Positions 1 through 32,000 of a DNA stretch of 32,000 nucleotides are shown in pieces. Each line of letters starts with the position of its first letter. The stretch's first letter is position 1. A model generated the notes under the pieces. It was not told the origin of the DNA and searched no databases. It saw only the letters and a list, made by a program, of their open reading frames with translations. Made by a program: the position numbers and the translations under genes. Origin of the DNA: Candidatus Methylomirabilis oxygeniifera (GTDB lineage: Bacteria; Methylomirabilota; Methylomirabilia; Methylomirabilales; Methylomirabilaceae); the NCBI GenBank assembly GCA_000091165.1, contig FP565575.1:1530001-1562000 (forward strand), written 5' to 3'.

Positions 1-3000
1 GCCGGTCCCTTTGTAGTCAGCCTTGACCTGTTGCGGGGCCAGACCATCGTTCATCGCGGGACCGACCATGGCAAGGTGTGGGTCGCGATCACAGGCAGTC
101 AGCAGGCGCTTCAACCACCCTGGCGTAACGACCACGTCACCCGACAGCAGGATCACCGGCTCGTCACCCGACGATTGGAGCAACCGGTTGAGCAGTTGTA
201 CGGCAGGTACGTCAGCGGTTCCGATCTGCCACCCATCCGGACACGATGGCTGAGGCGGTGGAGCGCATCCGTTCCCGTTGCCGGTCGAAGGACTGATCGT
301 AATAGCTAACGGCTGGTTCGTGTGTTGGACCAGCGACGACCACAACGGGGTAATTCCATGACCGTTGGGAATAATGATGGCGCTGAACGGGGTCTCTCCC
401 ATGACGGCGGGCTCGCACCGGCCGGGATCCTCGCTAATCTCCCGCCACCACCGGCCGTCACTGTCACACCGGTGGTCAGCACCGACGTCAGGAAGCGGAA
501 CCGACAACGGCGCGCTCGGAGCCGACTGTGGCGGAAAGCGATACCCTTTTTCGTATAGCGCATCGTCGGGGATACCCCACTTCGCCTTGAACAACCCCCA
601 GTTGCGCATGAGGCTCTGACGGTAGTCGATCTTCGCAGTCTTGAACGTTTGGCTCCCAGTATGGTGGACAAAGACATCCAGCGCGATCCGCGCCCGAAAA
701 CCGACCTGGAATGCCCGGATACAGAAGTCGTCATCCTCGAAGTTGCCGCTGCCGAACTGCTCATCCAGCCCCCCGATACGCGCAATGACCGCTTTGCGCG
801 CAAGCAGGCAGAAGCCGACAACCCTGGTCGCCTCTCGACTTTGCCCGTCCTGGCTTTGAGCCCACCCCGCCGCAAATACGGCAAGCCCCTCACGTCCCTG
901 ATATGAGGTCTCCCGCACCAGTTGGGGACCCGACACATAATTGGACATCGGTCCAACGATACCGACATCGGGATGCGCGTTGAAAACCCGGAGCATCCGC
1001 GTGAGCCACCCTTCGGTGACAACGGTGTCGTTGTTGAGCAACAGCACATACTCGCCTTTGGCCAGCGCAAGCCCCTGATTGTTGCCGGCGGCAAACCCTC
1101 GATTCGTCGCATTTGCAACGATCCGGACATTGTCGTGAGCGGCCATGTACTCACGCAAGTAGGCGAGCGTACCGTCGGAAGAGGCGTTGTCCACAATGAT
1201 GAGCTCATGCGGCTCTGGAGTGTGCGCCTGGATACTCGCTAGGCATGGCCGCGTATGCTCAAGCCCATTGTGGGTGAGGATGATGATCGACGTGAGGCGT
1301 GAGGCGTGAGGCGTGAGAGGCGATTCGGTCTTCGGCATTCGGCCTTCCGCCTGCTGTGTCGTTACTTCAGCCTTCAGCCTTCGGCCTTCGGCCTTCATTG
1401 TTGGCTTAAACCAGTTGATACCCCACAACTCCACCGGGCTGGGAACGTTGCCGACGCCATAGTGGACTTCGAGTTTCGCGTACAGTTTGTCCGTACTCTC
1501 CTGAACAAGCCGCGACGTCTTCGTCTCCGCCTCCGACTTGAAACTGACCTGACCTTCGTGGTGAACGAAGGTGTCGGTGGCCACAAGCAATGTATAGCCC
1601 TTCAGCCGCAATCGCCACGACAGATCAAGGTCGTCGTTTCCCAGGAACAGCTCCTCATCCAGCAGACCGACCTCATTCAACGCCCGACGTGGCAACATCA
1701 GGCAGAAACCAATAAGGAGTTTAGTCTCTACGGCGCATCCTCGATTCACCCGCGCCATCTGTTCGGCGATCTCCGCGACGGTACGGCCGTTCTTCAGTTC
1801 AGGTTTATAGAGTTGATATTTTTGCAGCCCCGCCACGTAATCTGAAACCGGTCCGACCGCTCCTACCCCTGGTCCGAAATGGCCGATTAATCGATCCACC
1901 CACCCAGGCGTCACAACGGTATCGGGGTTGAGCAAAACTACGTATTCGCCGGATGACGCGCGGATCCCTTGATTGCAGGCGGCTGAAAACCCGACATTGT
2001 TCTGGTTGAGGATCGTCGTGATCCGGCCCTGATACTCGTGCAGGATCGACCTCGTCTTATCGGTTGAGACGTTATCGATGACGATCAGGTCGGTTGCCGG
2101 CCTACTCTCCTTCAACACGCTGTCGAGACAGGCTCGGATAGTGGAAGCAGAGTTATACGTTACGATCACGATCGACGCGATTACGGGCTCACCGGTAGTC
2201 GGTCTCTCGGCAACGCCCAGAGAGGAGGGCGAGGGCGGACTATAGGCCATTACTCGTCCTGCGTCTGTTTTGACATATGTGCCATCGCGTGTGATCACGA
2301 AATCCGGTATCGCCTTATCCGACCACTTCCGGCGAAGTCGTTCGAGATTGCGCGACTCTTGCCGAACTCGCTCCGATCCGCTCTGAGATTCATAATGAAT
2401 AACTACGCTCGTTGGTTCGTAGACCAAGCGCCATCCGAGACCCTGGAGCTTCAAGCAAAAGTCCACATCCTCACGCCCATTCCAATAGTTCTCATCGAAC
2501 CCCCTAACCTGCTCAAAAGCAGTTCTTCGCACTAGGAGACATGCGGCGGTTAGCGCCTGATACGTGCGAGGTTCATTCGCCCCTGGCAGGTGCGCTATCT
2601 GTCGGTAGTAGATGTGGCCTGCGTTTAGCCCCATGGACTCCCTTTGATCATCGATAATAATGACTCCCGCATGTTGAATGGTCCCGTCAGGGTACAGCAG
2701 CTTACTGCCGACTGCCGCAACGGCTTGATCGGCATCGAGGACCGCGACAAGCGGCTCAAACCAATTCGGCTGCACCTCAGTGTCGTTATTGAGAAATAAC
2801 AAGTTCGTGCCCACGGCAGCGCCTGCACCCTGATTACACGCATGCGCAAAGCCCATATTGTCGGTGTTGACGACCGCCCGCAGTCGTCCGGCGTCCTGCT
2901 CCAGGCGTAGAAACTCGGTTGTGCCATCGGAAGAACCGTTATCGACAACGATGAGTTCGTATTGACCAGCAGGAGTATGGCGACGGACAGCCTCTAAACA

Positions 3001-6000
3001 TTGGCGGGTCAGGTCCAGGCGGTTAAAGACGGGGATGATGATGGATGTGAGATGTGGATCGAAATTCGCACATCGAGGTTCCTCCGTGTCGGGGGCCAGC
3101 GCTTTTCCGTCCACAATCGCCAAGTTGTCCGTCGCTACGGCATTGCTCGGTTCCAGCGAAAGGACTTTCCGATAAAACGCCCGTGCCTGGTCGAATCGGC
3201 CGATCTCGGCGTAGCAATTGCCGACAATGAGGAGGGTCTCCACATCATGAGGCGCGTGCCGCAATACGGTCAGGTAGCTTTCAACAGCCTCGGTATAGCG
3301 CGCACTATCAAGACACAGACGGCCTAACAGCTTCAGCGCATCGATGTCGGCGGAATTCGCCGCCAAGACGCGACGGATAGACGCCTCCGCCTCCTCGCCG
3401 CGGCCCATATGGAGATAGACAGCCGCCAGATTGAGATGGGCGGCAGGGTAATCGGGGGCCAGGACCGTAGCTTTCACGAACTCGCGGCGGGCGGCCTCCA
3501 CGTCGCCGAGTTGCAGCAGGACGTTGCCATGGGCGACGATCAGCTCGGGATCGTGCGGAGCGAGTTGCACCGCCTGACTGAGCGCCTGCGCGGCGGCAGG
3601 CGGATCACCCTGAGCGAGGTGCTGCTCGGCCTGACGGATTTGTTCGATGACGTTGGCCGATCGGACGAGACTCGTCTGGACATCGCCAGAATCGGCTGAT
3701 ACCGATTGATATCTCAATATGGTCGCCGTCTCGTACCTGGAACTGACTTCTGACCGATCATTCATTGCTCGCGCGGTATTTGGGGTCGGAGCTGATGCCT
3801 CGCACGCTCTAGACGCAGCATTGTATACCTCAAGTGTGAGGGCGGCGATCCGATCCCAATTGTATTGATCGCGTAAATGGGTCTGCAGGGCCTGCCGACG
3901 ACGGCTATCGAACGCGTGATTATGATATGCGTCCCGGACTGCTCGTCGAATCGACTCAACATCGGCCGGATTACAGTAATAGGCCGCATCCCCAAAGTAC
4001 TCCGACTCAGCGCCTCGATTGCCCATCACGACACTACACCCCGCAAGCGCAGCTTCCATACTCGCAATGCCAGCGCATTCCCACCAACTTGGCAACGCAT
4101 GCACTCGTGCCGCCGACCTCGCTGAGGCAAGCAGCTCATCATCCAGTCGTCCCACGAAATGTGTCCCTTCAGGCGCAAATCGTCGACAGAGTTCGAGATA
4201 CGATGGAAGAACCTGGTCGCCGGCCGCCACAATCGGGAGCCCGGCGTCACGAAGCGCTATCAACAACATAAGCTGATTCTTTCTGGGCTCAACTCGTCCG
4301 GTTATCAGTACGAAGTCTCGGACGCCAAATCTATTGACGAATGGTTCAGGAGAAACGACACGAGATGGAACATCCGCACCAGTTGGAACGATCGAGGATC
4401 GAGGCATCCGCGAGATCTTTTCATCAAAAGTGCTCATCAAGAGCCGTTCTTCACCGGCGCTGATGGCAATGAGATGATCCACACCCTGTAAGATCTCCCC
4501 CTGCTCCTCTTCATACGTCGCATACAACTTATTGCCGCCCTTTCGGCTCACGCCGAACAACGATAAGGTGCCGCCGGCAATTTGCCGAAGCGCCTTAGCC
4601 AGATGCTTACGACTCTTTGTCTTGGCGATGGCGCCAGGCACCGCTACTTCCCCCCAGTAGCTCTCACTTCGGTCCCAGAAAAATGGGGTGAGAATGATCG
4701 GCGCCCGTGTCGCTCGCCGCAAGGCTGCCGCTTGGTGCAGGGTCACTTCCGGGCGCAGCAAATTGAACAGGTTAATGAGATCGTAGCCGGCGGGGTTGGG
4801 GTTCAGATCACAACAGATATCCACAATGACCCCTAGTCGCTCTAAACCCTCCTTCAGGCGCAACATATGAGTCGTATCACCGCCAGGAATGGTAAACGCA
4901 TCAGGACGATTGACAAAAAGGACACGCAGCATCGATGAAGCGACACCTCCGCGATCAACGCTCCCTGGACGTTGCAAGATCGGCGCATCGCCGTCGTCAG
5001 CGCAAGGGACTGAATCCCCTCGCCTGGCATGTCGCAGATCGTCATCGGCAAGACTTGTAAATACCTGTACGCCGTATGGTTTGAAGGAGTCAGATCTTAC
5101 GGTGGAACCCTCTTGGTCCGTCATCGGTCGAGATGCAGCGCCTCCAGACGCACAAGAGGGGAGACTGTATACTCTAACCCTCTTGGTACCGGTAGCCACA
5201 CACCTTCCATCAGGTTGAGCTACTACGTCGGCAATAATTCTACCCAACCACACATGGCAGAAGATCTCATGATTGCGCTCTAGGCAGCGAAATCGCTCTG
5301 GACCGCTCTGGTACTCATAATGGATGACGACACTCTTCGGCTCGTACACTGAGAGCAGCCCACGTTCCTGAATCTTCAGACAGAGGTCGACATCTTCAAA
5401 GCTGTTCCAGTATCTCTGATCGAATCCCCCTACTTGCTCAAAGGCGGATCGGCGAACCAACAGGCAGGCACCCGTCAGCGCCTGGTAGGTACACGACTGA
5501 TTAGCCTCGCGCAGATCAGCCGGTCTCTTATAGTAGACGTGCCGCGGACAGAGTTTTCCTGTCCCCACCTGATCATCCACGATGACCATACCGGCGTGTT
5601 GTATCGTACCATCTGGAAACAGTAGCTTGCTCCCTACAATACCAACCTCAGGATCAGCCTCAAGAACAGTGACAAGCGGCTCAAACCAATTCGGCTGCAC
5701 CTCAGTGTCGTTATTGAGAAATAACAAGTTCGTGCCCACGGCAGCGCCTGCACCCTGATTACACGCATGCGCAAAGCCCATATTGTCGGTGTTGACGACC
5801 GCCCGCAGTCGTCCGGCGTCCTGCTCCAGGCGTAGAAACTCGGTTGTGCCATCGGAAGAACCGTTATCGACAACGATGAGTTCGTATTGACCAGCAGGAG
5901 TATGGCGACGGACAGCCTCTAAACATTGGCGGGTCAGGTCCAGGCGGTTAAAGACGGGGATGATGATGGATGTGAGATGTGGATCGAAATTCGCACATCG

Positions 6001-8625
6001 AGGTTCCTCCGTGTCGGGGGCCAGCGCTTTTCCGTCCACAATCGCCAAGTTGTCCGTCGCTACGGCATTGCTCGGTTCCAGCGAAAGGACTTTCCGATAA
6101 AACGCCCGTGCCTGGTCGAATCGGCCGATCTCGGCGTAGCAATTGCCGACAATGAGGAGGGTCTCCACATCATGAGGCGCGTGCCGCAATACGGTCAGGT
6201 AGCTTTCAACAGCCTCGGTATAGCGCGCACTATCAAGACACAGACGGCCTAACAGCTTCAGCGCATCGATGTCGGCGGAATTCGCCGCCAAGACGCGACG
6301 GATAGACGCCTCCGCCTCCTCGCCGCGGCCCATATGGAGATAGACAGCCGCCAGATTGAGATGGGCGGCAGGGTAATCGGGGGCCAGGACCGTAGCTTTC
6401 ACGAACTCGCGGCGGGCGGCCTCCACGTCGCCGAGTTGCAGCAGGACGTTGCCATGGGCGACGATCAGCTCGGGATCGTGCGGAGCGAGTTGCACCGCCT
6501 GACTGAGCGCCTGCGCGGCGGCAGGCGGATCACCCTGAGCGAGGTGCTGCTCGGCCTGACGGATTTGTTCGATGACGTTGGCCGGTAGAGCCTCTTTCGA
6601 CGGCATCGCCAGGATGAGAAACTGAAGGGTCTTCAACTCCAGGAGCTCATCTGCGCCGACGTTCTTAATAACGATTTTACCCGTATCAATGTTGACACTA
6701 CCGCCGTCGCACTGAATGTTCCTGCAACGAACATCCGGAGCGCTTACGACCTTGAGTACGTTATAGCCGGTTTCGCGAAAGAATCGCTTTATTTCCTCGA
6801 GGGTAAAAAAACGCAGATGGGTCACGTCCAACAGGCCAATTTTTTCATACCGCCAGCGTCCATGAGCCAACTCATTCATTACCCAGAGATTGCGGATGTT
6901 CGGAATACTGGCAATAATCTGCGCACCAGGCGCAAGAAACGGCTTGAGCCTGATCATGGCGGACCAGGGATCCACCATATGCTCCAAAACGTCGCCGAGA
7001 ATGACGGCATCTATTGAGCGTTCGGCAATACCCTCGGCGGCAAAATCGATATCCTCCATACGCTGAGCATACACCTTGTCGATGTGTTGCTCCGCGATGT
7101 GGGCCGCTGCTACGTTGAGCTCGACGCCAAGAACATACGCTTCAGGATAGACTTTCTTGATGAGAGCTCCGGTGGCTCCAGCGGCGCAGCCGATCTCTAA
7201 AACCAGGCGCGGTGGCCTAACGAACATTTCTACGAGATCCCTGCGCGGATGAGTATATTCGCTCTTCACCCCGCCCTCATCGCCTTTTGCCAGCTCCTCC
7301 CAGACATAGTCCTTGTTCGGAGATAACGTGGCATTTCGTTCGCGCTTCAGCGCCATTTCCGTCATGAGCGCGACCACGCGCTCCGTCGCCTTACCGTCCT
7401 GACCGACATTGTAATAATCCGCTTTTGCCCGCATGGCCTCCACGAGACCCTCACGAAAAGAGGCATTTTCAAGCAGTAAGCGAATCGCCGTCGAGAGCTC
7501 TGGGGGTTCCACATCCAGGATGCCGGATCCCCCGTCGAAACTCGGCCCTAACCGCAACCCCGACGTGTCGACCAGATTGATCGCAGGCACGCCTGCAAGC
7601 AGGGCCTCTAAGGACAGATTGGAATCGACTGAAATGACGATATCGGCGCTGGCGACTAAGGCTTCCGTATCTGCTGTGGCGTAGATGACCCGTTCTCTCG
7701 GTAGATGTAAATCGTCCGCAATTTGCGCCACCGTCTCCCGGCCGGCCGCTGCATTGGCAGGACGATCTTTAATGAGAAAGTTTACCGAAATCCCATCCCG
7801 AATAAGTGTGTGGCATGCGGATAAAAAGACGCGTAGCGTCCTTCTATAGACATCGGCATCAGAAATCGCGGTCAGTTTTGCGTCCCAGGTCGCACCGAAC
7901 ACGACTAACGGCAATGCTCGATGTAAGCCGTACTTGGTGAATAGACCGCACTTAATCTGCTCGCGCTGTTCCCGCAAAGCGGGATAGATATCCCATGCGG
8001 GATTTCCCGTTACTCGGATACGCTCTTCCGACACCCCGGCGTCCAGAAGGCTCTCGGCGCCTCGCTTGCCGAAAACAGCCACCACATCGCTGAGCACTGC
8101 CGAATGCACCGTGTAGGCCTTCACGAGCGCAGTCGCATGAGAGAGATGCAGCGTGGGAATGCGATGCGTTTTGGCCCACTCTACCGCACATCTGGGAACG
8201 GACGTCCAGTCCTCGTTGACAACTACCAGCTCAATGAAATACTCACGCCATGCTTTCTCTAGAGCCTCAAGAACGATCATTCCACGCTGAACGCACGGCA
8301 ACAGCGCATCGGTGATGAGCGGCTTCACACGTTCCGCATCCAGGTGAAGGGTTTCGGCAAAAGATACCCAGCCCTGCTCCGACATAGCGCGGGAAGCATC
8401 ACGATTCACTGCTGCCGCTTTCTGCCCGATGGTGTGGATTTCACCAGCGTCAAGCAATTCCTCCAAGGCGACGACGGTGCCTCCAACCGCTGACACCAGG
8501 CGGCGTAATTCTACGGTGATAGCCCCACGCAGGGTCAAGACGATCCGAGGTCGCGTAGCGAGATACTGCTCCAACACGGGAACGGACTTCGGCCACAAAA
8601 GGGAGACCAGCGCGGTTTGCTTCAT
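1..8625 (-). CDS. Giant multidomain glycosyltransferase/methyltransferase fusion protein (at least 2875 aa; 3' end runs off the window). Domain order: GT-B-like, SAM-MTase, TPR, GT2, GT4, TPR, GT2, GT2, GT2, GT2-like.
   Basis: ATG 8625-8623 overlaps the TGA of the upstream gene (ATGA) and is preceded by an in-frame TGA at 8640-8638. I translated the minus frame whose codons start at coordinates divisible by 3 and found no stop down to base 1 (last codon = bases 3-1). The ORF track lists no complete minus-strand ORF in that frame anywhere in 1-8625, as expected if the frame never closes inside the window. Motifs read: RIRVTGNPAWD (GT-B/2-epimerase-like, ~8010); VLEIGCAAGATG..DAVILGDVLEH (class I SAM MTase, ~7200-6980); TPR-like repeats (6584-~6010 and 3659-~3085); IIIPVFNRLD..VVDNGSSDGT..FLNNDT (GT2, ~5960 and ~3035); MLRVLFVNRPD..GRVEPRKNQ (GT4, 4932-~3800); IVIVTYNS..VIDNVSTD..LLNPDT (GT2, ~2180); IIILTHNG..IVDNASSDGT..LLNNDT (GT2, ~1290); VILLSGDVVVTPGWL (GT2-like, ~400-1). 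Confidence 0.8.
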   Translation of the reverse strand, partial: MKQTALVSLLWPKSVPVLEQYLATRPRIVLTLRGAITVELRRLVSAVGGTVVALEELLDAGEIHTIGQKAAAVNRDASRAMSEQGWVSFAETLHLDAERVKPLITDALLPCVQRGMIVLEALEKAWREYFIELVVVNEDWTSVPRCAVEWAKTHRIPTLHLSHATALVKAYTVHSAVLSDVVAVFGKRGAESLLDAGVSEERIRVTGNPAWDIYPALREQREQIKCGLFTKYGLHRALPLVVFGATWDAKLTAISDADVYRRTLRVFLSACHTLIRDGISVNFLIKDRPANAAAGRETVAQIADDLHLPRERVIYATADTEALVASADIVISVDSNLSLEALLAGVPAINLVDTSGLRLGPSFDGGSGILDVEPPELSTAIRLLLENASFREGLVEAMRAKADYYNVGQDGKATERVVALMTEMALKRERNATLSPNKDYVWEELAKGDEGGVKSEYTHPRRDLVEMFVRPPRLVLEIGCAAGATGALIKKVYPEAYVLGVELNVAAAHIAEQHIDKVYAQRMEDIDFAAEGIAERSIDAVILGDVLEHMVDPWSAMIRLKPFLAPGAQIIASIPNIRNLWVMNELAHGRWRYEKIGLLDVTHLRFFTLEEIKRFFRETGYNVLKVVSAPDVRCRNIQCDGGSVNIDTGKIVIKNVGADELLELKTLQFLILAMPSKEALPANVIEQIRQAEQHLAQGDPPAAAQALSQAVQLAPHDPELIVAHGNVLLQLGDVEAARREFVKATVLAPDYPAAHLNLAAVYLHMGRGEEAEASIRRVLAANSADIDALKLLGRLCLDSARYTEAVESYLTVLRHAPHDVETLLIVGNCYAEIGRFDQARAFYRKVLSLEPSNAVATDNLAIVDGKALAPDTEEPRCANFDPHLTSIIIPVFNRLDLTRQCLEAVRRHTPAGQYELIVVDNGSSDGTTEFLRLEQDAGRLRAVVNTDNMGFAHACNQGAGAAVGTNLLFLNNDTEVQPNWFEPLVTVLEADPEVGIVGSKLLFPDGTIQHAGMVIVDDQVGTGKLCPRHVYYKRPADLREANQSCTYQALTGACLLVRRSAFEQVGGFDQRYWNSFEDVDLCLKIQERGLLSVYEPKSVVIHYEYQSGPERFRCLERNHEIFCHVWLGRIIADVVAQPDGRCVATGTKRVRVYSLPSCASGGAASRPMTDQEGSTVRSDSFKPYGVQVFTSLADDDLRHARRGDSVPCADDGDAPILQRPGSVDRGGVASSMLRVLFVNRPDAFTIPGGDTTHMLRLKEGLERLGVIVDICCDLNPNPAGYDLINLFNLLRPEVTLHQAAALRRATRAPIILTPFFWDRSESYWGEVAVPGAIAKTKSRKHLAKALRQIAGGTLSLFGVSRKGGNKLYATYEEEQGEILQGVDHLIAISAGEERLLMSTFDEKISRMPRSSIVPTGADVPSRVVSPEPFVNRFGVRDFVLITGRVEPRKNQLMLLIALRDAGLPIVAAGDQVLPSYLELCRRFAPEGTHFVGRLDDELLASARSAARVHALPSWWECAGIASMEAALAGCSVVMGNRGAESEYFGDAAYYCNPADVESIRRAVRDAYHNHAFDSRRRQALQTHLRDQYNWDRIAALTLEVYNAASRACEASAPTPNTARAMNDRSEVSSRYETATILRYQSVSADSGDVQTSLVRSANVIEQIRQAEQHLAQGDPPAAAQALSQAVQLAPHDPELIVAHGNVLLQLGDVEAARREFVKATVLAPDYPAAHLNLAAVYLHMGRGEEAEASIRRVLAANSADIDALKLLGRLCLDSARYTEAVESYLTVLRHAPHDVETLLIVGNCYAEIGRFDQARAFYRKVLSLEPSNAVATDNLAIVDGKALAPDTEEPRCANFDPHLTSIIIPVFNRLDLTRQCLEAVRRHTPAGQYELIVVDNGSSDGTTEFLRLEQDAGRLRAVVNTDNMGFAHACNQGAGAAVGTNLLFLNNDTEVQPNWFEPLVAVLDADQAVAAVGSKLLYPDGTIQHAGVIIIDDQRESMGLNAGHIYYRQIAHLPGANEPRTYQALTAACLLVRRTAFEQVRGFDENYWNGREDVDFCLKLQGLGWRLVYEPTSVVIHYESQSGSERVRQESRNLERLRRKWSDKAIPDFVITRDGTYVKTDAGRVMAYSPPSPSSLGVAERPTTGEPVIASIVIVTYNSASTIRACLDSVLKESRPATDLIVIDNVSTDKTRSILHEYQGRITTILNQNNVGFSAACNQGIRASSGEYVVLLNPDTVVTPGWVDRLIGHFGPGVGAVGPVSDYVAGLQKYQLYKPELKNGRTVAEIAEQMARVNRGCAVETKLLIGFCLMLPRRALNEVGLLDEELFLGNDDLDLSWRLRLKGYTLLVATDTFVHHEGQVSFKSEAETKTSRLVQESTDKLYAKLEVHYGVGNVPSPVELWGINWFKPTMKAEGRRLKAEVTTQQAEGRMPKTESPLTPHASRLTSIIILTHNGLEHTRPCLASIQAHTPEPHELIIVDNASSDGTLAYLREYMAAHDNVRIVANATNRGFAAGNNQGLALAKGEYVLLLNNDTVVTEGWLTRMLRVFNAHPDVGIVGPMSNYVSGPQLVRETSYQGREGLAVFAAGWAQSQDGQSREATRVVGFCLLARKAVIARIGGLDEQFGSGNFEDDDFCIRAFQVGFRARIALDVFVHHTGSQTFKTAKIDYRQSLMRNWGLFKAKWGIPDDALYEKGYRFPPQSAPSAPLSVPLPDVGADHRCDSDGRWWREISEDPGRCEPAVMGETPFSAIIIPNGHGITPLWSSLVQHTNQPLAITISPSTGNGNGCAPPPQPSCPDGWQIGTADVPAVQLLNRLLQSSGDEPVILLSGDVVVTPGWLKRLLTACDRDPHLAMVGPAMNDGLAPQQVKADYKGTG
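1292..1319. repeat. Heptanucleotide tandem repeat: GTGAGGC x3 plus GTGAGAG
   Basis: Read directly: cgtgaggcgtgaggcgtgaggcgtgagagg. It lies in the linker between two GT2 domains of the giant ORF (minus strand encodes ..PLTPHASRLTS..). Confidence 0.85.
1365..1397. repeat. Heptanucleotide tandem repeat: CTTCAGC x2, CTTCGGC x2, then partial CTTCA
   Basis: Read directly: cttcagccttcagccttcggccttcggccttca. Same interdomain linker (minus strand encodes ..MKAEGRRLKAEV..). Confidence 0.85.
2746..3659. repeat. Copy A of a 914-bp perfect direct repeat inside the giant ORF (partner 5671..6584; offset 2925 bp = 975 codons)
   Basis: Boundary comparison gives mismatches at 2745 vs 5670 and at 3660 vs 6585. 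Lines between the boundaries read identical. ORF-track peptides 3001..3327 = 5926..6252 and 3023..3217 = 5948..6142 are letter-identical. Confidence 0.9.
5671..6584. repeat. Copy B of the 914-bp perfect direct repeat (encodes the TPR block plus the first ~100 aa of a GT2 domain)
   Basis: Same evidence as copy A. Flanking sequence to the left of each copy (2330-2745 vs 5255-5670) is still homologous at protein level but diverged (AVLDADQAVAAVGSKLLYPDGTIQHAG vs TVLEADPEVGIVGSKLLFPDGTIQHAG). Confidence 0.9.
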
Positions 8626-9881
8626 GACTGACTCTCTTCAAAAGCCTGAAAATACTTTTCCAATAGGTTTCGGGTGAAGTCGTATTCCATTCCTGCCCCC
8701 AAGTTCACCCCCCTGAAATTCAGGATACCGGCCACTTTCTCTGGGTGGCACCAACTCTGAGCGATAGCAGATGTCTTCCGGTCGAGCTGTTCCTGCTCCC
8801 ACCACATCTCGAACGTGCGCGCGTGGCGTTCCTCCAGAAAGGAGGTAAGCCTGAGAATCTGCGGGTCTTTCCAAAAGCTCGCCCAGAGAAAGAAAAATAC
8901 GACGCGATTTCGCTCATGATCGAGGTGCCGATTTAACACCGACTTCCACTCTTCCGGCGGCATAGGTAGATATGGCGATAGCGCCTCCAACGAGGCGTTT
9001 GCGTGCAGAATATTGTTCAACCGGTTGTTACGCTCCAGCCAGGCGTGGTTTACGTCCTTGCCGGGAAACTTGTCCAACACAACCATAAACCGACCAGTCG
9101 TCACGCTGCTCAAATGAAAAGCCAGGTCCGTTTCAAGAAACATGCACAAATCGAATAGCTTATTGTCTACCCCAATCCAGGACAGATGTCGCCGCCACCA
9201 GTACGCACTATTGAGAGGTCGACTATCAAAAGGAGATCGATATAGACTGTAGTTGTTCAAGAGGCCGTACGGGACAATCGCGTGAATGGTGAGTCCTAAC
9301 TCATCTGCCGCAGCGGCAATGTCCTCTACCCCGACATACATTGAAAAATCACTACATGTATTATTTCGAATAAGCTCCTCAATCGTGATACGTCGACCGT
9401 GTATATATTCCAGGTGATCCAGAGAATGAAGATCAAAAATAATACGCCCGCGATCGGCGATTTTTGCTGTCCATTTTTCGAGTACCTGACGCCAATGCGG
9501 AAAATGAACCATTACATGAAGCGCCATGATGGTGTCAAAATCGGCTGCTCTGCCCGGTAGATCGAGCACATCGCCTTGTAATAATGTGATTGGGGTATCT
9601 CCGGCGAGACGCCGACATTCATCCAGCATAGCGTGAGAGCTGTCCACGCCTGTAACTCTTAAACCTTTTCGCGCCAAGGGCAAGGAGGCGCGACCTGTGC
9701 CGATGCCCACATCCAATATCTTTTGACCCACCGTGAAGGTCTCGCATAGCCCGGGCTCAATAAGATGATACAGACGCCCCGCCCCCGAATAGTCACGCAT
9801 GCGCTGCGAATACCAGCCCACCATCCGCGGATCTTTCCACGCATCGGTCTTCCATTGTATTAACTGTGTCGCATTCGTCAT
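8622..9881 (-). CDS. Class I SAM-dependent methyltransferase with a ~230-aa C-terminal region of unknown function
   Basis: ILDVGIGTGRASLPLARKGLRVTGVDSS is SAM motif I, followed by DFDTIMALHVMVHF. ATG 9881 is preceded by GGGAGGGGGG at about 5 nt; the track's upstream start at 9902 is less likely. The stop overlaps the start of the giant ORF (ATGA). Confidence 0.8.
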   Translation of the reverse strand: MTNATQLIQWKTDAWKDPRMVGWYSQRMRDYSGAGRLYHLIEPGLCETFTVGQKILDVGIGTGRASLPLARKGLRVTGVDSSHAMLDECRRLAGDTPITLLQGDVLDLPGRAADFDTIMALHVMVHFPHWRQVLEKWTAKIADRGRIIFDLHSLDHLEYIHGRRITIEELIRNNTCSDFSMYVGVEDIAAAADELGLTIHAIVPYGLLNNYSLYRSPFDSRPLNSAYWWRRHLSWIGVDNKLFDLCMFLETDLAFHLSSVTTGRFMVVLDKFPGKDVNHAWLERNNRLNNILHANASLEALSPYLPMPPEEWKSVLNRHLDHERNRVVFFFLWASFWKDPQILRLTSFLEERHARTFEMWWEQEQLDRKTSAIAQSWCHPEKVAGILNFRGVNLGAGMEYDFTRNLLEKYFQAFEESQS

Positions 9882-9922
9882 GGAATCCCCCCTCCCACAC
9901 ACACACCGGTATTATTCTCAGA

Positions 9923-9960
9923 ATCTGTGCCCGCGCCTCTCTCTCAAGGCGCCAACAGAT
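9923..9960 (-). terminator. Stem-loop 3 nt after the pseI stop; possible weak terminator or RNA-stability element (no U tract)
   Basis: atctgt (9923-28) pairs with acagat (9955-60). gcgcc (9933-37) pairs with ggcgc (9948-52). The loop is tctctctcaa. Confidence 0.25.
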
Positions 9961-9962
9961 CG

Positions 9963-11021
9963 TTACTCCAGGAGGTCCCAGCTCAACGGGGTACCCTTCT
10001 TGATCGTCTTGCGGGCCCGGCGCTCCAAAACGAGCGGTAAGAACTTCGGTAGAAGGCCATGGCCCGGCCGGATGGCCCGCACGTTTACCGCGGAGAATGC
10101 CTCGCCGGCATCCATATCCTGCACCACAAACAGCGATCGGCGGAAGATCAACGACTTCTTTTCGTCTTCGGTGGGCCCATAGCTTACCTTGCCAAGGGCT
10201 TGCCAAGCACGCTTGGTTTCTATGACCAACTGCATCATCTCCTCGGGCTCCATGGAAAAAGCTGAATCGACACCGTCATCTGTTCTGTGCAGGGTAAGAT
10301 GTTTCTCGATGACCGTCACCCCCAGCGCCACGCTGGCCACCGCCACACCTACACCCATCGTGTGATCCGATAAGCCTACTTCACAATCAAACAGCTCGCG
10401 CATGTGCGGAATTGTAAGGATATTGGCGCTGGTCGGTGACGCCGGATAGGCGCTGGTACATTTCAACAGTACCAGTTCGCGGCAGCCGGCCTCACGGGCG
10501 GCGCGAATGCTCTCGTCGAGTTCGGCAACCGTCGCCATACCCGTCGACATCATGATCGGCTTACCGGTTGCCGCTACCTTGCTGATCAGCGACAGGTCGG
10601 TATTTTCGAACGAGGCGATCTTATAGCAAGGCACATCGAGAGACTCCAGGAACTCTACTGCGGTTGCATTAAAGGGAGTACTGAAGGCCAACAGTCCCAA
10701 CTTGCGGGCACGATCAAAAATGGGCTTGTGCCACTCCCAAGGTGTGTAGGCCTCTTGGTACAGCCTGTAGAGCGACTTACCTTGCCAGAGACTATCGGGA
10801 TCGGAAATAGAGAATTTGGCCTCCTCCAGATCCAAGGTCATCGTGTCGGCGGTATAGGTTTGGATTTTCATGGCGTGTGCCCCAGCCTTGGCTGCCGCTT
10901 CCACTATCGCAAGCGCCCGGTCCACAGACTGATTGTGGTTGCCGGACATCTCGGCGATGATCAGCGGGGGGTCGCTGGCGCCAATCCTCCGACCTGCCAA
11001 CGAAATGGCTGACTTAGGCAT
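9963..11021 (-). CDS. pseI: Pseudaminic acid synthase (NeuB family)
   Basis: N-terminus PLIIAEMSGNHNQSVDRALAIVEAAAKAGAHAMKIQTY and a C-terminal SAF-like region (VRAIRPGHGLLPKF). It is the last gene of a pseB/C/F/G cluster. Confidence 0.88.
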   Translation of the reverse strand: MPKSAISLAGRRIGASDPPLIIAEMSGNHNQSVDRALAIVEAAAKAGAHAMKIQTYTADTMTLDLEEAKFSISDPDSLWQGKSLYRLYQEAYTPWEWHKPIFDRARKLGLLAFSTPFNATAVEFLESLDVPCYKIASFENTDLSLISKVAATGKPIMMSTGMATVAELDESIRAAREAGCRELVLLKCTSAYPASPTSANILTIPHMRELFDCEVGLSDHTMGVGVAVASVALGVTVIEKHLTLHRTDDGVDSAFSMEPEEMMQLVIETKRAWQALGKVSYGPTEDEKKSLIFRRSLFVVQDMDAGEAFSAVNVRAIRPGHGLLPKFLPLVLERRARKTIKKGTPLSWDLLE

Positions 11022-11607
11022 TGGGCTTCTCCGTCAGGATCCGAAAGCTCTTCATCAGTTTTTCTACGGGAGTATCCCACCCCCGCGTGAGCAGATGTGC
11101 TACCCGCTCGCGATCCTTGAGCCGGTGGCAGGAGCCCCCGGGCGGTTGTGGGACGGGAGTAACACTTCCGGCGCGAATCGCAGGCCAGCTTTCTCGGAAC
11201 AGATCCTCGACGGCCGCGCTCAGGCGAGCATAGCTGGAGGCGAGCGTGTCTCCTGGCTCTGGAAATACCTTACGCCGCGCGACAAGCGGGCCGGTATCCA
11301 GACCGCCATCCACGAAATGAATGCTGACGCCCTTGGGGGTGTCGTCGACAAAGGACCACAGATTGGGATCCGAACCTCGGTTCCAGGGCAGGTACGAGAT
11401 GTGTAGATTAACGATCTGGCTGGGCATCGCCCACAACCAATCCTGCCGGATTAGGTGCCGATAGCCGTAGCTGACCAGAAAGTCGTATTTATTCGCCACA
11501 AGGGATGCCGCCAGCAAGGGCGCATCTGTCCGGGTAACCTCATCGCCCACCCCTGTCAGGTAGCCTTCGAGGCTCGGCCTTTCGGAGCCAAGAAGGAGCA
11601 CGCGCAC
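11014..11607 (-). CDS. Formyltransferase-family protein (N-terminal Fmt/PurN/ArnA-like catalytic domain only), occupying the usual pseH position
   Basis: NLHISYLPWNRGSDPNLW matches the N-x-H-x-S-L-L-P-x-x-R-G formyltransferase signature, and FVDGGLDTGPLVA supplies the catalytic Asp region. GTG 11607 lies 6 nt after AGGAGG. I reject the track's start at 11655 because it would overlap pseG by 47 nt. Confidence 0.7.
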   Translation of the reverse strand: MRVLLLGSERPSLEGYLTGVGDEVTRTDAPLLAASLVANKYDFLVSYGYRHLIRQDWLWAMPSQIVNLHISYLPWNRGSDPNLWSFVDDTPKGVSIHFVDGGLDTGPLVARRKVFPEPGDTLASSYARLSAAVEDLFRESWPAIRAGSVTPVPQPPGGSCHRLKDRERVAHLLTRGWDTPVEKLMKSFRILTEKPNA

Positions 11608-11608
11608 C

Positions 11609-12715
11609 TCAAGCCTCCTGCATGGCGATGGATACGCGCGTCGCGCCGAGGCCATCCACCCGTTCCAGCGCGCGCGCCGACATGCGTGTAAGCGCAGCCC
11701 GCGCCTCGATGAGTTCGCGGATTGCGCGCTCCATGGCGTCGACCGTTACCTGACCCGTGTGCCCGAGCCAGCGGATCCCTCTGCGCCGAGCAAGTTCAGA
11801 CGCAATAGGTCGTTGGTTGTCCGCAAGGGTAATCACCAGTGACGGCAGTCCCAAGCAGCAGCGCTCCCAGGTGGTAGTGCCACCAGCGCCGATGGCGAGA
11901 TCGGCTCGGACCATCAGTGGCGCAAGGGTCGGCAAGCCGCTGTGAAGATGAACGTTAGCGTACCCAGCCGTTTGCTGGCAAATACTTTCCGCGTGGGGGC
12001 TGCTCCCATTGACCACCACATCCAGATCGATATCGGAGCGGCCCAGCGTAAGAAACGCTTCGATTGCCATGCCGGTTAAGTTACCCACATCAGCCCCACC
12101 AAAGTAGACTAAGATGCGCCGGATCGGTCCGTCGCGAGGAGGAACCCGATCGTGCAGTTCGGCATACTCGGGCTGCAGGAGCGCATACTGCGGCCCCAGC
12201 ATCAGTCCGCAGTGCGCAGGCACCTTCCCGGCATAGCGCGCTTCACCATTGCTGAAAAGATTCTGGTCCAACAACAGGTCGCAGTCATGGGAACGATCAG
12301 CAAGGTCGTCAATGACCATGAGGCGTTTGGTGTGAGATCGTAAGGCAGACTCCCATCTCGCATCCAGGGCATAGTGATCGATAATAAGCCAGTCGACTGT
12401 ACCAAATATCCCGCCGATCGCCTCGCTAGTTTCTTCTGCGTCTTGTTCCCATGAAGCGCCAAGCCAATGAGCATGCTTCAGCAGGTTAACTCCATCAGTT
12501 GTGTCGTCAGCGCGAAACTCGGACATTACGGGCAGCCGAAACACACCACATCCCCGCGCAGCAATTTCCTGGCACAAATGGCCGGGATGCTCCCGACTCA
12601 CAAACAATATCTCCGCACCCTTCCCCTTCAAGGCCATCGCCAGGGTGAGACACCGCATCACATGGCCCATACCGATGGTCAAGGAGGCGTCGGCACGAAT
12701 GATGATACGGCTCAT
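11609..12715 (-). CDS. pseG: UDP-2,4-diacetamido-2,4,6-trideoxy-beta-L-altropyranose hydrolase
   Basis: MSRIIIRADASLTIGMGHVMRCLTLA is a typical PseG N-terminus, and the C-terminal half is GT-B-like (GAGGTTTWERCCLGLP). ATGA overlap with the pseF stop. Confidence 0.85.
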   Translation of the reverse strand: MSRIIIRADASLTIGMGHVMRCLTLAMALKGKGAEILFVSREHPGHLCQEIAARGCGVFRLPVMSEFRADDTTDGVNLLKHAHWLGASWEQDAEETSEAIGGIFGTVDWLIIDHYALDARWESALRSHTKRLMVIDDLADRSHDCDLLLDQNLFSNGEARYAGKVPAHCGLMLGPQYALLQPEYAELHDRVPPRDGPIRRILVYFGGADVGNLTGMAIEAFLTLGRSDIDLDVVVNGSSPHAESICQQTAGYANVHLHSGLPTLAPLMVRADLAIGAGGTTTWERCCLGLPSLVITLADNQRPIASELARRRGIRWLGHTGQVTVDAMERAIRELIEARAALTRMSARALERVDGLGATRVSIAMQEA

Positions 12716-13572
12716 CGTTCACCTATTCGCATGGGGTAGTGTTCGTATGCAGGAATGTCGGTAGCCTGCCGCACTATCTTGGCCTCGGTGGGTATCTGCT
12801 CACTAAAGCGGAAGATGCTCGTCCCCGCATCAGCCGAGACGCCGGTTTCCCGGATCACTTGACGCATGTGCTGATCGGCGCCGGCGCCGCCTAAGGCAAT
12901 TGCCTTGTAGATGAGTTCGGCACGACACCAGTCGTCCGGCGTATCAATATCGACGCTACGCCACGCTGGGATTTCAATCCCGCAACCATGACTGTGAACA
13001 GGTTTACCTGATAACCATGTACCAGGATTGCCCCAATAGAACTGGCCGGCGTCATAGAAAGCAGGTTCGAGATCTTGCGTTCTGGCGTGCACATAGTTGT
13101 TATAGAACGGGCTCACTGTTCCATCTGGTGACAACCGAAGCGCGCGCTGAATCGCGGAGGGAAAGGCCACAACCGGGAACACATAATCCAGTTTTGTTTC
13201 TACCAGAATGGTCATCGCGGCTTGAAGATCCTCAATTCGTAACATCGGAACACAAGGATAGACGCAACAGACAGCTTGGATTATGCTGACGGGCACTTGG
13301 CAGTTCTCGATGGCGTGGGCCACCACAGGGACAGTCGGCGTATGGTCATCGGCTAACTCATCAGGCCTGATAAATGGGATCTCCGCTCCCCACGTTCGCG
13401 AGACCTCTGCTATTTCCACGTCATCAGTCGATACGATGACTTTATCAAAGAGATTGCTCGCTTTTGCGGTGAGGATAGCGTGGGCAATCATGGGCTTGCC
13501 TGCAAACTCGCGGATGTTCTTGCGAGGGATTCTCTTGCTGCCGCCGCGTGCCGGAATGATGGCAACATTCAT
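12712..13572 (-). CDS. pseF: Pseudaminic acid cytidylyltransferase (CMP-Pse synthetase) with a ~50-aa C-terminal tail
   Basis: MNVAIIPARGGSKRIPRKNI is the cytidylyltransferase P-loop-like motif. ATG 13572 overlaps the pseC TGA (ATGA) and follows AAGGAAG. I reject the track's start at 13680. Confidence 0.85.
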   Translation of the reverse strand: MNVAIIPARGGSKRIPRKNIREFAGKPMIAHAILTAKASNLFDKVIVSTDDVEIAEVSRTWGAEIPFIRPDELADDHTPTVPVVAHAIENCQVPVSIIQAVCCVYPCVPMLRIEDLQAAMTILVETKLDYVFPVVAFPSAIQRALRLSPDGTVSPFYNNYVHARTQDLEPAFYDAGQFYWGNPGTWLSGKPVHSHGCGIEIPAWRSVDIDTPDDWCRAELIYKAIALGGAGADQHMRQVIRETGVSADAGTSIFRFSEQIPTEAKIVRQATDIPAYEHYPMRIGER

Positions 13573-14723
13573 AAGAGCTTCCTTAATGCCTCCACCACCC
13601 GATCCTGCTCGTCTTCGGTCAGGGCAGGATAGAGCGGCAGAGTGATGGCCTCTTCGCCGTGAGCCTCGGCTTCCGGACACTGTCCAGGGCCGAAACCCAG
13701 GTTGCGGTAATAGGGCTGCAAGTGCACCGGCATGTAGTGTACGTTTACGCCAATGTCCGCAGCGCGCAGGGCCTCGAAGATTTCCCGATGGGTCTTTGTG
13801 AGCGTCTCTCGGTTCAAGCGCACCACATAGAGGTGGAAGGCGGAATAGTTTTCCGGCTTCACGGTCGGCAGCCGCAAAGGTAGCCCTTGGAGCGCGTCGT
13901 CATAGCGAGCAGCCAGGACATTACGGCGCTTCACCCATTCATCCAGTTGCGCGAGTTGACTCAAGCCCAAAGCCGCCTGGATGTCGGTCATGCGGTAGTT
14001 GAAACCCAACACCTGTTGTTCATAGGCCCACGGTCCAGCGGATGGCTGTGCCATGTGCTCGGGCTCGCGGGTGATCCCGTGAGTGCGCAGCTTGTCCATG
14101 CGCCATGCGTGTTCTTGGCTGTTAGAAAGCGCCATGCCGCCTTCGCCAGTGGTGATGATCTTGACCGGATGGAAGCTAAACACGGTGATGTCCGACCAGC
14201 GGCAACTACCCACCGGCTCGCCGTAGCGGGAGGCGCCGATAGCATGAGACGCATCCTCGACGACCTTGAAGCCGAACTCTTGCGCCAGCTCCCAAATCGC
14301 TTCCTGATCGGTGGGTTGGCCGGCGAAGTGTACCGGCACCACCACCTTAGGCAGACGCGTGTCTCGCTTGGCCTTAACGAGCTTCTTACGCAGCCGAGGC
14401 ACGCTTAGGTTCCACGTATCGGGGTCGATGTCGACAAAGTCTACCTCGGCGCCACAATAGCGCCCGCAGTTAGCCGATGCCACAAAGGTATTAGGTAACG
14501 TCCAGAGTCGATCACCCGGTCTAAGGTCCAGCGCCAGACAAGCAATGTGGAGAGCCGAAGTACCGGAATTCGTAGCGACGGCGTACCTCGCTCCCACCTT
14601 GGCGGCAACCGCCTGTTCAAAGCGGGGCACCATAGGCCCCTGGGTGAGCCAATCTGAACGCAACACTGCGACCACCGCGTCGATGTCTGCTTGGCTGATA
14701 TCCTGTCGGCCGTAAGGGATCAT
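13569..14723 (-). CDS. pseC: UDP-4-amino-4,6-dideoxy-N-acetyl-beta-L-altrosamine transaminase (DegT/DnrJ/EryC1 family)
   Basis: MIPYGRQDISQADIDAVVAVLRSDWLTQGP..ATNSGTSALH..SFHPVKIITTGEGG (PLP-Lys region). Confidence 0.9.
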   Translation of the reverse strand: MIPYGRQDISQADIDAVVAVLRSDWLTQGPMVPRFEQAVAAKVGARYAVATNSGTSALHIACLALDLRPGDRLWTLPNTFVASANCGRYCGAEVDFVDIDPDTWNLSVPRLRKKLVKAKRDTRLPKVVVPVHFAGQPTDQEAIWELAQEFGFKVVEDASHAIGASRYGEPVGSCRWSDITVFSFHPVKIITTGEGGMALSNSQEHAWRMDKLRTHGITREPEHMAQPSAGPWAYEQQVLGFNYRMTDIQAALGLSQLAQLDEWVKRRNVLAARYDDALQGLPLRLPTVKPENYSAFHLYVVRLNRETLTKTHREIFEALRAADIGVNVHYMPVHLQPYYRNLGFGPGQCPEAEAHGEEAITLPLYPALTEDEQDRVVEALRKLL

Positions 14724-14726
14724 GTG

Positions 14727-15725
14727 TCAAAGGTGCTCGATCTTGTTGCGATACCGATCAATCCAGTCCCGCAGGGTGTCGATAGTCATCCACTCCGAGT
14801 TGTTGTCGGAACGATAACTGAAATCCGGATCGACCTTCTTACCGCCATTGTTACGAGCCGGATCCCAACTCCAGTTATGTATCGCAGGCAAAATCTTGAA
14901 GTGGTCCGCATACGCATAGGTATACGGCGCATCTTCCATGCCGATCATCTGCTCGTGAACCTTTTCGCCTGGGCGAATGCCAACGATTTTCAGGTGCGCA
15001 TCCGGGGCAACGGCGCGCGCAATATCGGTAAGCTTCATCGATGGGATTCTCTTGACGTAGATCTCGCCTCCCACCATATTGTTAAAGGCATGCCATACTA
15101 GCTCCACACCTTGTTCGAGGGTAATCATAAAGCGGGTCATCCGTTCATCGGTAATCGGCAACACACCCGTATGGGCCACGCTCATGAGAAATGGAATAAC
15201 CGAGCCGCGCGATCCCATGACATTGCCGTATCGTACGATGGCAAATCGGGTCTCACTGGCGCCCGAATAAGAGTTGCCGGCAATAAATAGCTTATCGGAG
15301 GCTAGCTTGGTCGCACCATAGAGATTGATCGGGTTGCTGGCCTTATCGGTGGACAGTGCGACCACCCGCTTTACGCGTCGGTCAATGCCGGCATCGACGA
15401 GGTTCATTGCCCCCATGACGTTCGTCTTCACACACTCGAAAGGATTATATTCGGCCGTTGGTACGATCTTGGTTGCGGCGGCATGCACGACATAGTCGAT
15501 GCCATCCAGGGCACGGACGAGTCGCTCTTTGTCCCGCACATCACCGATGAAGAATCGTACCCGCTCGTCATCGCCATAGAGCTTAGCCATCTCCCACTGT
15601 TTCATCTCGTCACGCGAAAAAATGACCAGGCGCCGTGGGTTGTATTTCGCAAGGGTCATGGGCACAAAGGTGTGGCCGAAGGAACCTGTGCCGCCACTGA
15701 TGAGGATGGAAGAGTTTGTCAGCAT
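14727..15725 (-). CDS. pseB: UDP-N-acetylglucosamine 4,6-dehydratase (inverting)
   Basis: ILISGGTGSFGHTF Rossmann motif, FFIGDVRDKERL, and YGATKLASDKLF (YxxxK). It is the first gene of the pse operon. Confidence 0.92.
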   Translation of the reverse strand: MLTNSSILISGGTGSFGHTFVPMTLAKYNPRRLVIFSRDEMKQWEMAKLYGDDERVRFFIGDVRDKERLVRALDGIDYVVHAAATKIVPTAEYNPFECVKTNVMGAMNLVDAGIDRRVKRVVALSTDKASNPINLYGATKLASDKLFIAGNSYSGASETRFAIVRYGNVMGSRGSVIPFLMSVAHTGVLPITDERMTRFMITLEQGVELVWHAFNNMVGGEIYVKRIPSMKLTDIARAVAPDAHLKIVGIRPGEKVHEQMIGMEDAPYTYAYADHFKILPAIHNWSWDPARNNGGKKVDPDFSYRSDNNSEWMTIDTLRDWIDRYRNKIEHL

Positions 15726-15864
15726 GGAAATCCGACTCTCATAATTACCGCTCTATTGGCTTTCGTATGGGTAAGGATCGAACCCTCCGCGGTAGAAAAT
15801 GGCTGCTTTCATTATGGCCCTTGCTCACTGCTTGGATTCGATCAGTGACGTCATCTGGAGTAAC

Positions 15865-15879
15865 GCAAGCCGTGTGCCA
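15865..15879 (-). promoter_or_regulatory. Sigma54 (RpoN) -24/-12 promoter upstream of pseB
   Basis: The minus strand reads TGGCAC-ACGGC-TTGC, a full match to the TGGCAC-N5-TTGC consensus. It sits ~140 nt upstream of the pseB ATG (15725). The 15-mer is identical to 29830..29844. Confidence 0.75.
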
Positions 15880-15982
15880 TCAGGAATGGCCAGAGTATCC
15901 CACGTAACTAGTTGAAAACACGATGACAGATCCTTCTCCTGGAGATCAGGCGTCAGAAATTGGCCGATAAGATACCGGCGGG

Positions 15983-16011
15983 TGGGGAAAATTTTGCCGC
16001 TGGCATCAAGC
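15983..16011. promoter_or_regulatory. Conserved upstream motif shared with the flgF promoter region (candidate enhancer/bending site)
   Basis: The plus strand reads TGGGGAAAATTTTGCCGC-TGGCATCAAGC here and TGGGGAAAAATTTGCCGC-AGTACTCAAGC at 29916..29944. The first 18 nt match at 17 of 18 positions. Confidence 0.5.
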
Positions 16012-16027
16012 AGCCCCTGAGTTACTG

Positions 16028-16064
16028 ATTCGCGTTCGATGCGCTACAGGCGTATCGAACGAAT
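16028..16064. promoter_or_regulatory. Imperfect inverted repeat ~150-185 bp upstream of the pse sigma54 promoter (candidate activator site)
   Basis: attcgcgttcgatgcg - ctacagg - cgtatcgaacgaat. Confidence 0.3.
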
Positions 16065-16241
16065 GGCGAATGGCGCCGACAATGAGACGGTTTAAGAAAT
16101 ACAACGCCTGGAATGGAAGGCTTACGGTAGGAAAGCGTTTGAAGTGGAAAGTAACTTTAGGCTTGGATTAAGGATCCTCGACCCTCGTGCAAGGGGTAGA
16201 AGCCGTAATTAGGATCACTTGGATCTTTTCAGGAGCCATAA

Positions 16242-16372
16242 GAGCCTGTCCTGCAAACCCCTTGTTGTGGTTCAACAGGCTCACCACGAACGGAAAAGGT
16301 CAATGTTTTCAATATACACATCGTTCACCATGAGCTTGTCGAAGGTTATATGAGGGTTTTCAGGACAGGCTC
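16242..16372. repeat. MITE-like palindromic element, copy 1 (~131 bp, ~19-bp terminal inverted repeats)
   Basis: The left end is GAGCCTGTCCTGCAAACCC. The reverse complement of the right end is GAGCCTGTCCTGAAAACCC. The interior also folds back on itself. It is homologous to the reverse complement of 18786..18915. ATAA flanks both ends. Confidence 0.7.
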
Positions 16373-16446
16373 ATAAGCCACCGCAATCTTGAAGGAAAGG
16401 GCCCGTACGCTACACTGCTTCGTAACTTAACGAAAACTCAGACCTT

Positions 16447-17166
16447 TCACGGTACCCCCGTTCGCCGCAGCTCGAGATTGAAGGTGTCTCGCACATGGGC
16501 CTCGGTGAAATCGGCCTCGTCGAGATGGGCCTCGCGGAAATCGGCATCGTGAGAAGAGGCCTTCTGAAGCTTCGCGCCGCGTAGATCGCTCAGGCTAAGA
16601 TTGGCCCCTCGTAGGGTCGCCCTGCTGAGATCTGTGCCCCTCAGGGAAGCTCCGTAGAGCCGAGCATCACTGAGATCGGCTAGCTGAAGGATGGCTTCGT
16701 CCAGATCGGCCTTCAATAGATCAGCATTTCGAAGATTCGCGGATCTGATCATCGCTCGCTGCATCTTTGCTTCACGAAGATCGGCTTTTTCAAGATTCGC
16801 CTTACTCAGATTTGCTGCGTTGAGATCGGCTCGAACTAGAGAGGCCTCATTGAGATCGGCGGAACGAAGGTCGGTTTCGCGAAGATTAGTCTCCTGTAAC
16901 GATGCATGCCGCAGGCTAACACCTCGAAGATCAGCGCCGTATAGATTGGCCTTGTCAAGAACAGCTTCGCTGAAATTGAGCGAGGTAAGCTTCAGAAATC
17001 TCAGATTCATTCCCGTAAAATTTCTTGTCGTGGCCAGAATGACCTTGACTTGCTCCAGGGTCAATGGCTGATCGCGCTGATGCTCAGAATAGTTAACGGG
17101 TGCGCCCACACATGCCGAAAGGCTCAACAGCACTGCGACAAGCGCTAGAACTGTCCAGAGTTTCAT
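16447..17166 (-). CDS. Pentapeptide-repeat lipoprotein
   Basis: Signal peptide with lipobox MKLWTVLALVAVLLSLSAC. About 30 consecutive A(D/N)LXX pentapeptides follow (ANLYGADLRGVSLRHASLQETNLRETDLRSADLNEASL...). AGGAGGAG lies 10 nt upstream of the ATG. Confidence 0.9.
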   Translation of the reverse strand: MKLWTVLALVAVLLSLSACVGAPVNYSEHQRDQPLTLEQVKVILATTRNFTGMNLRFLKLTSLNFSEAVLDKANLYGADLRGVSLRHASLQETNLRETDLRSADLNEASLVRADLNAANLSKANLEKADLREAKMQRAMIRSANLRNADLLKADLDEAILQLADLSDARLYGASLRGTDLSRATLRGANLSLSDLRGAKLQKASSHDADFREAHLDEADFTEAHVRDTFNLELRRTGVP

Positions 17167-17411
17167 TGCGATCGTCTCCTCCTGGATTTTTTATTGGTTT
17201 CGCCTTACCCGATGGGACGCTCATTAATCATGTGCGAGACGACGAAGTGGTTGAGTTGCCCTATCTCGACACATATCCCAGAATTACCCCGTCTTGATTA
17301 ACTATCGACTGATCGAGAAGCTCGCTTGAGCAAAAAATCCCGACCGGTTTTCGACAGCGATTCTTTAGCAGATGCTTCCCCATTGCCTTGGGGCCCCGTC
17401 CCGTCACTCCA

Positions 17412-17440
17412 TTGACCTGCTGGCTCGTCCCTGATACACT
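17412..17440 (+). promoter_or_regulatory. Sigma70-like promoter of Uma2 paralog 1 (TTGACC-17 nt-TACACT)
   Basis: Read directly. The promoter is duplicated together with the gene at 19106..19134. GGAAGGAG RBS at 17453-60. Confidence 0.6.
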
Positions 17441-17463
17441 ACCTTCAATCGCGGAAGGAGTTC

Positions 17464-18039
17464 ATGATGGGCACGCAGACCGTTCAGACGCGCCGTTTCA
17501 GCCGCCAGGACTACGAGCGTCTTGTGGCCGAGGGGTTTTTTCATCCGGAGGAACGACTGGAACTGGTGGACGGAGAGCTTATGATGATGACGCCACAAGG
17601 AAGCCGCCACGCGACGGCCGTCTGTTTGGCAGAAAGCGCACTCCGCTCCCTTTTCGGTGCGGGCTCCAGTGTTCGCGTGCAGTTGCCGCTTGCGTTGGAT
17701 CCGGATTCGGAACCGGAGCCGGATCTGGCTGTCGTTGTCGGTTCCCCGCGCGACTATCGGGATGCCCATCCACAGACGGCTGTCCTCATCGTTGAGGTGA
17801 CGGATACTACGCCGTCGTATGATCGGGAACGCAAGGCTCGCCTCTATGCCAAGGCCGGCATTCCGGAGTATTGGATCGTCAATCTCCTGGAGGGGTACGT
17901 AGAAATCTATCGTCATCCTGCCATCGTCAGCTCTTCAGGCGCAGCGTATCAAAGCCGTTCGGTCGCCTCTTCCTCCGATACCATCTCGCCGTTGGCGGCT
18001 CCGGAGAGATCCCTTATGGTCGCCGATCTGCTCCCGTAA
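17464..18039 (+). CDS. Uma2-family (DUF820) PD-(D/E)xK-type endonuclease, paralog 1
   Basis: ELVDGELMMMTPQGSRH..PDLAVV..AVLIVEVTDTT..DRERKARLYAKAGIPEYWIV is the typical Uma2 motif order. Confidence 0.85.
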   Translation: MMGTQTVQTRRFSRQDYERLVAEGFFHPEERLELVDGELMMMTPQGSRHATAVCLAESALRSLFGAGSSVRVQLPLALDPDSEPEPDLAVVVGSPRDYRDAHPQTAVLIVEVTDTTPSYDRERKARLYAKAGIPEYWIVNLLEGYVEIYRHPAIVSSSGAAYQSRSVASSSDTISPLAAPERSLMVADLLP

Positions 18040-18232
18040 CGCAATCCTGGCTTAGCTGGTGATGCAGATTATCTCTCGGCCACCCGTTTGAGTGCCTCCG
18101 CGACGCTCACTACCCACGTGCCATCCGGCAGCGTGTACGCGACGCTGGTACGGCACACGATCATTTTCTGGCCGACTCATCCCTTTTCGACGGTCACCCA
18201 ACTGGCTTGCTCTGTCTCGTCTTGCATGGCAA

Positions 18233-18261
18233 TTGCAACGGAAATGGTTCGCTGTTATACT
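18233..18261 (+). promoter_or_regulatory. Sigma70-like promoter (TTGCAA-17 nt-TATACT) upstream of the small two-gene cassette
   Basis: Read directly; ~75 nt upstream of ATG 18337. Confidence 0.55.
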
Positions 18262-18336
18262 AAGTGACAAGAGGAAGATGCGCATCGCGCGCTTCCAAGA
18301 GATTGTCCTACGACCTTGCCAATCGAGGAGGCGGGT

Positions 18337-18567
18337 ATGACCTTAGAAACAACGACTTACGACTCGCCAATTGATGCCCTAGTGGCCTTGGTTCAGGTCC
18401 TCGCCAGCTACGAGCAGCGTTATCGGATGACCTCCGCACAATTCTTTGCCACGTACAAAGAGGGGAAGCTAGAGGATTCGGCGGACTTTGTCGAGTGGAC
18501 CGGAGATTACCAGCATTATCTTGGTCTCTTTCAGGAACTCAAGGATCGATTGAAAACTGCCGCATGA
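18337..18567 (+). CDS. Small hypothetical protein (76 aa), antitoxin-like partner of the downstream ORF
   Basis: ATG 18337 lies 5 nt after GAGGAGG. Sequence: MTLETTTYDSPIDALVALVQVLASYEQRYRMTSAQFFATYKEGKLEDSADFVEWTGDYQHY. The stop overlaps the next ATG (ATGA). The family assignment is from memory only. Confidence 0.45.
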   Translation: MTLETTTYDSPIDALVALVQVLASYEQRYRMTSAQFFATYKEGKLEDSADFVEWTGDYQHYLGLFQELKDRLKTAA

Positions 18568-18740
18568 GTCCCCTCCATGACTACCTTGCGCAGGTCCAGC
18601 AAGCCATCAGCGCCCTCCCCTGGATCCAGATTGAGGAGTATTGGGCACAACTTCTTACGGCTACCCGAGCAAACCTCCGCATCAGGCTCCAGTTAGCAGA
18701 CAACTCCCTCCTGGTCCACGGTAAACAGAGGCCCGTATAG
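18564..18740 (+). pseudogene. Truncated toxin-like ORF (58 codons); resembles only the N-terminal half of DUF6516/TumE-like proteins
   Basis: MSPLHDYLAQVQQAISALPWIQIEEYWAQLLTATRANLRIRLQLADNSLLVHGKQRPV* stops 45 nt before MITE-like copy 2. The full-length family, as I recall it, is ~110-130 aa. Confidence 0.3.
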
Positions 18741-18785
18741 TCAGCTTCCGTGAATGAGAACAGGGGATCGAAGCAGATGTGGGCG

Positions 18786-18915
18786 GAGCCTGTCTTACAA
18801 ACCCTCATGTACCCTTCGACAGGCTCAGGGTGAAGGGAATATGTATCGAACACATTGACCGTTTCCGTTCGTACCGAGCATGTCGAAGCATGAACGGGGG
18901 TTTGTCGGACAGGCC
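18786..18915. repeat. MITE-like palindromic element, copy 2 (inverted relative to copy 1)
   Basis: Its reverse complement aligns with 16242..16372 along the full length at roughly 75-80% identity by eye. The conserved core is acgaacggaaaNggtcaatgtNttc and the termini are conserved. Confidence 0.7.
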
Positions 18916-19105
18916 GATAATGTAATTCCTTAAGGTCGCAGAGCCGTCCGGCTGGACCCCGACATCATTTCTCGCCAGATACTTCCACATTGCCTACTCA
19001 GAAACTGGCTAAGTTTCTGCCACCTACGGGTCAGCGAACGCTGGATGGGATACTCGCAATGACCACACGGCGGCCGGCAAACGAAATTAGGACAGCACCG
19101 GGTCA

Positions 19106-19134
19106 TTGACCTGCTCGATCGGCCCTGATACACT
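19106..19134 (+). promoter_or_regulatory. Sigma70-like promoter of Uma2 paralog 2 (TTGACC-17 nt-TACACT)
   Basis: The hexamers and spacing are the same as at 17412..17440. AGGAGGAG RBS at 19147-54. Confidence 0.6.
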
Positions 19135-19160
19135 ACCTTCAGTCGCAGGAGGAGTCCACG

Positions 19161-19733
19161 ATGGGCACACAGACTGTTCAGACACGTCGTTTCAGCCGCC
19201 AGGACTATGAGCGGCTTGTGGCGGAAGGGTTTTTTCATCCGGAAGAACGACTGGAGCTGGTGGACGGAGAGCTCGTTATGATGACGCCGCAAGGAAGCCG
19301 GCACGCAACAGCCGTTCGCCTGACGGAAGATGCGCTGCGCGCTGTCTTCGGTATCGGCTTCGATGTCCGCGTGCAGTTGCCGCTGGCGTTGGATCCGGAC
19401 TCAGAACCGGAGCCGGATCTGGCCGTTGTTGTCGGTTCCCCGCGCGACTATCGGGATGCCCATCCCCAGACAGCGGTCCTCATCGTTGAGGTGACGGATA
19501 CCACGCGGTCGTACGATCGGGAGCGCAAGGCCCGCCTCTATGCCAGGGCCGGCATTCCGGAGTATTGGATCGTCAATCTCCTGGAGGGGTACGTAGAAAT
19601 CTATCGTCATCCTGCCATTGTCAGCTCTTCAGACGCAGCGTATCAAAGCCGTTCTATCGCCTCTTCCTCCGACACCATCTCGCCGGTGGCGGCTCCAGAG
19701 AGGTCCCTCGCGGTCGCTGATCTGCTCCCGTGA
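19161..19733 (+). CDS. Uma2-family endonuclease, paralog 2 (~92% aa identity to paralog 1)
   Basis: There are 15 aa differences out of 190 when the track peptides are compared. Nine of them fall in one 16-aa patch. Confidence 0.85.
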   Translation: MGTQTVQTRRFSRQDYERLVAEGFFHPEERLELVDGELVMMTPQGSRHATAVRLTEDALRAVFGIGFDVRVQLPLALDPDSEPEPDLAVVVGSPRDYRDAHPQTAVLIVEVTDTTRSYDRERKARLYARAGIPEYWIVNLLEGYVEIYRHPAIVSSSDAAYQSRSIASSSDTISPVAAPERSLAVADLLP

Positions 19734-19762
19734 CACCATCCAATCAGATAGTTGCGCGTTAC

Positions 19763-19791
19763 TTGATTCCACTCCATGCCCATGCTAGACT
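19763..19791 (+). promoter_or_regulatory. Sigma70-like promoter of Uma2 paralog 3 (TTGATT-17 nt-TAGACT)
   Basis: Read directly. GGAGGGAG RBS at 19801-08, ATG at 19813. Confidence 0.45.
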
Positions 19792-19812
19792 TTCGCCTGT
19801 AGGAGGGAGACC

Positions 19813-20376
19813 ATGACCGTTCAACTCTGCAGACGACTGTTCACTGTCGATGAGTACGAACGAATGGCTGCGACCGGCATTTTCGGTGAAGACGATCGCA
19901 TCGAGCTGATTGATGGAGAGATCGTGACCATGACGCCCATCGGAAGCCGACACGCCGGGACCGTGAATCGTCTGCTGAATCTTTTTATGCCCTTGCAAGC
20001 TGAGCGAACAGCACAACTGAGCATTCAGAATCCGATCCGTCTCAGCGAGCATTCAGAACCTCAACCTGACCTGGCTCTCCTCAGACCGCGGTCTGACTTC
20101 TATGCGTCGTCGCACCCCGGACCCCGGGATGTGTTCCTGCTTGTAGAAGTCGCTGAAACCTCGACAGATTTCGATCGGCAAATTACGTTGCCCTTGTATG
20201 CGAAGGCCGGGATCCCTGAGGTCTGGTTGGTCGATCTGGCAACGGAACAGATCATGGCCTTCAGCGATCCTATGCCTACCGGATATCGGCGATCTGCGAC
20301 TTACCCAAGGGATGCTGCATTGGCCCCTCTCGCGTTTCCTTCCACCCTGCTCCCAGCCGACGCGATCCTGGCTTAG
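19813..20376 (+). CDS. Uma2-family endonuclease, paralog 3 (diverged)
   Basis: ELIDGEIVTMTPIGSRH..PDLALL..VFLLVEVAETS..DRQITLPLYAKAGIPEVWLVD. Confidence 0.85.
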   Translation: MTVQLCRRLFTVDEYERMAATGIFGEDDRIELIDGEIVTMTPIGSRHAGTVNRLLNLFMPLQAERTAQLSIQNPIRLSEHSEPQPDLALLRPRSDFYASSHPGPRDVFLLVEVAETSTDFDRQITLPLYAKAGIPEVWLVDLATEQIMAFSDPMPTGYRRSATYPRDAALAPLAFPSTLLPADAILA

Positions 20377-20395
20377 GGCAGATTCCCTAGAGCGG

Positions 20396-20647
20396 TTACG
20401 GGATGTTCTGTTTCGGAAAGAGGGCGCGGAGCTTTTCGCTCAGCGCCCCTGTATGCGAGAGACCGAGTGTGCTGGCCTGAAGGTTCTGCTCTCGAATCCG
20501 TTCATAGATCTCGCCTCGATGGATTGTCACCTCCTGGGGCGCCGAGATACCGAGGCGGACCTGCGAACCGCGGACCTCTATGACGTTAATGACGATCGAT
20601 TCTCCGATCGTAATCTTCTCGCCGAGCTTCCTCGTCAGGATCAACAT
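20396..20647 (-). CDS. csrA: Carbon storage regulator CsrA (flagellar, FliW-partnered type by context)
   Basis: [51 protein letters not shown] is a canonical CsrA sequence. Confidence 0.95.
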
Positions 20648-20653
20648 CGCGGC

Positions 20654-21106
20654 TCATTCGTGTTCCGGAAGCAGCAAATATTGTAAGGGGTAGGTCCCGT
20701 CTGAAAGCACCACCTGTCGGCCGAGCCGATGAGTACGGTTCACGCAGATCGGCGCCATGAGGTTGGCTGCCACGCCGCCGTTTCCCTCAAACGTCACGAC
20801 CACGAACAGCTCCAGTTCCTCCATATTCCTCGCTTCAAGGGCCTCCAGGTCCGTCGCCGGAATGGGTGGCGAATAGTCGGTCAGGAAATCGGCACACCTG
20901 AGCAATGGGATGGCGACATCCGAAGTGTCCAGTGCGATCAGGAGCGTCAGCGGCTGGAGCCCTTCTCTGTCACACAAAAAGAACCGGGCCAGCTCTTCGA
21001 ATCCCGGCAGTCCTTGGGGGAAGTAGAACACAGTCTGTTCGGCTAACGCGCCGTCCATAGTCATAGTCCTCTGATCACCAACTGGCTCGTGCGTCATCAT
21101 CGTCAT
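20654..21106 (-). CDS. fliW: Flagellar assembly factor FliW
   Basis: The motif FYFPQGLPGFEEL and the position directly upstream of csrA support the call. The start is uncertain: in-frame ATGs at 21064 and 21058 are alternatives, and AGAGGA lies 8 nt before 21058. Confidence 0.85.
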   Translation of the reverse strand: MTMMTHEPVGDQRTMTMDGALAEQTVFYFPQGLPGFEELARFFLCDREGLQPLTLLIALDTSDVAIPLLRCADFLTDYSPPIPATDLEALEARNMEELELFVVVTFEGNGGVAANLMAPICVNRTHRLGRQVVLSDGTYPLQYLLLPEHE

Positions 21107-21109
21107 ACG

Positions 21110-22033
21110 CTAACGTAAGAAATCGAGCAGGTTGATCTGGCCGACCCTGGAGGCCGCAGCGAGGGCCGCCTGGTAGACATTCTGCGCTTGCTGGAATTCA
21201 ATAGAGGCCTCAGCCACATCGGTATCCTCGATTTTCGACAGCCGACCCCGCAACGCGAGCAGGTCGTTCTGCGACCGCGCCTGGATATCGCGGATACGGC
21301 CGATCCTGGAGCCGACATCGGCGCTGACCACGCGCACCTGATCGATAGCAGCCTCAAGATCCGTCAGGCTCGCCTCCACCCCCGCGACATTCCCTGCCCT
21401 CAACTGGTCCCTGACCGTGATCAACAGCGGGAACATGTCCGGCCGAGGCAGAGTCGAGGTAAAAACTGTCGAGCCGGGAACATTGACTACGACCTGCAGT
21501 CCGCCCGGAAGGCCCGCACGTACTTCGCCATCGATTCCAGAAGCGAGTGTCACGCCGGTCATTTCGCCAGTTAGCGGGACACGGGCGAAAGGAAGCACAC
21601 CAGTCGTACTAGTCGTATACGTACCGCCGAAGAGAAAGCCATCTATCGAACGCGCATTGGCGTCGGACCATAGCCGCTCGAGCTTTTGGTTCACCTGCGT
21701 CGCCAGATTCTGCCGATCGGACAAAGTCAAGGCCCCATCTATGCCTCGAATGGCTAGGTCCTTCACATCATTCAGATCCGATAGAATACCCGCCAGGACG
21801 TCCGCCGACGCCTGCAATCTAGCCTCAGCCTGGTCACCGTTTCGCTGGGCCTGCAACAGTTTGCTTACCGACTCTCGAAGCCAGACGGCCAGACCGGCGC
21901 CAACGGGATCATCCGAGGCGGTCGCCATCCGCCGTGAGCTGGCGACCTGGCGCTGACGCTCAAAGAGGCGAATGGCGGCCCTGTTGATATCGGCCGTCAA
22001 TTGGTGGAAGATTGCATTGCTCGTAATGCGCAT
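21110..22033 (-). CDS. flgL: Flagellar hook-associated protein 3 (hook-filament junction)
   Basis: Flagellin-type N-terminus (MRITSNAIFHQL..) and C-terminus (AQNVYQAALAAASRVGQINLLDFLR). It is 307 aa and lies downstream of flgK. Confidence 0.85.
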   Translation of the reverse strand: MRITSNAIFHQLTADINRAAIRLFERQRQVASSRRMATASDDPVGAGLAVWLRESVSKLLQAQRNGDQAEARLQASADVLAGILSDLNDVKDLAIRGIDGALTLSDRQNLATQVNQKLERLWSDANARSIDGFLFGGTYTTSTTGVLPFARVPLTGEMTGVTLASGIDGEVRAGLPGGLQVVVNVPGSTVFTSTLPRPDMFPLLITVRDQLRAGNVAGVEASLTDLEAAIDQVRVVSADVGSRIGRIRDIQARSQNDLLALRGRLSKIEDTDVAEASIEFQQAQNVYQAALAAASRVGQINLLDFLR

Positions 22034-22070
22034 CGGCGTCCCTCCGTCCGACGTGTTGGGCTGTGCGTCA

Positions 22071-22472
22071 TCATCGACTCAGCTTATCGTACTCCGGGTA
22101 CAGGCTCTTTTCTTCCTTGGTTATTCTCTGGCTGAGAACCGTATACAGCCGGCCGAAGTCTTTGGCAAATTCCAACCCGGAACCTCCATGCGCATATTTT
22201 TCAAAAAAGTTTAAGGCATCTTTAGATACCATCTCCATGTCGCGGGCAAAGAGATCCAGTGTCCGTTTCAACGAATCGTTATTTTTCGCTTCTTGATTTA
22301 AGGCCGGATACAATTGCCCATCTTCGGCCTTGAGATGCGCAAGCAAGCCGATTTTCGCAGAGAGCAATTTATGCTGCCCTTCCTTTGAGCCAACACCAAG
22401 CTCCTTGACTTTGTTAAGAGCGTCAACCAGCGACACATGCTCTCTTTTCAATCTCTCGACCAACATGGACAT
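22071..22472 (-). CDS. Hemerythrin-like (HHE cation-binding) domain protein inserted between flgK and flgL
   Basis: Motifs LKREHVSL, LLAHLKAEDGQLYPAL and ITKEEKSLYPEY follow the H-x3-E / EE-x2-L(Y/F)P pattern. ATG 22472 follows AAGGAGAG. The track's start at 22523 is less likely. Confidence 0.55.
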   Translation of the reverse strand: MSMLVERLKREHVSLVDALNKVKELGVGSKEGQHKLLSAKIGLLAHLKAEDGQLYPALNQEAKNNDSLKRTLDLFARDMEMVSKDALNFFEKYAHGGSGLEFAKDFGRLYTVLSQRITKEEKSLYPEYDKLSR

Positions 22473-22553
22473 GGCATCTCTCCTTTGTGCGTCATAATGC
22501 CTATCACCGGCGTAACCGTCCACACGTCTGACGTGAGATCACGCAACTTCGAT

Positions 22554-23954
22554 CTAGCGGCCAAGTTGGCTCATCAACGTTCCCAGAAGGTCGTTCACCA
22601 CGTTTGCAAAGTGGGCGGCCGCCTCGTACGCTTTCTGGAAACGGATCAGGTCGGTCATCTCCTCGTCCAGCGAGACGCCGGAAGCCTGATCTCGTCGGCT
22701 GGTTAAAAAGTCCGCCATTGTCGTGTGCAGGTTGACCGACCGCTTCGCGCCCGCCTCCTGCTCGGCAAGATCGCTCACAAGACCGCTCAGGTAACTCCCG
22801 AATGTGACGCTCCCTAGTGCCACAATGGAATTATCCTGAAGATCCGCCAGAGCCAGCGCTTGACTGTTATCGCCAGGAACCCCTACCGCTGTACTTGCTG
22901 CCGCAATTTTGGCGACATCCGCGTCTATGACCGGGTCAACGACGATCAATCGGGCTGCATTGACTGTCGCCACAAGAGGCGTAAACAGGTTGTTGCCGGT
23001 CGACCCATCCAAACCAAACCCAGCCATATGAACGACATTGACCTTATCGACAATCGCCTTCGCCAGCGCATCCAATTGCGACTGGAACCCTTTGACGAAG
23101 CCGTCGGAGGCGTTTCTGGAGTTGAGCAACCCGGCCAGCCTTCCGCCGCCAGGGGTGAGCAGATTGCCGCCGAGGGACAGACGGACGTAAGCCGGATCGG
23201 TGGTATCGACCGTAATCGGGACACTGGTAAGCCCATCGACGAGCGTCAGCCCTCCCCCTACCGTCACCCGGACCTGGCCACCTATGTCTTCGACTAAGGA
23301 TCCGCCCACGAGCTTTGAGAGCTCGTCAAGCGCCTGGTCGCGTTGGTCTCGCAGATCATTAGCCGACCCGGCTCCACCTTCAGACATCGCAATCTGTCGG
23401 TTCAGATCGGCGATCTGCTGAGCCAGCCCGTTGACCTGCTTCACAACTACCTGGATCTCGTTATGCAGATCGATCTTCAACCGCTCAAACCCATCGTCCA
23501 GGCGATGAAACTGGTCCGCCAGCGCCATGGCCTTGTCGCGGACTACGGACCTGACCGCGAGATCGGTCGGATAGTTGGCCAAATCCTGAAACGATGCGAA
23601 AAGCGCGGACATGCTATTGGACAAGCCGTTTTCGGTCGGCTCGCCAACGATCAACTCAATCTGTGAGAGGGTCGCCTCCTCTGCCTCCTGCCGGCTCAGG
23701 GCCTGATGCGCGTCTCTGAACTGGCTGTCCAGCAGCAGATCCCGGATTCTGGTAATATCTTTGATATCAACGCCGGTTCCCAGCGAACCGACCGAACCTA
23801 ACGAAAACGGTACAGCGGGGGTCAGATCGACACGCTGCCTCGTAAAACCCGGGGTATTGGCGTTCGCAATGTTGTGGCCGGTGGTTTGGATCGCTACCTG
23901 CTGCGCTTGAAGCGCCTTTCTGGCCATGGTAAGAGATGCCTGGAGACTGATCAT
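22554..23954 (-). CDS. flgK: Flagellar hook-associated protein 1
   Basis: N-terminus LQAQQVAIQTTGHNIANANTPGFTRQR and C-terminus VSLDEEMTDLIRFQKAYEAAA. Confidence 0.92.
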   Translation of the reverse strand: MISLQASLTMARKALQAQQVAIQTTGHNIANANTPGFTRQRVDLTPAVPFSLGSVGSLGTGVDIKDITRIRDLLLDSQFRDAHQALSRQEAEEATLSQIELIVGEPTENGLSNSMSALFASFQDLANYPTDLAVRSVVRDKAMALADQFHRLDDGFERLKIDLHNEIQVVVKQVNGLAQQIADLNRQIAMSEGGAGSANDLRDQRDQALDELSKLVGGSLVEDIGGQVRVTVGGGLTLVDGLTSVPITVDTTDPAYVRLSLGGNLLTPGGGRLAGLLNSRNASDGFVKGFQSQLDALAKAIVDKVNVVHMAGFGLDGSTGNNLFTPLVATVNAARLIVVDPVIDADVAKIAAASTAVGVPGDNSQALALADLQDNSIVALGSVTFGSYLSGLVSDLAEQEAGAKRSVNLHTTMADFLTSRRDQASGVSLDEEMTDLIRFQKAYEAAAHFANVVNDLLGTLMSQLGR

Positions 23955-23966
23955 GCGTCGCTCACC

Positions 23967-24482
23967 TTATGCTTGGCTGTTCAGTATCGAAAGGGACGGC
24001 GACTGGGTCACAATACTCCCATCCCCCTGGTAGAGGGGAACCTGGGTCACCGCAGACGTAAGGAGCGACAGTGAGCCCTTCATGTACATGATCGATCGAT
24101 CCAGCAACGCCCCGTTCCAGCCGTTCTCTTCCACCAGCGTAGTCGCCAGTAAGGTCAGTCGATCCATGAGGCTCCGGTACGATGTCGCATGCGAGGCCGG
24201 TACGAGGTTAACGAGGCGAAATAGCGTGAAATCTACCAACGGGATGCCGTACATGGCGCTTGCCCTGTTCATCAGTGCGCCTCGGGCCTCCTGAATGATC
24301 TTCAGTTCGAGCGCCAGTGTCTCTTTTCGCTTCATCAGCTCGGCCAGGGCGCCAAGGTCGCCCTTGACGATCAGACCTCTCTCCTGACGGAGGAGCCGGA
24401 GCAGTGCCTCATACTTCTCGGCCTCTTGTTCGAGTACTTGAGCCAAATCTTCCAGTAGCATCATCATTGTCTGAGACACCAT
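23967..24482 (-). CDS. flgN: FlgN-family flagellar export chaperone
   Basis: Helical 171-aa protein. The sequence LLEDLAQVLEQEAEKYEALLRLLRQERGLIVKGDL is typical of FlgN. It lies between flgM and flgK. Confidence 0.65.
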   Translation of the reverse strand: MVSQTMMMLLEDLAQVLEQEAEKYEALLRLLRQERGLIVKGDLGALAELMKRKETLALELKIIQEARGALMNRASAMYGIPLVDFTLFRLVNLVPASHATSYRSLMDRLTLLATTLVEENGWNGALLDRSIMYMKGSLSLLTSAVTQVPLYQGDGSIVTQSPSLSILNSQA

Positions 24483-24503
24483 TTATAAGGCTGGAGGTAG
24501 ATA

Positions 24504-24551
24504 GGCCGAAGGTGGAAGGTCTTAGACTACTTCAGTCTTCGGTCTTCAGCC
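24504..24551 (-). other. Extended imperfect stem-loop in the flgM-flgN spacer, containing CTTCRGY heptamers
   Basis: On the minus strand, GGCTGAAG pairs with CTTCGGCC (8 bp including one G-U), GAAG pairs with CTTC, and the inner stem is AGACT-GAAGT-AGTCT. No U tract follows. Confidence 0.4.
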
Positions 24552-24576
24552 TAACCCCTTCTTGTAAGCCTGACCG

Positions 24577-24885
24577 CTACACAAGACGATCGAACAGGCC
24601 CTGTCCGATCATCTTCGCTGCGACCTCGCGACCCTTGACGTTATACACCCCTCGCTGGATCATACCCTTAAGCTCCGCCACCTTTTCGTGGCGAACCTCA
24701 GGCGAGGCCGCCAGGAGCGTTCGAGTCTGCTGAAGCGCCTTTGCCGCCTGCGAGAGTTCGACGCGATCGGCAGGCGCGTCATGAGCCGGAGCCGACTGTT
24801 TCGATTCTGGTCGCTCCGCCGCGTCCTGGACTCGGTTAAGATGGGGATTAATATTCGTACTGTCGCCACGGTTCTCGATTTTCAC
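24577..24885 (-). CDS. flgM: Anti-sigma-28 factor FlgM
   Basis: The C-terminus VRHEKVAELKGMIQRGVYNVKGREVAAKM is typical of FlgM. GTG 24885 lies 7 nt after AGGAG. Confidence 0.8.
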   Translation of the reverse strand: MKIENRGDSTNINPHLNRVQDAAERPESKQSAPAHDAPADRVELSQAAKALQQTRTLLAASPEVRHEKVAELKGMIQRGVYNVKGREVAAKMIGQGLFDRLV

Positions 24886-24953
24886 CGGTCTACTCCTTCT
24901 ACAAGCAGCCTTCAGATATCAGCGGTCAGCTCATAGCCGATCAATGATCGCTA

Positions 24954-25304
24954 TCAGCGGTCTCTCTTTGTGATATCGGTAGATTGGGACGGTTCCTTGA
25001 GTCGATTTTCGTGGACGTCAGCTCTCAGGGTCGCCCGCAGTTGCTGTTCCAGCATCTTCCCCACACCGATCCCCCCGCTACGGGCGATCGCCTTCGCGAT
25101 CTCATCGGTGAACAACTGCCGATAGAGGTCCTGCGACAGCCCACCGCCAAACAGCCCGGCCTGCTCACTCGGCCGCGCCTCCTTGAGGAGTGAGGCGATC
25201 AGGATTGCTTCGAACCCTTGGGCCACTTCTTTGAGCTTCTGCTCTTCCGGCTGCGTACGCTGTTGCGCGGCGTGCAGTCCCGGCGATACCTTGCCCAAAT
25301 TCAT
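24954..25304 (-). CDS. Rod-binding protein (FlgJ N-terminal domain only; no muramidase domain)
   Basis: KLKEVAQGFEAILIASLLKEAR..LYRQLFTDEIAKAIA is the Rod_binding pattern. ATG 25304 lies 4 nt after GGAGGA. Confidence 0.8.
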   Translation of the reverse strand: MNLGKVSPGLHAAQQRTQPEEQKLKEVAQGFEAILIASLLKEARPSEQAGLFGGGLSQDLYRQLFTDEIAKAIARSGGIGVGKMLEQQLRATLRADVHENRLKEPSQSTDITKRDR

Positions 25305-25322
25305 ACGATCCTCCAACCGGCA

Positions 25323-26459
25323 TTACATAATTTGCAGTTCGCCCTGCAAGGCGCCTGCGGCCTTGATCGCCTGCAGCAGGGAAATCATGTCCCGCGGCGT
25401 GACCGCCAGTGCGTTAAGCGCCTTGATCACATCCCCGATACTGACGCCCTCACCCATAAGGTTGACGCGAGTCCTATCTTCTCTCGCCTCTATTTCGGTC
25501 CTAGGCACGACGGTCGTCTTGCCTTCAGACAGCGGAGCCGGCTGGGAGACCAACAGTTCCGACCGGATTTGCAGACTCAGGTTGCTGTGGGCGACAGCCA
25601 CCGTCGAGATACGCACCTGACTGCCCATAATGATCGTCCCCGTCCGTTCATTGACGACCACCTTTGCCGTCATATCAGGCACCAGGCTCAGGTTCTCAAT
25701 AGCCGCAATCAGCTCCACCGGATTGGCCAGATACGAGTCGGGAACCCGGATCTCGACCGTGGACGCATCCTTCGCCCTGGTTTCCGCTCCGAGTGAGTGC
25801 CCGACCGCCTGGGCCATTCGGATGGCGGTGGTAAAGTCAGGATTGGTCAGCACGAGCAGCAGTTGCTGGGCCTTCAGGAAATCCGCGGACGGCTCCCGCT
25901 CTACAATCGCTCCGTTGGGAACCCTACCCACAGTCGGATGGTTCTTCTGGACCTTTTCGCCCGTCCCTCCCGCCTCAAAATTGAATCCTCCGATAGAAAT
26001 CGCACCCTGCGCCACGGCGTAGACCTGACCGTCGGCAGCCTGAAGGGGGGTAATCAACAGCATGCCGCCCTGTAAATTGGTCGCATCTCCCATCGACGAG
26101 ACCGTCACGTCCAGGGTGCTGCCCGCTTTGGCGAAGGGCGGCAGCTTCGCTGTCACCATAACTGCCGCTACGTTTTTCAGCGTCAGACGCTCGGCCGGTA
26201 CGGTAATTCCGAGCTTCTTGAGCATGCTGACCACAGCCTGGATCGTAAAGGTGACCTGTGCCCTGTCCCCTGTCCCGGCGAGCCCAACCACCAGGCCGTA
26301 TCCAAACAGTTCATTTTCCCGAACTCCCTGAATCTTCGCGATATCCTTGATCCTCGCCTCGGCCATGGCAGGAGCCGGCAAGGTTGCCGTAACGGCGCTC
26401 AGTACCGTGACGATAACAGCGACCATCGCCGCGCTCCGCACCCATAAATCCCCCCGCAT
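25323..26459 (-). CDS. flgI: Flagellar P-ring protein
   Basis: The signal peptide ends in ..PAPAMA, followed by ARIKDIAKIQGVRENELFGYGLVVGLAGTGD. The start is uncertain: ATG 26459 sits inside the GC hairpin, GTG 26441 has better SD spacing, and I reject the track's start at 26516. Confidence 0.93.
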   Translation of the reverse strand: MRGDLWVRSAAMVAVIVTVLSAVTATLPAPAMAEARIKDIAKIQGVRENELFGYGLVVGLAGTGDRAQVTFTIQAVVSMLKKLGITVPAERLTLKNVAAVMVTAKLPPFAKAGSTLDVTVSSMGDATNLQGGMLLITPLQAADGQVYAVAQGAISIGGFNFEAGGTGEKVQKNHPTVGRVPNGAIVEREPSADFLKAQQLLLVLTNPDFTTAIRMAQAVGHSLGAETRAKDASTVEIRVPDSYLANPVELIAAIENLSLVPDMTAKVVVNERTGTIIMGSQVRISTVAVAHSNLSLQIRSELLVSQPAPLSEGKTTVVPRTEIEAREDRTRVNLMGEGVSIGDVIKALNALAVTPRDMISLLQAIKAAGALQGELQIM

Positions 26460-26491
26460 CCCCCCTTTGATAAAGGGGGGTGAGGGGGGAT
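26448..26491 (-). promoter_or_regulatory. GC-rich 44-nt hairpin built from two C6 and two G6 runs; it encloses the flgI translation-initiation region
   Basis: Plus strand: atcccccc-gc-atccccccttt-gat-aaagggggg-tga-ggggggat. There is a 9-bp inner stem and an 8-bp outer stem. ATG 26459-57 lies in the internal loop. Confidence 0.6.
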
Positions 26492-26528
26492 TTTCTGCGC
26501 TCTGCATTCGTTGCACTCTATACTCCCC

Positions 26529-27143
26529 TCAGTAGAGGAACAGCCAGTCGGCAAAACGGTTCAGGAGGCCTGGGCGCTGCTTCTCGGCCAGCGCGCCCTT
26601 CCCTTCCAGAACAATCTCCGCATCGGCGATCTGTGTCGATAAAATGGTATTGGCGGGAGTGATGTCTACCTGACGGATTACCCCACTAATCGCTACGTAT
26701 TGGCTTTCGTCGTTGGCCCGGACCGCCCGGCGCCCCTCAATGATGAGATTGCCGCTCGGCAGCACTTTGACCACTCGCGCTACGACTCTTGCCGTCACTT
26801 CATCACTCCGGGTGATAGAGCCCGACCCCTTATGCTCATTCGCCCCTTCAAAAGCATATTGTGTCTTATCCCCCAATGGCAGACCAAAGAGGCTCGACAG
26901 GTTGGCAGAGTTCGTAGACTCCTTCTTAGTGTTGGTCTCAGTCTGACGATTGAGACTGCTCGATTCTGTCACGAGAACGGTGACAATGTCACCCACGTGC
27001 TGCGCTTTAGTATCGACAAAGAGGAAACCGGAACCGATATCCCGCCATAACGATTCCCCGGAGGCTGTTCCGCCGCACAGCCAGAGCGCCGCCGCCAACC
27101 CCGCACACCATCGTTTCATGCTACTGATCGCTAATGGCCGCAT
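26529..27143 (-). CDS. flgH: Flagellar L-ring protein
   Basis: LFVDTKAQHVGDIVTVLVTESS..ITRSDEVTARVVARVVKVLPSGNLIIEG. The ATG overlaps the flgA TAA by 1 nt. Confidence 0.9.
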   Translation of the reverse strand: MRPLAISSMKRWCAGLAAALWLCGGTASGESLWRDIGSGFLFVDTKAQHVGDIVTVLVTESSSLNRQTETNTKKESTNSANLSSLFGLPLGDKTQYAFEGANEHKGSGSITRSDEVTARVVARVVKVLPSGNLIIEGRRAVRANDESQYVAISGVIRQVDITPANTILSTQIADAEIVLEGKGALAEKQRPGLLNRFADWLFLY

Positions 27144-28198
27144 TATTCAGACCCGATCCGGATTGTCTTGTCGGTTTCCAGCTTCCCGATGACCTCTCTG
27201 CCGGACGCCGTATTTTTCACCCGAACAAGCTGGCCGGCTTTGCCCACCTCCTGGGCAATCCCCTTCGCCGTAACCAGTAAGCGTGGAGTCTCGACCATCA
27301 GAGTGACAACCTCCCCTTTCTGGATGAGGGGCGGCAGTTCCACCGATTCGGAGACCACAACCTCCCCCATAGCCAACGTCCGAGTCGTCCGACGGCCAAC
27401 GGCCAGCGTAAGGTCTTGAAGCGGCTCGTGAGCCAGCGGGCCGATGTCCCGACGCTCAAGGCGTACATCAGCCCCCTTCACGACCGTATGACGAGGCAAA
27501 GGGTAATTTACCACCACGACCTCGCGCATAAGCGACAGCCTCACGGCGAGCGACACGGCCCGGTAGAGCCGTCCATCGATCCAGACTTCCACAATGACAG
27601 GAATCGACCCGAGGCCAACCGACGACTGGAAACGCGGTCTCGCCCTCAGCTCGATCTCGCCGGGCGGGACCACGAGAGCGGGGGGAAGCGTATCGGGACG
27701 AACCGTGATCCGTTCCAGCTCCTGTTCTCGCCCTTTGAGGACCGCCGACTTAGCGGCCTGGAACAACTCATCGCTCTCGATCACCCGATGCGCGCCCGCA
27801 ACCATGACGTGGCGAGGCGACTCGATCCGGATGCCGGACGGATCGATCCTGTATTGACGAAGTTTGATCACGATCAAGTCGGGATCAAACGTCCGAGTGA
27901 GACCGGGCGGCGGCGCCTGTCCGACCGGAAGGGCTTCGAGCGCTTCCGACAGCGACTGACTCTGCGCAGTAATCTCGGCAAGATCCTTGAGGAGAATCTC
28001 CTTACCCCGCACCGTCGCCGATTCTTTCACCCGAATGACCGCACGAGGCATACGTTCACGCTGCTCCAGCGGGAGGCCCTGGCCGGCCGGCGCGGACTGC
28101 ACAACAGCGATCACGATCGCCAGCACTACACCCGCTACCTGGGTTGCCCTGGGTAGGCAGAAGATGACTCCGCTCGTTCCGTCCATTCCGCGTCCCAT
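27143..28198 (-). CDS. flgA: Flagellar P-ring assembly chaperone FlgA (long form, 351 aa)
   Basis: The C-terminus GEVVTLMVETPRLLVTAKGIAQEVGKAGQLVRVKNTASGREVIGKL is typical of FlgA. SAF-like segments lie upstream of it. Confidence 0.8.
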   Translation of the reverse strand: MGRGMDGTSGVIFCLPRATQVAGVVLAIVIAVVQSAPAGQGLPLEQRERMPRAVIRVKESATVRGKEILLKDLAEITAQSQSLSEALEALPVGQAPPPGLTRTFDPDLIVIKLRQYRIDPSGIRIESPRHVMVAGAHRVIESDELFQAAKSAVLKGREQELERITVRPDTLPPALVVPPGEIELRARPRFQSSVGLGSIPVIVEVWIDGRLYRAVSLAVRLSLMREVVVVNYPLPRHTVVKGADVRLERRDIGPLAHEPLQDLTLAVGRRTTRTLAMGEVVVSESVELPPLIQKGEVVTLMVETPRLLVTAKGIAQEVGKAGQLVRVKNTASGREVIGKLETDKTIRIGSE

Positions 28199-28224
28199 AC
28201 CCTACACCCTAGACCCTATACCCT
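28197..28224. repeat. Heptanucleotide tandem repeat (ANACCCT x4; minus strand AGGGTNT x4) abutting the flgA start codon
   Basis: ataccct acaccct agaccct ataccct. The minus strand reads AGGGTAT AGGGTCT AGGGTGT AGGGT-ATG. Confidence 0.85.
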
Positions 28225-28233
28225 GGCACTTCC

Positions 28234-29022
28234 TCATCTCCTGATGTTGTTCGAGACCTGGAGCATCTCATCGGCTGCCTGAACCGCCTTTGATCCGGCC
28301 TCATAAGCCCGCTGACTCATGATGAGGTTGACCATCTCCTCCACCACTTTGACGTTTGACAACTCCAGAAAGCCTTGGCCGATCGTCCCAAGACCCTGAG
28401 TCCCAGGGGCGCCGCTGGTCGGGTCGCCGGAGGCCGAGGTCGGCAGGGAGAGGTTTCGGCCCACGCTCTGCAGGCCGGCCGGATTGATGAAACGACTCAG
28501 CTCGATCGTCCCTATCTGCTGGCTGGCCGTCTGTCCCGGAATGGTCGCCGACACCACACCGTCAGAGCCGACATGGATCGTCATCGCCTGCGCAGGAATG
28601 GACACCTCGGGCTGCAGCGCGAAGCCATCGGATGTCACAACCCGCCCGTTGGCGTCACGTTTGAAGCTGCCGGCACGGGTATAGGCGATCGTTCCATCGG
28701 GCCGCAAGACCTGAAAGAACCCGTCACCTTCGATCATCAGATCGAGCGGATTTTCGGTCTGCTGCGGATCGCCCTGGATATAGATCCGCTGGCTCGCTAT
28801 CGGCTTGCTCCCATGCCCGACCTGGATGCCGACCGGAATCTCGGCGCCGCTTGCCGTAGAAGCGCCGGCAGGCCGATATGTCTGGTAAAACAGGTCCTGA
28901 AAATCGAGGCGACTCCGCTTGAACCCGGTCGTATTGACGTTGGCCAGGTTATTTGCGATGTTGTCCAGATTCAGTTGCTGAGCCTGCATCCCGGCTACGG
29001 CGCTGAACAATGCTCGGATCAT
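28234..29022 (-). CDS. flgG: Flagellar distal rod protein
   Basis: MIRALFSAVAGMQAQQLNLDNIANNLANVNTTGFKRSR...LELSNVKVVEEMVNLIMSQRAYEA. Confidence 0.95.
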   Translation of the reverse strand: MIRALFSAVAGMQAQQLNLDNIANNLANVNTTGFKRSRLDFQDLFYQTYRPAGASTASGAEIPVGIQVGHGSKPIASQRIYIQGDPQQTENPLDLMIEGDGFFQVLRPDGTIAYTRAGSFKRDANGRVVTSDGFALQPEVSIPAQAMTIHVGSDGVVSATIPGQTASQQIGTIELSRFINPAGLQSVGRNLSLPTSASGDPTSGAPGTQGLGTIGQGFLELSNVKVVEEMVNLIMSQRAYEAGSKAVQAADEMLQVSNNIRR

Positions 29023-29039
29023 CTGCGCTCCTTTTTCTG

Positions 29040-29777
29040 TTAGATTCTGCCCAACTCAGAGGCCGCCTGGTTTAGGCTCTGGTCCAGCGCATGGATCGCC
29101 TTCTGATAGGCCTCCGACGCGCGTAGGGAGACCATGATCTGCGTCATGGCGGTGACGGCATCAACGTTCGATCCCTCCAGGAATCCCTGGCGGATCTCGA
29201 CCGTCTTCGCAACAGGGGGCTCCGGGGCGCTTGGCTTGAGGGTAAAGAGGCTACCTCCCCCTCGGATAAGAGCGGTAGAATCCGGATCGACGATTCGCAG
29301 GCGATCAACCTCCTGTCCCTCCACCAGAATCCGCCCACTGTTATCCACAATGAACCGCCCGCCAGGAATCTGAACCGCCCCTTTCTTACCCTGAACGCGG
29401 CTGCCATCCGGGGTCTCCAGATGTCCCTCGGCATCGATAGCGAAATTGCCGGCCCGCGTGTAGCGCACTCCTTGTGGCGTCTGTACGACAAAGTAGCCGG
29501 GGCCGCTGTTGGCCAGGTCCAGCGGATTCTGTGTCTCACGGATCAGGCCTCGACCGAAATCGGTCACGCGGCGACCAATCCAGACCGGCTGAGGACCTTC
29601 CGGCCGCCCTTCGATGAGTAGGGCGGATTGAAGCGGTCCTCTGGCGCCTCCTTCGATGACCATGAGGTCACCTTTGAACCCGGGCGTTCCCGTGTTGGCG
29701 AGATTCTGCGACAGCGCCTCCATCTTCGCCATCTGCGCCATCAGACCGGACGCTGCCGTATACAGTCCACTCACCAT
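29040..29777 (-). CDS. flgF: Flagellar proximal rod protein
   Basis: MVSGLYTAASGLMAQMAKMEALSQNLANTGTPGFK...LEGSNVDAVTAMTQIMVSLRASEA. It lies upstream of flgG. AAGGAGG lies 7 nt before the ATG. Confidence 0.85.
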   Translation of the reverse strand: MVSGLYTAASGLMAQMAKMEALSQNLANTGTPGFKGDLMVIEGGARGPLQSALLIEGRPEGPQPVWIGRRVTDFGRGLIRETQNPLDLANSGPGYFVVQTPQGVRYTRAGNFAIDAEGHLETPDGSRVQGKKGAVQIPGGRFIVDNSGRILVEGQEVDRLRIVDPDSTALIRGGGSLFTLKPSAPEPPVAKTVEIRQGFLEGSNVDAVTAMTQIMVSLRASEAYQKAIHALDQSLNQAASELGRI

Positions 29778-29829
29778 CAGATTGCCTCCTTTCGCGAACT
29801 CTCACTCCGCGTCTACCCGAGGAGAGACA

Positions 29830-29844
29830 GCAAGCCGTGTGCCA
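29830..29844 (-). promoter_or_regulatory. Sigma54 (RpoN) -24/-12 promoter upstream of flgF
   Basis: The minus strand reads TGGCAC-ACGGC-TTGC, identical to 15865..15879. It lies ~55 nt upstream of the flgF ATG. Confidence 0.78.
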
Positions 29845-29879
29845 CCGCCATTCCATGGAAAAGAGGGGCAATCTCAGAG

Positions 29880-29893
29880 AAAAAAGGGGGGGG
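29880..29893. repeat. Homopolymeric tract A6G8 (minus strand C8T6) between the upstream motif and the flgF sigma54 promoter
   Basis: Read directly: aaaaaagggggggg. It lies immediately 3' of the REC-GGDEF stop codon (29895-97). Confidence 0.9.
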
Positions 29894-29894
29894 T

Positions 29895-30902
29895 TTAGGA
29901 CAGGACGGCTGGAGATGGGGAAAAATTTGCCGCAGTACTCAAGCCATCGGTATGGGCGGAGTCCACCAGAAGCCGCCGATCGACAAGATAGACACTACCC
30001 GGTTTGGCCTTCGCGGCAGTCTTCAGTTCGGCGGCGCGGGCAACGAGCTGACCCACATGTTCAAAGCCCCGCCCCTCGCTCGGAACGACGGCAATAGATA
30101 GCGTCATAAGCGGAAAGCGGCAGAGGCGATTCTGGCGGTCCTTCAGGAGCAGAGATCCCTGACGACGATCAGTCTCATCATAGAGGGAAGGCGCGATCAG
30201 ATCGAAATTTGCGATGATCTCCCGACAGGCCGATTCGATCTGCGGCATCGGCAGGATCACAACAAAGTCATCCCCTCCGATATGTCCGACAAAACCGGAT
30301 CCCGACCCCAGGTTCACAACAGCGTTCAAGACGATTCGCGCCGTCATCCTGAGTGCGTCATCGCCCCTGGCAAAGCCGTACCGATCGTTGTACGCCTTGA
30401 ACGAGTCAATGTCGAGATAGGCCAACGCAAAGGCCTGATCGGCGTCAAGCCGCCGTTGAATTTCTTGAAGAATGGTGTTGTTTCCGGGTAGGCGGGTCAG
30501 CGGGTTGGCATCAAGTTCGAGATTTGATCGCAGGAGGCAGAGACGACTCCTGATGCACACCTCTTGCGGGCTGACGGGCGCCGCAACAAAATCGCTAAGC
30601 TGAAGCTCCGCCCACGTATCGACCCGCTCGTCGGCCCCGGTCTGGAGCAGCAGGATCATCGGAAGCTGGCGGAACACCGGATCGGCTCGGATGAGCCTCG
30701 CGATCCTCTCTCCCTCCGAGGCGGACAGGTCATCGCTCAGGATCATGAGATCCGGGGGATCGGCATACATCTCGTACAGCGCCTGGCAAGGATTGCTTGG
30801 CGTCTTCACCTCGAAGCCTTCCCGCATCAGACGCTCGACCGCCTCATGAGGCAGAGAGGGATCGACTCGAATGAACAGAATCTTTGCGCTGTGGTCCGTC
30901 AT
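29895..30902 (-). CDS. Response-regulator receiver + GGDEF-family domain protein with atypical motifs (GGDDF)
   Basis: The REC-like N-terminus reads KILFIRVDPS..PDLMILSDDLSASEG..PMILLLQTG..DFVAAPV. The GGDEF domain reads FALAYLDIDSFKAYNDRYGFARGDDAL..GHIGGDDFVVILP. Confidence 0.8.
   Translation of the reverse strand: MTDHSAKILFIRVDPSLPHEAVERLMREGFEVKTPSNPCQALYEMYADPPDLMILSDDLSASEGERIARLIRADPVFRQLPMILLLQTGADERVDTWAELQLSDFVAAPVSPQEVCIRSRLCLLRSNLELDANPLTRLPGNNTILQEIQRRLDADQAFALAYLDIDSFKAYNDRYGFARGDDALRMTARIVLNAVVNLGSGSGFVGHIGGDDFVVILPMPQIESACREIIANFDLIAPSLYDETDRRQGSLLLKDRQNRLCRFPLMTLSIAVVPSEGRGFEHVGQLVARAAELKTAAKAKPGSVYLVDRRLLVDSAHTDGLSTAANFSPSPAVLS
29916..29944. promoter_or_regulatory. Second copy of the conserved upstream motif (see 15983..16011)
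   Basis: TGGGGAAAAATTTGCCGC-AGTACTCAAGC, starting 72 bp upstream of the TGGCAC element. In the pse copy that distance is 104 bp, a difference of 32 bp (about 3 helical turns). Confidence 0.5.
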
Positions 30903-30914
30903 ATCGCTGAATAC

Positions 30915-31760
30915 TCAGGCAAAGGCCATGGTAATCTCTTGCTCGTCAACCTCGCTCAGCGCCTCCTCGACCTGCCCCATTGTCAGACCAAGACGATTCC
31001 ACGCTGCATGGGAGAGCGGGGGAACCTTCGCGTCTCCCGAATCTCCGATACTCGCAGCAATGCAGAGAATATCGGCCAAATGAACAATGGCAGTCGTAAG
31101 CGTGGCCTCTCGGGCGAGGTGCGGGACGTGATGAAACGCGATGGGCTCTACCAGCTTTTCCGGCAAACTCCATCGCTCAAGCAACCATCGGCCGATCTGG
31201 GCGTGGGTTGCGCCCACCACCTCCGCCTCCGCCTCGTGCATGAGGAGATGCCGCTTCCTTGCGACTTCCACAATTGCAGTAAACTCCCCAGGCAGCGTGG
31301 CGCAGAGGGCGATCTTGCCCAGGTCGTGCAGCAACCCCGCCACTACCGCCTCTTCTGGTTCGTGAAGTCCCACCTTCCTGGCCAGGACACCCGCGACCCG
31401 AGCGGTCCCGATCGAGTGGTCCCACAGATGCTTGCGATCCAGACCGTCCCCTCCCCCTTGCTGAAGAAGATCGAAGACAGACGCGCTCATGGCGAGCCCC
31501 TTGACCACGTTAAACCCCAGAAGTACCGTAGCATGCGTAATCGTCGACACGCGGCGTGAAAAGCCGTAGAAGGTGGAATTGACTAATTTGAGGACCCTGG
31601 CCGAGAGTACCTGATCTTTCGCGATGATCCGTCCCACATCGGCGGCAGAGGTATCGGGGCTTTCGACCATCGAGGCGATCTTGGTGACAACCTGCGGTAG
31701 CGTGGGAAGGGTAGTAATCCGCTCGATCTTCGCTCGCAGGATCTCCGGTGTCATGGTCAT
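30915..31760 (-). CDS. HDOD-domain signalling protein
   Basis: LPTLPQVVTKIASMVESPDTSAADVGRIIAKDQVLSARVLKLVNSTFYGF..ITHATVLLGF..LLHDLGK. ATG 31760 overlaps the upstream stop (ATGA). I reject the track's start at 31871. Confidence 0.82.
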   Translation of the reverse strand: MTMTPEILRAKIERITTLPTLPQVVTKIASMVESPDTSAADVGRIIAKDQVLSARVLKLVNSTFYGFSRRVSTITHATVLLGFNVVKGLAMSASVFDLLQQGGGDGLDRKHLWDHSIGTARVAGVLARKVGLHEPEEAVVAGLLHDLGKIALCATLPGEFTAIVEVARKRHLLMHEAEAEVVGATHAQIGRWLLERWSLPEKLVEPIAFHHVPHLAREATLTTAIVHLADILCIAASIGDSGDAKVPPLSHAAWNRLGLTMGQVEEALSEVDEQEITMAFA

Positions 31761-31984
31761 CGATAGGTCTCGCCGCTGGCACGACTCCGAATGCGTTTTC
31801 GCACGATGGCCTGGATCTGTTGCATCAGCGGGTCGTGTTGCACGTGAGCGAACCGACGTTCCAGCGCCCACTCCATCCGCTTCGCCGTCTCTGCCGACAA
31901 CATGCCTTCGTCGGGCCCTTCCGCCTCCACCCAGACCTGTGCAACGCCCTGATCTGCCAGTCGTTCGATCATCCGCCCGGTCAT
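31757..31984 (-). CDS. Small hypothetical protein (75 aa)
   Basis: ATG 31984 lies 6 nt after GGGAG. The stop is coupled by ATGA to the HDOD gene. I recognise no motif. Confidence 0.35.
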   Translation of the reverse strand: MTGRMIERLADQGVAQVWVEAEGPDEGMLSAETAKRMEWALERRFAHVQHDPLMQQIQAIVRKRIRSRASGETYR

Positions 31985-32000
31985 GGATACTCCCGGCGCC

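Follow-up and report, generated by a model that had tools for sequence, protein, structure and literature searches.

A predicted 324-kDa multi-enzyme of a flagellar glycosylation locus in Candidatus Methylomirabilis oxyfera

What kind of protein is encoded by an uninterrupted reading frame of more than 8.6 kb that follows the genes for pseudaminic acid (Pse) synthesis, and on what would it act? To our knowledge, only the Maf and FlmG classes of enzymes put sialic-acid-like sugars on flagellin, and the cytoplasmic assembly of longer flagellin glycans is poorly understood. Here we consider a window of 32,000 nucleotides from Candidatus Methylomirabilis oxyfera, with positions counted from its first letter, that contains such a frame at its left edge. 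We think it reasonably probable that this giant open reading frame (ORF), a genuine gene of 2960 codons, encodes a soluble, cytoplasmic 324-kDa multi-enzyme belonging to a flagellar glycosylation locus.

One reading frame of 2960 codons

An earlier, sequence-only reading of the window described a single minus-strand frame open from ATG 8625 to base 1, and translation bears this out, with 0 stops in 2875 codons, whereas the remaining five frames across these 8.6 kb have 54-132. Given the base composition, a stop-free run of 2875 codons has a chance of about 1e-47. Homology supports ATG 8625 as the start, with residue 1 aligning to residue 1 in 20 relatives. Extension to the left, a check proposed in that reading, reaches a stop 85 codons past the window edge.

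1..8625, minus strand, giant glycosyltransferase gene, first 2875 of 2960 codons (CBE68841.1 / D5MGG0; 324.4 kDa)

The 2960-aa sequence was obtained by joining the window to a Logan contig (L023) and was then checked by exact look-up, which returned CBE68841.1, KAB2959628.1, and UniProt D5MGG0 ("glycosyltransferase"), all from Ca. M. oxyfera. The protein's 90% cluster has as its representative a fragment of 359 aa (P0049), from which the C terminus was taken. A 2960-aa gene call is also found in GCA_009026205.1, and the product is identical in two deposited assemblies, a 2.75-Mb complete genome and a later metagenome-assembled genome. With its 2960 codons, the frame is a real gene of this organism.

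Frameshifted gene calls on the Logan contig raised the possibility of an ORF that is truly split. This was rejected: contig and window disagree only at two homopolymer-length indels, with 0 substitutions in 1.9 kb, and one of the indels cuts a GT2 domain mid-fold. Matches to sigma70-like promoters or to terminators are not enriched within the ORF. The internal "fossil" gene starts with Shine-Dalgarno sequences that had been pointed out earlier are unconvincing in their spacing, with GGAGG lying 13 nt before ATG 4932 and GGAAGG 4 nt before ATG 1338. The protein has no hydrophobic segment of transmembrane grade, its highest 19-residue hydropathy being 1.56.

A chain of ten domains with an internal repeat

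The domain list and order put forward in the sequence-only reading are reproduced by Pfam, in which the first domain is a weak Epimerase_2-like (GT-B) match, followed by Methyltransf_23, TPR, GT2, GT4, TPR, and three further GT2 domains; a divergent GT2-like domain comes last. Catalytic motifs are intact in seven domains: the GT-B, the SAM methyltransferase, the GT4, and all four of the GT2 domains. The other three are the two TPR arrays and the divergent GT2-like domain. The segments, all on the minus strand, are as follows.

7327..8625, minus strand, GT-B-fold domain, aa 1-433, candidate nonulosonic-acid (Pse) transferase and conserved N-terminal module of its family
6598..7248, minus strand, class I SAM methyltransferase domain, aa 460-676 (Methyltransf_23; motif I LEIGCAAG at aa 476)
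6028..6582, minus strand, TPR array 1, about 5 repeats, aa 682-866 (Pfam TPR families)
5236..5976, minus strand, GT2 domain a, aa 884-1130 (PF00535 E 3.7e-26; DNGSSD, LFLNNDT, and EDVDLC intact)
4933..5130, minus strand, linker, aa 1166-1231, no family match, ending at Met1232 (MLRVLFVN)
3790..4932, minus strand, GT4 (GT-B) domain, aa 1232-1612 (PF00534 E 1.1e-12; EX7E at aa 1516)
3103..3657, minus strand, TPR array 2, aa 1657-1841, identical copy of array 1 (Pfam TPR; repeat comparison)
2311..3051, minus strand, GT2 domain b, aa 1859-2105, motifs intact (profile and motif search)
1426..2181, minus strand, GT2 domain c, aa 2149-2400 (PF00535 E 3.2e-29; DNVSTD, LLNPDT, DDLDLS)
526..1296, minus strand, GT2 domain d, aa 2444-2700 (PF00535 E 3.3e-28; DNASSD, LLLNNDT, EDDDFC)
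1..369, minus strand, divergent GT2-like domain e, aa 2753-2875, continuing to aa 2960 outside the window (blastp, hhalign)

The second domain has the profile (Methyltransf_23, 55.1 bits, E 9.6e-15), the glycine-rich motif I, and the Rossmann-like fold of class I SAM-dependent methyltransferases, its model matching PDB 3cc8 with a TM score of 0.80 and 32% identity. The GT4 assignment comes from a PF00534 (Glycos_transf_1) score of 48.3 bits against a cut-off of 26.4 and from ECAGIASME at aa 1516. The four GT2 domains score 91-102 bits each against the PF00535 cut-off of 23.3, with D-x-S-x-D motifs at aa 920, 1895, 2184, and 2479, DXD-region motifs at aa 968, 1943, and 2528 (in GT2c this region is the variant LLNPDT), and ED-x-D motifs at aa 1077, 2052, 2331, and 2630. 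The stretch of the protein best matched in a phmmer search of the PDB is aa ~1672-1837 of TPR array 2, which aligns with consensus TPR proteins and with the TPR region of human OGT. A Pfam-silent segment, aa 1166-1262, contains the linker and has the lowest GC3 in the ORF (0.50); the linker is possibly a former intergenic spacer that ended at Met1232.

The tenth domain, previously described as GT2-like, is indeed a homologue of the preceding GT2 domains (hhalign probability 98.5%, E 1.7e-15, 202 columns; blastp E 1.6e-9 to GT2d) but has no Pfam match. Its first nucleotide-binding motif, DNxSxD, is replaced by ISPSTG, with SGD in place of NND and LAD in place of EDxD, and the domain is probably catalytically degenerate. 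Its AF2 model (pLDDT 36.6) is too poor to use.

The main caveat on the assembly is a perfect internal repeat, a point that the first reading overlooked. The direct repeat detected by blastn is 933 nt long, with 99.36% identity between its copies, and contains a tract of ~915 nt at 100% (codons ~681-985). The copies are offset by 2925 nt, or exactly 975 codons.

5652..6584, unstranded, repeat copy 1 (TPR1 and N-half of GT2a; blastn)
2727..3659, unstranded, repeat copy 2 (TPR2 and N-half of GT2b; blastn)

At the protein level, the first ~100 aa of GT2b are identical to those of GT2a and the rest is 57% identical. Because the ~915-nt perfect repeat exceeds short reads, the copy number, and with it the 2960-aa length, depends on how the repeat was resolved in the two deposited assemblies. 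Could that length be partly a product of assembly? There might be a single TPR-GT2 cassette, giving a 1985-aa protein, with the C-half of GT2a, the linker, and GT4 absent or located elsewhere, or the copy number might vary between cells. Such a reading would account for the four independent short-read contigs (L002-L005, one of them common to 8 samples) that halt exactly at the repeat, and since the 2925-nt offset is in frame, the products of deletion or duplication would remain open. We nevertheless judge it very unlikely. The assemblies do contain the unique middle (second half of GT2a, linker, and GT4), which must have the repeat on both sides, and an arrangement of left, repeat, middle, repeat, and right should have one linear path, the deposited one; the agreement between the complete genome and the later metagenome-assembled genome also argues against it. 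Beyond the identical tract, moreover, identity falls sharply to ~65% at the nucleotide level, as conversion between two real paralogous modules predicts. With two real modules, a recent gene conversion or duplication would have made TPR1 and half of GT2a identical to TPR2 and half of GT2b. For those who assemble and annotate the M. oxyfera reference genome, the perfect repeat needs care.

The operon, its relatives, and the N-terminal domain

The giant gene is preceded on the same strand by a methyltransferase gene and a pse operon (9963..15725, minus strand) in the order pseB-C-F-G-(formyltransferase)-I, in which the five pse genes are NCBIfam equivalogs above cut-off.

8622..9881, minus strand, 419-aa class I methyltransferase CBE68842.1, stop overlapping the ATG of the giant gene (ATGA)
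9963-11021, minus strand, pseI
11014-11655, minus strand, formyltransferase-like gene (gene call within the pse operon)
11609-12715, minus strand, pseG
12712-13572, minus strand, pseF
13569-14723, minus strand, pseC
14727-15725, minus strand, pseB
15865..15879, minus strand, sigma54-type -24/-12 consensus TGGCACACGGCTTGC, ~140 nt upstream of the pseB ATG

Both the ATGA overlap with the methyltransferase and the same-strand pse operon behind a sigma54 promoter had been noted from the sequence, and both are present, the latter as a consensus match upstream of pseB. A second copy of the same 15-mer stands at 29830-29844, before the rod operon that begins with flgF (two exact matches in all versus 0.03 expected). 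The operon has no PseH acetyltransferase and carries a formyltransferase-fold protein in its place; it is predicted to encode a CMP-pseudaminic acid pathway with PseB, C, F, G, and I present and the PseH slot taken by that protein. Upstream of the operon, again on the same strand, lie flgF-G-A-H-I-J-M-N-K, flgL, fliW, and csrA. Downstream of the giant gene are two GT2+TPR genes, one of them SunS-like: the 563-aa gene immediately downstream is of GT2+TPR type and scores 63.5 bits with the SunS model. The 419-aa methyltransferase is a conserved partner, with the same 4-nt overlap, in most of the related loci examined; its called start is an ATG that comes later than the start of the GTG-start ORF.

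On the basis of the N-terminal GT-B(+MTase) module, 951 representative clusters form one family. Its members range from stand-alone proteins of 430-500 aa, for which no Pfam domain is recorded, to fusions of 650-750, ~1600, ~1975, and 2243 aa, and among the 150 best representatives no protein with the N-terminal domain is longer than that of M. oxyfera, the next in length having 2243 aa. The module typically comes after pseI and a methyltransferase of ~420 aa, with a flagellin gene next to it in 4 of 5 long contigs. Iodobacter has the order pseBCFGI, methyltransferase, 1585-aa homologue, flagellin, flaG, fliD, fliS, fliT, and a JGI contig has the same order with a 1975-aa homologue and a separate TPR protein. 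The locus of the 2243-aa homologue (P0134) reads pseG-fmt-pseI ... flagellin, flaG, fliD, fliS, fliT, fleQ, and in Burkholderia sp. H160 the 675-aa form has a TPR-GT41 protein, fliT, and flagellin for neighbors. No flagellar gene was found within 10 kb of the Azonexus homologue. One stand-alone member (L026) has as neighbors a WsaF-like rhamnosyltransferase and a GT2-GT2-GT4 protein of 1010 aa, and no flagellar gene could be seen at this locus.

Two sets of relatives correspond to different parts of the chain. The Iodobacter, Azonexus, and Chitinimonas proteins (1580-1975 aa), the 2243-aa protein, and the 675-aa Burkholderia protein share the GT-B and methyltransferase module at 27-46% identity. 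Loci in Ca. Brocadia (flgK, flgL, TPR, and multi-GT ORFs of 2723 and 1549 aa) and on a Geobacter-type contig (a Flagellin_N protein adjoining multi-GT ORFs) encode a homologous multi-GT2 block with 41-52% identity to the M. oxyfera protein, in flagellar neighborhoods and with the TPR array as a separate ~375-aa gene ahead of the multi-GT2 ORF. None of the relatives found joins both blocks, whereas the M. oxyfera protein fuses the GT-B/MTase block to the TPR/GT2/GT4 blocks. Scans of genome collections and metagenomes returned no close relatives of the giant gene, only the distant Brocadia and Geobacter-type loci, and a sister pse locus whose PseB is at least 90% identical (L019) has different genes after pseI and no orthologue with which split and fused states could be compared. 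The proposal that formerly separate genes were fused is supported by the size series and by the separate or partly fused genes that encode the blocks in relatives. The giant protein would have arisen by stepwise gene fusion from components that are still separate elsewhere, and, as far as sequences tell, no other member of its uncharacterised family is as large; it is an extreme variant rather than a new category.

What does the N-terminal domain do? An AF2 model of aa 1-690 (mean pLDDT 82.6) has a GT-B fold, for which Foldseek gives TM scores of ~0.64 to GT-B epimerases and GT4 enzymes, and a PDB sequence search with the domain gave no match. Residues H160, H163, K286, R288, and E340 of the domain are invariant. 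Its only match to a family model of glycosyltransferases is to NCBIfam NF046086 (BFO_1060), with 38.8 bits and E 6e-10 over aa 176-421 and profile positions 102-360 of 365. As this score is far under the curated cut-off of 200 bits, the match is read as distant homology, not membership; the model is also matched by 8 of 20 family members at E <= 1e-3.

We consider it rather improbable that the domain is not a Pse transferase but an epimerase/hydrolase-type enzyme or a transferase of another sugar, with Pse moved by a Maf or FlmG-type enzyme elsewhere or by a downstream GT2-TPR protein. The sole Pfam match of the domain is Epimerase_2 (PF02350; 31.3 bits versus a cut-off of 30.6), and the nearest solved folds are UDP-GlcNAc 2-epimerases (TM ~0.64, 12-18% identity). 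There are other candidates as well: the two downstream GT2+TPR genes in M. oxyfera and, at three related loci (L021, L025, and L013), a further protein of TPR + GT-B type, which might be what actually transfers Pse in those cases. The Epimerase_2 match, however, spans just 112 of 347 profile positions (55-166), and the established Pse pathway (PseB, C, G, I, and F) needs no extra epimerase. In the family census the domain is always N-terminal in GT fusions and directly after pseI, and the 1585-aa homologue of Iodobacter is the sole glycosyltransferase candidate between pseI and flagellin. The NF046086 match, finally, is to a family whose Tannerella members, Tanf_01245 and BFO_1060, are Pse/Leg-derivative transferases validated by knock-out (PMC5420450). 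These points favor Pse transfer as the role of the N-terminal domain.

Proposed function and known systems

The sequence-only reading assigned the protein to flagellin glycosylation with Pse and a methylated oligosaccharide. The synteny agrees with this, with homologues between pseI and flagellin-flaG-fliD-fliS-fliT; the function itself is still one that we infer. Neither the window nor the next 9 kb downstream contains a flagellin gene, so the link to flagellin rests on the flagellar genes nearby and on gene order in other taxa. Flagellin glycosylation is the best-supported function for the giant protein because of its synteny with pseI and with flagellin and flagellar neighbors in relatives. 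The TPR arrays would dock the substrate protein, presumably flagellin, in the manner of FlmG, Maf-1, and OGT. CMP-Pse from the operon, perhaps as an N-formyl derivative, would be the donor for the N-terminal GT-B domain; the GT2 and GT4 modules would append further sugars in succession; and the methyltransferase domain, with the separate 419-aa methyltransferase, would methylate a sugar or the end of the glycan. All sugar and methyl steps would be cytoplasmic and precede flagellin export.

Enzymes that work on lipid carriers offer a different precedent. WsaE of the Geobacillus S-layer glycan, WbdA/WbdD, and ORF6 of Klebsiella O7 are large soluble proteins that combine a methyltransferase with at least two GT modules, add successive sugars, and cap by methylation (PMC2943079; PMC11231755). 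The giant enzyme could likewise build a polysaccharide, or a glycan of the S-layer or another surface protein, on a lipid carrier with no direct glycosylation of flagellin, and the union of a methyltransferase with several GT2/GT4 modules in one soluble protein, the absence of an adjacent flagellin gene, and the family member beside a WsaF-like rhamnosyltransferase are all in keeping with this. But the known enzymes make lipid-linked glycans exported by Wzm/Wzt and have 2-3 catalytic modules (ORF6 is 1414 aa) with coiled-coil rulers, whereas the giant protein has 7-8 catalytic domains, TPR protein-binding arrays, and a flagellar context. In the 41 kb examined (the window and 9 kb downstream), there is no gene for a wzm/wzt ABC transporter, an initiating phosphoglycosyl transferase, an O-antigen ligase, or an oligosaccharyltransferase. 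The locus lies among flagellar genes, its sigma54 site is the same as that of flgF, and flagellin adjoins most of the long-contig homologues. A lipid-carrier role is thus unlikely, and flagellin remains our preferred substrate.

Among enzymes that act on proteins, one that is close in setting is FlmG of Caulobacter crescentus, a flagellin pseudaminic-acid O-glycosyltransferase whose TPR array has been shown to bind flagellin (PMC7591256). As is predicted for the giant protein, FlmG, which has been reconstituted in E. coli, is a soluble cytoplasmic TPR + GT-B enzyme encoded with Pse biosynthesis and flagellar genes. In architecture the two differ: FlmG (596 aa) has an N-terminal TPR array leading directly to a C-terminal GT-B domain and a single activity, an arrangement of ~600 aa that the giant protein lacks, having its GT-B domain N-terminal, a methyltransferase before the TPR array, and six further GT domains. 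The Tannerella forsythia enzymes are similarly soluble and encoded with nonulosonic-acid pathways, but they are single-domain proteins of ~445 aa that act on a general O-glycosylation glycan, not on flagellin (PMC5420450). Maf proteins share the presumed job and the setting, with pse/leg genes next to flagellin, and Maf-1 too has a TPR domain, which serves flagellin specificity (PMC13317340). Their fold is unrelated, however, and no MAF_flag10/DUF115 domain is present in the giant protein, in the scanned window ORFs, or in the recorded Pfam hits for genes in the 9 kb downstream.

A last group pairs GT2 with a TPR or helical-repeat part that binds substrate. It includes GmaR of Listeria, a GT2+TPR protein glycosyltransferase, and the SunS-family peptide S-glycosyltransferases. 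The GT2+TPR proteins of Clostridium, which are predicted flagellin glycosyltransferases, belong here too (PMC13317340). These enzymes are single modules of 400-640 aa with GT2 before TPR, whereas in the giant protein TPR precedes GT2 within a ten-domain chain. Our literature searches found nothing specific on the giant protein, on M. oxyfera glycosyltransferases or flagellin, or on giant flagellar GT fusions, so the earlier statement that this is not a described system holds for the literature searched. The protein itself, though, has been public since the 2010 genome, and multi-GT/TPR fusions of comparable size exist, including the Brocadia proteins and others of 3676 and 2948 aa.

A more far-reaching proposal, which we put forward tentatively and think rather improbable as a whole, is that the conserved pair formed after pseI by the ~420-aa methyltransferase and the N-terminal GT-B(-MTase) module, found beside flagellin in several phyla, represents a class of flagellin nonulosonic-acid glycosyltransferases in its own right, the third next to Maf and FlmG and independent of both. 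The initiator would, in M. oxyfera, have been welded to five more active, TPR-guided GT modules, so that one 324-kDa polypeptide builds a complex methylated oligosaccharide on flagellin in cis. Through the perfect, in-frame 915-nt repeat, a TPR-GT2-GT4 cassette could be gained or lost by recombination, which would vary the glycan.

Overall, the locus points to an unannotated GT-B family of 951 representative clusters in close association with the genes for PseI and flagellin, with some members in named and likely culturable genera (Iodobacter, Burkholderia sp. H160). The M. oxyfera protein, as a natural domain-by-domain fusion of what appears to be a glycosylation pathway, bears on glyco-engineering and on how the order of action of such enzymes may be encoded.

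Integrity and domain anatomy of the giant gene

The minus-strand frame that the sequence-only reading described as open from the ATG at 8625 to base 1 is uninterrupted on translation. Its 2875 codons include no stop, the remaining five frames over the same stretch carry 54–132 stops, and an open frame of this length has a probability of about 1e-47 from base composition. It is missing from the ORF list, as that reading had supposed, only because it leaves the window at its edge. Leftward extension, with the last 85 residues taken from a Logan contig (99.9 % identical), gave a 2960-aa sequence that an exact look-up matched to CBE68841.1, KAB2959628.1 and UniProt D5MGG0, all from Candidatus Methylomirabilis oxyfera of the NC10 phylum and annotated solely as "glycosyltransferase." Both the deposited 2.75-Mb complete genome and a MAG deposited later thus contain the identical single ORF. 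In GCA_009026205.1 (contig WBTX01000009.1), the gene is called with a 2960-aa product, and the contig is identical to the window across all 2875 codons. Homology backs the start codon, residue 1 aligning with residue 1 of twenty relatives. The predicted product weighs 324.4 kDa, and none of its hydrophobic segments reaches transmembrane grade. We are highly confident that this is a real multi-domain glycosyltransferase gene. In the clustered protein collection, the 90 % cluster of the 2960-aa protein is represented by a 359-aa frameshifted fragment, P0049, and for this reason clustered searches never returned the full-length protein.

Per-segment Pfam scans bore out the domain order that had been read from the sequence.

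Domains of the giant protein
aa 1–433: GT-B-like domain; a partial Epimerase_2 match and no other
aa 460–676: class I methyltransferase
aa 682–866: TPR array 1
aa 884–1130: GT2a
aa 1166–1231: linker without family match
aa 1232–1612: GT4
aa 1657–1841: TPR array 2
aa 1859–2105: GT2b
aa 2149–2400: GT2c
aa 2444–2700: GT2d
aa ~2745–2960: C-terminal GT2-like domain; no Pfam match

The four GT2 domains, the GT4 domain (EX7E) and the methyltransferase all retain their catalytic motifs. The gene encodes a real, soluble, ten-domain protein in which seven catalytic domains appear to be active. Homology of the C-terminal domain to the other GT2 domains extends along its full length (hhalign: probability 98.5 %, E 1.7e-15; blastp: E 1.6e-9). 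The DNxSxD nucleotide-binding motif and most of the acidic motifs are missing from it, so it is probably non-catalytic or very divergent; its AlphaFold model (pLDDT 36.6) is unusable. For aa 1–690, a good model (mean pLDDT 82.6) was obtained from 20 homologues; it shows a two-lobed GT-B fold followed by a class I methyltransferase. By Foldseek, the GT-B lobes are nearest to UDP-GlcNAc 2-epimerases and GT4 enzymes (TM ~0.64, 12–18 % identity), and the methyltransferase is nearest to PDB 3cc8 (TM 0.80). The closest sequences to the TPR arrays are consensus TPRs and the TPR region of human OGT.

Compared with the window gene, one Logan contig, L023 (SRR2467140), shows no substitution in 1.9 kb but has two homopolymer indels of 1 nt each, CC/CCC at ~431 and GGG/GG at ~1102 (window ~1438 and ~766). 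A genuine split of the gene was considered and rejected, as homopolymer lengths alone differ and one indel cuts GT2d in half; the indels are probably read errors. With the CC allele, an in-frame ATGA would supply both the stop (TGA) of the upstream frame and the start of a new ORF, Met2410 (MKAEGRR), giving what would look like a well-formed coupled gene junction.

An internal repeat and the probable origin of the fusion

A feature overlooked in the sequence-only reading is an internal repeat: codons ~681–985 and 1656–1960 share 100 % nucleotide identity over ~915 nt. By blastn, the repeat spans 5652–6584 and 2727–3659 (933 nt at 99.4 %), at an offset of exactly 2925 nt, or 975 codons. Identity is random 5' of the repeat and drops sharply 3' of it to ~65 % nt and 57 % aa, in the second halves of GT2a and GT2b. 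This identity profile marks the repeat as a recent tract of gene conversion or recombination between two TPR–GT2 modules that are themselves older paralogues.

Exactly at the repeat, four independent Logan contigs built from short reads (at least four runs) break off, indicating that short reads cannot bridge it and that its copy number depends on the way in which it was resolved in the deposited assemblies. The deposited segment order would be the only linear solution, since the unique middle segment needs the repeat on both flanks. It is possible that the ORF is over-long through a mis-resolved repeat copy number, but such an error bears only on the number of cassettes and would not break the ORF up into ordinary genes. 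Heterogeneity of cassette number within the population is also possible. Recombination between the repeat copies would delete or duplicate an in-frame TPR–GT2–GT4 cassette, yielding proteins of 1985 or 3935 aa.

Relatives of the C-terminal half bear on how the fusion arose. In Geobacter-type contigs, a 375-aa TPR gene precedes a 1407–1453-aa multi-GT2 ORF that is 44–45 % identical to GT2b–GT2c, the alignment continuing through GT2d at lower identity; a Flagellin_N protein and a protein combining TPR with a GT9-like domain are nearby. A Clostridia MAG carries the homologous GT2 genes as separate, ordinary genes. In Candidatus Brocadia sapporoensis, two adjacent ORFs (L007, 5966–18790) come directly after flgK, flgL and a 372-aa TPR gene: one of 2723 aa (pyruvyltransferase, FkbM methyltransferase, GT9, TPR, two GT2, GT4, TPR) and one of 1549 aa (four GT2 and TPR). 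This pair from anammox bacteria is equally extreme and represents apparently undescribed flagellar-locus glycosylation genes. The TPR-to-GT2 junctions of M. oxyfera thus correspond to gene boundaries elsewhere, which supports the proposal of fused genes far better than do the putative Shine-Dalgarno remnants on which it had drawn. The spacing of these remnants is poor, with GGAGG lying 13 nt from ATG 4932. The Pfam-silent stretch before Met1232 (aa 1166–1262) has the lowest third-position GC of the ORF (0.50, compared with 0.56–0.72 in domains), and the GT4 domain opens with a typical GT4 N terminus, MLRVLFVN. Both features would fit a former intergenic spacer before Met1232 but are suggestive only.

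The pseudaminic acid operon and its flagellar setting

The giant gene is the distal part of a sigma54-type operon for making CMP-pseudaminic acid, inside a flagellar gene region.

Genes around the giant gene (window positions unless contig L024, which runs beyond the left edge, is named)
Further upstream: flgF-G-A-H-I, flgJ-like, flgM, flgN, flgK, hemerythrin gene, flgL (TIGR02550, 171 bits), fliW, csrA
Upstream, same strand: pseB, pseC, pseF, pseG, formyltransferase-fold gene, pseI, 419-aa class I methyltransferase
11014–11655, minus: formyltransferase-fold protein (Formyl_trans_N; ArnA/Fmt-like), in the slot expected for the PseH acetyltransferase
8622–9881, minus: partner protein, ~410–430 aa across this locus and contigs L020, L021, L022, L025 and L026
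L024 18886–20577: 563-aa GT2+TPR gene, starting 2 nt past the giant gene's stop; resembles SunS-type peptide glycosyltransferases
Downstream of the 563-aa gene: HDOD gene, then two hybrid sensor kinases
L024 26298–28033: 579-aa GT2+TPR gene at the contig end

The suspected sigma54 promoter is an exact −24/−12 consensus, TGGCACACGGCTTGC, ~140 nt upstream of the pseB ATG (15865–15879, minus strand), and the same 15-mer, spacer included, lies upstream of flgF (29830–29844, minus strand). Exact matches in the window number two, compared with an expectation of 0.03, and both are intergenic and on the coding strand. The shared site suggests that the glycosylation operon is co-regulated with the rod/ring genes. 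The pseG–formyltransferase–pseI order recurs in a sister pse locus (L019) and in L027, suggesting an N-formylated pseudaminic acid derivative as the operon product. Translational coupling was also confirmed: the stop of the 419-aa methyltransferase overlaps the giant gene's ATG as ATGA. This partner protein consists of a class I methyltransferase domain and a ~210-aa C-terminal part without family match, and in most related loci examined its gene lies 5' of the GT-B gene with a 4-nt start/stop overlap. From gene order, it looks like an obligate companion of the GT-B gene; in L027, a 352-aa gene with no Pfam domain recorded occupies the position ahead of the GT-B gene.

The 563-aa gene product scores 63.5 bits against the SunS peptide S-glycosyltransferase model. 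A flagellin gene is absent from the 41 kb comprising the window and the downstream stretch. The hemerythrin-domain gene (22071–22523, minus strand) is inserted between flgK and flgL, and HDOD genes flank the whole region (window 30915–31871 and L024 20798–21676). Between csrA/fliW and the pse operon, 16447–20400 holds three Uma2-family genes on the plus strand, a pentapeptide-repeat gene (16447–17166) and several ORFs without family match; it looks like an insertion-prone spacer between flagellar and glycosylation genes.

Proposed function and the wider family

Azonexus, Iodobacter, Chitinimonas and metagenomes encode 1580–1975-aa proteins whose residues 1 to ~690 match the N-terminal ~680 aa (GT-B and methyltransferase), in most cases with 37–45 % identity. 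An exhaustive search with the GT-B domain alone found 951 representative clusters at E ≤ 1e-3, 108 of them at E ≤ 1e-30, the domain starting at residue ~1 in almost all matches.

Protein lengths among the best 150 of the 951 representatives
Under 400 aa (mostly fragments): 16
400–520 aa: 49
521–800 aa: 46
801–1400 aa: 14
1401–1700 aa: 17
1701–2100 aa: 7
2243 aa: 1

Among these 150, the length distribution places the M. oxyfera protein at the extreme of a fusion series. Gene order around the relatives is consistent. In Iodobacter arcticus, pseB-C-F-G-I is followed by a 421-aa methyltransferase, a 1585-aa homologue (4-nt overlap) and flagellin-flaG-fliD-fliS-fliT. A JGI contig has the Iodobacter order; its homologue is 1975 aa long, and a separate TPR protein of 1222 aa precedes flagellin. 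Burkholderia sp. H160 has pseB-C-F-I, a 429-aa methyltransferase, a 675-aa GT-B+methyltransferase form, and then a TPR-GT41 protein, fliT and flagellin. The locus of the 2243-aa member runs from pseG–formyltransferase–pseI to flagellin-flaG-fliD-fliS-fliT-fleQ. The Azonexus locus has pse-type genes and the methyltransferase partner, with no flagellar gene within 10 kb.

We somewhat favor a role for the giant protein as a flagellin glycosylation multi-enzyme. It would glycosylate flagellin in the cytoplasm, with the TPR arrays holding the substrate protein; FlmG has been shown to bind flagellin through its TPR domain (PMC7591256), and TPR-mediated binding is reported for Maf-1 as well (PMC13317340). 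An enzyme assembling a lipid-linked polysaccharide or S-layer glycan is the alternative, but the context speaks against it, with no transporter, initiating transferase or ligase genes nearby.

For the pseudaminic acid (Pse) transferase, the strongest candidate is the GT-B domain, because it always comes after pseI, because the only glycosyltransferase between pseI and flagellin in Iodobacter contains it, because no Maf domain was found in the neighboring genes examined, and because it matches the Pse/Leg transferase family of Tannerella, which was validated by knock-out (PMC5420450), significantly although below the cut-off (38.8 bits, E 6e-10). Of 20 members of the family to which this GT-B domain belongs, 8 match the Tannerella model. 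We give this assignment slightly less than an even chance; the rival is another role for the domain, either epimerase-like or as a transferase for another sugar. Extension of the glycan would fall to the GT2 and GT4 modules, and the two methyltransferases would methylate the sugar or cap the chain, as in WsaE or Klebsiella O7 ORF6. Flagellin lysine methylation occurs in other flagellar islands and could be the role of the two methyltransferases instead.

The predicted function resembles the TPR-guided cytoplasmic O-glycosylation of FlmG, Maf-1 and GT2-TPR flagellin glycosyltransferases, and the fusion of a methyltransferase with several glycosyltransferases resembles WsaE, WbdA/WbdD and ORF6-O7. 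Unlike the Maf family, however, the giant protein has no MAF_flag10 domain, its architecture differs from that of FlmG, and it scores under the cut-off for the BFO_1060 family. The statement that such a system is not described holds for the literature searched, which had nothing on this protein, M. oxyfera glycosyltransferases or giant flagellar-locus glycosyltransferase fusions, but the sequence itself became public with the first M. oxyfera genome. Further very large multi-GT/TPR proteins are of 3676, 2948 and 2440 aa, besides the Brocadia pair (2723 and 1549 aa). Overall, no fusion in this uncharacterised but widespread family of pse- and flagellin-linked glycosyltransferases is more extreme than the giant protein. 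Of greater interest is a lead that concerns the family as a whole: the conserved pair of a ~420-aa methyltransferase and a GT-B(-methyltransferase) protein may represent a third type of flagellin nonulosonic-acid transferase, and some of its members are in named genera that could be amenable to genetic tests.

Follow-up and report, generated by a model that had tools for sequence, protein, structure and literature searches.

Introduction

Flagellar genes arranged in sigma-54-dependent tiers with upstream enhancers are textbook knowledge. NtrC-class activators often use two or more adjacent sites, and some flagellar activators, such as FlgR of the Campylobacterota, need no DNA binding. In C. 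jejuni, Cj1293/pseB is said to have a sigma-54 promoter, a finding attributed to Goon et al. in 2003. The sites themselves have been described in the Proteobacteria: the ftr consensus of FlbD in Caulobacter reads CCCGGCAxxxxxTGCCGGG, that of DVU1063 in D. vulgaris GGCAxxxxTGCC (PMC3333781). Two-tier sigma-54 hierarchies are those of Vibrio, in which FlrA stands above FlrBC, and of Pseudomonas, in which FleQ stands above FleSR (PMC3120886, PMC4481668, PMC7064773). As for flagellin glycosylation, the flaB-jhp0106 arrangement of H. pylori makes only the transferase RpoN-dependent, via flaB, and leaves the pse biosynthesis genes unaffected (PMC5368276).

The window, by which we mean the whole stretch of 32,000 nt analysed here, covers genome positions 1530001-1562000 of Candidatus Methylomirabilis oxygeniifera, on a single contig of 2,752,854 bp with 58.6% G+C. 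The control system that we propose for it resembles FlbD/ftr of Caulobacter crescentus and DVU1063 of Desulfovibrio vulgaris (PMC3333781) in being a sigma-54 flagellar regulon with a short dyad, imperfect here, of GGCA half-sites. As in the FlbD/ftr system, which serves class III/IV promoters in Caulobacter, the core lies about 100 bp from the promoter and would have help of the IHF type. Unlike that system, it has one site per promoter and an invariant A/T-tract centre, and it belongs to the Methylomirabilota, not to the Proteobacteria. Mechanistically it holds no surprise and is an ordinary kind of gene control. What is new is a defined enhancer code in the Methylomirabilota, the resemblance of this code to the FlbD/ftr site, a single tier that would hold motAB along with a complete pse pathway, and the swapping of a gene cassette behind a conserved head. 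A precise and testable cis-regulatory code, consisting of a 13-bp enhancer and a sigma-54 promoter at four operons, is available for the flagellar regulon of a methanotroph from an uncultivated phylum without genetics.

The gene cluster and its sigma-54 promoters

The minus strand of the window carries rod and ring genes, an accessory islet and a pseudaminic acid (pse) operon that runs towards a giant glycosyltransferase gene (Table 1). The pse genes abut or overlap, and the operon would extend from pseB into the giant gene. Downstream of the latter lie genes for GT2-TPR proteins and signalling proteins, followed by flagellin, fliS and fliD. Genes outside the window were called with a crude codon-bias caller, by which intergenic DNA makes up about 14% of the genome.

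Table 1. Features of the control regions and neighbouring genes. Coordinates are those of the window unless marked as genome or G006; distance is from the core centre to the TGG of the -24 element.
Feature	Coordinates	Strand	Distance (bp)	Remarks
giant glycosyltransferase ORF	1-8625 and beyond	-		behind the pse genes
pseC, pseF, pseG-like, formyltransferase, pseI, methyltransferase, then giant glycosyltransferase	downstream of pseB	-		Pfam
pseB	14727..15725	-		first gene of the operon; ATG at 15725; Pfam
predicted transcription start	15853	-		12 nt past the C of the -12 GC; standard sigma-54 geometry
sigma-54 (-24/-12) promoter TGGCACACGGCTTGC of the pse operon	15865..15879	-		perfect consensus, intergenic, co-oriented
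IHF-like block TTTCAACTAGTTA	15905..15917	-		agrees with WATCAANNNNTTR at 8/9 specified positions; lies between the UAS and the promoter
UAS core GGCAAAATTTTCC of pseB	15986..15998		113	exact GGCAAAWTTTTCC site; conserved block with flanks 15983-16000
imperfect inverted repeat/hairpin	16028..16064			arms 16033-16044 and 16050-16061, 92% complementary, -17.6 kcal/mol, z -2.9
accessory islet	between flagellar genes and pse operon			in the window
flgF-flgG-flgA-flgH-flgI-flgJ-...-flgN-flgK-flgL	in the window	-		flgF-G-A-H-I-J confirmed by Pfam
sigma-54 promoter TGGCACACGGCTTGC of the flgF-flgG-flgA-flgH-flgI-flgJ operon	29830..29844	-		perfect; conserved in G006, G009, G024 and G170
UAS core GGCAAATTTTTCC of flgF	29919..29931		81 (80-81)	within the last codons of a REC-GGDEF gene
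UAS core of flgB			80	
UAS core TGGCACGGGACCTGC of the response-regulator/motA/motB operon			173	
activator 1	genome 1505769-1507154			directly upstream of flgB; with PAS histidine kinase
activator 2	genome 1511290-1512753			kinase at genome 1512753-1513808
candidate tier-1 enhancer block	genome 1509190-1509225 and 1490960-1491000			outside the window; in G006, C2:56560-56600 and about 74350-74390

The initial annotation had reported the same 15-mer, TGGCACACGGCTTGC, at 15865 and 29830, the former about 140 nt before pseB, and the distances proved correct: from the 3' end of the promoter to the ATG there are 140 nt for pseB and 53 nt for flgF. These are the only two perfect matches to TGGCAC-N5-TTGC in the window, where 0.03 were expected, and both agree at 15/15 specified positions. 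The N5 spacer (ACGGC) is identical at pseB and flgF, whereas the promoters of the corresponding glycan-gene heads in the relatives differ there. In the whole genome (2.75 Mb) there are 12 perfect sites, all except one intergenic and co-oriented with a nearby gene. Among the genes behind them are flgB, pseB, flgF, pilT and a cheY-like gene that heads a kinase/activator operon; a pmoA/amoA-like gene lies 314 nt downstream of another. The genome also encodes the sigma factor itself, for whose gene the initial annotation had proposed to look: a Sigma54_DBD match of 206 bits at 1006681-1007154, within an open frame 480 aa long, marks rpoN. There are in addition 17 full-length sigma-54 activators. 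Judged from its sequence, the promoter before pseB is a genuine sigma-54 promoter, and what the initial annotation observed is far beyond chance.

With transcription starting at the predicted position, the pse transcript would have a 5' UTR of about 128 nt (15726-15853). A sigma-70/terminator scan gave no sigma-70-like promoter before pseB on the minus strand, and a sigma-28 pattern search returned nothing convincing ahead of the flagellin gene. The leader had no match in an Rfam scan of 15500-20500, which yielded no credible family; neither the 5' UTR nor the 720-bp gap therefore holds a riboswitch or a leader RNA.

A putative 13-bp enhancer core upstream of four flagellar promoters

A second block had been noticed 104 bp from the promoter at pseB and 72 bp from it at flgF, and these distances hold: the 18-mer TGGGGAAAA(T/A)TTTGCCGC occupies 15983-16000 and 29916-29933. 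A mismatch-tolerant search shrinks it to a 13-bp core, GGCAAAWTTTTCC. The TCAAGC extension (GCTTGA/TCAAGC) that had been included in the motif does flank both copies here and is not kept in the relatives; the core is the 13-mer alone. Exactly four copies of GGCAAAWTTTTCC exist in the 2.75 Mb genome, where a third-order Markov model predicts 0.08, and all four stand upstream of sigma-54 promoters within the flagellar/chemotaxis supercluster. The zones 60-200 bp upstream of the 107 sigma-54-like sites of the genome amount to 0.54% of its length and hold 4/4 cores, which gives a chance P of about 9e-10. The motif is thus strongly enriched, as had been anticipated, before other flagellar sigma-54 promoters, namely those of flgB and of the response-regulator/motAB operon, and it is conserved in relatives.

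Relative to transcription the core is found either way round, as expected of an enhancer. The copies at flgB and flgF lie within coding sequence, the former coinciding with the last codons of the activator gene at 1505769-1507154. As a dyad, GGCAAAATTTTCCC, it scores 12/14 in the present genome and is imperfect (GGCA.../...TTCC). Even with 3 mismatches permitted, there is one copy per promoter. A fifth near-match, GGAAAATTTTTCC (genome 2741295), was judged to be due to chance: the nearest 300 bp hold no sigma-54 site, and it is close to a small HTH-like ORF and the gene of an EF-hand protein.

The long spacing of 173 bp at the response-regulator/motAB operon results from a REP-like hairpin that is inserted between enhancer and promoter. 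This hairpin, GCGGCAATCTCACGGTACTTG...ACGGTGAGATTGC, is seen at genome 1565760-1565830, 3.8 kb past the end of the window, and at 1509300, and it has 13 copies in the genome when 3 or fewer mismatches are allowed.

Conservation of the module in relatives

The flagellar cluster is carried by only a few genomes of the genus. Four of them besides the present one (G003, G006, G009 and G017) keep core and promoter at flgB and/or flgF with a spacing of 80 bp. A motif search in five relatives, combined with promoter and ORF analysis, recovered the flgB module in G003, G006 and G009 and the flgF module in G006 and G009, each time with 80 bp; for G003 and G017 we saw the flgB module and no flgF module. 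In the flgF control region of G006 and G009, CGGCAAATTTTTCC and TGGCAC-N5-TTGCT are invariant while the flanks are about 70% identical. The module before the motA operon is spaced by 104 bp in G006 and by 180 bp in G009, and in G024, a member of another family, flgF is preceded by a module with 113 bp.

A composite pattern, UAS-N65-95-promoter, was then run on 201 genomes of the phylum. Besides the present genome it matched G006, G009, G017 (at flgB), G170 and G158; the match in G170, again from another family, precedes flgF, and that in G158 precedes a methyltransferase gene. The reversed control pattern gave 0 matches across the 201 genomes.

The suggestion that the 32-bp difference in spacing between pseB and flgF keeps the motif on the same face of the helix did not hold up across these modules. 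Relative to the 80-bp modules, the offsets are out of phase: +22 bp (G170) corresponds to 2.1 turns, +24 bp (G006 motA) to 2.3, +33/34 bp (glycan heads and G024) to 3.1-3.2, and +93 and +100 bp (motA) to 8.9 and 9.5.

An orthologous head in front of different sugar cassettes

Contig C2 of G006 is collinear with the whole supercluster. The interval from csrA to the giant glycosyltransferase gene, occupied here by the islet and the pse operon, contains in G006 genes for an RfbF-like nucleotidyltransferase, a DegT enzyme, an epimerase/dehydratase, two radical-SAM/SPASM proteins, a GT1 and an FkbM methyltransferase, followed by the giant glycosyltransferase. The G006 cassette is preceded by GGCAAAATTTGCC, 114 bp and the promoter TGGCACATAGCTTGC. 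In G009, GGCAAAATTTGCC, 114 bp and the promoter TGGCATGGTGCTTGC stand directly before the orthologue of the giant glycosyltransferase (2515 aa). In both heads GGCAAAATTTGCC is a perfect dyad. Neither G009 nor G024 has a pseB gene, and in G006 there is only a 39% paralogue at another place.

A DNA search with the pseB upstream region in 30 relatives matched only a multi-copy MITE-like element (16237-16377) and not the promoter, whose orthology was traced through the motif instead. BLASTN of G006 against the window recovered only 30 bp around the UAS. When the heads of the three species are aligned, only three blocks are conserved: the UAS, the IHF-like block in the middle and the promoter. The middle block agrees at 8/9 positions in G006 (TGTCAATGAGTTA) and at 7/9 in G009 (TTTTAATGAGTTG). 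The genome has three genes of the HU/IHF family (Bac_DNA_binding), counted without distinction between IHF and HU, and a product of this kind may bend the DNA at the block.

Since the same head precedes another sugar cassette, or none, in the relatives, the pse operon, placed behind a conserved head, is a cassette specific to this lineage, and its insertion behind a pre-existing flagellar enhancer-promoter is supported by this comparison of sequences. We consider it somewhat more likely than not that the head serves as a fixed regulatory 'socket' before the giant flagellin glycosyltransferase gene, with nucleotide-sugar cassettes being exchanged among Methylomirabilis species (pseudaminic acid here, CDP-hexose/radical-SAM in G006, none in G009) while one FlbD-like activator locks their timing to rod and ring assembly. 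If this is true, the chemistry of the flagellar glycan diversifies and its timing stays tied to the rod and the ring. The locus would then exemplify the replacement of a glycan cassette behind a conserved promoter.

The proposal of the initial annotation that the rod/ring tier also takes in glycan synthesis gains support from the fact that the same head precedes glycosylation genes in two relatives despite their differing sugar genes. By this assignment the pse operon and the giant glycosyltransferase belong to the middle flagellar tier. The Campylobacterota are similar in that flagellin glycosylation is co-transcribed or co-regulated with middle flagellar genes via sigma-54. There, however, FlgR acts without an enhancer, whereas here the whole pse pathway and the transferases would lie behind an enhancer-dependent promoter.

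Proposed mode of control and candidate activators

Taking the motifs, their statistics, conservation and synteny together with the presence of rpoN and activators, we think it likely that the stretch 15853-16000 is a complete sigma-54 head, with a single UAS, an IHF-like bending block and a consensus promoter, and that it is shared with a flagellar regulon. Sigma-54 RNA polymerase would wait in the closed state at TGGCAC-N5-TTGC until an activator of the NtrC type, phosphorylated and bound at the UAS, reaches it by looping of the DNA, aided by the bend, and opens the promoter using ATP. The same UAS precedes the operons of flgB (rod/MS-ring), flgF (rod/P- and L-ring) and the response regulator with motAB, so that one activator would switch on the genes for the basal body, the motor and flagellin glycosylation together, the pse cassette lying after the conserved head and before the gene of the giant flagellin glycosyltransferase. 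To our knowledge, this organism has not been reported as motile, and the regulon may therefore be rarely expressed.

Activator genes had been named as something to look for, and NtrC-type activators with histidine kinases are indeed present in the flagellar cluster, as two pairs of a kinase and a REC-AAA-HTH_8 protein. Activator 1 is the top scorer among the 17 with the FlbD model NF050807 (about 419-421 bits, the next 363), and at 419 bits it falls far below the NCBI cut-off of 750 bits for an FlbD equivalog. Its receiver has, by sequence, a canonical DD...D pocket. FlbD, in contrast, has an atypical receiver and FliX as its partner, whereas the activator here combines a canonical phospho-acceptor receiver with a cognate PAS kinase. 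A score so far under the cut-off and a phospho-acceptor unlike that of FlbD make the assignment a weak one. The core on its side reads GGCA-N5-T(T/G)CC and agrees with 7/8 core bases of ftr (TTCC for TGCC), and with 8/8 at the glycan-head site of G006 and G009, which would indicate an FlbD/ftr-like recognition code beyond the Proteobacteria. The most likely activator would be the FlbD-like response regulator upstream of flgB with its PAS kinase, and we propose with moderate confidence, within the overall model, that it acts at the UAS.

The same module could be bound by another activator, either the second one of the cluster or some further member of the 17. The second cluster activator has the same full REC-AAA-HTH_8 architecture as the first, and the similarity of the first to FlbD lies below any curated threshold. 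Against such a substitution, the first activator is the most FlbD-like protein of the genome and the UAS resembles FlbD-type sites. Further evidence comes from the activator's own operon, the cheY-like/kinase/activator operon, which like the fliM operon has a sigma-54 promoter without the GGCAAAWTTTTCC UAS. Both operons bear instead another block about 200 bp upstream, TTTTTTCCA...CAAATTT (also given as TTTTTTCCAnCCG..CAAATTT), which is kept in G006 and fits a separate tier-1 regulator. On this balance we regard control by a different activator as unlikely, if worth serious thought. An activator operon that has a sigma-54 promoter and lacks this UAS points to control in two tiers, as with FlrA>FlrBC or FleQ>FleSR. 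The likeness would lie in a kinase/activator pair which owes its own expression to a sigma-54 promoter and in turn switches on the sigma-54 promoters of rod, ring and hook-associated operons. The differences are that the putative top regulator here would be a kinase-coupled response regulator and not of the FleQ/FlrA type, that motAB and the glycosylation genes share the tier of the rod genes, and that the sites are unrelated to the FleQ box.

An architectural role of the A4T4 motif, as an intrinsic bend or as a site of the Fis/IHF/HU type, with the activator working from solution or from some other site, seems improbable to us. A4T4 tracts are intrinsically bent, and by our own comparison the motif loosely fits a Fis site, with its outer G...C and AT-rich centre; activators of the FlgR type that act without DNA binding would provide a precedent. 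The G/C flanks (GGC...CC), however, are as conserved as the A/T centre, and the motif lies 80-173 bp upstream, not between an enhancer and the promoter, while at the glycan promoter the position for bending is already held by the separate IHF-like block. Both cluster activators, moreover, keep their HTH_8 domains, and the confinement of the motif to four flagellar promoters genome-wide argues for a specific regulator.

On the plus strand (15983-15997 and 29916-29930), the enhancer resembles a weak sigma-54 site, TGGGGAAAATTTTGC, a likeness that is probably coincidental. With TGG, TTGC and a GG-N10-GC spacing that is exact, it matches 7/10 consensus positions, and it could be taken for a divergent or tandem promoter or for a sigma-54 decoy. 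Read as a promoter, it would flip its orientation, being divergent at pseB and flgF and tandem at flgB and motA; its flgB and flgF copies would fall inside coding sequence, and the CAC of the -24 element is replaced in all copies. The perfect dyad GGCAAAATTTGCC in the glycan heads of G006 and G009 fits the site of a dimeric protein, and we hold this explanation to be very improbable. Least credible of all is that the shared motifs are due to chance or are functionless relics of a local duplication, as the identical ACGGC spacer and similar flanks (GCTTGA...GCGGCAAA) at pseB and flgF could suggest: against expected counts of 0.03 for the promoter in the window and 0.08 for the core, the exact core elements persist at the level of genus, order and class while the flanks have diverged, the mark of a phylogenetic footprint and not of a recent copy, by which this idea is effectively refuted.

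Further elements near the control regions

The imperfect inverted repeat at 16028-16064, which had been noted upstream of the shared block, does exist; it is unique in the genome, is not kept in G006 and lies outside the conserved module, of which it is probably not a part. It lacks a T-run and is thus not a canonical terminator; it may be a hairpin at the end of the transcript of the upstream islet, or due to chance.

The MITE-like stretch at 16237-16377 is unrelated to the pseB promoter. About 135 bp long and bounded by terminal inverted repeats, the element is also found at 18786-18914; the present genome has several copies, and 11 genomes of the genus or more have many. The accessory islet (16447-20376) is missing in G006 (C2:19001-19500), where the gap from csrA to the enhancer is about 500 bp, which is consistent with an insertion in the present genome.

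Between the flgF enhancer and its promoter, a C8T6 (A6G8) homopolymer occupies 29880-29893. At the aligned position G006 has CGCCCCC-TATCT and G009 has CGTTTCC-TTTCT, so that a conserved role in phase variation is unlikely. A second, weaker module is found within the sugar cassette of G006 (locus L045, C2:30908-31090), where GGCATATTTTTCC, 159 bp and TGGCGTGGCGCTTGC precede an ORF for an FkbM-type methyltransferase.
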